DNA of 64,000 nt. It comes from Candidatus Poribacteria bacterium (GTDB taxonomy: Bacteria > Poribacteria > WGA-4E > WGA-3G). The notes under the pieces were generated by a model. That model saw only the letters and a program-made list of their open reading frames with translations. It made no database searches and was not told where the DNA came from. Of this stretch, positions 1 through 64,000 are shown in pieces. The number at the start of each line of letters is the position of its first letter. Position 1 is the stretch's first letter. The DNA is taken from assembly GCA_965197475.1 (NCBI GenBank), contig CBDANF010000003.1, forward strand, positions 2,816,001 through 2,880,000, in the 5' to 3' direction. The position numbers were made by a program, and so were the translations under genes.

Positions 1-715
1 CGAGTGCCAAGTGAGTTTCAAGGTGACGTGCAGGTCGGTGTTTCACGGGACAAAGATAGCGTTACAGAAGTGGTTTTTGGCTATTTCGTTGATAACGAAT
101 GCGAAGAAAAGTTTGTCAAGTCATCAACTTGCGCGCGATTTAGACTTGAATCAAAAGACAGCATGGTATATCATGACTCGTATCCGTGCTGAAATGGCAA
201 AGAAAGGTAACGTGCTACTACAAGGCATCATAGAGGCAGATGAAACTTACATCGGGGGTAAACCTCGTAAGCCTAATAAGAAGGAAGACCACGTGCCTGC
301 CAAGCGTGGACGTGGAACAGAGAAAGACGCTATTATCGGGGCAGTACAGCGGGGCGGGAAAGTTGTAGCACAACTCGCTAAAGATTTGACAGGACGGACT
401 ATTTTAGACTTTATCCGAAGAGTCGTCAAAGTTGAGGATTCGGAGTTGATGACCGATGAGTATAAGGCGTATCTCGCTATCGGCAAGGAGATGAAACACC
501 ATATCATAGATCATCAAACGCAATTTGTTGAGGGTGATGTCCACACAAACACAATTGAGGGGTTTTGGAGTCTACTCAAACGAGCTTGGTATGGAAGTCA
601 TCACCACTACTGGACTAAATATACGCCCCTGTATGTAGCAGAGGCGTGCTATAAATACAACTATAGGAGCATTGACAGTATCTTTGATAAGTTTGTTAAT
701 GAAAGTATGCGGTGA
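1..715 (+). CDS. IS1595 (ISXO2-like DDE) transposase, 5' part off-window
   Basis: Motifs IEADETYIGG, LMTDEYKAY and HTNTIEGFWSLLKR. One substitution (K/E) seen versus the copy at 42329-43211. Confidence 0.93.
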   Translation, partial: ECQVSFKVTCRSVFHGTKIALQKWFLAISLITNAKKSLSSHQLARDLDLNQKTAWYIMTRIRAEMAKKGNVLLQGIIEADETYIGGKPRKPNKKEDHVPAKRGRGTEKDAIIGAVQRGGKVVAQLAKDLTGRTILDFIRRVVKVEDSELMTDEYKAYLAIGKEMKHHIIDHQTQFVEGDVHTNTIEGFWSLLKRAWYGSHHHYWTKYTPLYVAEACYKYNYRSIDSIFDKFVNESMR

Positions 716-724
716 TGGACACAA

Positions 725-997
725 CTAAAGGTATGCCTTATCAATCTTGTTCTTTTTGTCATCAGGATTTGAGGGAAAATGCTGTGGAAGTTCAAAAGTT
801 GGCTTTCCATCTTTCAGAGCATCGATCATGTCAAGAGCAAATTCCAACCTCTCATTGTCCGTGTCAAAAGGTTTCTGAATCACTACGCGAAAATTTGTAT
901 CAAGTTTTACAAGGGCGAGTTCTACAAAACTCTCTGTATGTAAGGCTAAAAGTGAAAAATCAACAGGATCGGAAGGCGGCTTGAATATTACCCACAT
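725..997 (-). CDS. IS passenger hypothetical protein (90 aa)
   Basis: ORF with GGAG RBS upstream, identical in both IS copies. No recognised family. Confidence 0.6.
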   Translation of the reverse strand: MWVIFKPPSDPVDFSLLALHTESFVELALVKLDTNFRVVIQKPFDTDNERLEFALDMIDALKDGKPTFELPQHFPSNPDDKKNKIDKAYL

Positions 998-1053
998 GGG
1001 TTTAGTCTCCTTTGGGGTTAGAGGGGACAGAGTCCCCTCGTTGGTTGGAATTG

Positions 1054-1443
1054 CTAATACCCGTATGGAGAATCAGCAGCTGAAATTAAAATTATCCAAA
1101 GTCCCACCATAGTGCCAGTTCCAATAACACATCCTATTGTAGCATGTGTTATTTGGTCGTTTTTCACAAGTTTTTGATAAATGCTTGTGTAATAAGCAAC
1201 ATATTCTGGTGATTTTCCAAGCAATTTTTCTGGTAGTACCGTTGGTGTGACAACATACGCAATTAACATACCGGTAACACCAAGTAGACAACCAACAGTT
1301 CCCCATATTTGAGTGTTTGCAAGTGTTGCATCACGTCGTGCATCAAATATTGCTTGCGCAGCATCACTTGTTTGTTGTGCAAGTGTGAGATATGGCGTAG
1401 TGAATAACATCACAACCATTATAAACGACAAAGTTTTCATCAA
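1054..1443 (-). CDS. IS passenger secreted/membrane protein (129 aa)
   Basis: Signal-peptide-like N-terminus plus two hydrophobic helices. AAGGA RBS. Confidence 0.75.
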   Translation of the reverse strand: MMKTLSFIMVVMLFTTPYLTLAQQTSDAAQAIFDARRDATLANTQIWGTVGCLLGVTGMLIAYVVTPTVLPEKLLGKSPEYVAYYTSIYQKLVKNDQITHATIGCVIGTGTMVGLWIILISAADSPYGY

Positions 1444-1510
1444 TGTTCCTTTTGTGAGGTAAAATGTGTATGTAGGGGATCAAAAGACCCCCTACATGTT
1501 TGCAAGCGGA

Positions 1511-1642
1511 TTATTTACACCGCTTGTGAGGTTTGACAGTTTCTTTCACCGTTGTGGCGGGACGGCGTTTGTCCGTGCCTTTGGGAAGGAACCGTCCGTC
1601 TTTGGCATCGCGTACACGCGTGCCAGTGGCTTTTTTAGCCAT
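1511..1642 (-). CDS. IS passenger small basic protein (43 aa, MAKKATG...RDAKDGRF)
   Basis: ATG at 1642 with GAGGT RBS. Followed by a hairpin (TGTAGGGG...CCCCTACA, ~1471-1496). Confidence 0.6.
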   Translation of the reverse strand: MAKKATGTRVRDAKDGRFLPKGTDKRRPATTVKETVKPHKRCK

Positions 1643-1910
1643 AGTATACCTCACTTTGCTTGAGATAAATTGGTGCATAGCGTATTTCCAGTGCGTTATG
1701 CACTGTTCAAGCATATAAAATTGATACGTTAAACGGGTATCGTTCGTAGGTTCGTTTACACCTTTCTATGGGTGAGGGCAGGACACAACACAAGGAGTGT
1801 TGCGATAGAAATCCTGCCCAACGAACTTGAGAATAGTATAACATGGAAAGAATTTGAGTGTCAAGTGAAAAATTTGAGAAAAAATTTCAAGTCCAAAACT
1901 ACTCATTGCG

Positions 1911-2353
1911 AAAAGAAATGTCATACAGTGAAAAATAATTTGATTATCAATGAGACCTGCAAAGTTGTCCTATTGACACCCTCTTTTGAAGGAAGACACC
2001 ATGACAAACACATAGCCGATATGGTGGGCTATTGTGTGCCACAGGGTAGCACATTGTCCCAAGATACCGGTTTTCAGGGTTTCGTTCTCCCGGATATAAA
2101 CATCATTCAACCGAAGAAAAAACCGAGAGGTAGAGAACGGACGAATGAAGAAAAAGAAAACAATAGAAAGATAGCGTCTATACGCATACGCGTTGAACAT
2201 GCGATTAGTGGTGTCAAAAGATGCCGCATTGTCAAAGATAAACTCAGGAATTGGAAGAAAGGGTTTTGTGATTTAGTTATGGAAACCTGTTGTGGTTTAC
2301 ACAATTTTCGCCTAAACTTCAGACCCTGGCGTTATGAAACTCCTTCTATTTAA
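1911..2353 (+). pseudogene. C-terminal fragment of an IS5/ISL2-like (DDE_Tnp_4) transposase, cut by the IS1595 right end
   Basis: KKCHTVKN, GRHHDK, QDTGFQG and RIRVEHAISGVKR motifs begin immediately after the IS1595 TIR. Confidence 0.8.
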
Positions 2354-2602
2354 TTCATTATAATGTCTATTATAATGTCTAATGTATACATTATACTTCA
2401 AGTTTCAGAAAATGTAAAATTTTTCTAAAAAAATCACACAATTTTTAAATATTCCGCATTTTTCAAATTTTACTACAGTATGACAACTTCGGCACCTAAT
2501 GTCAAAATCTATTCATACCCTCTTTTTGAGGAATGGGTTCCCGACAAATGCCGTAAACCCATTCAACGTTGATTCACTACGTGCTTATTTTACTTCCGAA
2601 CA

Positions 2603-4153
2603 TTAATCTAAAAACAATTCTTCACCGTTTGCGGCAAAAATTCGATAGTCTTCAAGGTGAAGGTCTGCATCAGTCTCAAGCGTCAATTCCAGTTTCAGTG
2701 TCCGCTTAAGTTCACGCAATTTAGCAGACATCTGCGCGTTGACATGTGAGATGATGTGATCATTCGCGATAATTCGCAGTTTAGACTGCTGAGTATGGTT
2801 ATATGCTGTCTTGATTGCACGGAACAATCTAATCACAACGGTTTCAATTGACAGAATAGTCCCATGCCCTTCACAGTAAGGGCACTGCTCTGTAAGCAAA
2901 GTAGATAGGCTGGGACGGGTGCGTTGACGGGTCATCTCCACTAATCCTAAATCCGAAAAATGGAGAATATTGGTGCGCGCCTTGTCTTTTCGCAGTGCCT
3001 CCTGAAGTATTTTGAAAACCTGTTTCCGGTGAGATGGTTCGTCCATGTCAATGAAGTCAACAACGATAATTCCACCTAAGTCTCTCAATTGAATTTGTCG
3101 GACAACTTCATCAACAGCTTCAAGATTCGCGCTTAAAATAGTATTATCCGGATCAGATTTTCCGACGAATCGTCCTGTGTTGACATCAATCGAGACCATC
3201 GCTTCTGTTTGCTGGATGATGATGTGTCCACCACACTTGAGCCAAATTTTTTCGCTAAGTGCTCTTTGCAGTTCTTCCTCTACTCCATAAGCTTCAAAAA
3301 GAGCGGAGTCTTTTTTGTAAAGGGATATCCGATCCAGCATATTTGGCATTACAGAGGTTACATAATCAATTGTTTCTTTATAACCAGATTGCGAATCGAT
3401 CAGAAGTTTTTTAACATCTTTGGTAAGCATATCGCGAACAATCTGATTCGTGAAACTCACGTCTCTTCTAACCAAACTCGGTGCGGTTTTCCGTTTAGCA
3501 CGCTCGCGCGCTTGTTTCCACTGATTGATTAGATAGCGGATTTCAGCGGCAAATTCTTCCTCACTCAAACCTTCGGAGGCTGTCCGAATAATAAAACCCC
3601 CCTCAACGTCTGCTTTCAAGTTTTGTGCTAAGTCACGCAATCGGTCACGCTCGCTTTCAGATTCAAGCCGTCGCGAAACCCCGATCGTGGATGAGTTCGG
3701 CAGATAGACAACATAACGTCCTGGCAGTGTGATATTGCTCGTAACACGTGCGCCTTTATTGCCTATCGGCTCCTTCCCGACTTGCACAAGAAGTTCCTGA
3801 TTCTTTGAAATGAGATCAGTTATAAGATATGGAAATCCTCTGCCGCCACGCGACTTTTTTGACGGTGTTGCTTGCAAATCTAAAGTTGGTAACCCATCAT
3901 TCGATTTTCCGTTCTCAGTACCATTGTTATATTTCAGATCTGAGATGTGTAGAAAAGCATGTCGTTCTAAACCTATATCAACAAAAGCTACCTGCATACC
4001 TGGTAACACATTCTCAACACGTCCTTTATATAGGTTACCTAAGACAGGTTTTACCGCTTTTCGCTTAATGCGAATTTCATTTAGTATTCCTTTCTCAAGA
4101 ACTGCACAGCGCGTTTCGTACTCATCGTCAGAAATAAGTATCTCCTTTTCCAT
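2603..4153 (-). CDS. rng: Rne/Rng family ribonuclease (RNase G-like)
   Basis: S1 domain GNLYKGRVENVLPGMQVAFVDIG, plus SIDVNTG and LRDLGGIIVVDFIDM. Confidence 0.92.
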   Translation of the reverse strand: MEKEILISDDEYETRCAVLEKGILNEIRIKRKAVKPVLGNLYKGRVENVLPGMQVAFVDIGLERHAFLHISDLKYNNGTENGKSNDGLPTLDLQATPSKKSRGGRGFPYLITDLISKNQELLVQVGKEPIGNKGARVTSNITLPGRYVVYLPNSSTIGVSRRLESESERDRLRDLAQNLKADVEGGFIIRTASEGLSEEEFAAEIRYLINQWKQARERAKRKTAPSLVRRDVSFTNQIVRDMLTKDVKKLLIDSQSGYKETIDYVTSVMPNMLDRISLYKKDSALFEAYGVEEELQRALSEKIWLKCGGHIIIQQTEAMVSIDVNTGRFVGKSDPDNTILSANLEAVDEVVRQIQLRDLGGIIVVDFIDMDEPSHRKQVFKILQEALRKDKARTNILHFSDLGLVEMTRQRTRPSLSTLLTEQCPYCEGHGTILSIETVVIRLFRAIKTAYNHTQQSKLRIIANDHIISHVNAQMSAKLRELKRTLKLELTLETDADLHLEDYRIFAANGEELFLD

Positions 4154-4408
4154 TATTAGCGTTTCCTCCTATCATGCCTTTTTTTGAAAAGACATCTCGG
4201 TTAGTTAATTCGTTCATCTCAAAAAGCGGCAGCTTTGAAAAAGAATGATTCCGCGGGTTCAATTTCAGTGAAATGGTGGATTTAGAACGTATTGAATCCT
4301 CAAGGCGGGAGCATCGTTGCGTATTATGAAAGAGAGCAATATAATTTTCCATAGTCTTTCTCTTCCTAAAAAAGTCAATTTCAGGTGGGTGTCCTTGTGT
4401 TTAGATGA

Positions 4409-5983
4409 CTACCCGTTCCGCGGTGTCAACGTCACAACAGGTAATATCAGTTCTCCCATCGAAATGCCACCATGTTGGAAACCGCCCTGAAACTGCCGCT
4501 TGTATTTGTAAAATTCGTTTGGATAGACGAAATAATAATCGTCTTTAGCGAGAATATAATCCTTGCTGGTGGTCTCGGCGGGTAACCGATATTCCTGCGG
4601 GTTAGGAATGTACACAGCTTGGTTATCATCGCATTGTAAATTGTTCCCAATTTTAAATCGGAGGCTTGTGGTAGTATCTCGATTGCCATAAGCGCGAGTT
4701 GCGCGGTTACAGAATTCTGAACCGTGGTCTGTAGTGAGCACAACGTGTACTCCGTGGTCCGCTATCAGGCGTAAGATATCAAACAGTGCCGAATGTGCGA
4801 ACCAGGAGCGAGCTAATGCTCGAAAAGCTGGTTCGTCCGGTGCGAGTTGTTGCAATACTTCGGATTGTGAACGCTGATGCGTTAAGATATCAATGAAGTT
4901 TACAACTAATGCAGATAAATTCACTCGTGTGGCTGCGGCGACACGCTTTTTATATTCACTTCCTCCGCGTAGATCAAAAATCTTGAAATATTGGACTCCA
5001 GGTTTGATCCTGATTCCCTTTCTTTTTAAGTACTCTTCAAGTAGTTGTCGTTCAAACTGGTTTGTACTGGTGCCCCCATCCGATTTTTCCTGCCAATATT
5101 GTGGATAGTCTTTTGCCAATTCTGCTGGAAACAACCCGCTAAATAGTGCGTTCCGAGAGTACATCGTTGCACTTGGCAAAATAGAAAAACTATACTTTAG
5201 ATCGATAGAGAAATATGGGTACAACAGTGGCTCTATCGCCATCCAATGGTCAAGCCGAAAACAGTCTACGACAATAAAGTAGATTGGAATTTTCGCTTGC
5301 AGTAGCGGCATCACATGCTGGTCTAATACGTCAACTGACAATGGAGGTCTGTCTTGACTTCCGTTTACCCAATTGGGATAATTTTCCGCCACAAAATTGG
5401 AAAATTCAGTATTGCACTCCTTTTTCTGCTCTAAGTGCGTCTCTTCTAAGCCCTGTTTTGCCAATTGATCAGATAGCAGATCCCATTCCAGTAATTTGAC
5501 GTAAATATCAATCCAATCTTGCCAGTTCGGTTTTGATGCTTTCAGTGTGCTAATCGTATTAAAGTCATTGGTGTAGCGACTCGGTATTTGGGTTTCCACT
5601 ATCTGTCGTTGTTCAAGTATCCGTTTAAGGGTAGAAGCGATCTGTGCGACACCAATTGGCTTTACCAAAAAATCTGTCACCTGTTTTCCAAGGGCGACAT
5701 CAACAAATTTATCATCACTAGACTGTGTCACAAGAATGACAGGGATTTGCGCGTTAATAGTTCGAATTGCATCTAAGGTTGCCATGCCATCTTTTCCGGG
5801 CATAACTTGGTCAAGCAGGATAGCATCGTATTGCGTATCGTTTTGCTTTAGGAGCTCAATCCCGTCTTCACCGTTAGTGGCAGGCATGACATCATATCCG
5901 CGGGTTTCAAGGAAACGTCTATGGGGCAGCAATGCCTCTATTTCATCGTCTATCCATAGGATTTTATGTAATTTTTGTGGCAT
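4409..5983 (-). CDS. PorX-like response regulator with C-terminal PglZ/alkaline-phosphatase domain
   Basis: Receiver motifs ILWIDDE and LLDQVMPGKDG. PglZ-type motifs VVDCFRLD, LPSATMYSRNALFSG, TTDHGS and FQHGGISMGE. Start MPQK at 5983. Confidence 0.88.
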   Translation of the reverse strand: MPQKLHKILWIDDEIEALLPHRRFLETRGYDVMPATNGEDGIELLKQNDTQYDAILLDQVMPGKDGMATLDAIRTINAQIPVILVTQSSDDKFVDVALGKQVTDFLVKPIGVAQIASTLKRILEQRQIVETQIPSRYTNDFNTISTLKASKPNWQDWIDIYVKLLEWDLLSDQLAKQGLEETHLEQKKECNTEFSNFVAENYPNWVNGSQDRPPLSVDVLDQHVMPLLQAKIPIYFIVVDCFRLDHWMAIEPLLYPYFSIDLKYSFSILPSATMYSRNALFSGLFPAELAKDYPQYWQEKSDGGTSTNQFERQLLEEYLKRKGIRIKPGVQYFKIFDLRGGSEYKKRVAAATRVNLSALVVNFIDILTHQRSQSEVLQQLAPDEPAFRALARSWFAHSALFDILRLIADHGVHVVLTTDHGSEFCNRATRAYGNRDTTTSLRFKIGNNLQCDDNQAVYIPNPQEYRLPAETTSKDYILAKDDYYFVYPNEFYKYKRQFQGGFQHGGISMGELILPVVTLTPRNG

Positions 5984-6003
5984 ATTGTTTCCTTGAAAAT
6001 ACG

Positions 6004-7488
6004 TTAAGAGACAGTACACGGTAATCGAATTTCAAAAGTTGTCCCAGCAGGACTGCTTTCAACTAACCGAATGCTTCCGTGATGATAATCCCTAATAATT
6101 CGTTGGACAATTGTCAATCCAAGTCCCCATCCGTGCGTTTTTGTCGTCATTCCCGGTTCAAATATTGCGCGTTGATTTTCGCTGGGGATGCCGCTGCCGT
6201 TATCTGAGTATCGGATTACAACATGTTTTTGGCGGTCATCATAGAGTGGCTCAATTTCGATATGTCCTACTTCTTTATGCATGGCATCCAGCGAATTGCG
6301 AATTAAGTTTTCAAAAACCCATTGTAGCAGATGTGCATTCGCAGAAATTTCGGGTACATCATGAGGCGTAACGCTTATATCAACGCTACGACTAATCTGA
6401 GGCAGCCTCGTTTCAAAATATGTAAGGACCTCCGCAAGTACCTCTTCAAGTTTGGTCTCGGTTCTGGTTGGCTCCGTTCCGATCATTCCAAACCGAGTGG
6501 TTGTTTTCTGTAGTCGTTCAAGATCACCCTGCATATTTGTTGAGAGTTCAGCCAGGATTTTATCCCGTGTTTCCTGACTCCGTTCATCTAATAACTCGGT
6601 CCATGCTAACAAAGCAGAAATAGGAGTGCCGAGTTGATGCGCTGTTTCTTTTGCTAATCCTCCCCAAATCGCCGCATGTTCATAAGATTTTATCCACCGA
6701 TAGATCAGAATAGAACCAAACCCGAAGAGTGACAAAACAGTACACAACACAATAGGTGTCACTAATAACCCGTAAAACGATTTTATTTCGTAATAAAAGT
6801 AACCCTCTTGCCAATCAGGTGTTGTTTGAAGGGCAGCGAAAGCTGGCGTATTTTGAACGAAGATTTTTGCGCGTTCTTTTTCCGCCGGTGTCGCATTCTC
6901 AGCAGTAATAACATCGTTCCACATCTGCCATTTTTGTGGTACTCTTTCAGTATCAGTTATTGCAAAAGGAAGTTGTGCCATTTCACTTGGTGCCGCATCC
7001 CCGTAATAGAAATATCCGGCAATCTGTCTATCTTCTTGCAGAAAAGGTATTTTTCGCGGCTGATTCTTGCTTTTCATCCGCGCTAACGTCGACATTAAAA
7101 GTGTTTGCTCCTCTTTTGTTAACGAAACGGTGTCATATTCGTTGACTTTCTCATCTAATTTTGTGTCGATTCCTTGCGAAATTTCAACGTTTCCCTCAGC
7201 ATCAGTTATAATAAATGAAAATCGACGCGACCTATTTTCAGCATAAAGTTCCTGCCGCATCACCGTAAGCAGCCGTTCTTGCAGTGCACGGTCTTCAATG
7301 CTTGGCAATTCAGCGGCGAGGTTTACAAATATTTCTATCTGGTCCTCTATATCAGCATTCAAATGAGAAATTTGGCGCGTATAATACGCAAACACAAAAA
7401 TCAATATGCATACGCCGACACCGAAATAGATGAGCATTAACCGACCAGTTGGATAAGTAGAAGTAATACTACGGCTCCACCTCAACAT
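6004..7488 (-). CDS. Membrane sensor histidine kinase
   Basis: H-box ETAHQLGTPIS, N-box ENLIRNSLDA, G-boxes DNGSGI and GWGLGL. Two TM segments. Confidence 0.92.
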   Translation of the reverse strand: MLRWSRSITSTYPTGRLMLIYFGVGVCILIFVFAYYTRQISHLNADIEDQIEIFVNLAAELPSIEDRALQERLLTVMRQELYAENRSRRFSFIITDAEGNVEISQGIDTKLDEKVNEYDTVSLTKEEQTLLMSTLARMKSKNQPRKIPFLQEDRQIAGYFYYGDAAPSEMAQLPFAITDTERVPQKWQMWNDVITAENATPAEKERAKIFVQNTPAFAALQTTPDWQEGYFYYEIKSFYGLLVTPIVLCTVLSLFGFGSILIYRWIKSYEHAAIWGGLAKETAHQLGTPISALLAWTELLDERSQETRDKILAELSTNMQGDLERLQKTTTRFGMIGTEPTRTETKLEEVLAEVLTYFETRLPQISRSVDISVTPHDVPEISANAHLLQWVFENLIRNSLDAMHKEVGHIEIEPLYDDRQKHVVIRYSDNGSGIPSENQRAIFEPGMTTKTHGWGLGLTIVQRIIRDYHHGSIRLVESSPAGTTFEIRLPCTVS

Positions 7489-7723
7489 AACGACCTCTGG
7501 GCAAATTTTTTTGCTTCAACATATCGGCATATTAATATTATATCCTAAATGATTTGATATTTCAAGTAAGTTTGCGTATTTGGTTTCTGTTGTTGGTTAA
7601 AGCAATCAACACCGAGTGCGCGCATCGCATTCGGTGTGTAATTGGATAATGTGCGGTTTTTTATTATCTGAACGACTGAACTTTGAGTGCATGCATGGCC
7701 CTCAACGCTATTTCGGGATGGTG

Positions 7724-7981
7724 CTAATACACGCTGCTACGGTGTCCAACTCGATGAACAACTATTTCTTGCATCCGCTTATCAAACGTATAGAGGATTC
7801 GGTAATCCTTAGCCACCTTTAAACTGAATTTTCCGCTATGTGGACCTTTCAGTCCCTTATGTGGATAATCATCGCAAATTTGGCATAATCGTTCCAGTTT
7901 GTTGAGTATACGTGCGTGGATTGGCGTGCTCAAACGCCGTAAATCTGATTCAGCGCGTGGTTTTATTACTAATCTGTACAT
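7724..7981 (-). CDS. RelE/ParE family toxin
   Basis: 85 aa. MYRLVIKPRAESDLRRL...DYRILY...VHRVGHRSSVY. Confidence 0.85.
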   Translation of the reverse strand: MYRLVIKPRAESDLRRLSTPIHARILNKLERLCQICDDYPHKGLKGPHSGKFSLKVAKDYRILYTFDKRMQEIVVHRVGHRSSVY

Positions 7982-8721
7982 TTCAACGCAACCCTGAGAT
8001 CCTTTGCCACCTCCTCAAGTGATCTGCCCTTAACTTTTCCAGATTCATAATCAGCGATGCTGCGATTCAGTTGTTCAGCAACTTCAGGACATATCTCAAG
8101 GCCTTCGTCGGGATCGCACTCATAATCCTCCAAGAACTGTTCCAATTCCAAATGGCACACGAAAAATTCATAAAACGCTGATTGCAACTGTACATGATTT
8201 ACAGGCGATGAGGGTTCCTGCGTTAACGTAACCACTTGCTCGCGCGCGGCAAATAGTTCTGAGTTCACGAGTGTCTCCGTTAGTGCGCGGAATTCGTTAT
8301 CAGATAAATCTGCTACCTTTATCGGAGGTAGATCATTATCAGGAATCCCTCCGAGTCTTCGTGTCATCCGTTCCATAGGAGAGGTTTTCCGCTCAGATTC
8401 AACGGCTGCTACGCGCTGTTTCAGATGTGCAAACTCTTCAGATACTTCCAAAACCGTAAGCACACATGCTTCCTGCACATCCAACTCAAATGCCAGATCA
8501 TAGGAATAGGATTCAAAAAATTCTCGGAAACCTTCTGCCAGCGTTTCACGGGCAGCGTTCTGTGCAAGCAAGGCTGCAAGCTTATCGCGATCTGCAAATA
8601 GTGGTTCATTCACTATTGAATTGAACCATTCTCGGAATTGCGTGGGAGTCATGTCTGTCAGAGGTAATTTCGTTTTGTTTGAGTTCATTGACATTTCCTC
8701 TATGGAACGATTTTCCTTCAC
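7969..8721 (-). CDS. Putative antitoxin with duplicated N-terminal helical module
   Basis: Overlaps the toxin start. Acidic C-terminal DPDEGLE...SLEEVAKDL antitoxin-like tail. Confidence 0.6.
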   Translation of the reverse strand: MKENRSIEEMSMNSNKTKLPLTDMTPTQFREWFNSIVNEPLFADRDKLAALLAQNAARETLAEGFREFFESYSYDLAFELDVQEACVLTVLEVSEEFAHLKQRVAAVESERKTSPMERMTRRLGGIPDNDLPPIKVADLSDNEFRALTETLVNSELFAAREQVVTLTQEPSSPVNHVQLQSAFYEFFVCHLELEQFLEDYECDPDEGLEICPEVAEQLNRSIADYESGKVKGRSLEEVAKDLRVALKCTD

Positions 8722-8743
8722 ATATGGTAGTCCAGTCTAAAAT

Positions 8744-9580
8744 CTACTCATCTATCTCTAGATGGATTCCCATCAAGGCATCTTCCGCTGTTGATTCTTT
8801 ACGATCACCATATTCATCTAACAAACATTCAACAATTATACTTTTGCCTTGTAGATACGCAAACAGTAACATCTGAACTGTAAGTAGGATAATACGAGTG
8901 CTCGTATCAATGAACTCAAGATGTTGTTGTTCAGAGATTAATAATTCAGTTTTTCCTGCACCCCACTCATCAGGAATTGGCATTATTGCATTTCCATGTG
9001 CAAGTGCATTGCGACTACGCCGTACAATATCCAATCCTAAACCATGCGAATTAGCATGGTCATTAAAGTGAACTTTTTTATGTTTATTGGTTTTTTGGGA
9101 TTTGTTTACTTTCTTGCGATTATCATTGTAAAATCCATACTTTGGTTCCAGATTACGTAAGTTCTGCATTTCATCATTATAGAAAGCAACGGATTCTTCA
9201 GAACCGTAGTTTTGTTTCAAGAACCAGAGGGTCCTCATTACTGGACTATCACCCACTTGTTTTAGATGTTTCGGAAGACTTGGTAGATTAAGTGCTTCGA
9301 CTACCGATTCAAAACTACCCCAGACGAAGTTAAAAATCGTAAGTCTTGTAGTTAAATAAGATAATAGTTCGCTGCGCTTCTCTTCAAATTCAAAGGCACC
9401 ACTACAATACATTACACTATCATCATGCTTTGTAGTTGAAACCTTAACACTTTCGACACCGGCAGCGATATTAAGCCAATCGATCGCCAATATAAATCCG
9501 AACGGATCCAATTGACCAAGAAGTTCACGTAGTCTAAAACAGTGTTTTTGTAGATCAATTATTACTTGATTGTTTTTCAT
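8744..9580 (-). CDS. Hypothetical protein, possible HEPN (RxxxxH) domain
   Basis: RSRNALAHG motif. AT-rich coding sequence. Confidence 0.55.
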   Translation of the reverse strand: MKNNQVIIDLQKHCFRLRELLGQLDPFGFILAIDWLNIAAGVESVKVSTTKHDDSVMYCSGAFEFEEKRSELLSYLTTRLTIFNFVWGSFESVVEALNLPSLPKHLKQVGDSPVMRTLWFLKQNYGSEESVAFYNDEMQNLRNLEPKYGFYNDNRKKVNKSQKTNKHKKVHFNDHANSHGLGLDIVRRSRNALAHGNAIMPIPDEWGAGKTELLISEQQHLEFIDTSTRIILLTVQMLLFAYLQGKSIIVECLLDEYGDRKESTAEDALMGIHLEIDE

Positions 9581-9613
9581 TTTGCCTCTAAGTAACCTTT
9601 TGTATAAAAGGGG

Positions 9614-9904
9614 TTATTCTTCACCACGTATAGCCTTTCCTAATTCCCGAACTCTATCAAGCACAAATTTCCATAAGATTTGAGGAAATTTTGGTATGAA
9701 AAATACTATTGTCAAAAGTGCCGCTGGAATTGCAAAAGCAAAAGCTCCACCCTCGCTTACTCCATTTTCATAAGCGAGGCGTCCAGTAACGAAAAAGACT
9801 CCTACAGCTACTATAATTGAGGTAATAAATCGTATTTTACCAAACTTTATAGACACTTCATACATCCTCGTGGCATGGATTGGACGAATTTCCTTATTCA
9901 ACAA
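9614..9904 (-). CDS. Small two-TM membrane protein
   Basis: ORF with two hydrophobic segments. Start uncertain. Confidence 0.5.
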   Translation of the reverse strand: MLNKEIRPIHATRMYEVSIKFGKIRFITSIIVAVGVFFVTGRLAYENGVSEGGAFAFAIPAALLTIVFFIPKFPQILWKFVLDRVRELGKAIRGEE

Positions 9905-10093
9905 TTATTATGTCGTAGTAAGATTTTCTGCTACATGTGCCGATGTGTTTTGTCCCTCTAACGCATCCGAATAGGTTTCAGGTTCTATCGGTTGGATTGA
10001 TAGTTGATATCCAAGCACTTTAAGAACAATTCCAACAACGTCAATTAGGTTTATCTTCGTTGGATAGTACTTTTGTATCCAATAATGCGTGAA

Positions 10094-10330
10094 TCATCCG
10101 TATTTTTTTAAACGCTCCTCTTCAACAATCTTTTTGCATTCTTCGTCAGTAGGCGGCGGGGCATCTGTTTTCAAAATAGCGACAACCTCATCAAGTGACA
10201 TAGTTTGAGCTGGTTTAAGAGTGAGCGCGGGGACCACGGTTTCTAAAATTCGACGAGCGAGGTCAATGCACATTTCCGTATTCCAAGTTCGCACACGATC
10301 AAGCACTTCAAACATCTCTTTAGAATTCAT
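10094..10330 (-). CDS. Hypothetical protein (antitoxin-like, PPPTDEE...EERLKKYG)
   Basis: 78-aa ORF with AGGTG RBS. Confidence 0.6.
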   Translation of the reverse strand: MNSKEMFEVLDRVRTWNTEMCIDLARRILETVVPALTLKPAQTMSLDEVVAILKTDAPPPTDEECKKIVEEERLKKYG

Positions 10331-10462
10331 AGTCTAATCACCTTACGATCATCGGGTATATAAAAAGGCGATTGCTTGTCCAAAACAATTGGACATGAGA
10401 AGCAATCGCCCAGTCTGCGTTCATAACGTTATTGCGAAACCTATAGGAGTTACGCTAAAACC

Positions 10463-12931
10463 CTACTCAGCTTTCTTGATAGTCAGTCGGTAGTGCTGCC
10501 CAATTTTCTTGGTATCAAGAATATCATGCCCATCGTTAGCAAGGCTCTTTGGCACGTTCTCAATCGGTTCACCATCATCAATGGTGATTTCTAAGAGTTG
10601 ACCAGCCTGCATCGTTTCCAACCGGACTTTCGCTTGGACGTAGTTGAATGGGCATGCGACACCTTTTAGATCAAGACTATCAACGATTTCCTCAACGGGT
10701 TTTGTCTCCTTGACCACTTTCGGTTTCGGGGCGGGACGTGATTTGCGCGTCTTACGGAGGCTCTCTTCTTCTTCCTCCTGCTTAATGCGCATGCGTCCGT
10801 AGACATTATGCGATTCTTCAACAAAAAGGGTAGCTTCTTCCACGTGGCGGTGTGCCAATTCGTGGTCGAAAGTAGAACTATCTTCTTCTGTTGCCTTGAA
10901 TAGATGTGCACCGTATCCGACAAAGAAATTGCCGGGATCAAAAAAGCGGGTTCGGAATTCATTGATAGTCGTTGCATCGTCAATATATTGCAATCCGACA
11001 GTTGTCAAGAGACCATCAGCGGCTTTAATCATAGCATTAAATGCCTTATCTGCTGATTCTTGGAAAGTTCCATCTTCCAAACTCAAACCAGATTCATAGA
11101 TAAGCCGATCCGCTTCTTCCAACTTCATGGAGACAAGTGCGACCAACTGTCCAGCACATTCACCGACACCGGTTTTGAGTTCGTAATCTTTCGTGTCACC
11201 TGTGTCTATGTAAAATTCAGGTGCTTCCTCGTAAGAAGGAATCTTATCGTACTTGGACAAAATCGATTTAATTTCCACTTTACCGAGTCTTGCAACGTAA
11301 TCGGTGAAGGTTTCCTCATCGTTTCGCTCTTGGGTGTACCTACCTGTTAACTCCTCAATGAAAGTTGGGATGTACCTTCCGTGGATTTTTCCTGTGGCAA
11401 GTCCGTAAGAACTCGCGTTTTCAATCATATGTCCACCGAGTAGCACCAAGTAGAAGGGAGCACTGTGTCCACCGACTCGTTTTGTAGAGCCGAAGAAGCC
11501 AATATTCGCGATGTGATGCTGTCCGCAAGAGTTGGGGCATCCGCTAATCTTAATCCGAAAGTCTTTGATTTCATTCTGTACACCGGTTTCAATGAAATAG
11601 TTTCGCAGATGCGCTGCCAGACCACGGGAGGAAGATACACCCAGTTTGCAAGAGTCAGTGCCGGGGCAAGCAGTAATATCAACCATTGATTCCGCACCAG
11701 GATCACCCAAGCCGATAGTCTTTAGTTCGCGATAGAGCGCGGGTAGATCGGTCATTGTTACCCAACGAAGCACAATGTTTTGTTCCACTGTGGCACGGAT
11801 AGTGTCTTTCACATATTTGCGAGATATGTCTGCTAATGCACGTGTTTGATCGGCAGTAATATCACCGAGCGGAAGTGTGATCGTCACAAAAGCATAGCCG
11901 GGCTGCTTCTGTAACCGAATATTGGATTGATACCATTCTTCAAATCCATCAGGTTTTGAGGTGCCGTTGAGTTGTGTCGGAGACTTGAGCGGACTTTCAT
12001 TGTAGGCATCCAAGTTATTCAAATATGAAGTCCATTCTGGATCGTGTCGTAGTGTTTCGCGCTCTTCGTACACCATTTTTCGGAATTCTTCAATGCCGTA
12101 TTTAGCGATTACAAACTTCAGACGAGCCTTGTTTCTATTTCGACGTTCACCTAAACGTGTGAAGACTCTGCAAATTGATTGTGAAATTGGCAGAAGTTCC
12201 TCTGCTGAGAGGAAATCATCAAGGACCTTCGCTTGATGTGGAACTGCACCGAGTCCACCACCGACAAAGAGTTTAAAGCCGCGCTTAACTTCGCCATCAA
12301 TCTCTTTGACTGCAGCTACTGCACCGATGTCGTGCATATTTGCTAAGCCACAAGCGTGTTCTTCACAACCGGAAAATGCAATTTTGAACTTACGACCAAA
12401 ATCTTGTGCATCTGGGTGACCTAACAGGAACCCTGACAACGCCTTTGAGTAAGGTGTTACATCAAAAGTTTCATCTTGGCAAACACCGCTGATCGGGCAT
12501 GCTGTGACGTTTCGGACGACATTACCGCACGCTTCTTTTGTGGTAATGTCAACGCTTGCGAGGCGGCGCATCAACTCAGGCGTGTTGTTGATGTCAACGT
12601 AGTGGTATTGTACATCTTGACGTGTCGTAATGTGGATGATGTTATCCGAGAATTCTTCTGCCACATCTGCAAGCATTTCAAGTTGTGCTGCAGTGAGTCC
12701 TCCGAAAGGAATTTTGACACGAATCATCTGCGATCTGTCATCGCGCTGTCCGTAAACTCCGTGGCGGAGTCTAAATTCGGTAAAGAGAGACTCTTCAACT
12801 TGGCCATCTTGGACTCTACCAAGTTGTATCTCATAAATCTCAATTTCGCGGGCAACATCAGCAAGGATAGCCGATGCATCGTAAGCTCCCGCGTATTCAA
12901 TAGCCATTCTATACTCCTTATATAACCTCAT
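10463..12931 (-). CDS. Siroheme-[4Fe-4S] nitrite/sulfite reductase fused to HEPN-like and C-terminal TusA domains
   Basis: HITTRQDVQ, ACPGTDSCKLG and KISGCPNSCGQH reductase motifs. C-terminal LDLKGVACPFNYVQAK (TusA/SirA CP motif). Probable start MAIEY at ~12907. Confidence 0.88.
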   Translation of the reverse strand: MRLYKEYRMAIEYAGAYDASAILADVAREIEIYEIQLGRVQDGQVEESLFTEFRLRHGVYGQRDDRSQMIRVKIPFGGLTAAQLEMLADVAEEFSDNIIHITTRQDVQYHYVDINNTPELMRRLASVDITTKEACGNVVRNVTACPISGVCQDETFDVTPYSKALSGFLLGHPDAQDFGRKFKIAFSGCEEHACGLANMHDIGAVAAVKEIDGEVKRGFKLFVGGGLGAVPHQAKVLDDFLSAEELLPISQSICRVFTRLGERRNRNKARLKFVIAKYGIEEFRKMVYEERETLRHDPEWTSYLNNLDAYNESPLKSPTQLNGTSKPDGFEEWYQSNIRLQKQPGYAFVTITLPLGDITADQTRALADISRKYVKDTIRATVEQNIVLRWVTMTDLPALYRELKTIGLGDPGAESMVDITACPGTDSCKLGVSSSRGLAAHLRNYFIETGVQNEIKDFRIKISGCPNSCGQHHIANIGFFGSTKRVGGHSAPFYLVLLGGHMIENASSYGLATGKIHGRYIPTFIEELTGRYTQERNDEETFTDYVARLGKVEIKSILSKYDKIPSYEEAPEFYIDTGDTKDYELKTGVGECAGQLVALVSMKLEEADRLIYESGLSLEDGTFQESADKAFNAMIKAADGLLTTVGLQYIDDATTINEFRTRFFDPGNFFVGYGAHLFKATEEDSSTFDHELAHRHVEEATLFVEESHNVYGRMRIKQEEEEESLRKTRKSRPAPKPKVVKETKPVEEIVDSLDLKGVACPFNYVQAKVRLETMQAGQLLEITIDDGEPIENVPKSLANDGHDILDTKKIGQHYRLTIKKAE

Positions 12932-13085
12932 ATTTGTAGTGGATTGAATTGGTGTCCAATTGCTTCTATTATTTAGGTAAGCTTGTAAGTCAATAGCACT
13001 GCTGAGTATCGTGATGTTAGAAACCTTTTATTAAATAGTATAGTGTACACTAAAAAGTAATTAAAATCAAGAGGAATTTTACATT

Positions 13086-14180
13086 TTAATCTTTTGGCGC
13101 ATCTCCCCAATCCGGAATTGGGAGCAATTCACCATCGCGGAGAGCAGATTCATGTGCTACAAGTCCAGGTGCACAATACCGAACTGCCTCCCAAACATTG
13201 ACGCGCGGTAACCGCTGCCGATTGACTGAATCAACAAATTCGTGCACCAGATAAGCATGTGAACCACCATGTCCGCCTAAGTTATCCTTAAGTGCGTTAG
13301 GTAGGTATTCGTGCATTTGTGTAGGTTGGATGTTCTGTCTTCCTTGCTTATCTGCCCATACACTTCCTGCAAGACTCTGCTCGTAACTTCCCTCGGTACC
13401 ATAGATACCGCTGGGGCGTTCACACCCAGGGTGACCTATCCGTCTAAACTCACAGATTTGCATGGTTGCACCATTGCTCATTGTAAAGAGACCGACTTCG
13501 TTGGAAAAAGGGTTTTTGTGGATAGTGTCCAACCGATACCAGTCGTCATTTGGATAGATATACCCTTGAGCGGAAACCGAGGTTGCATGTGCGTTCATCA
13601 CAGAGATTGGAAAACAGGTTGAGTGTGTAGGGTAATACATAGGGATTCCACCTGATTTGTCACGACTCCACTGTTCACCCCATCGGTTTTTCAGTACATC
13701 GTAGAGTCCATGACTCATGTCGTGGAAATACTCAGCGCGACAGTGGACAAACTCACCAAAAGCCCCTTCTGTTGCTTTCTGACGACAGAAGGCTGTTTCG
13801 GGACGAAAATAACTTGTCTCACCGTTCATGTAGATCATCCCTGTGCGTTCAACTGTTCTGATCAATTGTTCGCATTCATCCAACGATGCTGCGGCAGGAA
13901 CAGCGGTGTAAACGTGCTTTCCTGATTCCATCGCTTGAATAGCCTGCGGTGCGTGCATCCAATGCTGCGTGATGATGACAAGCGCATCTAAATCCGATTT
14001 GCAGATGTCATCCAGGCTTGAATATGTCTCGGAAATCTCAAACTGCTTTGCCCATTTTGATAGCCTATCAGACTGTAAATCGCATAAGGCGAGCCGATGT
14101 ACGTCTGGGTGTGCTTTGTAGGATTGGATAAATGAGGGACCGAACATCCCTAAGCCTACCATCCCGATACTGATACTCAT
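13086..14180 (-). CDS. Gfo/Idh/MocA family oxidoreductase
   Basis: IGMVGLG Rossmann start, AMESGKHVY. Confidence 0.88.
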   Translation of the reverse strand: MSISIGMVGLGMFGPSFIQSYKAHPDVHRLALCDLQSDRLSKWAKQFEISETYSSLDDICKSDLDALVIITQHWMHAPQAIQAMESGKHVYTAVPAAASLDECEQLIRTVERTGMIYMNGETSYFRPETAFCRQKATEGAFGEFVHCRAEYFHDMSHGLYDVLKNRWGEQWSRDKSGGIPMYYPTHSTCFPISVMNAHATSVSAQGYIYPNDDWYRLDTIHKNPFSNEVGLFTMSNGATMQICEFRRIGHPGCERPSGIYGTEGSYEQSLAGSVWADKQGRQNIQPTQMHEYLPNALKDNLGGHGGSHAYLVHEFVDSVNRQRLPRVNVWEAVRYCAPGLVAHESALRDGELLPIPDWGDAPKD

Positions 14181-14223
14181 CTAATTGCTCCTTTAAGATG
14201 TAAGGTATGAATCTTAAATTAAT

Positions 14224-14336
14224 CAGGACTTACGCATTTCCTCTTAAAGTCCCCCTGATAAGGGGGTTAAAATACCAAAATTCTGCTTATTTAACCCCCC
14301 TAACCCCCCTTATCAAGGGGGAATGCGTAAGTCCTG
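14224..14336. mobile_element. 113-bp MITE with CAGGACTTACGCA TIRs
   Basis: TIRs CAGGACTTACGCAT / ATGCGTAAGTCCTG and 5-bp TSD TTAAT on both sides. Same TIR as the IS at 40427-41518. Confidence 0.88.
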
Positions 14337-14956
14337 TTAATGCAAAATAGCATGTATCGGAATTGATGTCAAGTAAGTTTTTGTCACAAGTTTAAAATGA
14401 AGTGGTTATCGGAAGGATCCAGTATTTTTTTATCTGAATCGCTAATTATCGCGAATTTTTTGAAAAAAGTTCGTATTTACTGTAACTTAGAGTCCAATCC
14501 AAACGTTTAGTATTGCAGTTGGGGAAATTATGCGTGTGCAACATAAAATTCTGAGGAAGTGGAAAGTTGCACCGCTGCAAACCGTATTTTTTCGCATAAG
14601 GGGATTTGACAATGAGGGACCGACATATCAAAACCATAATCCAAAAAATGACCGCGCGGGACACCTGTTACATGAGCAGGATTTGTCTATGCGGCATACG
14701 TCGGTTGGCAGATTTTAACTATAAGTTAACTACCCCCCCCCCACTTCACATTCGTTAATTTTAACCAATTTAGTTTTCAAGGTCTTATCGCAGATGTTAG
14801 CAGCTGCGATATTTTCGCGCCCGCACGCGGGCTTCGTTTCACACGGAGTGTCTCGTCGCGGGCTTTTGTTGTTGCATTGGAAAGTGTTTCAATGCTTGTC
14901 ATCCTTGTTGCGCACGTGTACTATGCACAACGATAGGATATAACAGATAGTTTTAC

Positions 14957-14985
14957 TTGACAAATTTTAATGGAGGCTATATAAT
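14957..14985 (+). promoter_or_regulatory. Consensus sigma70 promoter
   Basis: TTGACA (14957-14962), 17-bp spacer, TATAAT (14980-14985). Confidence 0.65.
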
Positions 14986-14986
14986 T

Positions 14987-15433
14987 GTGAAAACAAGATT
15001 TTTTACAGCGAATGCCGACATCGCAGCCGTGGCTGCATTCGGTGGACTCACCGCTATCTCGTACTTCGCACTCTTTTTTGAGCAGCACGGAATCCATCTG
15101 AGTATCGTTGCACTTGTTATTTCGCTTTGGGGATTCTTGTCCTTAAAACAGATGGACACACAACAGGGGACCCCGAAACCGAAAATGCAACGGAGGCGAA
15201 AGATAGGACTCACCGCGGCACTTATTGTCTGTATCGGTGGAGGACTACTGTTTGGCACAATCAAAATGATTGATGCTACACAGACAGACACAACACCCTG
15301 CCTTAAATGGACACGGAAGGACTGTCCAAAGGTGGAACAGCAACCGATTTGTCCACAACAGAAAGCACCTTGCACGCTGAACGCAGCGGCGCAAAGTGAA
15401 CAACTTTATAGTAAGGAGAATTATGATGAATAG
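14987..15433 (+). CDS. Hypothetical membrane protein
   Basis: Three hydrophobic segments and a Cys-containing tail. Start uncertain because it overlaps the promoter. Confidence 0.5.
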   Translation: MKTRFFTANADIAAVAAFGGLTAISYFALFFEQHGIHLSIVALVISLWGFLSLKQMDTQQGTPKPKMQRRRKIGLTAALIVCIGGGLLFGTIKMIDATQTDTTPCLKWTRKDCPKVEQQPICPQQKAPCTLNAAAQSEQLYSKENYDE

Positions 15434-16088
15434 GAACATATTGAGAGGAATCGTTGTCCTCATCGTCCTGCTCGGTATTGCGGGTGTGTTCTTGTTGATA
15501 GACAAAGATACCGAAACGGAAACCGTCTATAACCCGCCATCGGAAGAAGAGTGGCAAAAGATAAGGCAGGATTTGGCAGCACAGAAAGCACAAGACGCAG
15601 CCAAAGCACAGTCGCCAGAAGAAAACCGAGAAAAAGGGCATCGGCACGCAGATGGCATTTGGCACGCCGAACCGCACAAGGATCTGCCCGTTGTCCAACA
15701 CCCTTCGACTGTCTATAAACCTAACGGGAGATTCCACGATATAGACTACTCTATCTTTGAGAAACCTGAAGAACTTATCAAAAGACTCGGTGAGATACTG
15801 TTGCATCCTGAAAAGTACCCTTTTGAAGTGTTCGACAGGGCGAAACAAGAAGATATGATACTTAGTGCGAAAATCAGCAATGGCGATTATGGAGAAGACA
15901 CGTATCAAGATAAATTTGAGTATAGAGAAAAATTACGAGAACTCCGCAACAAAACATATGCAGATGCCCTGTTAGAAAAGAATGGGTTCTCACGTGAGAT
16001 GTTTCGTGCGATGATTCGTGGCGAAATTCCCCCGGCAATTGTACCTATAGACCCATCTATTCTAACAGATGATGGAGGTGATAAATAA
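15423..16088 (+). CDS. Membrane-anchored hypothetical protein with HRHADGIWHAEPH motif
   Basis: AGGAG RBS, N-terminal TM anchor and His-rich motif. Confidence 0.75.
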   Translation: MMNRNILRGIVVLIVLLGIAGVFLLIDKDTETETVYNPPSEEEWQKIRQDLAAQKAQDAAKAQSPEENREKGHRHADGIWHAEPHKDLPVVQHPSTVYKPNGRFHDIDYSIFEKPEELIKRLGEILLHPEKYPFEVFDRAKQEDMILSAKISNGDYGEDTYQDKFEYREKLRELRNKTYADALLEKNGFSREMFRAMIRGEIPPAIVPIDPSILTDDGGDK

Positions 16089-17875
16089 TGAGATACTTAC
16101 AATCTTTCATCACGGTGTTAGCGATTTTCGTTGTTGCTTCCACTTTTTTTGTTCCTGTGGATTCATCATCAAACTCACCACCAGAACCTGATGATGCCAT
16201 TATAGATAGTTTTAAGGAATGGATGGATGAATGGCGTAGGTTGAATATAGACCCCGCTGCGCGTAAGGTTCACGATGCCTATACAGCATTGTCGGGCCTT
16301 GTTGGCGATTACCAATCTGCGATAAACGGTGTTGGCGGTGTTGCGTTTTCGGCAGTTTCGGGTGCTGTTCAAGACAAATGGGTGGGACTGGTGGTGTCAG
16401 TGTATAACACAACTAAAGACCTTGCGACCGGGATTGCGAAAACACAAACGTTGCAGTCGGCTGTAGAGGAAGGGAGTAGCCACCATAGTCTGTATCTGTA
16501 TTACTATCATCAGTTGTGGAATAAGCATGGCACGGTGATACAAGGCACGGTGGCGGAACAAGTTCAGACCGAGATCAGTCAAAATGGTGGTATGTTGATT
16601 AGTGCCAATAGCCTGATGGAAGCATTCTACAAATATGAGTTTCTTGTCAGGGACTATAACGCAAAGGTAAATGCGTGGAATGCATACGCCAATCGGAAGA
16701 ATCGTGAGAATAATCATCAGTCGCCATCTCATCCACCCTGAAAGATTTATGCTAATCGATTTGTGACCGAACCGTCTCCAGCGGAGTTTATCAAGTTCTC
16801 GTGTTTTGGCGGTTGCGGGTATAAGCATGATACGCTTGATTATGCCCGAGACACGCACAAGTTAGATTGTGGTACCGCACGGAATATAGATGAGGTGAGA
16901 CGAGAAGCTGCTCTAGCGGCCGCTCACGGTAGCAATAGAGTTATTGCTACATACGTAGAAGCGACAGTAAGCACGGAACTTAGAAGCCGTGATGTTGATG
17001 ATGGCTGTGGTCGCAATTATTGGGCTTGTAATGTGGATGATAGGGAGGCACATGAGAAGCAGACCTGCACAACGAGTGGCTGTTCGGTAAAGTATCGCAA
17101 TTGTTTGTCGCATACAAAGAATCACAGTAATCATGGGACATCAGCAGCAGATGCTGGCAGTAGTACTGACACCCAACTTGCCGACAACTCACCGGATTGT
17201 GATTATTGCACAACGGGCATGTGTTCCGCGTGTCCGATAACGTATGCGTGTGGCATTCATGCTGAGGGGACTTCAGGTTATCATGTATCGTATACGTGCA
17301 ACGAGGGAGCTTGTAACAACCGCGTCTATTGGGGCTGTGTGTATGCACAGTGTCCGGAGACGAGTAGTCATGGAACAACCACGATCACCAGTGGTCCTGC
17401 CATCGGACCCTGTGGACATACCTATTGGCTAGGTTCATCCTCGGACTACGACCATAGATCAGAAACTTGGGGGTGTGGACATACGATCTATGTTTGTCAA
17501 TCCAGTTCACATGCATTGCAAGCGAGTTGTTCCATAACCAATATATGGGGGCATTCCTGCACTGTTACCAATTTCTATGCGTGTAGTTCTCATACGCACA
17601 CGTTCCCGACTTTCAGTTGTGGTCGCAGTGCCTGCACGCAGCAGGTTGCGGATCCGAATAGACATCGTATTTGGTGTATAAACGGCCACGAATATTGGTC
17701 GTGTGATACAACTGCGCTTTATTGGCACCAAACACGGGGGCCTTGTACGCGCCGTAAATTGAAGAGTCCAGGTGTGCGGGACATCTGCGGTGAGTCGTGG
17801 GCGTTGTGCGATCGGAACGGACAGAGTTGTATGGATTATTACAGGCGCATCAGATTTCATGAACCCCGTCAATAA
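16088..17875 (+). CDS. Secreted Cys/His-rich protein interrupted by one in-frame TGA (16739-16741)
   Basis: ORFs 16088-16741 and 16763-17875 share a frame with no other stop between them. Signal peptide and many CxxxxC/CGH motifs. Confidence 0.7.
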
Positions 17876-17904
17876 CACAGAACGCGAGCACACATCAATT
17901 CAAC

Positions 17905-17935
17905 AGGCAGGTACCCTTTATAGTGGTGCCTGCCT
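17905..17935 (+). terminator. Intrinsic terminator
   Basis: AGGCAGGTACC...GGTGCCTGCCT hairpin followed by a T-rich tract. Confidence 0.6.
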
Positions 17936-17962
17936 TTCCTTTTTATCAAAACCTTCCACTAA

Positions 17963-18054
17963 TACCAAATTAACCCGATTTGTAGCGCGAGGTCTCTGGG
18001 TCCTCCTCGCAATACTGACTTTATCAGAAAAATACTAATCCCGTTAATTGGGTA
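17963..18054. mobile_element. MITE-like element, family 2, copy 1
   Basis: TACCAAATTAAC...GTTAATTGGGTA ends flanked by TAA on both sides. Homologous to 55867-55954. Confidence 0.65.
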
Positions 18055-18094
18055 TAAGCTAACAAAAAAGTCAAATGCCATTTTAAGATATTTG

Positions 18095-18123
18095 TTGACA
18101 AACCACAACTAACGATATAGAAT
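18095..18123 (+). promoter_or_regulatory. sigma70 promoter
   Basis: TTGACA-N17-TAGAAT upstream of 18168. Confidence 0.6.
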
Positions 18124-18167
18124 GGTATCATTATAGACTATTTTCACCTATTGGAAGGAATTAAAAA

Positions 18168-19247
18168 ATGGCATTAAAAGTTGGCGTAGTCGGCATGAGT
18201 GGAATTGGGAATAATCATGCGAATTGCCACGCAAATAATGATTTAGCAGAACTTGTTGCAGTATGCGATATTGTAAAAGAGCGCGCGGATAACGCAGCGG
18301 AACGCCTCGGTGTGAAAGCTTACTACAGCTTGGCAGACATGATTGATGGGGAACCGGATTTGGACATCGTTGATGTCACAACCGGTGGGAATGAGAACGG
18401 TAGTTGGCACTATGAACCGACGATGGAAGCACTTGAGAATGGAAAGCACGTCCTCGTTGAAAAGCCTATTTCAAACGATATTGGACAGGCACGAGAGATG
18501 GTAGCACTTGCTACGGATATGGATCTCTACCTCGGTTGTAACTTAAATCACTACTTCACGCCACCTGCTGAACAGGCAATGAAATATATTGACAATGGAC
18601 AGATTGGGGAGATGGTCTACTGCATTCACAAGATGGGATTTGCTGGTGGAGAATTCAACTACAGTTATTCTAAAGCACCACGTTCTGACGGTTTTCCCTA
18701 TTTTCACGTGAAAGCGTTTTTGTCACATCCGTTCAGTGTGATGCGTCATTTTTGTGGGGACGTGACGCATGTGCAGGCATTTATGGAACGACCCCATTTT
18801 CGGCGTAAAGAAGGCGATCTTATGGTCTCTATTAACAGCATTCACCTCCGTTTTGAAAACGGCTGTATCGGTTATCTGCTAAGCCAACGTGGAGATGCTA
18901 CCTTTGGACTCGGTGGATGGTGGAGTGTGGAACTTGCGGGTACTCGCGGCACATTCTGTATTGAAAACTGCATTGAAAAGGTAACGTTTTGGCCCTCTCC
19001 TGGTGCACCTGAAGGCGGAGAAACCGTTGTCACTGAATCTGGTATCAGTGACTTTGGGCAGACCTTCCCGTTAAGAATTCATGCGTTCTTAGAGGACATC
19101 ACAAACGGCGTGCCGAAAGAAAAAATCCGTGCCTCTGGTAGAGATGCACTCGCTGCATTGGAATATACTTGGGCAGCGATGGAATCTTATGAACAGGGTG
19201 GTATCTTAGTACGTCCGCATCCGCTTCCGACGCTAAGTGGACTGTAA
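18168..19247 (+). CDS. Gfo/Idh/MocA family oxidoreductase
   Basis: VGVVGMSGIG and GKHVLVEKP. Confidence 0.9.
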   Translation: MALKVGVVGMSGIGNNHANCHANNDLAELVAVCDIVKERADNAAERLGVKAYYSLADMIDGEPDLDIVDVTTGGNENGSWHYEPTMEALENGKHVLVEKPISNDIGQAREMVALATDMDLYLGCNLNHYFTPPAEQAMKYIDNGQIGEMVYCIHKMGFAGGEFNYSYSKAPRSDGFPYFHVKAFLSHPFSVMRHFCGDVTHVQAFMERPHFRRKEGDLMVSINSIHLRFENGCIGYLLSQRGDATFGLGGWWSVELAGTRGTFCIENCIEKVTFWPSPGAPEGGETVVTESGISDFGQTFPLRIHAFLEDITNGVPKEKIRASGRDALAALEYTWAAMESYEQGGILVRPHPLPTLSGL

Positions 19248-19317
19248 GGTAAACAGACAGGTAGAAACTCATGTTCACGAGAATCATCTCACGACTTTAT
19301 AGAAGGAGAAACCACAC

Positions 19318-20115
19318 TTGAAATTAGGAGCAAATTCGGTGCTTTTTGGCGGTTACGATATGGAAACTGCCTTTAAGCACATCGCCATGGCTGGCTATGA
19401 TGGCATTGAGCTTTCTGCGATTGACGGAATGAGCCAGCACCTCGTCCTCGCAAACTGGCAGGAACTCGCTGATGACATCAAACGTCTCTCAAAAGAATAT
19501 AACCTTGAGTTGTTAGCGATGGAACAACCCTCACGCGATCCCGAAAGGATGGAGTTAGCATTTCAGGCTGCTGCTGAGATAGGTATTCCAATTGTTAACT
19601 GCGGTCCTGGCGGTTCGTCAGACGATGAATCTGCTTGGTCCGGGGTTATTGATTCTCTGGGTAACCTCTCGGCGCGGGCAGAACACTATGGTGTAACGCT
19701 ATGTGTCAAGGCACATGTCGGTGCGAGCATCTATAATACACCAACAACCCTTCGCGCTATGGAAGAGATTTCATCACCTGCATTTGGTATAGACATGGAT
19801 CCGTCGCATATTCATCGCGCGGATGAAAATCCTGTGGAAGCGATTGCTGCCGTTGTCTCACGCGTGAAACACGTGCATATCCGAGATTGCAAGGGGACCC
19901 AACGCGGTCCTGGTGCCCCAGAATTGCAAGCAAACGGACGCGGAGATATAGACTTGGTCGGTTACATCCGTGTTCTGCATGAAAATGGGTATACGGGACC
20001 CCTGAACCTTGAAGTTATCGGTGCAAAAGAGTATAGTTTAGAGCAGTGTTGCACGATCGCGGCAGAATCGCGTGGACACATGCAAGCGTGTTTGCAGGCG
20101 TGTGGTGCGCGTTAG
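19318..20115 (+). CDS. Sugar phosphate isomerase/epimerase (xylose-isomerase-like TIM barrel)
   Basis: GYDGIEL, DMDPSH, HVHIRD and GYTGPLNLEV. Confidence 0.85.
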   Translation: MKLGANSVLFGGYDMETAFKHIAMAGYDGIELSAIDGMSQHLVLANWQELADDIKRLSKEYNLELLAMEQPSRDPERMELAFQAAAEIGIPIVNCGPGGSSDDESAWSGVIDSLGNLSARAEHYGVTLCVKAHVGASIYNTPTTLRAMEEISSPAFGIDMDPSHIHRADENPVEAIAAVVSRVKHVHIRDCKGTQRGPGAPELQANGRGDIDLVGYIRVLHENGYTGPLNLEVIGAKEYSLEQCCTIAAESRGHMQACLQACGAR

Positions 20116-20180
20116 GTCCTAAATCCAGTAAGTAGGTTAATAACCTGCCTATTCAACTTTAGCTATATGAGGAACCCATT

Positions 20181-20717
20181 ATGAAACAGAATCCGCTTAT
20201 ACTCCCATTAGTAGGTGGAGGCGTTGCCCTTCTCTGCTTCTTTTTGCCGTGGATAAAAATTGATATGTCATCCCTTGATATAAACAGGTTTGTCGGGGGA
20301 CTTCCAGAAGTAGAAAACACTGGCACAATTTCAGGTTTTATGTTTGCATTGGGTGGGGATGCCTTTATGACACTTTCCTTCCTCGCCACATTGGTTATTC
20401 TTGGTGTCTGCATTTACATGTTGTACGCAAAAACACCTTGGAAATCCAGAATCCCGGTGCTTATTAGTAGTGGCTTTGGGTTTTTATGCGTTTCTATCGG
20501 GCTTTTTTTGTTCATCTTATCAGATAATATCGGACAGCTTAGAATGTTGGATATGGCGAAGTCTATTAATATTGAAGCGGATGTCGAAAAATTTGTCAGT
20601 GCCCAATTCTGGTGGTTTGCTGTAGCCATTGGATTTTTTGTTGCGCTTATCGGGGCATGGAACATTCCAAAATCGGACATTTCTATGGAAGATAACCACC
20701 AAGAGGTTATCCCATAG
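20181..20717 (+). CDS. Membrane protein, F(F/L)LPW paralog 1
   Basis: GGGVALLCFFLPW N-terminus, 4 TM. Confidence 0.75.
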   Translation: MKQNPLILPLVGGGVALLCFFLPWIKIDMSSLDINRFVGGLPEVENTGTISGFMFALGGDAFMTLSFLATLVILGVCIYMLYAKTPWKSRIPVLISSGFGFLCVSIGLFLFILSDNIGQLRMLDMAKSINIEADVEKFVSAQFWWFAVAIGFFVALIGAWNIPKSDISMEDNHQEVIP

Positions 20718-20746
20718 TTAGACTAATTCAATAGATTTTACTTAAG

Positions 20747-20824
20747 ATGAGACAATACGCGCAGTATTTTATGTTTGCAGGTGGAATTTTAACCACTCTC
20801 TGTTTCTTTATGCCATGGAGATGA
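20747..20824 (+). pseudogene. 25-codon remnant of another LPW paralog (MRQYAQYFMFAGGILTTLCFFMPWR)
   Basis: Same N-terminal motif as its neighbours, then a stop codon. Confidence 0.6.
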
Positions 20825-20827
20825 AGA

Positions 20828-21592
20828 ATGAAACGGTATTCACATTTAATCACTATTTCGGGTGGTATTTTAACATTTTTCTGTTTCGCGCTACCGTGGG
20901 AAAAGGATAGATCAGGTGCTTTACTTGCCAACAGTGGTGAAGGCACTTTAGTTACAATCGCTCTAATCGCATCTTTGGTGTTTATTGGTATCAGTTTTTA
21001 TATGTTGAATCGTCATACCTCTTGGAATCCCGTATCTATAATAGTGGCACTTATTATCAGTAGCATGCTACTCGCTTTCTTTTCTTTCTTCATTATTGAG
21101 ATTGTCAACAGCAGAATTGAAGCGATTATAATCCTTTTTATCGCTGCTATAGCTATCTTCGGTATTAGTGCGTATTTGTCGAAGTATCGTTTATCTTTAA
21201 CCCCTTTCATTTTACTAATTCTAATTGGCGGGAGCATTGGAACCATCTCTTGTTTAATTGTAGTTTTCCGGTTCCTTGACAGCGGATTCAACTTTATTAT
21301 TATTTCTTTTATTGCTTCTTTAGCTATTATCGGTGTCGGCACTTTTAGGTTAATCCGACAATCACCATGGAAATCATGGTCCACATTCTTAGTGCTCATT
21401 AGCAGTAGCGTTGGCATCTGCTGCTTTCTGGTCCTGTCTCTTGGTGGTAGTCTGAATCTGAAAATGGGACATGAATATCTTACTAATCCACGATATGGTG
21501 CATTTCTCACTGCTATTGGATATATCCTCGCAATGATCGGTGTCTTAAGTAGTTTCAAAACTGCGAATAGTACTGAATCTCAAGATACGTAG
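20828..21592 (+). CDS. Membrane protein, LPW paralog 2 (extra TM repeats)
   Basis: GGILTFFCFALPW, multiple TM. Confidence 0.75.
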   Translation: MKRYSHLITISGGILTFFCFALPWEKDRSGALLANSGEGTLVTIALIASLVFIGISFYMLNRHTSWNPVSIIVALIISSMLLAFFSFFIIEIVNSRIEAIIILFIAAIAIFGISAYLSKYRLSLTPFILLILIGGSIGTISCLIVVFRFLDSGFNFIIISFIASLAIIGVGTFRLIRQSPWKSWSTFLVLISSSVGICCFLVLSLGGSLNLKMGHEYLTNPRYGAFLTAIGYILAMIGVLSSFKTANSTESQDT

Positions 21593-21622
21593 CAAAAAGA
21601 AGAAGAACCTTAAGGAGAAGAT

Positions 21623-22063
21623 ATGAGACAGGACTCGCGTTTTATCACGCTTGCAGGTGGAATTTTTGCACTTCTTAGTTTTCTTTTACCTTGGGATGAC
21701 TACGGAGATTCAGGTGTTGAATTCGCCCAATCAAGTTTCAACATCATCACGGTTCTATTTTTTGCATCTTTTGTAATTGTTCTAACCTGTCTTATGTTAA
21801 ACCAACATTCATCTTGGAAAGCAAGGATGTCAAGATTCCTGGTGTTCAGTTGTGGTGGCATAGGACTCTTCGGTTTTTTCATCTTGTTTTTTGGAGGTAG
21901 CCTAAATATCAGAATTGATGGCAGCTCGTTTGATGATCTCAGTTTCGGTGGGTTTGTATCAGTGGTTGGTTTTATCCTTGCTATCTATGGTGTAACGGAG
22001 TATCCAAAGACCTTGGATAGTTCTGCAACTAAGGATGAACAAAAAGATGAAACAAATCTTTGA
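21623..22063 (+). CDS. Membrane protein, LPW paralog 3
   Basis: GGIFALLSFLLPW, AGGAG RBS. Confidence 0.75.
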   Translation: MRQDSRFITLAGGIFALLSFLLPWDDYGDSGVEFAQSSFNIITVLFFASFVIVLTCLMLNQHSSWKARMSRFLVFSCGGIGLFGFFILFFGGSLNIRIDGSSFDDLSFGGFVSVVGFILAIYGVTEYPKTLDSSATKDEQKDETNL

Positions 22064-22144
22064 ACCGAACTGAAATAGAGCGTTTTGGAACTTTACCTAC
22101 TGGAGACTGATTTCTGACAACGGGATACCGCTATAAAACATCTT

Positions 22145-23130
22145 CGCTCATGTCAAGAGTAAGTGCTTTTGACGAGTTTTGCTATAAAATCAACACTGAC
22201 AGCTTTTAGATTCATGACGAACTCACAGATTGCGACGTAACCGGCGAGGAACTTTTTATGAACGCCACGAAAGGGACGAAGGAAGTTTCGCAGCGTCGTC
22301 CAGGCACCTTCAATCGTCCTTGTATGGATCTCGTAAAGACCATCACCGTCTGCGTCTCTTGCCCACTCGCCATCCTTATGGAGAACAATCTCACGGGCGC
22401 GCTGAATACGGTTATAGCCACGCCAACCATCCGTATACACCGTTGAAGTCGGCAACGTCCACTGATGAACGTGTGTTGAAAGCGTCGCAGAATCGGTGTG
22501 CCGCACAACACGTAATCTCAGGAGACCGCTTTCGCGACCTTTCGTCCCAACAATAGGCGGACGATCATTGTCATAAGTCCCATGTCCCCTGCGTTTATTG
22601 CCACGCCGACGCGGCGGATCCGAAGCATCAACGTGCTTATCGCCTTTTTCACCGGCGTTTTGAAACATCTCATCTGTTTCGACTTCAGCATCAGGTAAAG
22701 CAGCTTCGGGTTGTATCTGCTCTGCCGAAGTTTGGAGTTTACGTCTTATAGAAAGAACGGTTTGACGACTTAGACCCAGTTCACACCCGAGTTGTGCACT
22801 TGAAACACCTTGACAGACACCGCGCAAAAGCAGAACGACCTGTGAGGGACGAAACTGCGTGCCAGCAAAGACCGTCCCGGTATAGAGGTTGTAGATGCTC
22901 TCACAGTGTTTGCAGCGATACACTTGTAGACCACTTGTTTCAGTCGGACGGAACTTGCGTGCCTCCGCCACGCTCGCTTGGCATTTTGGGCAACACAGCC
23001 CTTGAGGGTGGAAATGATCCAACACCCACGCTTGAGTTTTTTCTTCATCCAGGAGAGATTGTATTGGAAAGTCCATAGGTAACACGCTAACATAACTTTG
23101 AAAAAATAGCACTTACTTTTTACATGAGCC
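22145..23130 (-). mobile_element. IS1595-family element (986 bp)
   Basis: TIR (C/G)GCTCATGT(C/A)AA(G/A)AGTAAGTGCT and 8-bp TSD AACATCTT (22137-22144, 23131-23138). Confidence 0.92.
22153..23076 (-). CDS. IS1595 transposase
   Basis: Zn ribbon CPKC...CKHC, VETDEMF, VYTDGWRGY and TIEGAWTTLRNFLR. Confidence 0.9.
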   Translation of the reverse strand: MDFPIQSLLDEEKTQAWVLDHFHPQGLCCPKCQASVAEARKFRPTETSGLQVYRCKHCESIYNLYTGTVFAGTQFRPSQVVLLLRGVCQGVSSAQLGCELGLSRQTVLSIRRKLQTSAEQIQPEAALPDAEVETDEMFQNAGEKGDKHVDASDPPRRRGNKRRGHGTYDNDRPPIVGTKGRESGLLRLRVVRHTDSATLSTHVHQWTLPTSTVYTDGWRGYNRIQRAREIVLHKDGEWARDADGDGLYEIHTRTIEGAWTTLRNFLRPFRGVHKKFLAGYVAICEFVMNLKAVSVDFIAKLVKSTYS

Positions 23131-23885
23131 AACATCTTATCTGGTGGGAGCGTTTCCTCCACTTCCGTCAATCCGCACAACCAGTTCCATGTGAATTGAC
23201 CTCTGTGTTGATCTCGGTAGGATTCCACCTCCGTTACATACGGATGTCTACCTTTGTGTTGGTAAGGTGGTATTTCATCGGATTCACGGACCCAATCCCG
23301 TTTTGGCATTGCAGTACGGAAATATGAAAACTTAATCATGCCGCGTCTGTCCGCGTTGAGTTTTGGACCCGCTTTGTGCCAAATACCGTAACGTGTCATC
23401 GCAACGGAGCCGGCAGGCACGGTGAGCGATAGTTGTCCGAGAATATCCCCGTAATGTGCAATCGCTTCCCGGTCAACAAGGCGGAAATGTGATCCCGGCA
23501 AAATCATTGTGGGACCATCCTCAATTTTTACTTCTTTTGGATAGTAGTAGCACTGAAGGTGCGTGATACCATATCCATATTCGGTGAGTCCGTCCGAATG
23601 CCACGTTTGTCCACGGTGTGGTGCTTCAAAGAGATGATGATGGGCATTCGTCGGCACAAGGAAATTTACACCTAACAGGGAACGCGCTACACCCGCAACT
23701 TCAGGATGGAGGAGGACGTTTCGGCGAAATTCATCAGTTTGAATTAAATCACCCATGCCTCCTCCACCAACGGATTCACATTTTTGATTAAAATCTGTAT
23801 CAATGATGTTTTCTAACGTGATATAACCGTTGTGTATAAACCGCATGACCTGGTCATCATTTAGTGTTGGTTCTACGTTAAACAT
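23131..23885 (-). pseudogene. Phytanoyl-CoA dioxygenase (PhyH) family gene, 3' end interrupted by IS1595
   Basis: WHSDG, GPTMILPGSH and WHKAG motifs. The native tail FYSGIPLSEISLQ* resumes at 22136-22097. Confidence 0.82.
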
Positions 23886-23897
23886 TTGTGTTATTCC

Positions 23898-24275
23898 TTA
23901 TACAATTTTTTCTAAAATGAATTCGAAACTGAGATAAGCGTTTTCAACATCCGAAAAGTTGTAAAGTTCAGGCCGTGGAAATTGCACGATTCGCCATCCG
24001 TCGCGGACTGCGTCAAGCACAGAAGCATAAGGTGGGTCTTGCGAGGGGAGTAATGGTTCATCCGGTGCTGTTGGGTCATATAATGCCCATGCCCCAAGCG
24101 GTGAACGCAGATTAGTTGATTTGGAATAGAGATAGAGGACAAGCTGTTTTTCTGAATTCAACACTGCTTCCACAGCGGACAAGTCTTCTACTGTAAGTTC
24201 ACCTACGTTGAGTTTTTCCGCGCAATTGTCAAGCCATTCTTTTATCGCTGATTTCACGCAAAGGTCCCCCTTCAT
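23898..24275 (-). CDS. Hypothetical protein
   Basis: 125-aa ORF upstream of phyH. PPYASVLDAVRDGWRIVQFP motif. Confidence 0.7.
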   Translation of the reverse strand: MKGDLCVKSAIKEWLDNCAEKLNVGELTVEDLSAVEAVLNSEKQLVLYLYSKSTNLRSPLGAWALYDPTAPDEPLLPSQDPPYASVLDAVRDGWRIVQFPRPELYNFSDVENAYLSFEFILEKIV

Positions 24276-24359
24276 TTAAGTTTTTGCATTATAGCATAGA
24301 AACGAAAAATATGGTATAATAGTTCAAGAGTTCACGAATCATTAAGAAAGGAATTAATT

Positions 24360-25190
24360 ATGAGATTGGAAGGAAAAGTTGCGATTGTCGCTGGTGCTGC
24401 ATGGGGCGGCATCGGTGCAGCAACCGCCTATAAATTTGCTTGCGAAGGCGCGAAAGTGGTTGTCAACACGCGTCGCCGAGAAGGAAAACTTGCTGAGACC
24501 GTAAACCGCATTCAAGATGCTGGCGGTGAAGCAGTTGCTGTCATGGGTGATGTCGCCGATGAAAAAACGTGGGAAACGCTTGTTGAAACAGCGTTAACAA
24601 ATTATGGAAAAATAACAACACTGGTCCACAATGCCGCACACTCATACACGAAAAAAGCGATTGAATTCACGCCAGAAGAATGGAATGAAAGTCTTGGTGT
24701 GACGCTTGGTGGACCGTGGCTCGGCGCAAAGTATTGTATCCCTGAAATGATTCAAAACGGGGGTGGCACTTTAGTTTTCATCTCTACTGTTAACGCCACG
24801 ATTACAAACCCAGGTTTTGGACTTTACGGTGCGGGCAAAGGTGGACTAAACGCCTTAACGCGGAGTATTGCACTCGATTACGGTAGGGAAGGCATCCGCG
24901 CTAACGCTATTGCACCTGGTCAGATTGTTGGTGAACGCGGTGAAGCATCACTCGCTGCAGATGCGTTAGAGGAACAAGCCTCGCGTGATTGTTACCCAAT
25001 AGGACGCTACGGAAAACCTGAAGACATTGCTAATGTAGCACTTTTCTTAGCATCTGATGAAGCGGATTTCGTTACCGGCATTGTGTTAACTGCAGACGGT
25101 GGCTTGACACTTCAATCGCCAGAGGCACTTGTGCGCCCCTCCTTCCGTCTCCGCTGGAGAGACGATATTTTGGTGCCGCAACCGAAATAG
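24360..25190 (+). CDS. SDR family oxidoreductase
   Basis: GAAWGGIG, YGAGKGG (YxxxK), IRANAIAPG and DGG. Confidence 0.92.
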   Translation: MRLEGKVAIVAGAAWGGIGAATAYKFACEGAKVVVNTRRREGKLAETVNRIQDAGGEAVAVMGDVADEKTWETLVETALTNYGKITTLVHNAAHSYTKKAIEFTPEEWNESLGVTLGGPWLGAKYCIPEMIQNGGGTLVFISTVNATITNPGFGLYGAGKGGLNALTRSIALDYGREGIRANAIAPGQIVGERGEASLAADALEEQASRDCYPIGRYGKPEDIANVALFLASDEADFVTGIVLTADGGLTLQSPEALVRPSFRLRWRDDILVPQPK

Positions 25191-25323
25191 GTTTCATAAA
25201 TTGAATGCAGACGTTTTCAGTATACAATTGCACAAAGTGCAGAGATAGGTCTCCGTACGAGTTGGTTTCCTTGATTCAAATAAAGGGGTATTCTAAACCC
25301 ATTTGTCATTAAAGGAGATAAAA

Positions 25324-26055
25324 ATGTGTGGACGATTTACCCTTGCATGCAATCCTGAATTGTTGGGGAAAATGTTTCATGACCCTCAGCTACGGTTAGA
25401 GTTTTCCCCACGATACAATATTGCACCGACACAAGATGTGGCTGTCATCGCTAACACGCCGGATGATGGAGATGTCCAAAAGGTCGAATTCTTCCACTGG
25501 GGACTTATTCCATCTTGGGCAAAAGACCCAAAAATCGGAAGTAGGATGATTAATGCGCGTTCAGAAACGCTAACAGAAAAACCATCCTTCCGAAACGCTT
25601 ACAAACATAGGCGATGTCTCATCTTGGCTGATGGCTACTATGAATGGCAAGAGGTGCCCGGCCAAAAACTCAAACAACCAGTCTACATCCGTCTCAAATC
25701 GCAAAATCCGTTTGCATTCACAGGGTTATGGGAGGAATGGAAGGCAAATTGGATGGAAAAACCGCTCCGTTCCTGCACTATCATTACTTGTTCGCCTAAT
25801 TCTTTTTTGGAAACAATTCATCACAGAATGCCTGTGATTTTGCCGCAAGACGCTTATGCAAAATGGCTTGCATCCGATGAACAAACACCAGAAACACTTC
25901 GTTCACTTCTTGTCCCTTACCCTGGTGGAGAGATGGAGGCGTATCCAGTGTCAAGTCTTGTTAATCGTCCTACGAATGATTCACCGCAATGTATCGCGCC
26001 TGTATCGGATGTGAACGGAAATAGTAAACAGGAATTAGATGGAAGATTATTTTGA
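25324..26055 (+). CDS. SOS response-associated peptidase (SRAP/YedK)
   Basis: N-terminal MCGRF, RYNIAPTQ, INARSET, ADGYYEW and HHRMPVIL. Confidence 0.93.
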   Translation: MCGRFTLACNPELLGKMFHDPQLRLEFSPRYNIAPTQDVAVIANTPDDGDVQKVEFFHWGLIPSWAKDPKIGSRMINARSETLTEKPSFRNAYKHRRCLILADGYYEWQEVPGQKLKQPVYIRLKSQNPFAFTGLWEEWKANWMEKPLRSCTIITCSPNSFLETIHHRMPVILPQDAYAKWLASDEQTPETLRSLLVPYPGGEMEAYPVSSLVNRPTNDSPQCIAPVSDVNGNSKQELDGRLF

Positions 26056-26083
26056 CAAGTACATTTTTTTATAGGAAGGAATT

Positions 26084-27067
26084 ATGTCAATACCGACCAA
26101 AGAGCAGATGTTCTACATGTATCGCAAGATGGTAGAGATCCGTCAATTTGAAGAAGCCGCTGGGACGCTTTATCAAAGCGGTCAACTTCCCGGTTTTCTG
26201 CACCTATACATTGGCGAAGAAGCCACAGCAGTAGGTGTTTGTGCTCACTTGAAAGATGACGATTACATCACCAGCACGCATCGCGGTCACGGACATCTCA
26301 TAGCGAAGGGTGGCAAACGCGACCGAATGATGGCGGAATTATTTGCCCGCACGACCGGCTACTGTAAAGGCAAAGGCGGGTCGATGCACATTGCCGATAA
26401 AGAGACCGGTATTCTTGGGGCAAACGGTGTCGTAGGTGCGGGGATTCCATTGGCAGCAGGTGCAGCACTCTCTGCAAAATACCGAGGCACGCAGCAGGTT
26501 GCTGTATCTTTCTTCGGCGACGGTGCCACAAATCAAGGTGTATTCCATGAAACGCTTAATCTCGCTGCTGTGTGGGAACTGCCTGTCGTTTTTGTTTGTG
26601 AAAACAACCGATTCGGTATGGGAACGCCACAACATGAACATCAACGGGTAGAGGATATCGCTGTCCGTGCTCCCGCTTACGATATACCGGGGCTCACCGT
26701 TGATGGAAACGATGTGCTCAAGGTTTATGCTGCAGCAGACGAAGCCGTTAAACGCGCACGCGAAGGTGGCGGACCTACGCTCCTCAATTGTGATACCTAC
26801 CGCTTCCGGGGACATCACATCGGGGATCCAGGCACATCCTACCGGGACCGTGAAGAAGTTCAAGAACAGGAACGTCAACGCGACCCCATCAGAAGACTCG
26901 TTCATGTCCTCATTGAAGAGGAAGGTGTAACGCAAGAAGAACTTGATGCACTTGAAACAGAACTTGCAAATGAACTTGAGGAAGCGTTGGAGTTTGCGAA
27001 AAACAGTCCTGAACCGCTACCTGAAGACGCTCTGGATGATGTTTATGCTGGCTCTATTCAACCATAG
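26084..27067 (+). CDS. TPP-dependent dehydrogenase E1 alpha subunit (pyruvate/acetoin)
   Basis: GFLHLYIGEEA, THRGHGH, GKGGSMH, FGDGATNQG and TYRFRGH. Confidence 0.92.
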   Translation: MSIPTKEQMFYMYRKMVEIRQFEEAAGTLYQSGQLPGFLHLYIGEEATAVGVCAHLKDDDYITSTHRGHGHLIAKGGKRDRMMAELFARTTGYCKGKGGSMHIADKETGILGANGVVGAGIPLAAGAALSAKYRGTQQVAVSFFGDGATNQGVFHETLNLAAVWELPVVFVCENNRFGMGTPQHEHQRVEDIAVRAPAYDIPGLTVDGNDVLKVYAAADEAVKRAREGGGPTLLNCDTYRFRGHHIGDPGTSYRDREEVQEQERQRDPIRRLVHVLIEEEGVTQEELDALETELANELEEALEFAKNSPEPLPEDALDDVYAGSIQP

Positions 27068-27130
27068 AGAAAGCAGTTGGACGAATTCAATTTTGTAGTG
27101 CAACGGACAAATTACTTGGAGGTTTTAAGC

Positions 27131-28066
27131 ATGCATAGTGCCACAACGGCGAGAGAGATGTCTCCATCTGAACTCACGGAATGCAGAGAAAACCTTAGAC
27201 GTCAGTGGGAAAACCGAAAAGTAGACGAGAAATTGCTACAACGCGCGTGGGAAGCTGCACATCGCGTTGCGACTGTCCTCTATCAAGATTATAGTGCGTC
27301 GAAAGTTGCTGTCTTCGGTTCACTCACCGAGCGAGAATGCTTCACCGAAAACTCAGACATAGATATGATTGTTTGGGGGATCTCCTATAACAAATGTCTT
27401 GATGCACTTTGGGAAACAGAGGGATTGAGTTCTGAGTTTAAGATTGACCTTATTAATTTTGAATCATCAAATGGGTTGTTTCGTCAACGGATTTTGAACC
27501 AAGCAATTCCAATTGATAAAGATGAAACGGACATTCTCAAATTAATGAACAAAACCTACTCCATATTGTACGCAGAAACTGAGGGAACTTACGCAGTGAA
27601 TCGTGATAGACTAATTCAACGTATCTCTGATGAACGCACAAAAATAGAAAGGACCGTCCGAGGCATCACGAACGCGCTACAAGATATTAATGTCGTTGCT
27701 GTAAATCATAGAAAATATGTAGAAAAGACGATTGCCTCCGACCTCGCTGAAGTCTACAGAGGAATTGAGATAATTTTTGAGCGAATTGCTCGTGAGGTGG
27801 ATATGCACATGCCAAGTGGAGATAGATGGCATAATGATTTGCTAACGCAAATGGCAGAACCTAAAGGGGAACGTCCACCCGTAATTTCTGAAAAAACTTG
27901 TAGAAAATTAAAACGGCTTTTAAAGTTCCGTCACCGTGTTAATAACATCTACAGGTACGAATTAATCTACGAAAAAGCGGAGAAACATGCAAAGCGGGTA
28001 GGTAAACTTTTCAAAAATGTCTCTGAAGAACTGGATGCTTTCGCCACTTTTTTGAACGAAACTTAA
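27131..28066 (+). CDS. Fused minimal nucleotidyltransferase (MNT) + HepT-like HEPN protein
   Basis: VFGSL...SDIDM in the N-terminal half. IFERIA..VD, WHNDLLTQM and FRHRVNNIY in the C-terminal half. Confidence 0.8.
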   Translation: MHSATTAREMSPSELTECRENLRRQWENRKVDEKLLQRAWEAAHRVATVLYQDYSASKVAVFGSLTERECFTENSDIDMIVWGISYNKCLDALWETEGLSSEFKIDLINFESSNGLFRQRILNQAIPIDKDETDILKLMNKTYSILYAETEGTYAVNRDRLIQRISDERTKIERTVRGITNALQDINVVAVNHRKYVEKTIASDLAEVYRGIEIIFERIAREVDMHMPSGDRWHNDLLTQMAEPKGERPPVISEKTCRKLKRLLKFRHRVNNIYRYELIYEKAEKHAKRVGKLFKNVSEELDAFATFLNET

Positions 28067-28072
28067 GGCAAC

Positions 28073-30016
28073 ATGAAAGAAGATGAACGCCTGAAATCAC
28101 ACGGAGTCACATGGAAATCTGTTGCCATTACACTTGTGCTGATTCCGTTCAATTTCTATTGGATCATCGCTGGCGAAGTTGGTCTTGTCGGTTATGCGCT
28201 CAATACTTATGCCGTCCCGTTTTACAATGTCGTCTTTGTTGTTTTTGCATTCACCCTAATTAATCTTGCCGTTCGATACACATCCCGAATCCGCCTGCTC
28301 ACCGATGCGGAACTCCTCACCATCTACATACTGCTTAGCACCGCTTGCGCATTTCCTTCCATCACCCTCATGACGATTCTCGTCACAACCGTCGGACACG
28401 CCTTCTGGTTCGCAACCCCCGAAAACGAATGGAATCAGTTATTTTGGGATTACCTCCCCAGATGGCTTCTCGTGGACGACCCGAAAACACTTGCTGGATA
28501 CTATACAGGCGAAACCAATCTCTCAACACTAAAAATCCTTAGTGGGTGGATAGTGCCAATATTATCTTGGACGCTTTTCATCACGGCACTTGTCCTCGTA
28601 ATGTTGTGTATCAATGTCATCTTACGAAAACAGTGGATAGAACGAGAACGACTCGCATATCCGATTACACAGATTGCGTTTCATCTCACGCATAACACGA
28701 AATCGCTGTTTTCACACCGTATCACATGGGTTGGCTTCGGGATTGCAGCATCTATTGCAATACTCAACGGTTTTAGTTTTCTGTATCCCACGATTCCTTC
28801 CCTACCGATTAAGCGAATCGGTGGCTGGCAAGGGTTTGGGCATCTATTCACAGAAAAGCCGTGGAACGCCATCGGCGGCATCAGTATGTCCTACTACCCG
28901 TTTGTCATCGGATTGGGGTTGTTGATGCCTCTTGACCTTTCCTTCTCCAGTTGGTTTTTCTTCTTTTTCTATAAAGCGCAATTAGTATTCTCAAGTGCCG
29001 TTGGACTGTCCAGTTTACCCGGATTTCCATACATAGATCGCCAATGCTTTGGTGCTGCCATCGGGATTTTCATATCTGTCTTAGTGCTGAACCTACGTCA
29101 TTTTCGCGGTGTATTCCGGATTGCACGGAAACGTACAGGTGAAGATTCTGCCGAACCCATTCCGTACAGATTCGCACTGTGGGGTATTGTTGGTGGACTT
29201 GCCATACTATTTATTTTTTCCAAACGTATTGGCATGTCATTATGGTTAATACCGCTGTTTTTTGCAATCTATTTCATCATCGTTCTGGTATTGACGCGTA
29301 TGCGCGCGGAACAGGGGTTTCCCGTGCATGCGATGGAAAACATGCCGAATCATCATATCCTCATTGATAGTTTCGGCACGCGGACATTAGGAACAAACAA
29401 CCTTGTCGCCTTAACGCTATTCCGATGGTTCAATCGGAGTTACACAAGCAACCCGATGCCGCATCAGTTAGAGGGTTTCAAACTATCGGAACGTTCCAGC
29501 ATTGCACCACGACGTTTGTTCTTCGCACTACTTGGGATTTCTGCGTTTGCCTCAATCATGGTATTCGGTGTTATTCTCTACATCTTCTACACGTATGGTG
29601 CTTTGAACATGAGTGGGAGTAGCAGTTGGTCTATAGGTTTCGGTGAACGTGTTTTCAGTGGACTCCAACGGTGGCTTTATTATCCTACCGAACCGAATTT
29701 CTATGCAAGCGGTGGTATTGTTATCGGTTTGCTTTTTTCGACGCTTCTGATGTTTATGCGAGCGCGGTTCTTCTGGTGGCCCTTTCATCCGATTGGGTTT
29801 GTTGTCTCAAGCGATTGGGGAATGCGATATTTGTGGAGTTGTATGCTGATCAGTTCTGTCGTGAAGTGGTCGGTGTTGAGAATCAGCGGTCCACGTGCAT
29901 CTCAGCAACTCGTGATGTTTGCTGTTGGATTGATGTTAGGCGATTTTACCGTAGGCGGTATCTGGAGTCTTATTAGCGTTGTGACGCAGCAACCGATGTA
30001 TAATTTCTGGCCGTAA
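28073..30016 (+). CDS. Polytopic membrane protein, OPT-like putative peptide transporter
   Basis: About 16 TM, RKQWIERERLAYPI and WWPFHPIG motifs. Confidence 0.75.
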   Translation: MKEDERLKSHGVTWKSVAITLVLIPFNFYWIIAGEVGLVGYALNTYAVPFYNVVFVVFAFTLINLAVRYTSRIRLLTDAELLTIYILLSTACAFPSITLMTILVTTVGHAFWFATPENEWNQLFWDYLPRWLLVDDPKTLAGYYTGETNLSTLKILSGWIVPILSWTLFITALVLVMLCINVILRKQWIERERLAYPITQIAFHLTHNTKSLFSHRITWVGFGIAASIAILNGFSFLYPTIPSLPIKRIGGWQGFGHLFTEKPWNAIGGISMSYYPFVIGLGLLMPLDLSFSSWFFFFFYKAQLVFSSAVGLSSLPGFPYIDRQCFGAAIGIFISVLVLNLRHFRGVFRIARKRTGEDSAEPIPYRFALWGIVGGLAILFIFSKRIGMSLWLIPLFFAIYFIIVLVLTRMRAEQGFPVHAMENMPNHHILIDSFGTRTLGTNNLVALTLFRWFNRSYTSNPMPHQLEGFKLSERSSIAPRRLFFALLGISAFASIMVFGVILYIFYTYGALNMSGSSSWSIGFGERVFSGLQRWLYYPTEPNFYASGGIVIGLLFSTLLMFMRARFFWWPFHPIGFVVSSDWGMRYLWSCMLISSVVKWSVLRISGPRASQQLVMFAVGLMLGDFTVGGIWSLISVVTQQPMYNFWP

Positions 30017-30119
30017 GGTGAGACATGAGTTTCACATGCTAACCTGATCTTGAGATGTTTTAATTTGAGAAATCGTTAGAAATGTGCTACAATTCAATAT
30101 CAGTTTGGAAGATATTGGA

Positions 30120-30356
30120 ATGGATTTTGAAATTGTTGGAGAAATCAAGCAAATCGAAACTATTAGTCGTGGTAGTGGCATTCGGAACCAGGCGCGGTTA
30201 CACCGTCAGTACGGTCAAGGAAAATGGCGCAAGTTAAAGGGGGTGGCATACGTCCGCTTGGTTGATGGCTCAATACATCTTGCCGAAATTCATTGGTATC
30301 AAGCTGATAACATTGGCAAGAAGGAATTCAAAATTAAACTCCCATTTCTGGATTAA
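30120..30356 (+). CDS. Small hypothetical protein (TA-like pair, gene 1)
   Basis: RLHRQYGQGKWRKLKG...AEIHWY. Confidence 0.7.
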   Translation: MDFEIVGEIKQIETISRGSGIRNQARLHRQYGQGKWRKLKGVAYVRLVDGSIHLAEIHWYQADNIGKKEFKIKLPFLD

Positions 30357-30358
30357 AG

Positions 30359-30601
30359 ATGGATAAAAAAGAGAAACAATTTCCGCAATTCGGTCTATGT
30401 CTCAATAACGAAGAATATACTGCTTCTCTTGAAGTGGGAAAGGTATATCGCGTCATTCCTGACGATGAGGCAGCGGCTCACGGCTATATTCGCGTTATAG
30501 ATGAAAGCGGCGAAGATTATGCCTATACTGCTAACCGTTTTCACCTAATTCAGCTGCCAATTGCTGTTGAAAAGGCGTTGTTATCTGCCTTACGAACATA
30601 G
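30359..30601 (+). CDS. Small hypothetical protein (TA-like pair, gene 2)
   Basis: SLEVGKVY...IRVIDESGEDYAY. Translationally coupled to the preceding gene. Confidence 0.7.
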   Translation: MDKKEKQFPQFGLCLNNEEYTASLEVGKVYRVIPDDEAAAHGYIRVIDESGEDYAYTANRFHLIQLPIAVEKALLSALRT

Positions 30602-30847
30602 AAACCATATCCATGGGATTCATGGAATCCGATGGATATGTCTCTTTAAAAGCACCTACAGTGCAGCAGCAGATTTGCTATATTCCCAAAACTTCAGTGG
30701 GCAAAATGTAAATCATTATAGGAAATAACTTTATCCATTTTGGCAATTTGACTTGCACGTAAGCATGAAATATGTTAAAATCAAAATAGTACAGACAGAA
30801 AAACCAGAGAATTTAATTTTGATTTCCAAGAAACAAGGAGTTACCTT

Positions 30848-31099
30848 ATGAAAAAACCGAATGTCGCTCCGAAAAAAATTACATCAAAATTTCCAAAATC
30901 TGGTTTATCTGATAAGGATATAGCAGTAACAGATGGAGATGTTCCACCTCCAAAAAAAGAGGGCGGACCTGTCCCAACCCCTGATTATACGCTTGAACAA
31001 CTTCTTGCTAATATACCAGAACCAGATCCCAAAGTGTCAAAGTCTAAGTCTTCCAAGGAAGTGGATACAGGAAAGCCGATAGGCAAGGAGGTGTGGTAA
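30848..31099 (+). CDS. Protein with MazE-like C-terminal tail
   Basis: YTLEQLLANI...EVDTGKPIGKEVW. AGGAG RBS. Confidence 0.55.
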   Translation: MKKPNVAPKKITSKFPKSGLSDKDIAVTDGDVPPPKKEGGPVPTPDYTLEQLLANIPEPDPKVSKSKSSKEVDTGKPIGKEVW

Positions 31100-31278
31100 A
31101 CCCACAGATAAACAACAATTAATGACTGACGATTTGTGATTAAAACCTTAAATTGAAAAGTTCAAACTATGTGACTAAAACTAAAACTACAATTTTAACC
31201 TCAAACTTTGTTAACAAACATTTCTACTACAAAACAAATTTGCAAATTCTCTTTGAAAAACAAAAAATAATTTATTTA

Positions 31279-32185
31279 TAGTAGATCCTGAAAATAAGTT
31301 TACATTTTCTGTGATTTATGTTAGCCTTTATGATTATGGCATATTCAACAGATGGACGCAAACGCGTGCTTGATTTCATCAATAATGGTGGCAGTAAAGC
31401 CGCCGCAGAACGCACCTTCGGTGTCTCAAGAAGGACGATCTATAACTGGTTAGAAGCAGAAGACCCCTTTGCCTATGAGAAGCCGGGTCCCAAAGGGCCC
31501 CGACACATTGATTATGATGCGCTTCAACAACATGTTGCCGATTTTCCCGATAGCACACTCGCCGAACGTGCCAAACACTTCGGTGTTTCAACAAACGGCA
31601 TCTTTTATGCCTTGGCAAAACTCAATATCACGCGAAAAAAAAGACCACGACCTACAAAGAACAGTGTCCGGTAAAACGCCAAGAGTATCTCTCGGCACTT
31701 CAACAAGAGACACACGAGCATGGCAAAAAACCGGTTTATCTTGACGAAAGTGGTTTCACCGAAACCGATTTCCGTCGGTATGCTTATGCCCGAAAGGTGT
31801 CCGTGTTGAAGATAAAGTGCCAAGTCATCGGTATACCACCACAACCTTGATTGCGGCACGTCTTGATGGATGTTTCACAGTGCCTGTGCTTTTCGAAGGT
31901 AGTTGCGATGCGGTTGCCTTCAACGCATGGCTTTCGGAGATGTTATGTCCTTTGCTTGACGACAGCCACGTTGTGATTATGGATAATGCCTCTTTCCACA
32001 AAGGTTCACAAACAGAAGCATTGATCCGGGAATGCGGTGCGAGTTTGTTGTTTTTACCGCCGTATTCACCGGAGTTGAATCCGATTGAGAAAGATTTCGC
32101 TAACATCAAGCGGATACGTCAATACAACGCTGAGACCTCTATTGATGATATTATAAAAGTGTATAAGTAATTACAGGTTTTACTA
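31279..32185 (+). mobile_element. IS630-family element, transposase split by a slippery A-run plus an extra 1-bp deletion near 31790
   Basis: TA-flanked TIRs TAGTAGATCCTG / CAGGTTTTACTA. HTH ORF 31318-31674, YLDESG after the A-run, MDNASFH and LPPYSPELNPIE in 31817-32170. Confidence 0.88.
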
Positions 32186-32223
32186 TAATAGACATAAGTT
32201 GTAACAAACAAAAGGAGCAATAA

Positions 32224-33366
32224 ATGACCGCACCCCGTGTTATTTATCTTGGCATCAGAACTGAGAAATCAGCTGCCGAGGTCGGTGGCTGGTCTAAAGT
32301 AGACCAGATGGGTTTTAGAGACGCTGTAATTTATGACACTGCAACCCGTAAATATCACAACTATACTAAATCAGAAGTTACGGATCTTATTGCTAAACTT
32401 CAAGCTGCTGATCTTGTTGTCGGCTTTAGCCAGTTGAACTTTGACTATAAGGTATTATCCACATATACTGAAACAAACTTTGAGACACTACCGAATTTTG
32501 ATATGCTTGACAAGATTGAACAAAACCTTAATTATCGCGTTTCACGTGACAATCTTGCACAAAATACGTTCAGTGGTACCAAAAACGAAAAAGCTTATCC
32601 TAATGTTGTAGATCGAGTTGAAATCACTAAAAAACTATTCGCACATGCCTGTAGAGAAGGATATCTTCTGTACGAAAACAAACGTTTTGGAGGAAAGGAT
32701 CGCTGCGATACTTCAAGTTGGGCAGAGACCGCAAGAAATCTAAGCCAAAGAAATAAGTTTTTGGCAGAAACAATGGCATTAAGCGAAAACAATATTTCTG
32801 AAAATCCCAATAATTCTAACCCGAATGTCCCCACTCCACCTATTAACCCTTGGAAGGATAAGGTTGAAGTCAACATAAATTCACCCATCCCTAGGGATCG
32901 CAAACATTCCGAGATAAAACCTCACAATTCAACAACAAGTCAAGTCAATATTGGAAACGAATCGGACATAAAAGAGTATCAACATATCGTAGGAGGTTCG
33001 GAAATTGCCGAAATCTCTAAAAAAACACAATTTACAGAAGTAGCTCGGCAAATTTATGATCAAACAAAGAACCGTCACGCGCGTGGAGTGGTTGCTTATA
33101 ACGAAATGGCTCGTTTGCATGGTTCTGTTATCTCTTTCCATCAGTTTATGGTAGCAATTGGACGAGTATCTAACTACCCCTCACCAAAGAATAATGCTGA
33201 AAAGTCAAGTTCCCGTTTAGAGTATCCTTCTGAGTATATTGAAGGATATGGCACTCTTGTGGGTAAACGTGAAAACGGTCGTATAGTTCAAATTTACAAG
33301 ATTCCACTCTGTAGAAGTGCTTATGCAGCGTGCATACAGTCAGGAAAAAGAGATGAAATGAGTTAA
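32224..33366 (+). CDS. Protein with N-terminal degenerate RNase H-like (YprB/DEAD-box C-terminal type) domain
   Basis: LQAADLVVGFSQLNFDYKVL and YRVSRDNLAQNT. Low-complexity C-terminal half. Confidence 0.6.
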   Translation: MTAPRVIYLGIRTEKSAAEVGGWSKVDQMGFRDAVIYDTATRKYHNYTKSEVTDLIAKLQAADLVVGFSQLNFDYKVLSTYTETNFETLPNFDMLDKIEQNLNYRVSRDNLAQNTFSGTKNEKAYPNVVDRVEITKKLFAHACREGYLLYENKRFGGKDRCDTSSWAETARNLSQRNKFLAETMALSENNISENPNNSNPNVPTPPINPWKDKVEVNINSPIPRDRKHSEIKPHNSTTSQVNIGNESDIKEYQHIVGGSEIAEISKKTQFTEVARQIYDQTKNRHARGVVAYNEMARLHGSVISFHQFMVAIGRVSNYPSPKNNAEKSSSRLEYPSEYIEGYGTLVGKRENGRIVQIYKIPLCRSAYAACIQSGKRDEMS

Positions 33367-33478
33367 TTTGGATTCGCTCATTCAGAATATAAAGGAGGAA
33401 TTGGCCCGAGGCATTTAGTTCAACTGACAATTTGTGACTAAAATCTAAAACTAAAACAATGGCACAACTTAAATATAC

Positions 33479-34723
33479 TGTACTGCCACCGGAAATTCGG
33501 GCCGCTCTCTAAGACAAGATTATGGTATAATATCCATCTCCTTGAAAGGAGTATCCGATGGCGAAACGAAAACGAAGAAACTTCACCTCCGAGTTTAAAG
33601 CCGAAGTTGTTCTTGAGGCTCTCAGCGTTGAAAGTTCCCAAGCAGAAGTGTGTCGGCGACATAACCTCATCGATGAACAACTTTCAAAGTGGAAGCGACA
33701 GCTTCTTGAAAAAGCGGCGACCCTCTTTGAACCCGCTGATAAACAGTCTGATGCCTCTGCGGAGCGGATCGCCCAACTTGAGCAACTCGTTGGGCGGTTG
33801 ACCTTGGCACTTGACATCCAAAAAAAAGCCTCAACTTACTTGAGTTAGCCTCGATGGAGCAGCGAGAAATGGTTACGGCATTACGGACAGACTTTTCGGT
33901 TCGGCAGATATGTGAGACACTCGGTTTCAACCGAAGCAACCTCTATTATCACTCCAAGCAGGCCCCGTGTGAAGCGGGCCTCCAGGATGAAATAGAGACG
34001 TTATCTTTGCTATATCCAACATACGGATATAGGCGTCCCACACAGTTGTTGGTGCGTAGCGGATACACCATCGGGTATAAACGTGTTGCCCGATTGATGA
34101 AGTCCGCCAACCTCTCGGTTTCTGTCAAGCGTGTCTGTCAAACCACGACATCCGTTGCGGGTGTGCGTCCCTGGAGCAATCGCCTTGAAAACCTTGATGT
34201 CTCCCGATGTAATCAGGTCTGGGTGGGCGATATTACCTACGTCCGCCTCAAAGGACACTTTATCTATGTTTGTCTGCTCATGGATGTCTTCACTCGCATG
34301 ATCAGAGGGTGGCATATCAGTCAACACTTGACGCAATCTCTGACGTTGAAACCCTTGGAGACAGCATTATGTCAAAGTGTCCCAGAGATCCATCATTCTG
34401 ATCAAGGCGTTCAATATCTTTCAAATGCGTCCATCTCACTGCTTAGGCATCATGGGATTGAGATTTCAGTCGCCCGGAGAGGGTGTCCTTGGGAGAACGG
34501 ATATGCTGAAAGACTTATCCGCACGCTCAAGGAAGAAGAAGTTCATCTCAATGACTATGAGGACATCCACGAAGCAAGAACCCACATTGGGCATTTTATT
34601 ACACAAGTGTATAATCACAAACGCCCTCACTCTGCGTTAGGGTATTTGACACCTGTGGAATTTGAGCAAAAAAACTTGTCTTAACTTTGCTAAATTTTGG
34701 TCTGAATAAACGGTAGCACTTCA
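33479..34723 (+). mobile_element. IS3-family element, copy 1 (1245 bp)
   Basis: TG...CA ends with imperfect TIR. orfA 33558-33848, orfB 33854-34684 (WVGDITY, HHSDQG, ENGYAER). A8G -1 frameshift site at 33820-33828. No TSD. Confidence 0.95.
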
Positions 34724-34761
34724 TGTTGAGACTCAGCAAGTCAAGCAAAAGGAGAAAAACA

Positions 34762-35634
34762 ATGGAACTTCGTATAGAAAAGTTCTTAACTTTATTTATG
34801 ATCGCGATTATATTCCTCGCGGGTTGTTCTGGATGTGGTCAAAAACCCACGCCACAGGCACCGATTGAGCAATCGCCGGAGGTGTCTAAAACACCAACCC
34901 CTGTCATAGAAACCTCTAAACCGGTAAAAAAGGTAGAAACACCGGTGGGTACGCCCAAACTGGATAACGCACTTGATGCTGCGAAAAAAGCCAAACTGAA
35001 AGCATTGACTGCAACAAAAGGATTATCAGCTGATGAACGCCGTAGAAGAAGGATCGAGATTCTCATAGAGGGACTAGACGACATGGCAGCAGCGCGTATC
35101 TGTGTTAGCAACAAGTCATGGAAAGCAGCGCGTCCCTATCTTGATAAAGCACTCGCGGAGAACCCGAATGACTTTGAAACCATGCTGTTCTGGGCGGAAA
35201 ATGCTGTATCAACGCTTGAGAACGAATTAGATTATACACTTAATCGAAAAAAGGTAGAGGTCCTTCGGCATCTATATGAAATGAATCCAAATCACCACAG
35301 AGTGTTATATGGCTTAGGGCGGAGTATCCATAATGCGTACCCTAAAGAAGCCCTCGGATACGTACAAAAGGCATTTGAACTTGAACCGAAGCACTACGCA
35401 AATTTCCCTCTCCTTGCCAAATGTTATATGAAAACCGGGCAGTATGAAAAGGCGTTAGTGGAGTATCAAAGGATCTTTAAATCCGCAGGCACAAATGTGC
35501 CCCCCGATGTTTTGGCTGGATTTTACCACATCCACCGGATACTTGAGCTAAAAGACGATGTTTACCGTGAGCAGTATGAGAAAAACCAAAAACGGTGGCA
35601 TATGGAAACACGCAAACGCCTGGGATTGGAGTAA
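34762..35634 (+). CDS. TPR-containing lipoprotein
   Basis: GGAG RBS, lipobox LAGC and TPR-like helices. Paralog of 56261-57075. Confidence 0.78.
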   Translation: MELRIEKFLTLFMIAIIFLAGCSGCGQKPTPQAPIEQSPEVSKTPTPVIETSKPVKKVETPVGTPKLDNALDAAKKAKLKALTATKGLSADERRRRRIEILIEGLDDMAAARICVSNKSWKAARPYLDKALAENPNDFETMLFWAENAVSTLENELDYTLNRKKVEVLRHLYEMNPNHHRVLYGLGRSIHNAYPKEALGYVQKAFELEPKHYANFPLLAKCYMKTGQYEKALVEYQRIFKSAGTNVPPDVLAGFYHIHRILELKDDVYREQYEKNQKRWHMETRKRLGLE

Positions 35635-35734
35635 TATTGATACAGACACTGCGTGATCGAACGACAAACACTCACAAACCATTGTACGAATCAAGGAAAA
35701 AATCAATGAATCGTAAATATCTTGAGGGTATTGC

Positions 35735-36462
35735 CTAACTAATGATATTCATGGTTTCCATTCCGCTAAGTTTTAAAATGTCAAACACGTCTCCATTAAC
35801 ACGAAATCGTGCGAACAAGGCAATCGTTAGGTTCACCATCTCCACACTTTTTGAAACAATAATGGACGGACGTTTGAACCGGCCGAACCAGTGCCGCATC
35901 AAGCAATTGTTGCGTTCAATGCGATGTGTCTCCGCCTTCGTTTGAACATGTTTTGAAGCAGGTAGGATGGATTCGTCCACCTGCCACTTGTCGGTGTAGG
36001 ACATTTTGACATTCAAGGCTTTGAGGCGATGCGTCAGTTTTTCAAGGGTTTCTGTGTTGCGTCCGCCGCATTGCCAATCTATGAGGTATCCTGTGTTCCT
36101 GTCAAGTGCTTTCCATATCCAAAGTTTGTTTTTCTTCTTTCCGATATAATGCCACATTTCATCAAGCTTCAAAACTACGGTGGATCCGGGTGAAAATGTC
36201 CGTTTCGGGGCGTGTTTTTTCGCATAGGAGCGTCCCCATTTGAGAACAGTTGTTACATGAATGTTGAAGAGTTTTGAGATAGCATTCATTGAAATACCGT
36301 GGCAGTCCAAGAGCAGAGCGAGGGTTTTATGTGTCTGGGGTTTACCTCGTGGTGTTTTGCGTGTGAATTGATAGTGGCAACTTGGACATTTATAGCGTTG
36401 TTTTGCGTTGACGAACCCGTTTTTGACGAAGTGAATATGTTGACATCTTGGACACGCTTTCA
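35735..36462 (-). CDS. IS1-family transposase (fused InsA-InsB)
   Basis: CPRC...KQRYKCPSC, LDEMWHYIGKK, YTDKW and THRIERNN. Confidence 0.88.
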
Positions 36463-36610
36463 TGGTATCCTCCTGTGAGTAGAAATGAGTTGTTTCAATG
36501 AGGATACAGGTTTTAGGCATATAAGTCAATGAAAATCAGTCTGATTTTTTCATTGACAACTCTCGTTATAAGTCTGATATTTATCAAAATTCTTCATATG
36601 TCAATGTTTA

Positions 36611-37765
36611 TCAATGTTTTCTTGGTATTTGTTCATGAAAATGCTCGCTGAGATCAGACAGCATCTGCCTCTGTCCTGAAAGTTCAAGTTGTCCTTGATG
36701 AAAGGTTTTTCGCACGGAGCGACTGACCTGCTGTATCAAAAGGTAGCTCATCACTTTCACACCTAAGTTCACATACGCGCCATTCCGTCCTTTTAGGCTC
36801 ATGGATGCAAGGTTTAGGTCTGTTTTTAGATACCGCCAATACTGTTCTATACCGTGGTGTTGAGACCATATCCGTAGGATTTCACACGCACGCAGCGGTT
36901 TCCCGAATACGAGCATTGTTCGGACTTTGCCACGGTCTGCAAAGAACAACACCACTACTTTTCCAAAAGTTGGACTTGTGGCTTTAGTCCGATAGACCGG
37001 TTTATCGCACCCCCATTGATTGGAAAGGAGTTGGATCGACTTTTTATGTTCCGAGAGTTTCGCCCTTTTTTCATCAATCGTCATCACATAGTTGCTTTTT
37101 CCGTGCACAAGGATCGTTTCAAATCCCATTTCTCGCAAGGTGTCAATCAAGTGGCGGCTACCATACCACGCATCGAAGGTGATCGGATAGTTTCGGATAT
37201 CTATTCCGGTCCCTTCAAAGAAAGACAAGATTTCCTTGAACATAGTGATGACACAGGAGGGTTTATCCGTATTCCCGCGTCCTTGTTTGCTGATCAGTCG
37301 CATATTCAGGGGAATGATCCGTTTTCCAATCTTTAGGACGATCCCCAATATATTTTGCCCCTTCATCGGCTGTTTTGCTTGAGAAGACCACCAATTGGAT
37401 GTGTAGGCGAGACCCTCTCCATAGCGGAAAAGAAAGGTATCATCCACACTGATGACGATACACAGACGCGATAGAGAAGCAGCACTTTTTGATACTGCCT
37501 CCTGTAGCACCTCTAACGCAATAGAACACCCGATACGCACAAAAAGATGCTGCCAGAGATAAAGACTCATCGTGTTCAGTTCCCGATATAGCCTCGTTTT
37601 CGGAATAGACAACGCATCCGCCACTTGATTCGGGTTAGTGAGCCCAAACAGATGGCAGGTTGACAAAAACACTAAGGTATTAACAAAATGCTGTTTCAAG
37701 GTCTGAAACTGTGAAGATAGAAGTTCTTGAAAAAAAGTGGTAGATTTGATAATCTGAGTTAGCAT
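36611..37765 (-). CDS. IS701/IS4-like DDE transposase
   Basis: SVDDTFL, TFDAWYGS and HHGIEQYWRYLK. AGGAGG RBS before ATG 37765. Confidence 0.85.
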   Translation of the reverse strand: MLTQIIKSTTFFQELLSSQFQTLKQHFVNTLVFLSTCHLFGLTNPNQVADALSIPKTRLYRELNTMSLYLWQHLFVRIGCSIALEVLQEAVSKSAASLSRLCIVISVDDTFLFRYGEGLAYTSNWWSSQAKQPMKGQNILGIVLKIGKRIIPLNMRLISKQGRGNTDKPSCVITMFKEILSFFEGTGIDIRNYPITFDAWYGSRHLIDTLREMGFETILVHGKSNYVMTIDEKRAKLSEHKKSIQLLSNQWGCDKPVYRTKATSPTFGKVVVLFFADRGKVRTMLVFGKPLRACEILRIWSQHHGIEQYWRYLKTDLNLASMSLKGRNGAYVNLGVKVMSYLLIQQVSRSVRKTFHQGQLELSGQRQMLSDLSEHFHEQIPRKH

Positions 37766-37780
37766 GAGATATCCTCCTAA

Positions 37781-39025
37781 TGTACTGCCACCGGAAATTC
37801 GGGCCACTCTCTAAGACAAGATTATGGTATAATATCCATCTCCTTGAAAGGAGTATCCGATGGCGAAACGAAAACGAAGAAACTTCACCCCCGAGTTTAA
37901 AGCCGAAGTTGTTCTTGAGGCTCTCAGCGTTGAAAGTTCCCAAGCAGAAGTGTGTCGGCGACATAACCTCATCGATGAACAACTTTCAAAGTGGAAGCGA
38001 CAGCTTCTTGAAAAAGCGGCGACCCTCTTTGAACCCGCTGATAAACAGTCTGATGCCTCTGCGGAGCGGATCGCCCAACTTGAGCAACTCGTTGGGCGGT
38101 TGACCTTGGCACTTGACATCCAAAAAAAAGCCTCAACTTACTTGAGTTAGCCTCGATGGAGCAGCGAGAAATGGTTACGGCATTACGGACAGACTTTTCG
38201 GTTCGGCAGATATGTGAGACACTCGGTTTCAACCGAAGCAACCTCTATTATCACTCCAAGCAGGCCCCGTGTGAAGCGGGCCTCCAGGATGAAATAGAGA
38301 CGTTATCTTTGCTATATCCAACATACGGATATAGGCGTCCCACACAGTTGTTGGTGCGTAGCGGATACACCATCGGGTATAAACGTGTTGCCCGATTGAT
38401 GAAGTCCGCCAACCTCTCGGTTTCTGTCAAGCGTGTCTGTCAAACCACGACATCCGTTGCGGGTGTGCGTCCCTGGAGCAATCGCCTTGAAAACCTTGAT
38501 GTCTCCCGATGTAATCAGGTCTGGGTGGGCGATATTACCTACGTCCGCCTCAAAGGACACTTTATCTATGTTTGTCTGCTCATGGATGTCTTCACTCGCA
38601 TGATCAGAGGGTGGCATATCAGTCAACACTTGACGCAATCTCTGACGTTGAAACCCTTGGAGACAGCATTATGTCAAAGTGTCCCAGAGATCCATCATTC
38701 TGATCAAGGCGTTCAATATCTTTCAAATGCGTCCATCTCACTGCTTAGGCATCATGGGATTAAGATTTCAGTCGCCCGGAGAGGGTGTCCTTGGGAGAAC
38801 GGATATGCTGAAAGACTTATCCGCACGCTCAAGGAAGAAGAAGTTCATCTCAATGACTATGAGGACATCCACGAAGCAAGAACCCGCATTGGGCATTTTA
38901 TTACACAAGTGTATAATCACAAACGCCCTCACTCTGCGTTAGGGTATTTGACACCTGTGGAATTTGAGCAAAAAAACTTGTCTTAACTTTGCTAAATTTT
39001 GGTCTGAATAAACGGTAGCACTTCA
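37781..39025 (+). mobile_element. IS3-family element, copy 2 (1245 bp)
   Basis: Near-identical to 33479-34723. orfA 37860-38150, orfB 38156-38986, 3-bp TSD TAA. Confidence 0.95.
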
Positions 39026-39242
39026 TAATGTTTGTTTATATTCAAATCTGTAATTAGGATGCTATCTCATGCTATAAAAGTCAAGGAAAATGGACACAGC
39101 AAAAACGCATTTTCATGGTGCTATACCTTGTTTCTATTGATTATTATTAGGTTCAAGACTATTCTGAGAAATATCAGTAAGTGTTATCATTACCGCAACT
39201 GAAATATGATGCAGCGCAGTTCAGAGGGTATCCCGCTAATTC

Positions 39243-39590
39243 TTGCATCATTATTTAACCAATACCCTCAAGAAAGATACTTGGTTGTATATGACAGCTA
39301 CCTACGATGGGGTGGATACCTTTAAAATCTATGAAAATGGAACAGAGTTCACTTCAGTCGGTGGTTTCGGCGGTCCTCCGCCCAGGGATACATCGGAAGT
39401 CAACATCGGTGGTTGGACGAACAACACTACAGAAACTCTTAACGGTATGCTCTATGATGTCGCGATTTTCAACGTCGCGCTGTCCGAGGAGGATATAAAC
39501 TCTTTGATGGACAAAGGTATTGCAGGGTTACTGCCAGTTGAGCCTGCTGGTAAACTTGCAACTACATGGGGAACTATCAAATCTCGGTAA
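39243..39590 (+). pseudogene. C-terminal fragment of a LamG/concanavalin-like protein with VEPAGKLATTWG tail
   Basis: WLYMTATYDG...LYDVAIFNVALSEEDI. No RBS or signal peptide (5' part missing). Confidence 0.75.
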
Positions 39591-39611
39591 TATACGCTTC
39601 CTTTTCCAATT

Positions 39612-39639
39612 AGGGCGTAATGTTTTTGTGTTACGCCCT
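39612..39639 (+). terminator. Hairpin after the LamG fragment
   Basis: AGGGCGTAA...TTACGCCCT. Confidence 0.5.
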
Positions 39640-39885
39640 CCCTCCAATCCTTAGTTTCAAATTAGATCATAAAGACATACCAAATCATCCCTTCGAAACC
39701 AACGCTATATTTAAGATGAAAGAAGAACACCGCGTTGAAATCCTATAAGTACATTTCTGATCACCCAATCTGGCTGCACCGCAGAACTTTGTGTCTCTCG
39801 AATCGGTGTGCCAATAGATGTTCCTGCATCATTGTGTGAGATAGCAGATTGACTACACATTCTTTGAAAAACAATCAAATCGTAT

Positions 39886-42110
39886 ATGGAGATGGCTATG
39901 GCAAAATTACCGAACATTTTACTTATTCTCGCTGACGATCACGGGTATGGCGATATCTCGGCGCACGACGGACCGTCAATTCAAACACCACATATTGATA
40001 GGATTGCTGCACAGGGAACGCGTTTTACGCAATTCTATGCGAATTCTTCTGTTTGTTCCCCAAGCCGTGCATCCCTCATGACTGGACGCTATCCTGATAG
40101 AGCGGGTGTCCCCGGGGTGATTCGCACCCATGCACAGAACAACTGGGGTTACTTTCGACAAGACGCTATCACGTTGCCTTCAATGTTAAAACAGAAAGAT
40201 TATCGCACATCGCTCATCGGAAAATGGCATTTGGGGCTTGAAGATGAGAATCACCCGTGCAAACGAGGTTTTGACCATTTTCACGGTTTCCTCGGTGATA
40301 TGATGGACGATTATTACATGCATCTACGACATCAAAATAACTATATGCGGCACGGTTTTGACACGATCGATCCGAGGGGGCACGCCACTGACCTCTTTAC
40401 GGACTGGAGCGTGGACTTTATTCGAACAGGACTTACGCAGTTTTGAAGATTATTGAAGGATTAGAGAGTTGATGTCGTCCGTAATCATCCAATAAACTTT
40501 GTTTGAGTTCGTAAATCGTTTGAGTGATTTTCCGGGCAGCACGCTTCAAGCAGACCCAGACCTGGAAACAACACGCAATATGGTTTCGTTGGGCACGCAG
40601 TTTGCGGCATTGACATTTGTCAATACCGGTTAATTGTTTGATTTCACGATGAAGTTGCTCAATCTTCCAGCGAACCCGACACTGTTGTTTTGTCGCTTTC
40701 GCATCCGATTGAGATAAATCGTTTGTCACAATATATTCCGTGCGTCCTGTATCAGACACAATCCGGAACAACTTCACTTGATACCCTTTTGGAAACCTTT
40801 TGATATGCACGCGTTTGCCTTGTGTCGTTTCTGATGGAGACCAAGATAAATCTTTTTACTTGCTGGTGCGGTTCAACACCATCCGTATCATTTACAAGCC
40901 TGTTTCGTTTCAGGGGCGCATAGTAGACCTTGGAAAGTGCCGCAATCGCTTTCATTACTTTCATGGATACATACCAAGCATCCATTAGCACTGTCCGAAA
41001 CGAGAGTTGTTTCTTGAAGTAAGCATCGTGCAACATATCAAGTAAATGATCAATTTTGGATTTACCATCAGGGTCTTTGTCAAAAATGCGGTAATCAATG
41101 ATCCAATACTCGTGTGTCTTTGGGTTAACATAGACACACGTGACAATACCGATGCCTTCAATGACCTTTTTGTCGCTACCACTCCATTGAGGGTAGGCAG
41201 CTTCAATCAGTTTTGAATATATTTTTGACAGCACAACATCGTCAAAGATAAGGTATCCATCTTTATCAAACGCAATGTCGTCTTTGACAGATTCCCAGAG
41301 TTCGCTTGAAGGAATGTTTTCGTTTCTCAGGAAACGATTGAGTTGATCATGGCTCCACTTCTCCGTATGGTTTGCAAAATAGGTTTGTGTAAAATTAGTG
41401 AAACTCGCTAACAAAAATTGACAATAATCAGAAAATAAGTGGTGCTTCTTTTTAGAAAGTGTAAATGTAGTCATAATAGAACAGTATAACATAATTGTAG
41501 ATTATTGCGTAAGTCCTGTCGAACTCACGCACATACATCTCATCCTTTTTTCCTCTATCTTGCATATAACGCACCGCATACACCAATTCAACCGCCTGAA
41601 GATTGGATCGAACGCGTGAGGGAACGTGAACTGGACATTTCACCCCAGCGTGCCAAATACGTGGCACTCGTTGAGCACATGGATGCGGGTATCGGAAGGG
41701 TACTTGATACGCTTGAGGAAACTGATCAGCTTTCCAATACGCTTGTAATCTACACATCAGATAATGGAGGAGCGATGCAGGTCGGTGCACATAACGGTCC
41801 GCTACGCGGGCAAAAAGGTGAGATGTACGAAGGCGGGATCCGAGTGCCTACGTGTGCTATGTGGCAAGGGCAGATACCAGAAGGACATGTTACGGATCAG
41901 GTAGCGATGCTTATGGATATCTTTCCAACGCTATGCGAGGTAGTTGATGTTCCTATCAAACACGAAATTGAGGGACGTTCAATTTGGCAAACGCTTCAAG
42001 GCGAAGAACAGGATTTCTCCGAACGCCTCCTTTATTGGTTGCGGAGAGAGGGAGGACAACAGTTTCACGGTCAGTGTCAACATGCCATTCGGCGTGGCGA
42101 TATAAAGTTA
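39886..42110 (+). pseudogene. Sulfatase interrupted by an IS701-like element and truncated by IS1595
   Basis: CSPSRASLMTGRY and GKWHLG motifs. Frame resumes at 41524 (PFFLYLAYNAPH, SDNG, YEGGIRVP) and ends at the IS1595 TIR. Confidence 0.9.
40427..41518 (-). mobile_element. IS701-like element with frameshifted transposase (ORFs 41492-40752 and 40810-40433)
   Basis: TIR CAGGACTTACGCA and 5-bp TSD TCGAA. LIFDDVVL, LMDAWY and RWKIEQLHREIKQ motifs. Confidence 0.9.
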
Positions 42111-42328
42111 CGCAATGAGTAGTTTTGGACTTGAGAAAAATTTTAAAAAATCGCTATAAAGCCTTGTGTCCACTGGGTTTATATGGTATAATATAGATAA
42201 GAAAATAGGGGGTTGGTAGCCCCCTAAATGAACACAAAAAGCGAGTTGCTTTTTGACGGTTCTAATCTTATCTGGTATTATATCAGAAATCCGTCAGAAA
42301 AAGCAACTCCTATTTCAAGGAGTTATCT

Positions 42329-43211
42329 GATGGATTTGTTGAAGGTGATGGAGCGTTTTCCCGATCAAGAGAGTTGTATTTCGCATTTAGAGAAGATTCG
42401 GTGGCGAGGTAAACCTGTGTGTCCGCATTGTGAAAGCGATCATATAGGAGAACGGACAGAAACAGAAATCGGTCGTATCGGTCGTTGGAACTGCCACGAG
42501 TGCCAAGTGAGTTTCAAGGTGACGTGCAGGTCGGTGTTTCACGGGACAAAGATAGCGTTACAGAAGTGGTTTTTGGCTATTTCGTTGATAACGAATGCGA
42601 AGAAAAGTTTGTCAAGTCATCAACTTGCGCGCGATTTAGACTTGAATCAAAAGACAGCATGGTATATCATGACTCGTATCCGTGCTGAAATGGCAAAGAA
42701 AGGTAACGTGCTACTACAAGGCATCATAGAGGCAGATGAAACTTACATCGGGGGTAAACCTCGTAAGCCTAATAAGAAGGAAGACCACGTGCCTGCCAAG
42801 CGTGGACGTGGAACAGAGAAAGACGCTATTATCGGGGCAGTACAGCGGGGCGGGAAAGTTGTAGCACAACTCGCTAAAGATTTGACAGGACGGACTATTT
42901 TAGACTTTATCCGAAGAGTCGTCAAAGTTGAGGATTCGGAGTTGATGACCGATGAGTATAAGGCGTATCTCGCTATCGGCAAGGAGATGAAACACCATAT
43001 CATAGATCATCAAACGCAATTTGTTGAGGGTGATGTCCACACAAACACAATTGAGGGGTTTTGGAGTCTACTCAAACGAGCTTGGTATGGAAGTCATCAC
43101 CACTACTGGACTGAATATACGCCCCTGTATGTAGCAGAGGCGTGCTATAAATACAACTATAGGAGCATTGACAGTATCTTTGATAAGTTTGTTAATGAAA
43201 GTATGCGGTGA
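42329..43211 (+). CDS. IS1595 transposase
   Basis: CPHC...CHEC Zn ribbon, EADETY, TDEY and NTIEGFW. Confidence 0.93.
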
Positions 43212-43220
43212 TGGACACAA

Positions 43221-43493
43221 CTAAAGGTATGCCTTATCAATCTTGTTCTTTTTGTCATCAGGATTTGAGGGAAAATGCTGTGGAAGTTCAAAAGTTGGCT
43301 TTCCATCTTTCAGAGCATCGATCATGTCAAGAGCAAATTCCAACCTCTCATTGTCCGTGTCAAAAGGTTTCTGAATCACTACGCGAAAATTTGTATCAAG
43401 TTTTACAAGGGCGAGTTCTACAAAACTCTCTGTATGTAAGGCTAAAAGTGAAAAATCAACAGGATCGGAAGGCGGCTTGAATATTACCCACAT
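43221..43493 (-). CDS. IS passenger hypothetical protein (copy of 725-997)
   Basis: Identical sequence. Confidence 0.6.
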   Translation of the reverse strand: MWVIFKPPSDPVDFSLLALHTESFVELALVKLDTNFRVVIQKPFDTDNERLEFALDMIDALKDGKPTFELPQHFPSNPDDKKNKIDKAYL

Positions 43494-43549
43494 GGGTTTA
43501 GTCTCCTTTGGGGTTAGAGGGGACAGAGTCCCCTCGTTGGTTGGAATTG

Positions 43550-44063
43550 CTAATACCCGTATGGAGAATCAGCAGCTGAAATTAAAATTATCCAAAGTCC
43601 CACCATAGTGCCAGTTCCAATAACACATCCTATTGTAGCATGTGTTATTTGGTCGTTTTTCACAAGTTTTTGATAAATGCTTGTGTAATAAGCAACCTGA
43701 TATTTCTCAAAAGCACTCAGAAATCAGTATCTATCTATGGTCTCTCAATACGCGGTTATGAAAATGCTAAAAAATACTAATTGATAAACCTCCATTATGT
43801 GAAAAAAGCACTTTATTTTCAATACAAAATAGAATAAATTGTCCATTAAATGGGTTTTTTATTGGTGTGACAACATACGCAATTAACATACCGGTAACAC
43901 CAAGTAGACAACCAACAGTTCCCCATATTTGAGTGTTTGCAAGTGTTGCATCACGTCGTGCATCAAATATTGCTTGCGCAGCATCACTTGTTTGTTGTGC
44001 AAGTGTGAGATATGGCGTAGTGAATAACATCACAACCATTATAAACGACAAAGTTTTCATCAA
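43550..44063 (-). pseudogene. Passenger membrane gene disrupted by a 165-bp IS-end remnant (43697-43861)
   Basis: Compared with the intact copy at 1054-1443, 41 bp are replaced by 165 bp. Confidence 0.85.
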
Positions 44064-44130
44064 TGTTCCTTTTGTGAGGTAAAATGTGTATGTAGGGGAT
44101 CAAAAGACCCCCTACATGTTTGCAAGCGGA

Positions 44131-44262
44131 TTATTTACACCGCTTGTGAGGTTTGACAGTTTCTTTCACCGTTGTGGCGGGACGGCGTTTGTCCGTGCCT
44201 TTGGGAAGGAACCGTCCGTCTTTGGCATCGCGTACACGCGTGCCAGTGGCTTTTTTAGCCAT
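44131..44262 (-). CDS. IS passenger small basic protein (copy of 1511-1642)
   Basis: Identical sequence. Confidence 0.6.
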   Translation of the reverse strand: MAKKATGTRVRDAKDGRFLPKGTDKRRPATTVKETVKPHKRCK

Positions 44263-44850
44263 AGTATACCTCACTTTGCTTGAGATAAATTGGTGCATAG
44301 CGTATTTCCAGTGCGTTATGCACTGTTCAAGCATATAAAATTGATACGTTAAACGGGTATCGTTCGTAGGTTCGTTTACACCTTTCTATGGGTGAGGGCA
44401 GGACACAACACAAGGAGTGTTGCGATAGAAATCCTGCCCAACGAACTTGAGAATAGTATAACATGGAAAGAATTTGAGTGTCAAGTGAAAAATTTGAGAA
44501 AAAATTTCAAGTCCAAAACTACTCATTGCGTATATTTTTATATATGTTATTGTGAACACATGAAAAAGACTAAGCAACGGGTTTTCCCTCATTTTACGAC
44601 AGAAGTTCTTACGCTTCCAACGACAATTCGGAAATCTTTATCTTTGGCATAGGATCGCTTTCTAAGTACTCACTCATCCATCTGCCTATCCGTTCTTCAC
44701 GACTCGTTTTTCGATTGGCATGAATATACTCAAGGTAATGAGTCGATCACTTGAGGCAAAAAATCATCATGAGTAAGGCCTTGGAGCAATGCGTGGAATT
44801 CGCTACGGACATATCAGCAAGTTTTTCACAAGATTCACCGTTCATGTGTT

Positions 44851-46287
44851 TTGACATACTCCCCCAGCTAAAGCAAGGGGGATTCTTCTAAAAGAGAATC
44901 CCTTGCTTTCAGGTGCGGATTGTGGGTTTCCGACTTCGGTTGAAGTCTGCGAGGGTTGCTTGTGATCGCAAGTCTGATACCCTCTAATCCAAAGGTTAAT
45001 GCCCCAACCTTTACTATGTTTATAGCAGCATTCACGTCTCTGTGGTGATTAGTTGGACAACGATTACAAGTCCATTGACGTATAGACAAGTCCATTAGCA
45101 TTTGCTGTTGTCCGCAGGTGCTACAGTTTTTAGAAGTCGCTTCAAACCTATCAATATGATAGATTTCTTTACCATGTTTTGTGGCTTGGTGTTTCAACTT
45201 CAGGTGGAATGCATAGGGCGCAATATCAGAGACTTTACGCCCCCATAGACGCTTCATGCCTTCAAAGGTAAGCGTTTCAAAGCAGAGTGCGTCATATTTA
45301 TGGACAAACTGCTTGGCAAGTTTCCAATGGTGGTCGTCTCGTTTACGCCTGATTTTACGGTGAACACGTGCAGCGTCTTTTCGTGAACGCTCACGATTAT
45401 TGCTACCTTTAACTTTGCGTGAATGTTTGCGTTGTGCTTTCGTCAGTGCTGCCATAGAAGTTTTATAGAATTCAGGGGATGCGTAGAGTGTGCCGTCAGA
45501 ACAGGTGAACATTGTCTTCATACCGAAGTCAAACCCTGCAGCATGACCCGTCTTAGGTAGGACTTCGGAAACAGTGGGGTCTGACACGACAGACATATAG
45601 AAATCACCGAGACTATCTTCCTTTATCGTGATCGTTTTGATATTACCGAGTATAGGACGGCTAAGATTAAAACGATAGTATTTATCCTGTATCCGAACCT
45701 TATCACCATAGAAACCATAACCAGAGGGTGACAGAGTGAACGAATATGGCTTTCGCCATGAACGGAACTTAGGTGGACGCTTGGCAATACCGTCAAAGAA
45801 ACGCTTATGGTTTCCTATATGCAACCTTTTCAGTATCTGCCGGGCTGCCCACGAATCTAACTCACGCCAATGGGCAAACACTTCAGGGTGTGCCGGACGC
45901 AATATAGTGAACTGCCGAGACATTTCGTTATAGGACATATACGGCAGTCCAAGAGCGTAGCGAGCCCGTTGCCAGCCTAAAAAGTAGTTCCATATATCGT
46001 GTGCTATCCACGTTAATCGCTTCAAATTACGATTACGTCTCGCACGAAAAAGTTTGTCCAATGTGCTATACATGGTATATCAAGTATCAAGTTTTTAACC
46101 CCTAATGAGTGAGTAGGCAGACACGTAACCTTGCGATTACGCTCATTATGTCTGCCAACTTGATACTCTAATTATACTACATTTTAGACCGAAAATCAAA
46201 CCTTTTTCTACAAATGTTTGGTCTAATTAACGAGGGCGAGACTGTATCCCCGCCTTAAAAGGCGAGGTTTTAGTCTCGGAGGTTTTG
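44851..46287 (-). mobile_element. IS200/IS605-family TnpB-only (IS1341-like) element
   Basis: Minus-strand right end ...GGGGGAGTATGTCAA with hairpin. Left-end hairpin CCCCGCCTTAAAAGGCGAGG, preceded by TTTAT. No tnpA. Confidence 0.88.
44868..46073 (-). CDS. tnpB: RNA-guided endonuclease TnpB, RuvC triad apparently intact
   Basis: GFDFGMK (D), LCFETL (E), Zn finger CSTC...CNRC, HRDVNAA (D). Confidence 0.92.
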   Translation of the reverse strand: MYSTLDKLFRARRNRNLKRLTWIAHDIWNYFLGWQRARYALGLPYMSYNEMSRQFTILRPAHPEVFAHWRELDSWAARQILKRLHIGNHKRFFDGIAKRPPKFRSWRKPYSFTLSPSGYGFYGDKVRIQDKYYRFNLSRPILGNIKTITIKEDSLGDFYMSVVSDPTVSEVLPKTGHAAGFDFGMKTMFTCSDGTLYASPEFYKTSMAALTKAQRKHSRKVKGSNNRERSRKDAARVHRKIRRKRDDHHWKLAKQFVHKYDALCFETLTFEGMKRLWGRKVSDIAPYAFHLKLKHQATKHGKEIYHIDRFEATSKNCSTCGQQQMLMDLSIRQWTCNRCPTNHHRDVNAAINIVKVGALTFGLEGIRLAITSNPRRLQPKSETHNPHLKARDSLLEESPLL

Positions 46288-46900
46288 ATAAAAGAGGGAC
46301 AATTTTGGAGGATTCTTTATCGCATATTTCACGCGTGCACAGGCTTGGCAGCGGCACCGCATTTTTCAGAGAGGGGTTTTCGGTAGATAGACAACGTCTA
46401 AAATAGGGACGGAAAGTTTTTTTACATCACGATACCCGATTCCTATTTTCGTTTTCATGTAAAATACAGAAAAAGTTGTCAGATCAAATCACCTAACCGT
46501 ATGGGTTTATCCAATGTGTCAAAATTCACACATAAAACAGTTATACAACGCTATTAGTGAGATTTTGGATACCGAATTCTGCGTGTTTGATAAAATATCA
46601 ATACCAAAAGAAATAATACTCAAAACGCCCAACCATAGTGCTTTCCCGTAATCAAGAAACTTCTGATTTCAATGTAAGCGTTTCGGTGTCAACAGCAGTG
46701 ACTTTCACCAGTTTCAATCTCGTAATCGAGTAACTTCTGATTTCAATATTGAGCAGATTATCAATCCTCCGCCTGAATATGTGAAGTTTCAATCTCGTAA
46801 TCGAGTAACTTCTGATTTCAATATGAACATCATGACGACACAGACACAATCAATTGCTATGATGTTTCAATCTCGTAATCGAGTAACTTCTGATTTCAAT

Positions 46901-47180
46901 TCATCATGGAGTGGTCGTAAGTATGCTCGGCAGCCTGGATAATCTGATGGATATATGGATAGTCTTCAGCGATTTCGCTATACCAGCCGTCTTTGACATC
47001 TTCGTCTGTCCAGATGTCCTTGAATTCTGCGCCTTCTGCGGGTGAGCCGATGGGGGCTTTGTATTGTTTCTTTGTGTTGAAAGGTGGATCAAGGTATATG
47101 AGATCCACCGTTTCGGAGTTCATGCCACGCATGATGTTAAGGTTGTCGGCGATGAAGAGGGTGCGGTTTTGGAGGTTCAT
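46901..47180 (-). pseudogene. N-terminal fragment of an N6/N4 DNA methyltransferase cut at the CRISPR repeat
   Basis: NRTLFIADNL...DLIYLDPPFNT. The stop codon is supplied by the repeat. Confidence 0.85.
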
Positions 47181-47190
47181 ATCATAAATA

Positions 47191-47457
47191 TTACGACAGT
47201 ATCTTAATATCTAAAAGTTCAAATCCTATACCTTCAGAACTTATATCAACAGTCACTGGTATAGGTTTCATTGAAGGAAGAACATCTTCTATAAGTTTCT
47301 CATTTCTTGTATAAAGCATTAACTGATGTTCCGCATCATTCTTAGGAGGGAAAAAGCGAAAAAAAAGACCGAAAAGAGGACCCGTATTTGTATTATATTG
47401 GTAAACATCAGTTATGGATCCTGTTAATGTACCTCTATTTGGATATATAAAAGACAT
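47191..47457 (-). CDS. Hypothetical protein (88 aa) in the CRISPR-bracketed insert
   Basis: AGGAG RBS, complete ORF. Confidence 0.65.
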   Translation of the reverse strand: MSFIYPNRGTLTGSITDVYQYNTNTGPLFGLFFRFFPPKNDAEHQLMLYTRNEKLIEDVLPSMKPIPVTVDISSEGIGFELLDIKILS

Positions 47458-47521
47458 CTATTTCTCCTTATTGAAGGTTGTCGGCTATGAAGAGGGTGCG
47501 GTTAGGGATTTGTTGGTTCAT

Positions 47522-47983
47522 TTATCGCCATGTTTGAAGTCTTTTATCAAAATTATTAGCTTCTGCTATACACCAAGCAGGTAAGTCGTCTTTAGACCAA
47601 TGAGCGGGGCTTAGTTCGACAGAGTAAACTGGTATACCAGGTGCGACAAAATCATAAATTGCAAAATAAAACTTAGGCACACGTCGTTGTAAAGATGAAG
47701 CAATTGAAACCCATTGGTCTTTTGTGCCATCTTTGAATTTAATACCAAGAACAGTCACAAAAATACGCCATTCCCAATCATCGTTTTTACCAACAATGAC
47801 AACATCGCCTAATGCGCGTAGTTCTCGCTTAAGATGGCTTTCAATTATAATTTGTTCAGTTTTATCTTCTTTTTTTGCATGGACATACACATACACCTTG
47901 AATGTCTTAGGTTCAGGAGCGTAGGCGTTGCCTATGAATACAGCGGAGAGTAGAAGGATTGTGAGTACTAATGATCGTTTCAT
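47522..47983 (-). CDS. Secreted hypothetical protein (153 aa) in the CRISPR-bracketed insert
   Basis: Signal peptide MKRSLVLTILLLSAVFIGNAYA. Confidence 0.72.
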   Translation of the reverse strand: MKRSLVLTILLLSAVFIGNAYAPEPKTFKVYVYVHAKKEDKTEQIIIESHLKRELRALGDVVIVGKNDDWEWRIFVTVLGIKFKDGTKDQWVSIASSLQRRVPKFYFAIYDFVAPGIPVYSVELSPAHWSKDDLPAWCIAEANNFDKRLQTWR

Positions 47984-48060
47984 GGATCACCTTTTATGAA
48001 GAGGGTGCGGTTAGGAATTTGCAGAGGCATAGGAGAAGTTTACATTGTGTGTTATGGTCA

Positions 48061-48444
48061 TTATTTTTCAAAGTTGCTATCTGAGGACACTGGAATACGA
48101 GTACCAATAACACCGTATCCATCATATCCTTCGATCGGTTTTGACTCACCATCCTTTTCAGAACGAAGATCGTATATTTGCTTGCCAGATCTAATTGCAC
48201 TGATTATCTTTTCAAATAAAATCAGACAATCATCTTTACTATGAAAGCCTGCAAAAATATAATAAGTCTCAGAATCATTTGAGAATTTGCCATCATGGAA
48301 TTTTTGAACACCTAAACAGTATGCATCTTTATCGTTAGACTCTTTTACTTTATAAACAACGATTGAGTCATGATTATTTATATTGATAGCAAGAGTATCA
48401 ATAAATTCATTTCTTGTATAAGAATGTTCCAATATTATTAACAT
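48061..48444 (-). CDS. Hypothetical protein (127 aa) in the CRISPR-bracketed insert
   Basis: GAGGTG RBS, complete AT-rich ORF. Confidence 0.62.
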   Translation of the reverse strand: MLIILEHSYTRNEFIDTLAININNHDSIVVYKVKESNDKDAYCLGVQKFHDGKFSNDSETYYIFAGFHSKDDCLILFEKIISAIRSGKQIYDLRSEKDGESKPIEGYDGYGVIGTRIPVSSDSNFEK

Positions 48445-48515
48445 GCTAATTCACCTCTTACAGAATTAAATATATTGCATTAAAGCATTAACAAAATAGT
48501 TAATCCACTTAAATT

Positions 48516-48748
48516 ATGCCAACACCACAAGATGTTATCTGGGAAAGGGATTTAATACCTTACATACATGTCACACTGCTGGGTGAGGACATCACAGCCG
48601 ATTTGCTTTCAGAAAACAATCAAGGTATTGAGGGTATAGAACTGACGCTTGATTATCCGCAACTGAACGTTTTCAAAGCATCGAACATTATCCTTACACT
48701 TGCGAACGATGATGGACGTTTCTCACCTGATAACACCAGCAACTTTTT
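48516..48748 (+). pseudogene. N-terminal fragment of a probable phage tail/structural protein cut at the CRISPR repeat
   Basis: LTLANDDGRFSPDN resembles phage minor tail proteins (inference). The ORF then runs into the repeat sequence. Confidence 0.5.
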
Positions 48749-48785
48749 GTTTCAATCTCGTAATCGAGAAACTTTTGATTCCAAC

Positions 48786-49045
48786 TTACGTCTCGCACGA
48801 AAAAGTTTGTCCAATGTGCTATACATGGTATATCAAGTATCAAGTTTTTAACCCCTAATGAGTGGGTAGGCAGACACGTAACCTTGCGATTACGCTCATT
48901 ATGTCTGCCAACTTGATACTCTAATTATACTACATTTTAGACCGAAAATCAAACCTTTTTCTACAAATGTTTGGTCTAATTAACGAGAGCGAGACTGTAT
49001 CCCCGCCTTAAAAGGCGGGGATACAGTCTCGGAGGTTTTGATAAA
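48786..49045 (-). mobile_element. Truncated second copy of the tnpB element: left end, upstream region and first ~14 codons
   Basis: Matches 46033-46292 (offset 2753) with about 6 differences. Starts at the base after the repeat. Confidence 0.9.
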
Positions 49046-49345
49046 TACAACATATCCTAATACAATCCATCAGTGAGATCAATGTTTTTAGAATATTAAT
49101 GAATATTTACTATTTCTTCAAACAATTGGATAAAAGAGTCGGAACCACGTCACTAATCGGTTGAGAACAATCAGGGATTCTAACCTAACGCATTGGATAA
49201 CGGTTAACACATGCGCGTTTCAGAGATCGCAGTTCCGACCCACCTAAGGAGGCATATTTAGTAATCCGCAATTTCTATGCCAACGGAAAAGGGTGGCATT
49301 CGGTGGAGCGTGCCCTGCTACTTTTAAGGACACACTTCATCTATT

Positions 49346-50251
49346 TTAATTTGAATCCGAAAGTTCTTCTCCAACAATTAGCCGATATGCCTCTCGGTAT
49401 TTCTCGCTCGTTTTAGTAATCACAGTGTCCGGTAACTCAGGTGCTGGCGGTTGCTTGTTCCATCCGATCTCAGAAAGATAATCCCGAACAAACTGCTTGT
49501 CAAAACTTTGTTGTGGCTTTCCGGGTTCATATAAAGCGGCGGGCCAAAACCTTGAGGAATCAGGTGTAAACACTTCATCAATCAAGATCAATTCACCCTC
49601 TCGTTCACCGAATTCAAATTTTGTGTCACATAGGATGATACCTGAGTTTTCGGCATGCCTACTTGCCACCTTGAATAGCGCGAAACTGATATCAATTAGT
49701 CGATCGGTCAGATCAGTACCAACCTGATCACGCATTTGGTCAATAGATATTGGTTCGTCATGCTCACCTTGCTCTGCTTTGGTAGTCGGGGTGAATAGAA
49801 GTTCAGGTAGCCGATCCGACTCGCGTAGTCCCGCGGGTAGTTTTTGTCCGCATATTTCTCCTATTTTCTGATACGAAGCCCACCCCGAACCAGCAAGGTA
49901 ACTCCGCACAACACATTCAATATCAACGCGCTTAGCTTTCTTGACAAGCATTGAACGTCCATTTAAAAGGTCAGCATCAGCATGTAATGTGTCGGGATAC
50001 TCTTCGACTTCTGTTGAAATAAGATGGTTTTCTACGACAGATTTGGTGTAATTGAACCAGAATTTTGACAATCCGGTTAAAACTCTGCCTTTATCTGGAA
50101 TACCGTTCGGCAAGACAACATCAAAGGCAGAAATCCGATCAGTAGACACAATCAGAAATTCATCACCGAGATCGTAGAGATCGCGGACTTTACCACGATG
50201 TGCAGGACTTAAGTTTGTTAATTGTGTAGACGTAATAGTTTTTTGAGGCAT
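49346..50251 (-). CDS. purC: SAICAR synthetase
   Basis: HRGKVRDLY, TDRISAFD, DTKFEFG, DEVFTPDSSRFW and SFDKQFVRDYL. Confidence 0.96.
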   Translation of the reverse strand: MPQKTITSTQLTNLSPAHRGKVRDLYDLGDEFLIVSTDRISAFDVVLPNGIPDKGRVLTGLSKFWFNYTKSVVENHLISTEVEEYPDTLHADADLLNGRSMLVKKAKRVDIECVVRSYLAGSGWASYQKIGEICGQKLPAGLRESDRLPELLFTPTTKAEQGEHDEPISIDQMRDQVGTDLTDRLIDISFALFKVASRHAENSGIILCDTKFEFGEREGELILIDEVFTPDSSRFWPAALYEPGKPQQSFDKQFVRDYLSEIGWNKQPPAPELPDTVITKTSEKYREAYRLIVGEELSDSN

Positions 50252-50453
50252 ATTTCTCTCCTAAAAAATTTCTTAAGTATCACATTACTCTTTTAGCAGA
50301 TTTTGAAGCACAACTACAGTCTTTACCACGATGTGCAGGACTTAAGTTTGTTAATTGTGTAGACGTAATAGTTTTTTGAGGCATATTTCTCTCCTAAAAA
50401 ATTTCTTAAGTATCACATTACTCTTTTAGCAGATTTTGAAGCACAACTACAGT
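50188..50453. repeat. Perfect 133-bp tandem duplication
   Basis: 50188-50320 = 50321-50453. Spans the TPR gene 3' end, the intergenic region and the purC 5' end. Confidence 0.9.
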
Positions 50454-51008
50454 TCTATTTTTCGCATCAATTTTTAGCACTTTCTCAATCTCTTGTTTTG
50501 CATGCTGATTTTTACCGAGATAGTAGTAGCACGCTGCCTTAAGTGCATGAAGTTCTGCTTCAGAGTGATAATCGTGCCGATACAAGTATTGTGCATCAGC
50601 CTGCAATGCGTTATCTATTGCACGGATTGCCGATTCAAAATCGGAATTATCTTTATATCGTAAGTATAGCACATTCGCTAAACCAACCCAAGCGTCCCCG
50701 TTAGATGGATCAAATCGCACAGCATTTTGGAAACCTTCTTGTGCAAGGGAAAGAGAGAGCCCAAGACTTAGATTACTCCAACCGACTCCGTTGTGTGCAT
50801 CACCAAATTCAGGATCAGTGTTGAGGGCGCGTTCAAAACTCAATAAAGCTTGGGTATAATTGCCTGAATAATAAGAACGCCATCCTTGCTGAGTATGATT
50901 TAAAGCGGTTGACGCTCCATTGTCAGAATCACTTGAACAACCAACTTGTATTAAAAGTGAGAATATAAGAAAAAAGATGGACAGAACGATATAAATTTGG
51001 CGCGTCAT
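50418..51008 (-). CDS. TPR lipoprotein
   Basis: Signal ending QVGC, TPR motifs (ALNTDPEFGDAHNGVG). Confidence 0.8.
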   Translation of the reverse strand: MTRQIYIVLSIFFLIFSLLIQVGCSSDSDNGASTALNHTQQGWRSYYSGNYTQALLSFERALNTDPEFGDAHNGVGWSNLSLGLSLSLAQEGFQNAVRFDPSNGDAWVGLANVLYLRYKDNSDFESAIRAIDNALQADAQYLYRHDYHSEAELHALKAACYYYLGKNQHAKQEIEKVLKIDAKNRTVVVLQNLLKE

Positions 51009-51284
51009 GTATGCTTTACTAAAGTTTGGACAATTTCTGTCTGTTTCATGTTGTGTTCTCAAGTCCTTTCTATTTTTCTACGAGTTTTGTGCAAAGTTGT
51101 AACTCACAGAAAAACTATTATAGGTTCAGCAAAGGCAGCCCCAGCGGGGCGAAATGTTTATCAATAAATCTTATATTGATGTCTGAGGTGTTTCTATTGA
51201 TCTTGACTATCACTCAAGAACTCTAAAAATTGTCCAAAGTATAGTATGCTTTAAAGATCAAAAGTAAACTTGCTAATCTCATGT

Positions 51285-54200
51285 CTATTCCGATTTCAGA
51301 GTTGATAATAACGGACTTCTGAGTGCAAACGAAACAGCAATTGCATTTGCAATTATACCAAAACCGAAGATGAATAACAAGGTAATCGTTAAGGATAGCC
51401 ATGGGAAAGCGGGTAGATGCCCTTGTGAGCCGAGAATCGCAACTAATCCCGCTACGACACCGATTAGCATTCCTACAGCAAGAAGAAAGCAGCTTTCAAG
51501 AAACAACATTCGTGACAGCAATTCTCGACGAAAACCGAATGCCCGAAGTGTTGCTAATTCTCCGTGACGTTCCATAATATTTCTTAATAAAACTAATGCT
51601 AAACCGAATGTACCCAGTAGTACTCCCAAACCTCCAAGGCTCTGAAAAGTAGAGATGTAGGTGTTTTGAACTGCGCGAAAACTTGCCAACCGTTCCGATG
51701 CAGATGTAACATCAAAGCCGTAGTCCCCTAATGTTTTTTCAAGTATTTGCGATGTTCCTTCCCGCAATTCAGGTGGTGTTTTAATCAGAAAAAATTGATA
51801 CCCGCTTTGACTTGGGAAGTATTTCGTAAAATCGGATTCCGAGATGATAAGTTGACTCTGGAAAAGACTATTTTCTATCGTATCAATACTTAAACGCAGC
51901 GGTTTTCCAAATTCATCTTGGATCAGAAAATCTTCCTTTGGGTTATGATGCAAAATCCACTGTAGTGAATTTTGATCACCGATAGCAGGAATTTTACCTT
52001 CGTCAAAGTTCGATAGCTTTAAATTTTCCCAAGGTTTTCCATTTAGTATAGCATCTGATGCACCCAATATCTGCGGTTTCTTTGGTTGGTAGAGATTTAG
52101 ACAACTGACATCTTCCCCTGGTAGAACGCGAAACGGGTATACAACCGATTTAGATAGCACTTCAGAATCTTTGTCAGAAAAACCGAGTTCTAATCTTCCT
52201 TCAGAAGTATTTAGACTATGATGCAAGGATATAGATGATTCAGCGACAAAAGCGTATTCAGTCTCTGGTAGAGCTTCTTGCCTATTTGCCCCTACTGCCA
52301 CGATAATACAGCATGCTAAACTGATAGTCGTAACACATGTATTGCTTCGCGCTGGCTGTCGCGCAGCGTTTTTAATGGCAAAATGCATTCTACTCAGTCG
52401 TTTTGACACCTTCTGTGAACTTAACCACTTTGCAAAAATTGTCCAACCCAAGGAAAGGATTGTGATTGTGAATATTAAGAATTTTACCACTGGATGCTCA
52501 AAAAATGTAACTGTGTCAGAGATTCTTCTTCCAAAAGTAAAATAAGCTATTAATACACCAGTAACGAGTCCAATACAGAAGAAAATAGAACTCATTTTGA
52601 TGTTTTTGGGGGTAAGGTTAGGGTTTGTTCCATCGTCTTTTCGGCTTGCTAAACGGATGCCAAATAGGCCGCAAGCTGCCAGTATGATAACAATAATAAT
52701 CCCACTCCAATCTCCAGTAAAGAGCCTTCCATTGTCCATGGTGCCGAAAAAGAGACCTACGAAAAAAACTGAAATCCTTGCTGTGCTAATTTTTGACACA
52801 ATAACACTCTTTGCTTTCTGTTTTGAATTTGCCTCGCCAAAATCAGTTTGCCCAGCAAGAAGTGATACGGTAGAAATCTTTCCCAATTTTCCGACAGTCG
52901 TACGGATAGAGAACATCACAACGGCAAGTGAAATGAGCACCCCTGCAAGTAAACTCCAGACACTAACGTGAAGTTTCAAAAACGCTGTTCCGATAGCGGG
53001 TAGCCACCACGTTTGTAACCCAAATATCATCAGCTGTGCATATCCAATAGCGAGTAAACATCCTAATAAACTACCGAGACCAGAAATGATACCGCCTTCT
53101 AAAAGGAAACTGCGGCGGATTTTGGCAAGCGGATAACCTACTGCTTGTAGAATTCCGATCTCACGCGATCTTTGCTCTACGCCAATACGGAACACCATGC
53201 CAACCAGAAGCGCGACAGCAATGATAATAAATCCACTCATGCTGCTAAATAACATCCCGAAATCTGATGACCCTTTTGCGGATTGAAGTCCTTCTGTCCG
53301 GAGTGATAAAAATTGGAATCCAATCTGTTCTGGATCAATTTCTTTGAGGAATTCAGTTTCAAAAAGTGATCTAGTCGTGCTAATATTCTGATCGGGTACT
53401 TTACCCATCCGAATTGTGGTGAGATCACCGAATCGGTTTTGCCAAAGATTCTTGCCAGTATTCAACGAGATAAATGCTTTTGCAGCAGCCTGATAATCAT
53501 CCCAATATTCCTCGTCCTTAGAACGAATAAGGGAATTATCAAATGGAAAAGGTGGATCCCATTCAAACATATCAGTTGTATCATTTATGCCGGGAAAATT
53601 GGGAATTAAGTCTGTATCCGCAGCGATGTCCTCAATAGGAACAATGCCTTTTAATAGAAACTGTGTTGTTTCTGTAACGTACTCTTCTTCTGCGCTGACA
53701 CTATAGTAGGTAACCTCGATTTTATCCCCGACTTTCGCGCCGAGATCGTCCGCTGCCCATCTATTGAGGTAAATTTCAGAATGTTCAGTAGATGGATTGA
53801 GTGCTTTTAATTTGCTTTCTGCTGCACGCAGTTCCTCTTCAGTCGTGTATCTACTAAGTAGGTCTGCAAATTCTCCTTTTTCAACAGGAAGTGCTAAGAT
53901 TGTTGAATATGGAACTTTTTTGGGAGCAATACTTGACTCTTCTTGCGATGGGGCAATAATTGATATTGTATTTGCAAGGTATGTGAGGGTGGGGAGCGTC
54001 GAAATACCATTCTCAGATGCCACCTGTAACGCTGCTTCAGATAATACCGGTTCTATAAGATACTGCTGACTTTGCAGGTCGAAATGGTTCTCATGCTCAT
54101 TAATGCTTAAACCGAGTCCATCTAAGCTTAACATGAGAGATTCCGGTAAGATTGGCTCAGTTTCCGTTGTAAACAGAGCGTTTACTTTACCTGTTTGTGC

Positions 54201-54839
54201 AAGTGCTTTTTGCAAAACGGGCAGTTTGATATATGCATTCAGAGGTAGGCTTTGATGTGTGTTGAGACTGAATCTTCCTGCATTCTCAGTCGGGATGATG
54301 TCATTTATCACCAAGCGGATGCTTTTAATAACATCTGCCAAGTCTCTCTTACCAAGAAGAAATTCAGGATGGATTTCAACCGCATTCGGAAAATTAACAA
54401 GGAGCGCATCACCAATTTGGACATTAAGTTCCTTTTGAAGTGTTTCGTTAATAATTATATCCGCAAAAGGTTGATTTGATGTTTCGTTCCAATTGGGAAC
54501 TGAAGTCTCATCCCATAAACTGAAGAAATTATCTTCAACACCGTAGATGTTAACTTTTGATGCACGGTTTTCGGTTTTGGTGGCAACAACTGTCCCGTTG
54601 AGCAGAATCGCAGGTGCCAAGTTTTCAAGGTTTATTATTTCTTGTTGAAAGAAATGATCGGTAATAAGGGCATGTTGGATGCTACCGAGGCGTTCTAATG
54701 TGATATCCCGTAAACTCCCCCGCATTGAATCCCCAACAATTAATGCCCCTGCAAGCACCCCTGTTGCCACAGCCGTGCAAAGCGCAACTGTAAGATGAAT
54801 TTGCCAATGGTGTTTAGCGGTTACCCAAAGATTACGCAT
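51285..54839 (-). CDS. ABC transporter permease (FtsX/MacB-like, two modules)
   Basis: EQRSREIGILQAVG and ERHGELATLRAFG motifs. Confidence 0.9.
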   Translation of the reverse strand: MRNLWVTAKHHWQIHLTVALCTAVATGVLAGALIVGDSMRGSLRDITLERLGSIQHALITDHFFQQEIINLENLAPAILLNGTVVATKTENRASKVNIYGVEDNFFSLWDETSVPNWNETSNQPFADIIINETLQKELNVQIGDALLVNFPNAVEIHPEFLLGKRDLADVIKSIRLVINDIIPTENAGRFSLNTHQSLPLNAYIKLPVLQKALAQTGKVNALFTTETEPILPESLMLSLDGLGLSINEHENHFDLQSQQYLIEPVLSEAALQVASENGISTLPTLTYLANTISIIAPSQEESSIAPKKVPYSTILALPVEKGEFADLLSRYTTEEELRAAESKLKALNPSTEHSEIYLNRWAADDLGAKVGDKIEVTYYSVSAEEEYVTETTQFLLKGIVPIEDIAADTDLIPNFPGINDTTDMFEWDPPFPFDNSLIRSKDEEYWDDYQAAAKAFISLNTGKNLWQNRFGDLTTIRMGKVPDQNISTTRSLFETEFLKEIDPEQIGFQFLSLRTEGLQSAKGSSDFGMLFSSMSGFIIIAVALLVGMVFRIGVEQRSREIGILQAVGYPLAKIRRSFLLEGGIISGLGSLLGCLLAIGYAQLMIFGLQTWWLPAIGTAFLKLHVSVWSLLAGVLISLAVVMFSIRTTVGKLGKISTVSLLAGQTDFGEANSKQKAKSVIVSKISTARISVFFVGLFFGTMDNGRLFTGDWSGIIIVIILAACGLFGIRLASRKDDGTNPNLTPKNIKMSSIFFCIGLVTGVLIAYFTFGRRISDTVTFFEHPVVKFLIFTITILSLGWTIFAKWLSSQKVSKRLSRMHFAIKNAARQPARSNTCVTTISLACCIIVAVGANRQEALPETEYAFVAESSISLHHSLNTSEGRLELGFSDKDSEVLSKSVVYPFRVLPGEDVSCLNLYQPKKPQILGASDAILNGKPWENLKLSNFDEGKIPAIGDQNSLQWILHHNPKEDFLIQDEFGKPLRLSIDTIENSLFQSQLIISESDFTKYFPSQSGYQFFLIKTPPELREGTSQILEKTLGDYGFDVTSASERLASFRAVQNTYISTFQSLGGLGVLLGTFGLALVLLRNIMERHGELATLRAFGFRRELLSRMLFLESCFLLAVGMLIGVVAGLVAILGSQGHLPAFPWLSLTITLLFIFGFGIIANAIAVSFALRSPLLSTLKSE

Positions 54840-54853
54840 AATTTGAATACCCG

Positions 54854-55573
54854 TTAGGACTCTCCTTGTTGTGCATTACGTTTACCGTTCACGGTTTCTA
54901 TAGTGCAAACACCATCACTAAGTTTTAAGCGATTCTGGAACTGTGAAGCCAATTCAAGATTATGTGTCACAACAATTAAGATGTTATGTTGTAAACTGTG
55001 AAGTTCAAATAGCAAATCTGCGATGTTCGCTGCAGTCGTAGTATCCAGATTCCCTGTCGGTTCATCACAGAGAAGAATACTGGGTCGGTTTATAAGTGCG
55101 CGGGCAATTGCAACCCTTTGACGTTCACCACCGGAAAGTTCGGCGGGGCGATGCGACATACGATCTATTAATCCGACTCGTTTAAGGAGATCTTCTGCCT
55201 GTTGCGTGACATCAGGATTCTTCTTGAATGCAAGGGTGGGAATGAGAACATTTTCAAGCACGGAATACTGAGGTAGCAGATGATGATCCTGAAATACAAA
55301 GCCGATCACCGAGTTTCGATAGCGAGCTAACTCAGGTTCAGATAACGTAAATGGATCGGTCCCGTTGATTTCAACTTGTCCATTAGAGGGTTTTTCTAAT
55401 GTGCCGATGATGTGTAGCAGTGTGCTTTTGCCGGAGCCAGAAGGTCCTGTAATCGCGACAGATGATCCAGAAGCGAAACGAAAAGATATATTCCGCAAGA
55501 CTTGAATTGTTCCGAAGTCTTTTGACAGATTTGAGATTTTAAGATGATGCGTCGTATCGGTAGTTTCTTTCAT
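54854..55573 (-). CDS. ABC transporter ATP-binding protein (LolD/MacB-like)
   Basis: GPSGSGKST, LSGGERQRVAIARAL and DEPTGNLD. Confidence 0.95.
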   Translation of the reverse strand: MKETTDTTHHLKISNLSKDFGTIQVLRNISFRFASGSSVAITGPSGSGKSTLLHIIGTLEKPSNGQVEINGTDPFTLSEPELARYRNSVIGFVFQDHHLLPQYSVLENVLIPTLAFKKNPDVTQQAEDLLKRVGLIDRMSHRPAELSGGERQRVAIARALINRPSILLCDEPTGNLDTTTAANIADLLFELHSLQHNILIVVTHNLELASQFQNRLKLSDGVCTIETVNGKRNAQQGES

Positions 55574-55866
55574 TTTTTAGAATAATGGCAAAGTAGTGCA
55601 AAAAAAACTTCGTGTGAATAGCGCGTTATTGAGAGGAATTTTCTCAATTTTTTTGACAGATTTTGATGGTTTGTTATCGGTTGTTCTAAATGTAGGTTGT
55701 TAAGAGTTTATCATAGACCGATGATGACTCGCAATTAAATCATTGTAATATCTGATATAAAACGTTAGATATACAGTATTTGGAACAATTCTAAAATACT
55801 CTTGGTGTGTAAAGTTTTTGACAGTGTAAAACACATCCCTACACATCTGTCGCCCGCTGGGACTAA

Positions 55867-55954
55867 TACCAAATTAGCTTGATACAACTTGTAGGCGCGC
55901 TTTGTCCGCGCGCTGTCTGCCCAGAAAAATAAGATCAATCCCGTTAATTTGATA
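55867..55954. mobile_element. MITE-like element, family 2, copy 2
   Basis: TACCAAATTAGC...CCCGTTAATTTGATA flanked by TAA, with an internal GTAGGCGCGC hairpin. Confidence 0.62.
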
Positions 55955-56260
55955 TAATGCTGTGTCCACTTCCAAGCTGTGAGTTACAACAATAGTCGGG
56001 AATCGGAGTTCCCTCCCGCCGAATGTCATAAGCGCATTCGGCGTTGATTCACAATATGCAACATTTCTGTAGGAGCGATCTCCGAATCGCGACCTTTACC
56101 CATAAAATTTGAGTGGACACAGCACTAAAATGTATGATGACAAATTTTGAAGGAAAATGTATAATTCGCGAAAACGAAACTTTAGACGAGACGTATTGTT
56201 GGAAAGACGCTCTTAAGGACATTGAGAACGCACAAACACTTAAAAGGAAGGAGAAACAGA

Positions 56261-57075
56261 ATGAAACTTCGTATACAAACCTTCACAACTTCATTGACAC
56301 TCGCTGTTATCTTGCTGGCTGGCTGCGCACAGAAAAACATTCCCAGGGAAATCGCTCAATCGGATAAAGCTCCTGTAGACACGCCATCAAAACAGGTGTT
56401 GGGACCGCAACTTTCGGATGCCTTGCCGACGACATTTTCCCCGCCCGAAAATCCTTATGAGGATATTACAATAAATGGGCAAGCCCCACCATTTGAATAT
56501 TACGGTAACGCTGTCTACTGGGTGCTCACATGGAATATAAGACGGTCGGCACACCGGGACAAGAACATACGCTGCCAATACTACCAAATCAGTCCCCGTC
56601 GTCTCGCTACAGAAAGCTAATCCGAGAACTTACTGAAGAACGGGGAGAGGAACTTTCTGCTAAAGAACAGGAGTATATCGCGAATAAGATAGCGTTTGGT
56701 GACTTGCCTCCACTGGATGCAGCTAAGTGTATGTTAGCAAATGCAGGTGGTGGTGATCTCTATCTTCAGGAAGTTGCGCAGCAAGCACTTGATGAAAACC
56801 CTAATGATTTTCACACCCTTCTAATTTGGACAGACGCACAACCGTACGATAGTGAAAACAGAGAAAAAGGGTATCGTCAACTGCTACAAATGCGCCCAAA
56901 CGCCGCGTATGTCCTGCTTATGTTAGGCGAATGTATGAAGTTTAAGAACCGTCAAGAGAGTATTGAACTCTACAAGAAAGCCGCACAATACGCACCAAAT
57001 ACACGACTCGGCGCGCGAGCGACATTAGGTGGTCGAAGTGGGTTCATATACGAGATTGGGCACTTCAGGAGTTAG
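56261..57075 (+). pseudogene. TPR lipoprotein with frameshift(s) near 56490-56525
   Basis: Lipobox LAGC. The downstream frame has ALDENPNDFHTLLIW, matching ALAENPNDFETMLFW of the 34762 paralog. Confidence 0.7.
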
Positions 57076-57258
57076 GGGGAAGGTATTTTTTTAATGGCGA
57101 AAAACAGAAGTCGATCGAAACTTTTAACTATCTACAGCAGATCACAACCGATGAAAAAACACGAGAACGCGCACAAAAGCGGATCGCTGAAATAAAGGAA
57201 GGAAAACGCTTTGGTCGCATCGTCTTTGTAGATGATGAAGATTAAGGAGAAACTATCC

Positions 57259-57615
57259 ATGAATAAGAAATCATTTGTTTTTCTATTGCTTGTTGCTTTT
57301 ATTACTTTTCCGTTTCTTATACATGGTGCACAAGAAGCACCGATCCCAGCAGAATCTTTAGTCTTGGATGTATCAGATAGTTGGGTTCCGAAAAAGGATA
57401 ACTTTATTATTGTAACCGTGACGTTACCCAGTATAGCAGTACATCCAGGCGGATCTGTCTCATTCTCATTGCTTTCAAGTAGCTGGCCTGGGTATTGTAT
57501 GAACGCATATTTTGGAGATGATTTTGATGCAGATCCAAAAAACACCACCCCGATATGTCATTTATACCCTACAACCAGACCGCCATACCCGGCTGCACGT
57601 GGATACCTGGTATAA
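57259..57615 (+). CDS. Secreted hypothetical protein, probably truncated
   Basis: AGGAG RBS and signal peptide. Confidence 0.55.
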   Translation: MNKKSFVFLLLVAFITFPFLIHGAQEAPIPAESLVLDVSDSWVPKKDNFIIVTVTLPSIAVHPGGSVSFSLLSSSWPGYCMNAYFGDDFDADPKNTTPICHLYPTTRPPYPAARGYLV

Positions 57616-57807
57616 ATAGCACAGAAAAAGTGCAGGAAATTACCTTACAATTTGGGGATAACGCAGAAGAGCTGCCGATGGCTGATAGCCGCACAGATCG
57701 CTTCCCTAATACCTCTTTTTAAGACACATCCACAGTGTCAAGTTACTATGATCTATGAAATAGATTGTAAGTACTTCTGCTCAATTTCTCCCCAATGTTT
57801 AAGAAGA

Positions 57808-57836
57808 TTGACTTGAGATGTCCATTGTGATATAAT
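57808..57836 (+). promoter_or_regulatory. sigma70 promoter of argS
   Basis: TTGACT-N17-TATAAT. Confidence 0.6.
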
Positions 57837-57899
57837 TCTGTGACTTGAAAATTTTAGTTCATAAAGGAAAAATGAAAATATACATTTGGTTATGTTGAT

Positions 57900-59609
57900 A
57901 TGGATGAAATCAAATCAGAAATATACAATATATTAAAAGGTGCAATCCGTTCTGCAATTGCTGCAGGGGAACTTCCAATATCGGAGGTTCCCGAAATACC
58001 TTTTTCGCCCACCAAGACTCCCGAACATGGTGATATTGCTACCCCGGTTGCCTTGGGATTGGCAAAAAGTGCGAAGATGGCACCGCGTACGATTGCTGAA
58101 ATTATTAAAAAGCATGTCAATCAAAATAAACACCCGCGCCTCCGTGATCTTGAGATTGCTGGACCGGGTTTTATTAATGTCTACCTTTCTAATGAATGGT
58201 TATACGACACACTCAGGACGATTGTAGAAACAAAGGACGCTTATGGAAGTAGTGAAATAGGGGTTGGAAAGCGGGTTCAAATTGAGTTTGTGAGCGCAAA
58301 TCCGACAGGTCCGCTTAACATAGTGAGCGGTCGCGCAGCTGCTGTAGGTGATACGCTTGTCAACTTACTAAACACTGTCGGTCATGAGGCAATCCGTGAG
58401 TATTATGTCAACGATGCGGGTGGACAAGTGGATCGACTTGGGGAATCAATTGATGTGCGCTATCGGCAAGCATTAGGTGCAGAAGGTTTGGAAATTCCAG
58501 AAGGTGGATATAAAGGAGAATACCTACGTGATTTTGCAGAGATTATCGTGGCAGAAGAAGGTAACGCATATCTGAAACTTAGTCAGGAACAACGGATAGC
58601 ACTTTTCCGAGATAAGGGAATTGTGCACCTGCTTGGACAACAAAAAGCCTCTTTGGAACGTTTTCGTGTTAACTTTGATGTGTGGACAAGCGAAAAAGCA
58701 ATCCGAGACAGTGGAAAACCTGAGGAAATTATTGAACTGTTCGGTGAAAAGAATTACCTTTATGAAGCAGAAGGTGCAACATGGTTTCGCATGACAGATT
58801 TTGGGGATGATAAGGATTGTGTTGTTATCCGAAGCAATGGTGAATATACCTATTTTGTTCCGGATGCCGCCTATCATCGCGATAAATTTGACCGCGGGTT
58901 TAACAAAGTGATTGACCTGCTCGGACCGGATCATCAGGGTCATGTGTCACGACTCAAGAATTTTGTGAAAGCACTCGGTTTATCAGATGATTGGTTGGAA
59001 GTCGCTATCATTCAACAGGTAAATCTGGTTGATTCTGATGGCACTCGGAGGGATATGTCCAAACGACAGGGACAATTTTTTACCCTTGATATGCTCATTG
59101 ATAAGCTTGCTGATGCTGTCGGTGAACAGTTCGCGGTTGATGTGGCACGATACTTTTTCCTGATGCGTGCTAACAATACACATCTCGATTTCAATTTTGA
59201 ATTAGCAATTACACAAGCAAATGAAAATCCGGTTTTCTACATACAGTATGCACACGCGAGATGTTGTAGCATTTTTCAACAAGGACGAGAACAGAAGGTT
59301 GCGTTGAAACCGATTGATGAAGTTTCTCTGGAGCTGCTCACAGAACCGCAAGAACATGAATTGATTCGGAAATTAGCGGAATTTCCATCAATTGTTCTGT
59401 CCAGCGCGGAGGAACGCGAAGCGCATCGAATCCCACATTTTCTAACCGAATTAGCAGGTTTGTTTCATCCATATTATAACCATCATCGAGTCTTAGATAC
59501 ATCACATATCGAACGGACTTATGTGAGACTTATCCTTGTAAAGAGCGTGCAAACGGTGTTAGCAAATGGATTGAAACTGTTAGGCATTTCAGCCCCGGAA
59601 TCAATGTAA
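57900..59609 (+). CDS. argS: Arginine--tRNA ligase
   Basis: AGPGFIN, EFVSANPTGPL, MSKRQG, NPVFYIQYAHAR and LLGISAPESM. Confidence 0.97.
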   Translation: MDEIKSEIYNILKGAIRSAIAAGELPISEVPEIPFSPTKTPEHGDIATPVALGLAKSAKMAPRTIAEIIKKHVNQNKHPRLRDLEIAGPGFINVYLSNEWLYDTLRTIVETKDAYGSSEIGVGKRVQIEFVSANPTGPLNIVSGRAAAVGDTLVNLLNTVGHEAIREYYVNDAGGQVDRLGESIDVRYRQALGAEGLEIPEGGYKGEYLRDFAEIIVAEEGNAYLKLSQEQRIALFRDKGIVHLLGQQKASLERFRVNFDVWTSEKAIRDSGKPEEIIELFGEKNYLYEAEGATWFRMTDFGDDKDCVVIRSNGEYTYFVPDAAYHRDKFDRGFNKVIDLLGPDHQGHVSRLKNFVKALGLSDDWLEVAIIQQVNLVDSDGTRRDMSKRQGQFFTLDMLIDKLADAVGEQFAVDVARYFFLMRANNTHLDFNFELAITQANENPVFYIQYAHARCCSIFQQGREQKVALKPIDEVSLELLTEPQEHELIRKLAEFPSIVLSSAEEREAHRIPHFLTELAGLFHPYYNHHRVLDTSHIERTYVRLILVKSVQTVLANGLKLLGISAPESM

Positions 59610-59632
59610 AACTTTAAGGGAGATTTCCATCA

Positions 59633-60976
59633 ATGGAAGTAAATTATAGAGAAATTGATAAATCCCATGTTTGGCACCCGCTGTTTCAGCACCAACGTCT
59701 TGACGAAACAGATTTGTTGGTTTTTAAATCGGCACATGGTACAACCCTTGTAGATGCAGAGGGAAACGAATATCTTGATGCCTATTCGGCACTCTGGAAT
59801 GTCAACGTAGGTTACGGCAGGCAGGAAATTGCTGATGCTGTCTATGCACAAATGCAAGAATTGCCTTACTATCCACACTCGCAGATAAACGTTCCTGCGA
59901 CTATGTTAGCAGAAAAGTTAGCAGCATGTCTGCCCGGCGATTTGAACCACGTCTATTTTTGTAACAGCGGGTCCGAAGCGAATGAAACAGCAATCAAAAT
60001 TGCACGACAATACGGTAGGCAAACTTATCCAGGTCAAAATCGCTACAAGATAATAAGTCGATATCGTGGTTATCACGGATTTACCTATGGCGCAATGTCG
60101 GCGACAGGACAGGCGCGAAGACGGAAAGCATTTGAACCGCTGGTGCCAGGGTTCCATCACGCCCATCCACCCTACTGCTACCGGTGTCCGCTCGGTTTAG
60201 ACTACCCATCCTGTAATGTTGCATGTGTTGATGAAATTGAACGGATAATTCAGTCAGAAGGACCCGAAACTGTAATTGCAGTTATTGCGGAACCTATCAT
60301 CGGCGGTGGCGGAGTGATTGTGCCACCTGATGAGTATTTCCCCAAATTACGAAAAATCTGTGATGATTACGGGTTGCTACTTATTCTTGATGAAGTGATT
60401 ACCGGTTTCGGACGGACGGGAAAGATGTTTGCTTGTGAGCATTGGGACGTACAGCCTGACCTCATCACACTCGCTAAGGGATTGACAAGTGGATATCTTC
60501 CACTCGGTGCATGTGTTGCATCGACTTCTGTATTTAACACATTCCTTGGGGATTCCGATGAAAATCGGGAATTTTCACAAGTTTGTACTTATGGTGGACA
60601 CCCTGCAGCATCTGCTGCTGGCGTGGCAAACCTGAATATTTTGCAAACCGAACGGCTCTGGGAAAATGCTGCAAAGGTCGGTGGTTATCTACTTGAAAAA
60701 CTAAAGACGTTGGAATCGCTACCTATCGTAGGTGATGTGCGCGGCAAAGGGTTGATGCTTGCGGTTGAACTGATTCAAACCGATGGCGCACATCTTGAAA
60801 CTTCAAAAACGAACAAAATTGTGGGACAATTGAGAGAAAAAGGGGTTATTGTTGGGAAAATCGGTCATGCTATAGACGAACCGGAGAATATCATTTTTAT
60901 TGCGCCCCCTCTTATTCTCACTGAACCAGAAGCAGATATAATTTTTGATAGGTTACGTCAGGTATTTGTCCAATAG
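59633..60976 (+). CDS. Class III PLP aminotransferase
   Basis: [19 protein letters not shown] and LAKGLTSGY. Confidence 0.93.
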
Positions 60977-61816
60977 AAGTTTTAACTCATGTCGCTTCGC
61001 AATCGGAATCTTATCCGGTTGTGTAGCGATAGAATATTGAAGGGCATTGGCACAAGCGCAATTGCGTTGTTCGTCTGGAATGTTGGAAACTAAATTTTTC
61101 ACGATCTGTTTGGAAATCTCTACATTGGAACGGAGATTGTCAAGAATCATCTCAGTCGTAACGTTATCGTGTTCGGGATGCCAGCAATCATAATCAGTGG
61201 AACATGCAAGGACAGCATAACAGATTTCTGCCTCGCGCGCGAGTTTGGCTTCCGGTGCAGCGGTCATCCCGATGATGTCAAAACCGAGGTGTCGGTACAC
61301 ATTAGATTCAGCTTGTGTAGAAAATGCGGGTCCTTCCATACAGATATAGGTGCCACCGTTATGAACAGTTGCATCGACCTCTGTCGCAGCACTATATAAA
61401 AGTGTGCTCAGGTGTGAACAGAACGGATGCGCAAGGCTAATATGTGCGGCAATTCCATCACCGAAGAAGGTAGATACTCGGTTTTTTGTGTGATCGTATA
61501 GTTGATCGGGTATAACGAAGTGACGTGGTTCAATTTCCTGTTTCAGACTGCCAACAGCACTGATGGAGATAATCCATTCTACACCTAAAGACTTTAAGGC
61601 ATAAATATTAGCACGGACATTAATATCAGAAGGAAGAAGTGGGTGTCCCACTGCATGCCGTGGTAGAAATATGACCGGTTGTTCATCAAGTTTCCCCAAA
61701 ATTAGCGCGTCACTGGGTTTACCAAATGGGGTATCAATTTTGATCGTTTCGATGTCGGTTAAACCTTCTATCTGATAGAAGCCGCTACCGCCAATTATGC
61801 CGATTTTAACATGCAT
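60953..61816 (-). CDS. mtnP: S-methyl-5'-thioadenosine phosphorylase
   Basis: IGIIGGSG, TPFGKPS, MEGPAFST, GMT..PEAKLAREAE and TDYDCW. Confidence 0.93.
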   Translation of the reverse strand: MHVKIGIIGGSGFYQIEGLTDIETIKIDTPFGKPSDALILGKLDEQPVIFLPRHAVGHPLLPSDINVRANIYALKSLGVEWIISISAVGSLKQEIEPRHFVIPDQLYDHTKNRVSTFFGDGIAAHISLAHPFCSHLSTLLYSAATEVDATVHNGGTYICMEGPAFSTQAESNVYRHLGFDIIGMTAAPEAKLAREAEICYAVLACSTDYDCWHPEHDNVTTEMILDNLRSNVEISKQIVKNLVSNIPDEQRNCACANALQYSIATQPDKIPIAKRHELKLLLDKYLT

Positions 61817-61867
61817 ATATTTCTATTCTCCAAAGGAAAGCAAAAGAATTACGCTTTATAATTAACT

Positions 61868-62689
61868 ATGGCATTGTTACAATGTGGAAATTGGATACTT
61901 GAAGGAAAATCAAGTTCAGCTGTTGCGACTTACATCAGGGTAAAAGAACTTGACCTGATTTTTGATTTGGGGAGGTGTCCAATGCGTTTTATCGGTACTA
62001 ATCATGTATTTATTTCGCATTTCCACCTCGACCACTATTTTGGGTTACCAATCTATATAAGTCAGCGTTGGCTTGCAGAAATGCCACCTGGAAATATCTA
62101 CGTTCCGTCAAGCGGGTTCAAGCAATTGAAGAACATCCTCAATAGGATTTCTGACCTTGATACAGGGCGGAACTGGGGTTATCAGATTACGCCAGTAGAA
62201 GTTGGGAACGCTATTCCGTTTCGGAAGAATTTAATCGCTCACATTCTACCGGGGAACCATAGTGTCCCAGCTGTTTCCTATCTGATTTGTGAAATTCGCA
62301 AAAAACTGAAGTCCGAATATCTTGATTTGTCCGGCAGAGAAATCGTGGCACTTAAGCGTTCAGGTGTTGAAGTAACTAACGAGGTGCAACTACCGTTAAT
62401 TGCATACTTGGGTGATACGCAAGGCATTTCACTTGATGTACACCCGTTGCTCAAACAGTGCAAACTATTGATTTGTGAATGTACCTTTATTACCCCTGAA
62501 CATCGTGAACGTGCTAAAAAAACGAAGCACTTACATCTGGATATGTTACCGTCTCTGTTAGAACGTTTTGAGAGTGAATATATCGTTCTAAATCACTTCT
62601 CACGCCGTTACACACCTGAGCTAATTCAAGAAGAAGTCTTCAAACGGTTGCCAGCTTCTGAACATTCCCGTGTTCACTTATTCATATAA
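61868..62689 (+). CDS. Metallo-beta-lactamase-fold RNase Z-like protein
   Basis: SHFHLDH, YLGDT, ICECTF and NHFSRRY. Confidence 0.85.
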   Translation: MALLQCGNWILEGKSSSAVATYIRVKELDLIFDLGRCPMRFIGTNHVFISHFHLDHYFGLPIYISQRWLAEMPPGNIYVPSSGFKQLKNILNRISDLDTGRNWGYQITPVEVGNAIPFRKNLIAHILPGNHSVPAVSYLICEIRKKLKSEYLDLSGREIVALKRSGVEVTNEVQLPLIAYLGDTQGISLDVHPLLKQCKLLICECTFITPEHRERAKKTKHLHLDMLPSLLERFESEYIVLNHFSRRYTPELIQEEVFKRLPASEHSRVHLFI

Positions 62690-62887
62690 CAATACACTCA
62701 CTGTATTTCTATATGTGAATGATTCCGCTTCCTGCTACCGCTATTTTTAGGAGGATTCTCCTAAGAGAAGACGGTTTGAAATTGTATAACTTCTACTTCA
62801 GACAAAGCAAGATCGGTTATCAAGGTTTATTGCGACACCATTGAAATTTTGTTTGTCTTCATAGAAAGTTTTAAACCATCAAAATCC

Positions 62888-64000: not shown

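What the first reader, a model, noticed from the sequence alone, without database searches (positions are those of the whole stretch)
46864..48785. 1848-bp multi-gene 'giant spacer' of phage-like DNA between two CRISPR repeats
Seen: after three normal 37-41 bp spacers, the interval 46901-48748 holds three complete ORFs. At each edge a gene is cut exactly at the repeat boundary: a DNA methyltransferase (DPPF) at 46900/46901 and a probable phage tail gene at 48748/48749. The outer repeat differs from the others at 4 of 37 nt, so this is not a simple recent repeat duplication. Inferred explanations: (a) Cas1-Cas2 integration of an oversized prespacer, (b) spacer-protospacer recombination that captured the phage segment between two targeted sites, turning the array into a gene-capture platform, or (c) an assembler walking from spacers into protospacers. 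The resolved near-identical 1.2-2.4 kb IS copies suggest long reads, which argues against (c).
Basis: partly seen in the sequence, partly recalled or inferred. Interest (0 to 1): 0.88.

Follow-up and report, generated by a model that had tools for sequence, protein, structure and literature searches.

The report
Kilobase DNA trapped between CRISPR repeats
A leftover CRISPR array in a sponge-symbiont genome really does hold 1.85 kb of ordinary gene fragments between two repeats, but it looks like a recombination scar carried inside a jumping gene rather than a giant immune memory.

Summary
Repeats lie at 46637 (degenerate), 46711, 46786 and 46864, with spacers of 37, 38 and 41 bp. Then come 1848 bp (46901-48748) and a fifth repeat (48749-48785) that differs at 4 of 37 positions. 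A short-read contig from a public run (1905 nt, no differences) covers the insert and reaches into both repeats at the same depth as the flanks, so an assembler walk from spacer into protospacer is unlikely.

The context changes the reading. The genome has no Cas1 and no type I-D cas homologue. Same-genus relatives (Candidatus Poribacteria MAGs) have 13-100-repeat arrays of this repeat family next to type I-D cas genes. By their orientation the outer repeat is leader-proximal, but in place of a leader it abuts, to the base, a 260-nt copy of the left end plus first 13 codons of an IS200/IS605-family tnpB element. The whole 4.2-kb block (44851-49045) is bounded by that left end and the IS right end, and fills a site that is empty in two relatives.

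"Phage tail gene" is not supported. The insert is one collinear piece of a methyltransferase/small-ORF/large Ig-protein locus found in relatives.

My reading is a decayed orphan array remodelled by recombination at repeat borders, most likely spacer-protospacer recombination. Oversized Cas1-Cas2 integration is not excluded. The mechanism is unproven.

The parts
44851..46292 (-). IS200/IS605-family element (tnpB only): right end ...TCAA at 44851, left end (LE_A) tip at about 46287-46292
   Evidence: Copies 92% identical in two relatives cover 44850-46214. The right end matches the G020 copy up to TCAA. The left-end tip is preceded by TTTAT.
44868..46073 (-). tnpB, 401 aa
   Evidence: Pfam OrfB_IS605 1.9e-22 and Cas12f1-like_TNB 1.1e-17. 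NCBIfam guided_TnpB 207 bits against a cut-off of 100.
46033..46292 (-). D1A: left end plus first 13 tnpB codons, inner copy. Its hairpin is weakened.
   Evidence: Direct repeat, 98% identical to 48786-49045. Hairpin -12.6 kcal/mol. Four of the 6 mismatches lie in one hairpin arm.
46293..46636 (.). 344-bp flank on the trailer side of the array, unique
   Evidence: No copy elsewhere in the genome. Among the 39 other genomes of the genus there is only one 54-nt weak hit.
46637..46900 (-). Orphan mini-array: degenerate trailer repeat R0, then R1, R2 and R3, with spacers of 37, 38 and 41 bp. The crRNA sense is the minus strand.
   Evidence: Orientation follows from cas genes lying upstream of arrays in relatives.
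46901..48748 (.). 1848-bp insert between R3 and the outer repeat
   Evidence: One contig spans it in run X2.
46896..47180 (-). N-terminal 93 residues of a DNA methyltransferase, cut at the repeat
   Evidence: 84% protein identity to a full 476-aa paralogue. PHROG DNA methyltransferase 6.5e-8.
47191..47457 (-). ORF of 88 aa, no family
   Evidence: No hit in Pfam, PHROGs, NCBIfam or PADLOC.
47522..47983 (-). ORF of 153 aa with a hydrophobic N-terminus, no family. Homologues lie next to the large-protein fragment in relatives.
48061..48444 (-). ORF of 127 aa, no family. The genome holds 35%-identical paralogues at six places.
   Evidence: A read variant that skips 48013-48469 is seen in X1 and X3.
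48516..48748 (+). N-terminal 77 residues of a large-protein family, cut at the repeat
   Evidence: 11 relatives at E<=0.001. One is 1376 aa with a He_PIG Ig domain. Most are short fragments.
48749..48785 (-). Outer (leader-proximal) repeat, 4 of 37 positions different
   Evidence: It is identical over its full 37 nt to the main repeat variant of relative G020 (41 full-length copies in the main array and 2 in a second array) and to the trailer-most repeat of the G003 array.
48786..49045 (-). D1B: outer copy of the IS left end (LE_B) plus the first 13 tnpB codons. Its hairpin is a perfect 19-bp stem. It carries a promoter-like site reading towards the array.
   Evidence: Hairpin -24.5 kcal/mol, z -11.5. 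TTGATT-17-TATAAT at 48952-48924.
47139..47173 (-). Start of the methyltransferase gene. Two further copies of this roughly 30-nt 5' end lie at 47474-47508 and 47983-48017, between the small ORFs.
   Evidence: family D4: 100%, 91% and 63% identity.

Best explanation
This is a real, single-copy structure. It is a decaying orphan remnant of a type I-D CRISPR array, not a working spacer.

Layout, read in the crRNA sense (minus strand): IS left end plus 13 tnpB codons (LE_B), outer repeat, 1848 bp, three repeat-spacer units, degenerate trailer repeat, 344 bp, second left end (LE_A), tnpB, IS right end. The whole 4.2 kb (44851-49045) occupies one IS200/IS605-type insertion site that is empty in relatives.

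Shown: the anatomy, the orphan status, the three base-exact junctions at repeat borders, the empty site, and the collinearity of the insert with a methyltransferase/small-ORF/large-protein locus found in relatives.

Inferred: the exact junctions arose by homologous recombination between ordinary spacers and matching DNA. Two spacers that matched sites 1.8 kb apart in that locus would have let a double crossover replace the repeat-spacer units between them with the intervening DNA. That would leave two non-sister repeats as flanks. A third spacer matching tnpB codons 2-13 would have joined the array to the IS. Either a double crossover with a donor fragment, or a 2753-bp circle integrating Campbell-style, explains why the duplicated segment runs exactly from the IS tip to codon 13.

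Without Cas6 or any other cas gene in the genome, the array can make no crRNA today. At most it is read through from the IS promoter.
For: Real structure. An X2 contig of 1905 nt covers 46871-48775 with 0 differences at depth 13.7. The flanks are at 12.7 and 12.9.

Orphan array. There is no Cas1. tblastn with Cas10d, Csc2, Csc1, Cas3', Cas6 and Cas4-Cas1 of a relative finds nothing in the genome.

Repeat family and orientation. 9 of 61 genomes searched hold the repeat, all in one genus. Cas1 lies beside the array in 5 of 5 relatives tested. A type I-D gene set was identified in G024.

Exact junctions. See and 13/92.

Flanking repeats are not sisters. They differ at 4 of 37 positions, and position 21 shows the pattern described above. 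Arrays in the genus are mosaics of blocks of repeat variants. The outer variant is the main repeat of G020.

The insert is one collinear locus. In relatives the ORF153 homologue and the large-protein N-terminus lie adjacent and divergent. In G022 the large-protein N-terminus lies beside a methyltransferase.

Empty site. G003 and G020 join window position 44850 directly to about 49043.

IS ends. TTTAT precedes the left end at 3 of 3 junctions, and the right end finishes in TCAA.

Duplicated segment. D1 runs from the IS tip to codon 13, and none of its 6 mismatches lies in the 36 nt next to the repeat.

PAM at the IS junction. A 36-nt protospacer ending at that junction is preceded by GTA, which fits the type I-D GTN PAM (PMC10212523, passages).

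Precedent. Spacer-target recombination is described in a review passage (PMC8616872).
Against: No sister spacer was found. None of 550 spacers from arrays of relatives matches this genome. Against the non-array loci there were only self-overlaps. The end-of-insert patterns gave 0 hits in metagenome contigs and viral contigs.

PAM at the methyltransferase end. No GT lies at the PAM position for any spacer length from 32 to 43.

PAM at the other insert end. The source sequence is unknown. The three homologues that align through the junction (3 of the 6 aligned) give AAT, AAT and GAC, not GTN.

The single GTA match has roughly a one-in-three chance expectation over the plausible spacer lengths.

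No donor locus was found for the 344-bp trailer flank or for the insert. The best matches in the genus are 68-77% identical in DNA.

The model needs three separate recombinogenic spacers.

The junction between the outer repeat and the IS is not covered by any listed read contig.

Only one genome and one study hold the structure.
Confidence: 0.4

Rival explanations
1. Integrase-mediated capture. Cas4-Cas1-Cas2 of an ancestor or donor strain joined the 3' ends of long DNA molecules to repeat borders. These were either a full-site integration of a 1.85-kb fragment or separate half-site events on two different repeats. The same chemistry joined the IS fragment to the leader side of the outer repeat. 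The cas genes were lost afterwards.
For: All three novel junctions lie on repeat borders. My own reasoning from the type I-D integration model shows that each has the strand polarity expected for integrase attack (model read in passages of PMC10212523). No PAM is required at the non-PAM end, which fits the methyltransferase end lacking GTN. The giant interval occupies the leader-proximal position, where new spacers enter.
Against: A full-site event makes identical sister repeats. Here 4 of 37 positions differ, and the position-21 pattern is not that of a copy of R3. Spacers integrated by type I-D are about 35 nt, give or take 5-6 (PMC10212523). My searches found no report of kb-scale integration (4 papers held two or more of the terms; the 3 listed are not about CRISPR arrays). 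There are no cas genes in the genome.
Confidence: 0.15
2. Illegitimate or homology-facilitated recombination. A foreign or ectopic fragment carrying an array and a nearby IS copy recombined with the resident IS through the tnpB homology. Its other end joined by microhomology. The insert arose by an unrelated illegitimate event. On this reading, the coincidence of the junctions with repeat borders is partly chance.
For: The 260-nt duplication and the empty site fit a homologous anchor in the IS. Zero to 2 nt of shared bases (GT) are possible at the right junction. The genome is rich in IS copies.
Against: Three independent breakpoints all fall within 0-2 nt of a repeat border. With a unit length of about 75 nt, that is improbable by chance. 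There is no microhomology at the left junction.
Confidence: 0.2
3. Assembly or binning artefact. The contig joins molecules of different strains or organisms at CRISPR repeats.
For: The genome is a MAG with 6.97% contamination. The outer repeat variant also sits between ordinary spacers at very high depth in the same runs (X3 rows at about 1300-1400; 12 rows shown, 63 not shown). The IS left-end core is also at very high depth and in several contexts. In run X3 the exact insert pieces are at depth 11-21 against flanks at 51 and 79, and variant pieces are present (all). No listed contig covers 48785/48786.
Against: Contigs from short k-mers cross both insert junctions and carry variant-specific bases of each repeat, at the depth of the flanks in X1 and X2. 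The IS fragment is joined to the repeat inside tnpB, where there is no shared sequence to mislead an assembler. The block fits one empty site exactly.
Confidence: 0.07
4. A mobile element that carried its own solitary repeat or mini-array integrated into the host array by repeat-repeat recombination. It later decayed to 1.85 kb.
For: The outer repeat is a different variant from its neighbours. Integration through solitary repeat units has been proposed (review passage, PMC8616872).
Against: Both flanking genes are cut at the repeat borders. Recombination inside the repeats would not do that. No phage or plasmid hallmark gene is present.
Confidence: 0.05

Closest known systems
Recombination between CRISPR spacers and their targets (Varble et al. 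2019, Nat Microbiol). The paper is not held. I know it from recall, from a reference list and from one review passage (PMC8616872).
   Same: It gives junctions that fall exactly at repeat borders, because the homology is the spacer itself. It links arrays physically to foreign DNA.
   Different: By recall, it was described for phage-array exchange and transduction in the laboratory. Here the result is a fixed natural 1.85-kb replacement between two non-sister repeats, plus a fusion to an IS, in a genome without cas genes. No matching spacers have been found.
IS insertions inside CRISPR arrays
   Same: They produce a kb-scale interval between two repeats. Relative G002 has one of 972 bp, holding a 275-aa transposase-like ORF with inverted ends.
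   Different: In G002 the element sits inside a spacer and leaves spacer remnants on both sides. Here the DNA is not a transposon, and it begins and ends at the repeat borders.
Orphan CRISPR arrays (Bernheim et al. 2019, PMC7145637, passages read)
   Same: The array sits in a genome without cas genes and is short. That paper reports 12% of arrays as orphans, averaging eight repeats.
   Different: This orphan lies between a duplicated IS left end and tnpB, at a site that is empty in relatives. That offers a concrete route by which it could have arrived.
Type I-D adaptation by Cas4-Cas1-Cas2 (review PMC10212523, passages read)
   Same: Same repeat family, as shown by the neighbouring genes in relatives. 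The interval is at the leader-proximal position and has exact borders.
   Different: The length is 1848 bp against about 35 nt. The flanking repeats are not identical. There is no leader and there are no cas genes.
IS200/IS605-family tnpB elements and the TnpB-to-Cas12 scenario (recalled; PMC6452270 seen only in a search listing)
   Same: A tnpB gene and a CRISPR array are physically linked, co-oriented, and lie within one pair of IS ends.
   Different: The repeats belong to a Cas6-processed type I-D family and lie upstream of tnpB, outside the 3' guide-RNA region. Nothing shows that TnpB uses them.

Membership tests
CRISPR array of the type I-D repeat family | Near-identical direct repeats separated by unique spacers of regular length | tested here: met
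   Three identical 37-nt repeats, one degenerate repeat and one variant repeat. Spacers are 37, 38 and 41 bp.
CRISPR array of the type I-D repeat family | The same repeat family lies next to type I-D cas genes | tested here: met
   This holds in relatives only. Cas1 lies beside the array in 5 of 5 relatives. In G024 the neighbours include Csc2, Cas6, Cas4-Cas1 and a DEAD helicase. The 948-aa and 242-aa genes had no Pfam hit. I call them Cas10d and Csc1 from their position only.
CRISPR array of the type I-D repeat family | A leader and cas genes present in this genome | tested here: not met
   No Cas1. No tblastn hit for six cas proteins. An IS fragment stands where the leader should be. Genome completeness is 92.7%.
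Spacer made by Cas1-Cas2 integration | Length in the system's range (about 35 nt, give or take 5-6) | tested here: not met
   1848 bp. The range is taken from PMC10212523.
Spacer made by Cas1-Cas2 integration | Flanking repeats are sister copies | tested here: not met
   4 of 37 positions differ. Position 21 is A, T, T, T, A along the array.
Spacer made by Cas1-Cas2 integration | A GTN PAM beside the protospacer in the source | tested here: inconclusive
   The source is unknown. The three homologues that align through the junction give AAT, AAT and GAC. The PAM itself was not measured for this genus.
Spacer-protospacer recombination product | Junctions exactly at repeat borders, with contiguous target DNA between them | tested here: met
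Spacer-protospacer recombination product | The terminal 35-41 nt occur as ordinary spacers in related arrays | tested here: inconclusive
   0 of 550 spacers of relatives match. Pattern scans gave 0 hits. The arrays present in the runs themselves could not be searched.
IS200/IS605 family (tnpB-only element) | A TnpB protein | tested here: met
IS200/IS605 family (tnpB-only element) | Subterminal hairpins, a conserved target next to the left end, no target duplication, and an empty site | tested here: met
   LE_B hairpin -24.5 kcal/mol. TTTAT at 3 of 3 left-end junctions and TCAA at the right end. Empty sites in G003 and G020. The right-end hairpin is weak (z -1.4).
IS200/IS605 family (tnpB-only element) | A Y1 transposase (TnpA) | tested here: not met
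   None lies in the element. Two Y1_Tnp matches lie elsewhere in the genome.
Phage or prophage DNA | Hallmark virion, packaging or integration genes, or matches to phage records | tested here: not met
   Only the methyltransferase hits PHROGs. tblastn of the fragment against 50,697 phage records finds nothing. There are no relatives in viral contigs. The 1376-aa relative gives only weak PHROG hits: 1.1e-5 to a family of unknown function and 6.7e-4 to a virion structural protein. A more distant 2248-aa relative (49% identity) carries tail-fibre-like Ig and fn3 domains. That is a lead, not a match.

The most novel reading that the evidence does not exclude
An IS200/IS605-family tnpB element has picked up a CRISPR mini-array plus captured genes between a duplicated, intact outer left end and tnpB, and moves or has moved them as one unit. 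All three novel joints were made at repeat borders by CRISPR-specific chemistry or homology. If so, this would be a natural snapshot of two things. One is kb-scale DNA capture at CRISPR repeats. The other is how a TnpB nuclease gene and a CRISPR array come to share one mobile element, which is the physical step assumed in the origin of type V systems.
Probability: 0.12. Interest if true: 0.85.

Novelty: new variant of a known kind. Interest (0 to 1): 0.55.

Why it matters
If the junctions were made through spacer homology, this is a natural, fixed example of an array capturing 1.8 kb of DNA by recombination, where the normal route is the adaptation machinery. It would also show how an array loses its cas genes yet survives as cargo of a transposon. 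So far this process is known mainly from laboratory phage-host work.

It also gives a concrete route for the spread of orphan arrays, and a case of tnpB and a CRISPR array lying within one pair of IS ends.

If it is only a scar of illegitimate recombination, it is a curiosity. It would then mainly warn against reading long inter-repeat intervals as giant spacers.

Tried and rejected
Rfam. A scan of 44000-50500 at E<=1 gave three sub-threshold matches and nothing usable.

Small ORFs. The three small ORFs and the 77-aa fragment have no Pfam, PHROG, NCBIfam or PADLOC family.

Phage origin. I found no support. The neighbours of the homologous locus in G031 are WD40 and PD40 proteins and an oxidoreductase, not phage genes. 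In G031 and G022 the large-protein gene is itself only a short remnant.

Measuring the PAM for this genus failed. Spacers of relatives gave no protospacer in this genome or in the fetched loci. The three ordinary spacers have no exact match in viral contigs. A genus-wide search with the G020 array returned almost only arrays, plus one 31-nt candidate.

Looking for the same junctions or the source elsewhere. There were 0 hits in metagenome contigs and in viral contigs. The 344-bp trailer flank has no homologue in the genus.

Other kb-scale gaps in arrays of relatives turned out ordinary. One is an IS in G002. The other is a duplicated trailer-plus-repeat unit in G020.

Rejected ideas. I considered that the tnpB gene might be a small type V effector serving this array. 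I dropped this because the array lies beyond the IS left end, the repeats belong to a type I-D family, and copies of the IS in relatives have no array. I also considered that TnpA cut the CRISPR repeat as a pseudo-end, and found no sequence support.

A pure deletion between an IS and the array was rejected. The flank of the IS right end is the partner of the outer left-end flank in the empty sites.

Unexplained low-depth joints. One runs 48786 to 46748 (X2, depth 4.4). One runs 46731 to 46863 (X1, depth 5.6). One runs 46899 to 48747, with the letters between unknown. I could not interpret them beyond strain variation.

Supplementary files of papers were not consulted.
Full report
WHAT IS THERE. 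The window is C3:2816001-2880000 of a 5.7-Mb genome in three contigs, 92.7% complete and 6.97% contaminated. Two same-genus relatives that surfaced with names are MAGs titled Candidatus Poribacteria.

On the plus strand, identical 37-nt repeats lie at 46711-46747, 46786-46822 and 46864-46900. A degenerate repeat lies at 46637-46673, and a variant repeat at 48749-48785 differs at 4 of 37 positions. The spacers are 37, 38 and 41 bp. The interval 46901-48748 is 1848 bp.

No other place in the genome carries the repeat.

IS IT AN ASSEMBLY ARTEFACT? Three public runs from one study hold the stretch. They are kept as Logan contigs, so they show k-mer continuity, not single molecules.

In X2 one contig of 1905 nt covers 46871-48775 with no difference at depth 13.7. 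It runs from 30 nt inside the inner repeat to 27 nt inside the outer repeat, and includes bases specific to each variant. The unique flanks are at depth 12.7 (46263-46739) and 12.9 (49025-49500). In X1 the listed pieces tile the same span at depth 13.7-21.2, against flanks at 17 and 21.1. No listed piece branches about 37 bp inside the insert.

This argues against an assembler walking from a spacer into a protospacer. Three caveats remain.
- The join of the outer repeat to the next segment (48785/48786) is not covered by a listed piece.
- In X3 the exact insert pieces are at depth 11-21 against flanks at 51 and 79. Variant pieces are present (5 and 12 differences), as is a form that skips 48013-48469. 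More than one haplotype or a related locus therefore exists there.
- The outer repeat variant also sits between ordinary spacers at very high depth. The twelve rows shown are all from X3, at depth about 1300-1400. A further 63 rows were not shown.

CONTEXT: AN ORPHAN TYPE I-D ARRAY, READ FROM THE RIGHT. The genome has no Cas1. It has no tblastn match to the Cas10d-like, Csc2, Csc1-like, Cas3', Cas6 or Cas4-Cas1 proteins of a relative.

The repeat family is native to the genus. 9 of 61 genomes searched hold it, all in one genus, with 13 to 100 copies in the large arrays. A more sensitive search with the G020 array matched 18 of 40 genomes of the genus.

In 5 of 5 relatives tested a Cas1 gene lies beside the array. 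In G024 the neighbours are Csc2, Cas6, a Cas4-Cas1 fusion and a DEAD-box helicase. This is a type I-D set.

The cas genes lie upstream of the repeat as read ...ATTGAAAC. In the window, therefore, the crRNA sense is the minus strand, the leader side is on the right, and the degenerate repeat at 46637 is the trailer end. The giant interval thus sits at the leader-proximal position.

THE THIRD EXACT JUNCTION AND THE IS. Immediately after the outer repeat comes a 260-nt segment, 48786-49045. It is 98% identical to 46033-46292. That segment is the first 13 codons of a 401-aa tnpB gene plus 220 nt upstream of it. The gene matches OrfB_IS605 and the Cas12f-like TNB domain and NCBIfam guided_TnpB at 207 bits.

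Copies of the element that are 92% identical exist in G020 and G003. Alignments place the right end at 44851 (...TCAA) and the left-end tip at 46287-46292 and 49040-49045. TTTAT precedes the tip at 3 of 3 junctions.

The outer left end has a perfect 19-bp hairpin (-24.5 kcal/mol). The inner one is weakened (-12.6), and carries 4 of the 6 mismatches between the two copies in one hairpin arm.

In G003 and G020 the sequence to the left of 44851 is directly continuous with the sequence to the right of about 49043. The whole block 44851-49045 therefore fills one IS-type insertion site. It comprises the IS, the 344-bp flank, the array, the insert, the outer repeat and the second left end.

In the five relatives checked (G001, G003, G020, G022, G024), purC, which lies next to the block, is not near the CRISPR locus in the four that have a type I-D locus, G001, G003, G020 and G024. 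A Y1 transposase gene exists elsewhere in the genome.

WHAT THE INSERT IS. The left edge is the first 93 residues of a DNA methyltransferase. A full 476-aa paralogue elsewhere in the genome is 84% identical in protein. It is a type II-like adenine methyltransferase with a C-terminal stretch that matches the HNH-nuclease regions of IscB and Cas9 models. Its DNA homology runs to the last base before the repeat.

The right edge is the first 77 residues of a protein family with 11 relatives at E<=0.001. One is 1376 aa and has a He_PIG Ig domain. Most are short fragments.

I found no phage support for this fragment. 'Tail gene' remains only a distant lead, resting on a 2248-aa relative at 49% identity with tail-fibre-like domains.

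In relatives the ORF153 homologue and this N-terminus are adjacent and divergent (G031, G004, G023). In G022 the N-terminus lies beside a methyltransferase. The insert is therefore one collinear piece of a locus that is widespread in the genus, at 68-77% DNA identity. It is not a patchwork.

MECHANISM. Three novel junctions fall within 0-2 nt of a repeat border. This is unlikely for random breakpoints.

A simple oversized integration predicts identical flanking repeats. They differ at 4 of 37 positions. Position 21 is A in the trailer repeat, in the outer repeat and in every listed repeat variant of the relatives, and T only in the three middle repeats. Arrays in this genus are mosaics of blocks of repeat variants. 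The outer variant is the main repeat of G020 and the trailer-most repeat of G003.

Recombination between ordinary spacers and matching DNA explains all of the following:
- the exact borders;
- the non-sister flanking repeats;
- the collinear insert;
- the fact that the 260-nt duplication ends at codon 13 on one side and at the IS tip on the other. A spacer matching codons 2-13 would allow either a double crossover or Campbell-type integration of a 2753-bp circle.

A 36-nt protospacer at that IS junction is preceded by GTA. This fits the GTN PAM reported for type I-D (PMC10212523).

The evidence against is substantial.
- The methyltransferase end has no GT at the PAM position for any spacer length from 32 to 43.
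- The three homologues that align through the other end give AAT, AAT and GAC.
- None of 550 spacers from relatives matches this genome.
- No donor locus was found.

I therefore put spacer-protospacer recombination at about 0.4. I put integrase-mediated joining at 0.15, illegitimate or homology-facilitated recombination at 0.2, an artefact at 0.07, and integration of an element through its own repeat at 0.05.

FUNCTION TODAY. Probably none as immunity. There is no Cas6, no effector and no leader. A promoter-like site in each left-end copy reads towards the array and the three small ORFs, which are all co-oriented with tnpB. Read-through transcription is therefore possible, but it has not been shown.

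COMPARISON WITH WHAT IS KNOWN. The structure resembles products of spacer-target recombination. That comparison rests on my recall of Varble et al. 2019, which is not held, and on a review passage. It also resembles orphan arrays (PMC7145637). It differs from IS-interrupted arrays such as the one in G002.

Searches for 'giant spacer', 'oversized spacer', 'unusually long spacer' and 'abnormally long spacer' together with CRISPR found 4 papers holding two or more of the terms; none of the 3 listed is about CRISPR arrays. A search for CRISPR array, IS605, TnpB and orphan found no description of such a composite among the ten listed titles. I read listings only, so this is weak evidence that the structure is not in print.

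VERDICT. The 'giant spacer of phage DNA' reading is not supported as stated. The 'recombination capture' reading is plausible and is extended by the IS junction. The whole structure is a one-off remnant carried within IS ends. Interest is moderate.

Noticed in passing
window 47139-47173, 47474-47508, 47983-48017: The first roughly 12-16 codons of the methyltransferase gene occur three times. Each extra copy is a short dead-end reading frame just upstream of a small ORF (88 and 153 aa). It looks as if gene cassettes were inserted serially just after the start of the methyltransferase gene. Read contigs in X1 and X3 also show a form that skips 48013-48469, which holds the 127-aa ORF.
   Followed up: partly
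window 43695-43867: A roughly 170-nt element is 98-99% identical to at least 16 listed places in G003 and G020, which are different species of the genus, and 83-89% identical to places in G001 and G022. It may be a recently active MITE or IS end shared across species.
   Followed up: no
window 50188-50453: A perfect tandem duplication of 133 nt overlaps the start of purC and the end of the next gene.
   Followed up: no
window 48824-48943 and 46071-46190: The promoter and 5' UTR core of the IS left end is at very high depth in the runs (bin depths of about 9000-30000) and occurs in several contexts that diverge right after the ATG. Related copies at about 79% identity are numerous in G003 and G020. 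The left-end module appears to be shared by a large IS family with different downstream genes.
   Followed up: partly
L067 (G020:C1:5360001-5368000), 2950-4300: A second array in G020 is built from blocks of three different repeat variants. It ends in a tandem duplication of a unit of about 330 nt of trailer plus a terminal repeat.
   Followed up: partly
G000:C3 around 242436, 591869, 1217485, 2473276, 2587535, 2788001: Six identical copies of a paralogue of the 127-aa ORF (35% identity) lie beside sequence similar to window 44438-44540. They look like a passenger gene of a multi-copy element.
   Followed up: no
window 1-1541 versus 42497-44161, and 33476-33775 versus 37778-38077: Long direct repeats 99-100% identical, probably IS copies (ISXO2-like and IS3-like ORFs). 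A sulfatase gene at 39886-42122 appears to be split by another transposase insertion. My naming of these ORFs rests on reading their sequences, not on a family search.
   Followed up: no

What the first reader, a model, noticed from the sequence alone, without database searches (positions are those of the whole stretch)
48749..49045. CRISPR leader replaced by a tnpB left end/promoter fused precisely to the first repeat
Seen: the ATTGAAAC 3' end and the degenerate repeat at 46637 orient the array on the minus strand, so the leader should lie right of 48785. Instead there is a 260-bp copy of the IS200/IS605 left end, upstream region and first ~14 tnpB codons, in the same orientation and cut at the base next to the repeat. 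This is the third repeat-precise junction in the locus. Inferred: the transposon promoter may now drive array and cargo transcription. Alternatively, 48786-48822 was a spacer against the tnpB element that recombined with its target.
Basis: partly seen in the sequence, partly recalled or inferred. Interest (0 to 1): 0.72.

Follow-up and report, generated by a model that had tools for sequence, protein, structure and literature searches.

The report
CRISPR remnant nested in tnpB transposon
A leftover piece of a CRISPR array, in a genome with no cas genes found, sits inside a tnpB insertion sequence whose duplicated left end meets a repeat to the base, most likely a scar of recombination between a spacer and the transposon it targeted.

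Summary
Bases 48786-49045 copy 46033-46292 (254 of 260 identical): the target motif, end hairpin, promoter, structured 5' UTR and first 41 nt of the only tnpB gene in the genome. The copy starts at the base next to the repeat at 48749-48785. Five relatives with type I-D cas genes have a conserved leader plus cas2 on that side, so the leader is indeed missing.

Three points change the picture:
- The whole block 44851-49040 is one insertion. Relatives G003, G020 and G008 have an uninterrupted site. The copy is therefore the outer left end of the transposon, and the array piece, cargo and a second left end lie inside it.
- The 48749 repeat is not decayed. It equals the 43-copy consensus of relative G020's type I-D array.
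- No cas gene, leader or other array was found in this genome, so the array is an orphan.

Best explanation (inferred): a 36-nt spacer matching tnpB nt 6-41, where a GTA PAM fits, recombined with the transposon. No such spacer was found in any search. Promoter capture is plausible but untested: a conserved promoter-like site exists, and RNA-library contigs cover the cargo only. Interest is moderate.

The parts
44851..49040 (-). Whole inserted block: a composite bounded by the outer left end (LE') and the right end (RE) of an IS200/IS605-family tnpB element
   Evidence: In relatives G003, G020 and G008, window 44737-44850 abuts window about 49043-49290 directly. The uninterrupted site reads ...CATGTGTT|AAAACTACAACAT... 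in those genomes.
44851..46287 (-). Inner complete tnpB insertion sequence (1437 bp), from RE at 44851 to LE at 46287
   Evidence: Copies 91-92% identical spanning window 44850/44851-46207/46214 lie at three other sites in G003 (2) and G020 (1). The LE alignment places the element start directly after TTTAT/TTTAC.
44868..46073 (-). tnpB gene, 401 aa; the only tnpB-like gene found in the genome
   Evidence: Pfam OrfB_IS605 and Cas12f1-like_TNB. PDB match to ISDra2 TnpB chains 8h1j and 8bf8 at about 2.6e-33, with D, E and D aligned at the three RuvC motif positions in the printed alignment to 9yyg. tblastn against the own genome finds one locus only.
46033..46292 (-). Copy A of the 260-nt repeat: TTTAT target (46288-46292), imperfect LE palindrome (46237-46278), promoter, 5' UTR and tnpB nt 1-41
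46293..46636 (.). 344-bp unique stretch between the terminal degenerate repeat and the inner LE (flank of the array's trailer end)
   Evidence: No homologue in 39 other genomes of the genus except one 54-nt match at 82%. None in the fetched loci. A 33-nt probe across its edge found nothing in metagenome contigs or genome contigs.
46637..46900 (-). Trailer end of a type I-D-like array: degenerate repeat 46637-46673; repeats 46711-46747, 46786-46822 and 46864-46900; spacers of 37, 38 and 41 nt
   Evidence: Short-read contigs of X1 and X3 bridge 46263-46739.
46901..48748 (-). 1848-nt non-spacer 'cargo' between two repeats: a methyltransferase N-terminal fragment (46896-47180), ORFs 47191-47457, 47522-47983 and 48061-48444 (all minus strand), and a truncated plus-strand ORF from 48516
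   Evidence: Homologous pieces occur in G004, G031, G023 and others. Homology stops at the repeat edges.
48749..48785 (-). Single repeat of a second variant, identical to the 43-copy consensus of relative G020's type I-D array
   Evidence: all 52 G020 repeats listed. The 40 repeats next to G020's leader are of this variant.
48786..49045 (-). Copy A' (the finding): tnpB nt 1-41 (48786-48826), covarying 5' UTR structure (48837-48919), promoter-like site (48924-48952), perfected 18-bp hairpin (48990-49031), LE terminus 49040 and TTTAT target 49041-49045
   Evidence: Its outer flank continues into the sequence that relatives have at the uninterrupted site.

Best explanation
Structure (shown): 48786-49045 is the original left end of a tnpB-only IS200/IS605-family insertion that landed 5 nt upstream of a gene start in an intergenic region near purC. 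Behind its first 41 coding bases, a 2753-nt unit has been inserted. The unit holds one leader-proximal-type I-D repeat, 1.85 kb of non-spacer DNA, the three-spacer trailer end of an array, 344 bp of flank and a second copy of the left end.

Origin (inferred):
1. In a donor cell or strain with a type I-D system, an array lay next to a copy of this element. The array carried a 36-nt spacer taken from tnpB nt 6-41.
2. Homologous recombination between that spacer and its target gave the repeat-precise joint tnpB(41)|repeat.
3. One route is that this looped out a 2753-nt circle, which then recombined into the element here through the shared 260 nt.
4. The other route is that it deleted the leader and cas genes between an upstream element copy and the spacer, and the resulting composite then transposed here.

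Present state: the array is an orphan, because no cas genes, leader or other arrays were found in the genome. The copy still carries an intact promoter-like site and 5' UTR pointing into the repeat and the co-oriented cargo ORFs. It may therefore transcribe them, but as a by-product rather than as a working CRISPR leader.
For: Shown:
- The 260-nt duplication has sharp ends.
- Relatives G003, G020 and G008 have an uninterrupted site whose edges coincide with RE (44851) and the outer LE (49040), with no duplication.
- Each tnpB-linked LE copy aligned (window A and A', the G003a/G020 shared site, G003b, G016, G008) starts directly after TTTAT or TTTAC.
- Leader plus cas2 lie on this side of the array in 5 of 5 relatives' arrays examined.
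- G020's cas set is type I-D: Csc2, Cas6, a Cas4-Cas1 fusion, Cas2 and a DEAD-box helicase.
- The own genome gives 0 hits for the Cas1, Cas2 and Cas6_C Pfam families and 0 tblastn hits for all 8 proteins of G020's cas locus.
- The repeat occurs only at this locus in the genome.

Supporting the inference:
- All three junctions of non-spacer DNA with repeats are precise. Spacer-target recombination gives this automatically.
- A GTA lies exactly 3 nt upstream of a 36-nt protospacer that ends at the junction. Thirty-six nt is the second commonest of 303 inter-repeat lengths in relatives (57).
- The type I-D PAM is GTN or GTH in Synechocystis and Microcystis (PMC10212523, passages read).
- Recombination between targeting spacers and phage genomes is reported (bioRxiv 10.1101/2020.10.09.333658, discussion passage citing Varble 2019 and Watson 2018).
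- A single crossover of a circle, or a deletion followed by transposition, reproduces the observed order A'-X-A exactly.
Against: - No spacer matching the element or the cargo was found. None of 298 relatives' spacers of 60 nt or less, from 5 arrays, matched by more than 16 nt.
- The repeat|tnpB junction pattern had 0 hits in metagenome contigs and genome contigs.
- None of the 12 inter-repeat sequences shown for run X3 matches it; 37 more were not shown.
- The donor locus was not found.
- The PAM test is weak. One GT in the right register has roughly an 18-36% chance, depending on the spacer lengths allowed.
- The PAM test fails for the cargo's left end: no GTN for spacer lengths 33-42. It is probably not met at the right end either, judged from relatives' homologues that are about 70% identical.
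- The PAM comes from cyanobacterial systems and was not measured for this genus.
- The junction itself is not bridged by the short contigs laid.
Confidence: 0.5

Rival explanations
1. Promoter capture with a function. The transposon's promoter now replaces the CRISPR leader and drives expression of the repeat, the cargo genes and the array, and this arrangement is maintained by selection.
For: - A promoter-like site, TTGATT-17-TATAAT, lies at 48952-48924 on the minus strand (10 of 12 matches).
- The -10 box is invariant and the -35 conserved as TTGA(C/T) in the aligned left ends.
- All four cargo ORFs and the array are co-oriented with it.
- No minus-strand terminator-like site is predicted between it and the array.
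- RNA-library contigs match 47480-48725 with 0 differences in two runs.
Against: - No cas genes were found, so array transcripts have no processing enzyme or effector.
- RNA contigs give no strand, no start and no bridge over 48785/48786, and zero cover on 46210-47336. DNA carry-over in those libraries cannot be excluded.
- Other promoter-like sites lie inside the cargo, for example 48401-48373.
- The scan found 20 promoter-like sites against 14.3 expected in shuffles, so a single match is weak evidence.
- The tnpB start codon in the copy opens only a 24-codon frame that stops inside the repeat (read).
Confidence: 0.2
2. Aberrant Cas1-Cas2(-Cas4) integration. The 3' end of a long DNA that ended at tnpB nt 41 was joined by half-site integration to the leader-proximal edge of the first repeat. 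Replication or repair then fixed the rearrangement, displacing the leader.
For: [quoted passage not shown]
- The repeat involved is of the leader-proximal variant.
- This route needs no spacer, which fits the failure to find one.
Against: - No in vivo precedent is known to me (recalled, not searched).
- It does not by itself explain the second left-end copy or the 2753-nt unit.
- The cargo is flanked by two different repeat variants that differ at 4 of 37 positions. A simple oversized integration would duplicate one repeat.
Confidence: 0.1
3. Illegitimate deletion or other rearrangement between an element copy and the array that hit the repeat edge by chance, or a misassembly at repeated sequence.
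For: - The region is rich in insertion sequences and decayed genes.
- The junction is not bridged by the short contigs laid.
- Relatives' arrays are also interrupted by long inserts of 4810, 2782, 383, 369 and 294 nt.
Against: - Three junctions in one locus are all repeat-precise. At roughly 2/74 each for random breakpoints, the joint chance is about 2e-5.
- There is no microhomology between the element at nt 41/42 and relatives' leader-repeat junction (read).
- The two 260-nt copies differ at 6 positions, so they are not one collapsed copy.
- The genome is assembled in 3 contigs.
- Two samples carry contigs for the neighbouring junctions.
Confidence: 0.1

Closest known systems
Recombination between targeting CRISPR spacers and the genomes they match (Varble et al. 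2019 Nat Microbiol; Watson et al. 2018 mBio)
   Same: A spacer serves as a short homology arm, and the product joins target DNA to the array exactly at a repeat edge. The phenomenon is stated in the discussion of bioRxiv 10.1101/2020.10.09.333658 (passage read). Varble 2019 was seen only as a reference entry; the paper itself is not held.
   Different: Here the inferred target is a chromosomal insertion sequence, not a phage. The product is a permanent chromosomal scar inside a transposon rather than a transducing particle. The spacer itself was not recovered.
tnpB-only IS200/IS605-family elements such as ISDra2 and IS1341-type elements
   Same: - TnpB with OrfB_IS605 and a zinc-ribbon/TNB domain.
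- Match to ISDra2 TnpB structures at 2.6e-33.
- Imperfect palindrome near the left end, and insertion directly 3' of a fixed pentanucleotide without target duplication.
- A right end that terminates in TCAA, as I recall for IS608.
   Different: - The element carries a 2.75-kb internal passenger and a duplicated left end.
- No tnpA lies in or beside it. Two Y1_Tnp matches lie elsewhere in the genome, and no other DNA there matches this left end beyond one 40-nt match at 82.5%.
- The outer hairpin has been made perfect.
Orphan or degenerate CRISPR arrays left after loss of cas genes
   Same: A short array with a degenerate terminal repeat in a genome where no cas genes were found.
   Different: It is not at the ancestral CRISPR locus. 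It lies inside a mobile element at a site that is uninterrupted in relatives.
Type V-U / early Cas12 loci (TnpB-like gene next to an array)
   Same: A tnpB gene and a CRISPR array sit 564 bp apart (46074-46636), on the same strand. [quoted passage not shown]
   Different: - The array lies upstream of tnpB, whereas conserved Cas12-array links have it downstream (same paper).
- The repeats belong to a type I-D family.
- The three closest element copies in G003 and G020 have no such repeats nearby: one search found none in G003, and in G020 only at its I-D locus.
- There is no evidence that TnpB uses the array.
Prophage integration into CRISPR repeats (phiAP1.1 of Streptococcus pyogenes)
   Same: Kilobases of foreign DNA lie between two repeats of an array (bioRxiv 10.1101/2020.10.09.333658, passages read).
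   Different: That integration uses an att core inside the repeat. Here the flanking repeats are each a pure variant (one of each type) rather than hybrids, and no integrase lies in the cargo.

Membership tests
IS200/IS605 family, tnpB-only element | Encodes TnpB (OrfB_IS605 RuvC-like core plus zinc-ribbon/TNB domain) | tested here: met
   Pfam PF01385 at 1.9e-22 and PF07282 at 1.1e-17. PDB TnpB chains 8h1j and 8bf8 at about 2.6e-33, with D, E and D present at the aligned RuvC motifs.
IS200/IS605 family, tnpB-only element | Insertion directly 3' of a specific short target sequence at the left end, with no target-site duplication | tested here: met
   TTTAT or TTTAC precedes the left end in window A, window A', G003a/G020, G003b, G016 and G008. 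Comparison with the uninterrupted site shows no duplication.
IS200/IS605 family, tnpB-only element | Subterminal imperfect palindromes at both ends | tested here: inconclusive
   The left end has an imperfect palindrome conserved in 4 copies (window A, G003 solo, G020 solo, G008). It is perfect only in A'. At the right end a hairpin at 44902-44879 was picked up by the terminator scan but was not compared across copies.
IS200/IS605 family, tnpB-only element | Y1 transposase TnpA available, in cis or in trans | tested here: inconclusive
   None in the element. Two PF01797 matches lie elsewhere in the genome (124 and 31 bits). Whether either recognises these ends is unknown.
IS200/IS605 family, tnpB-only element | Multiple copies at different sites (mobility) | tested here: met
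   Copies 91-92% identical lie at two sites in G003 and one in G020. The own genome has one full and one partial copy.
Type I-D CRISPR array | 37-nt repeats of the family used by type I-D loci, with the transcribed strand ending in ATTGAAAC | tested here: met
   The 48749 repeat is identical to 43 of G020's 52 repeats, next to Csc2, Cas6, Cas4-Cas1 and Cas2. The other repeats differ from it at 4 of 37 positions.
Type I-D CRISPR array | Leader with promoter next to the first repeat | tested here: not met
   The leader of about 190 nt conserved in 5 relatives has no homologue in the genome. The tnpB left end lies in its place.
Type I-D CRISPR array | cas genes in the genome | tested here: not met
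   0 matches for PF01867, PF09827 and PF01881, and 0 tblastn hits at E of 1e-3 or better for 8 proteins of G020's cas locus. The genome is 92.7% complete, so absence is probable but not proven.
Type I-D CRISPR array | Regular repeat-spacer units | tested here: inconclusive
   Three spacers of 37, 38 and 41 nt are regular. One inter-repeat stretch is 1848 nt of gene-bearing DNA.
Type V (Cas12 / V-U) CRISPR-Cas | Conserved association of the TnpB/Cas12 clade with an array, normally downstream of the gene | tested here: not met
   The array is upstream. The closest element copies in G003 and G020 lack repeats nearby. The criterion is from PMC10691335.
Type V (Cas12 / V-U) CRISPR-Cas | Effector uses crRNA from the array | not testable with these tools
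   Needs RNA co-purification or interference assays.

The most novel reading that the evidence does not exclude
The 4.19-kb block is a mobilisable IS200/IS605 composite that carries a CRISPR array fragment and passenger genes between a transposon left end and right end. It formed when a self-targeting type I-D spacer recombined with the tnpB element it targeted. If so, autoimmunity against a transposon can end with the array being swallowed by that transposon. That would be a natural route both for moving arrays between genomes and for placing a pre-existing array under a tnpB promoter next to tnpB, a starting arrangement proposed for type V systems.
Probability: 0.12. Interest if true: 0.7.

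Novelty: new variant of a known kind. Interest (0 to 1): 0.45.

Why it matters
- Evidence for spacer-target recombination comes mostly from laboratory phage work. If the reading is right, this locus is a natural chromosomal example in which the target is an insertion sequence.
- It shows that an array fragment can end up inside the ends of a tnpB transposon, co-oriented with tnpB and behind a copy of its promoter. That bears on how orphan arrays arise and move. More remotely, it bears on the 'transposon next to a pre-existing array' route to type V systems (PMC10691335).
- It also cautions annotators: a lone array without cas genes, and a 'first repeat' without a leader, can be passengers of a mobile element.
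- As it stands it is a scar with no demonstrated function.

Tried and rejected
Searches for the inferred spacer:
- 298 spacers of 60 nt or less, out of 303 inter-repeat stretches from 5 relatives' arrays, were compared with the window and the own genome. The longest exact matches were 14 nt in the window and 18 nt in the genome, with nothing on the element or cargo beyond 13 nt.
- Two apparent matches of G020 spacers to the junction were checked and were 11 of 36 and 16 of 39 identical, which is chance.

Searches for the junction elsewhere: the pattern of 9 nt of repeat plus 16 nt of tnpB had 0 hits in metagenome contigs and genome contigs.

Searches for the donor locus:
- The 344-bp flank had no homologue in 39 genus genomes apart from one 54-nt match, and none in the fetched loci.
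- A 33-nt probe had 0 hits in both large collections.

Targets of the three real spacers: 0 hits in viral contigs, so I could not derive a PAM for this repeat family.

Cargo as phage DNA: no match in 'phages' by blastn. PHROGs matched only the methyltransferase fragment.

A second example of repeat-precise cargo: G020's 4810-nt insert was searched across the genus. Only small repeated elements matched, so its native borders could not be read.

A non-coding RNA at the insertion site: Rfam at gathering threshold found nothing in the window or in three uninterrupted sites. At the E-value threshold, only hairpin-driven microRNA and sRNA look-alikes fell on the perfect palindrome.

Reads: the contigs do not bridge 48785/48786, and the RNA runs have no cover on 46210-47336. 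Neither is counted as evidence. High RNA depth on 48786-48946 is shared with other element variants in the community and cannot be assigned to this copy.

Repeat-repeat recombination with an element carrying a solitary repeat was considered for the cargo. I rejected it because the expected hybrid repeats would be the mirror image of what is seen, with further T-type repeats on the left.

Full report
OBSERVATION

The window lies in a 5.70-Mb genome of 3 contigs, 43.5% G+C.

The repeat finder reports one 260-nt direct repeat, 46033-46292 (copy A) and 48786-49045 (copy A'), at 98%. Base by base there are 6 mismatches, and identity ends sharply on both sides.

tnpB is 44868-46073 on the minus strand (401 aa). 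It matches Pfam OrfB_IS605 and Cas12f1-like_TNB and the solved ISDra2 TnpB chains at about 2.6e-33. D, E and D are present at the three aligned RuvC motifs.

A' therefore holds 219 nt upstream of the start codon plus tnpB nt 1-41. It begins at the base after the 37-nt repeat at 48749-48785.

The other repeats are 46637-46673 (8 mismatches, all in the left 21 positions), 46711-46747, 46786-46822 and 46864-46900, with spacers of 37, 38 and 41 nt. Between 46900 and 48749 lie 1848 nt of gene-bearing DNA.

ORIENTATION AND THE MISSING LEADER

Five genomes of the same genus carry large arrays of this repeat family: G034 with 102 repeats, G024 with 74, G007 with 66, G020 with 52 and G001 with 14.

In G020 the array is followed by a WYL regulator, a 958-aa protein without a Pfam hit, Csc2, a 251-aa protein, a DEAD-box helicase, Cas6, a Cas4-Cas1 fusion and Cas2. 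This is a type I-D gene set.

In all five genomes a conserved stretch of about 190 nt, then the end of cas2, lies on the side that corresponds to the right of 48785 in the window.

None of the five leaders has a homologue in the own genome.

The own genome also gives no match to the Cas1, Cas2 or Cas6_C families. It gives no tblastn hit for any of 8 proteins of G020's cas locus. The repeat occurs nowhere else in it. At 92.7% completeness the array is, very probably, an orphan.

1. One insertion. A search of 60 relatives with 44600-49400 showed that window 44737-44850 and window about 49043-49290 are adjacent in G003 and G020 (2 nt apart). In G008 and G029 they are close together.
   - Local alignment gives the uninterrupted site ...CATGTGTT|AAAACTACAACAT...
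   - In the window the same flanks enclose 44851-49040.
   - Everything between, including tnpB, both left ends, the array and the cargo, is therefore one insertion or a series of events inside one insertion.
   - Its two edges are the transposon's right end (44851, ending in TCAA in element orientation) and the outer left end A'.
2. True left end. Aligning the left ends of window A, window A', G003a/G020 (one shared site), G003b, G016 and G008 shows that every copy starts directly after TTTAT (TTTAC once). The flanks are unrelated beyond it. The five outermost bases of the 260-nt repeat (46288-46292 and 49041-49045) are thus the target motif, and the element proper is 44851-46287 (1437 bp). 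Copies 91-92% identical lie at three other sites in G003 and G020.
3. The 48749 repeat is intact. It differs from the other three at 4 of 37 positions, but it is identical to 43 of the 52 repeats of G020, including the 40 next to its leader. The window's other repeats resemble the variants at G020's trailer end. The locus looks like a much shortened array of the G020 kind: trailer end, a large insert, then one leader-proximal-type repeat.
4. Perfected hairpin. Four of the six A/A' mismatches cluster in one arm of the terminal hairpin. Copy A, two solo left ends (G003, G020) and G008 share the imperfect form. A' alone has a perfect 18-bp stem at 48990-49031. This is the signature of a template-switch 'correction' of a quasi-palindrome. 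A and A' therefore differ by about three events, and the duplication is recent. Whether the perfected hairpin is still a TnpA substrate is unknown.

HOW THE JUNCTION AROSE (INFERENCE)

The other two junctions of non-spacer DNA with repeats are also precise within 1-2 nt. Homology to relatives' methyltransferase gene runs to 46901. Homology to a small plus-strand ORF runs to 48748.

Random breakpoints would hit a repeat edge with a probability of roughly 2/74 each. A mechanism tied to repeat edges is therefore needed.

I favour recombination between a spacer and its target, because it gives such edges automatically. It also explains the whole order A'-X-A.

Suppose a donor array stood next to a copy of the element (repeat, spacer, repeat, cargo, trailer repeats, 344 bp, TTTAT, LE-tnpB) and held a spacer taken from tnpB nt 6-41. 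Two routes then lead to the observed structure:
- Recombination of that spacer with the neighbouring element loops out a circle of exactly the repeated unit (2753 nt). One crossover within the shared 260 nt then inserts it into another copy of the element.
- Alternatively, recombination with an upstream copy deletes the leader and cas genes, and the composite then transposes.

Both routes give what is seen. I cannot tell them apart.

In support:
- A GTA precedes a 36-nt protospacer that ends at the junction.
- Thirty-six nt is the second commonest inter-repeat length in relatives (57 of 303).
- Type I-D systems of Synechocystis and Microcystis use GTN or GTH (PMC10212523, passages read).
- Spacer-target recombination is documented (bioRxiv 10.1101/2020.10.09.333658, discussion passage). 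Varble 2019 itself was not held.

Against:
- The PAM match has an 18-36% chance expectation.
- The cargo's left end shows no GTN for spacer lengths 33-42. The right end probably shows none either, judged from distant homologues. Escape mutants would lack PAMs, so this is not decisive.
- No such spacer, junction or donor locus was found anywhere I could search.

An alternative tied to repeat edges is half-site integration by Cas1-Cas2 of a long DNA end at the leader-repeat junction. Its chemistry fits this joint, but it does not explain the second left end or the two different repeats around the cargo.

WHAT IT DOES NOW

A' keeps a promoter-like site, TTGATT-17-TATAAT (48952-48924, minus strand). 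Its -10 box is invariant in all 6 aligned copies.

It also keeps a 5' UTR structure that is intact in A'. I derived that structure by eye from the same sequences, so the controls flatter it. Even so, 99.4% of 180 cells pair, against 29-43% when the partners are slid by 1-3 columns. Six pairs show compensatory changes, four of them in one helix that crosses another helix as a pseudoknot.

The tnpB start codon opens a 24-codon frame that ends inside the repeat. The four cargo ORFs and the array follow on the same strand. No minus-strand terminator-like site is predicted in between.

Reads:
- DNA runs X1 and X3 (two samples, one study) carry contigs identical or nearly identical to the neighbouring junctions.
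- RNA-library contigs of a sponge metatranscriptome (X4, X5; one study) match 47480-48725 without a difference. They do not cover 46210-47336, have no strand, and do not bridge 48785/48786.

Transcription from A' into the cargo is therefore plausible and untested. A role as a CRISPR leader is excluded in practice by the lack of cas genes.

COMPARISON WITH KNOWN SYSTEMS

The element is a member of the tnpB-only IS200/IS605 group (see the membership table).

The array is of type I-D origin but fails the tests for a leader and for cas genes.

[quoted passage not shown] It does not meet the criteria: the array is upstream, it belongs to another type, and the closest element copies lack arrays.

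I found no paper describing an array fragment inside a tnpB element in the listings. Those were keyword searches of an open-access library and do not show absence from print.

VERDICT

The feature is best read as a recombination scar that nested an orphan type I-D array remnant inside a tnpB transposon. This is a new variant of known kinds of event and of moderate interest.

Noticed in passing
window 48837-48919 (and 46084-46166), minus strand: The tnpB 5' UTR, just downstream of the promoter-like site, has a conserved multi-helix structure. One 7-bp helix shows 4 fully compensatory pairs in 3 of 6 sequences and crosses an invariant 8-bp helix as a pseudoknot. An inner hairpin has a GCAA loop. 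There is no Rfam match.
   Followed up: partly
window 48990-49031 versus 46237-46278: The outer left-end hairpin has been converted to a perfect 18-bp palindrome by 4 clustered changes. Four other copies keep the imperfect form. This looks like a template-switch correction of a quasi-palindrome.
   Followed up: partly
window 47139-47184, 47474-47520, 47983-48030: The 5' end of a DNA methyltransferase gene (start codon plus 12-16 codons) occurs three times in the cargo. Each of the two shorter copies is followed by a different small ORF, as if cassettes had been stacked by recombination at the gene's start. The own genome has an 80% identical paralogue at C3:3483982-3484265.
   Followed up: partly
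window 44633-44850, minus strand: The transposon's right end lies 5 nt upstream of the start codon of a gene that is 233 aa in G003. In the window only the first few codons and residues 94-128 remain, so it is a pseudogene. A 40% identical paralogue lies at window 7996-8688.
   Followed up: partly
L035/L036 (G020), L028 (G007), L026 (G034), L029 (G001): Relatives' type I-D arrays also hold long stretches between full repeats: 4810 nt with a 1304-aa secreted-looking protein gene and 369 nt in G020, 2782 nt with transposase-like ORFs in G007, 383 nt in G034 and 294 nt in G001. G020's array also contains a duplicated spacer (two identical 36-nt units).
   Followed up: partly
window 50188-50453: A perfect tandem duplication of 133 nt (two copies, 100% identical) spans the start of purC (49346-50251, minus strand) and its upstream region.
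   Followed up: no
window 49132-49295 and 44610-44850: The intergenic sequence on both sides of the insertion is conserved at about 80-86% in many genomes of the genus. No Rfam family matches it, either in the window or at the uninterrupted sites.
   Followed up: partly
window 37860-43211: The upstream neighbourhood is rich in insertion sequences. It holds an IS1595-type transposase (42228-43211, Pfam), a transposase-like pair of ORFs (37860-38986), and what reads like a sulfatase gene split by minus-strand transposase-like ORFs (39886-42122). The last two are named by eye and were not searched.
   Followed up: no
window 43697-43866: A 170-nt stretch is 99.4% identical to a stretch about 7 kb beyond the trailer end of G020's CRISPR locus. 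It may be a small mobile repeat.
   Followed up: no
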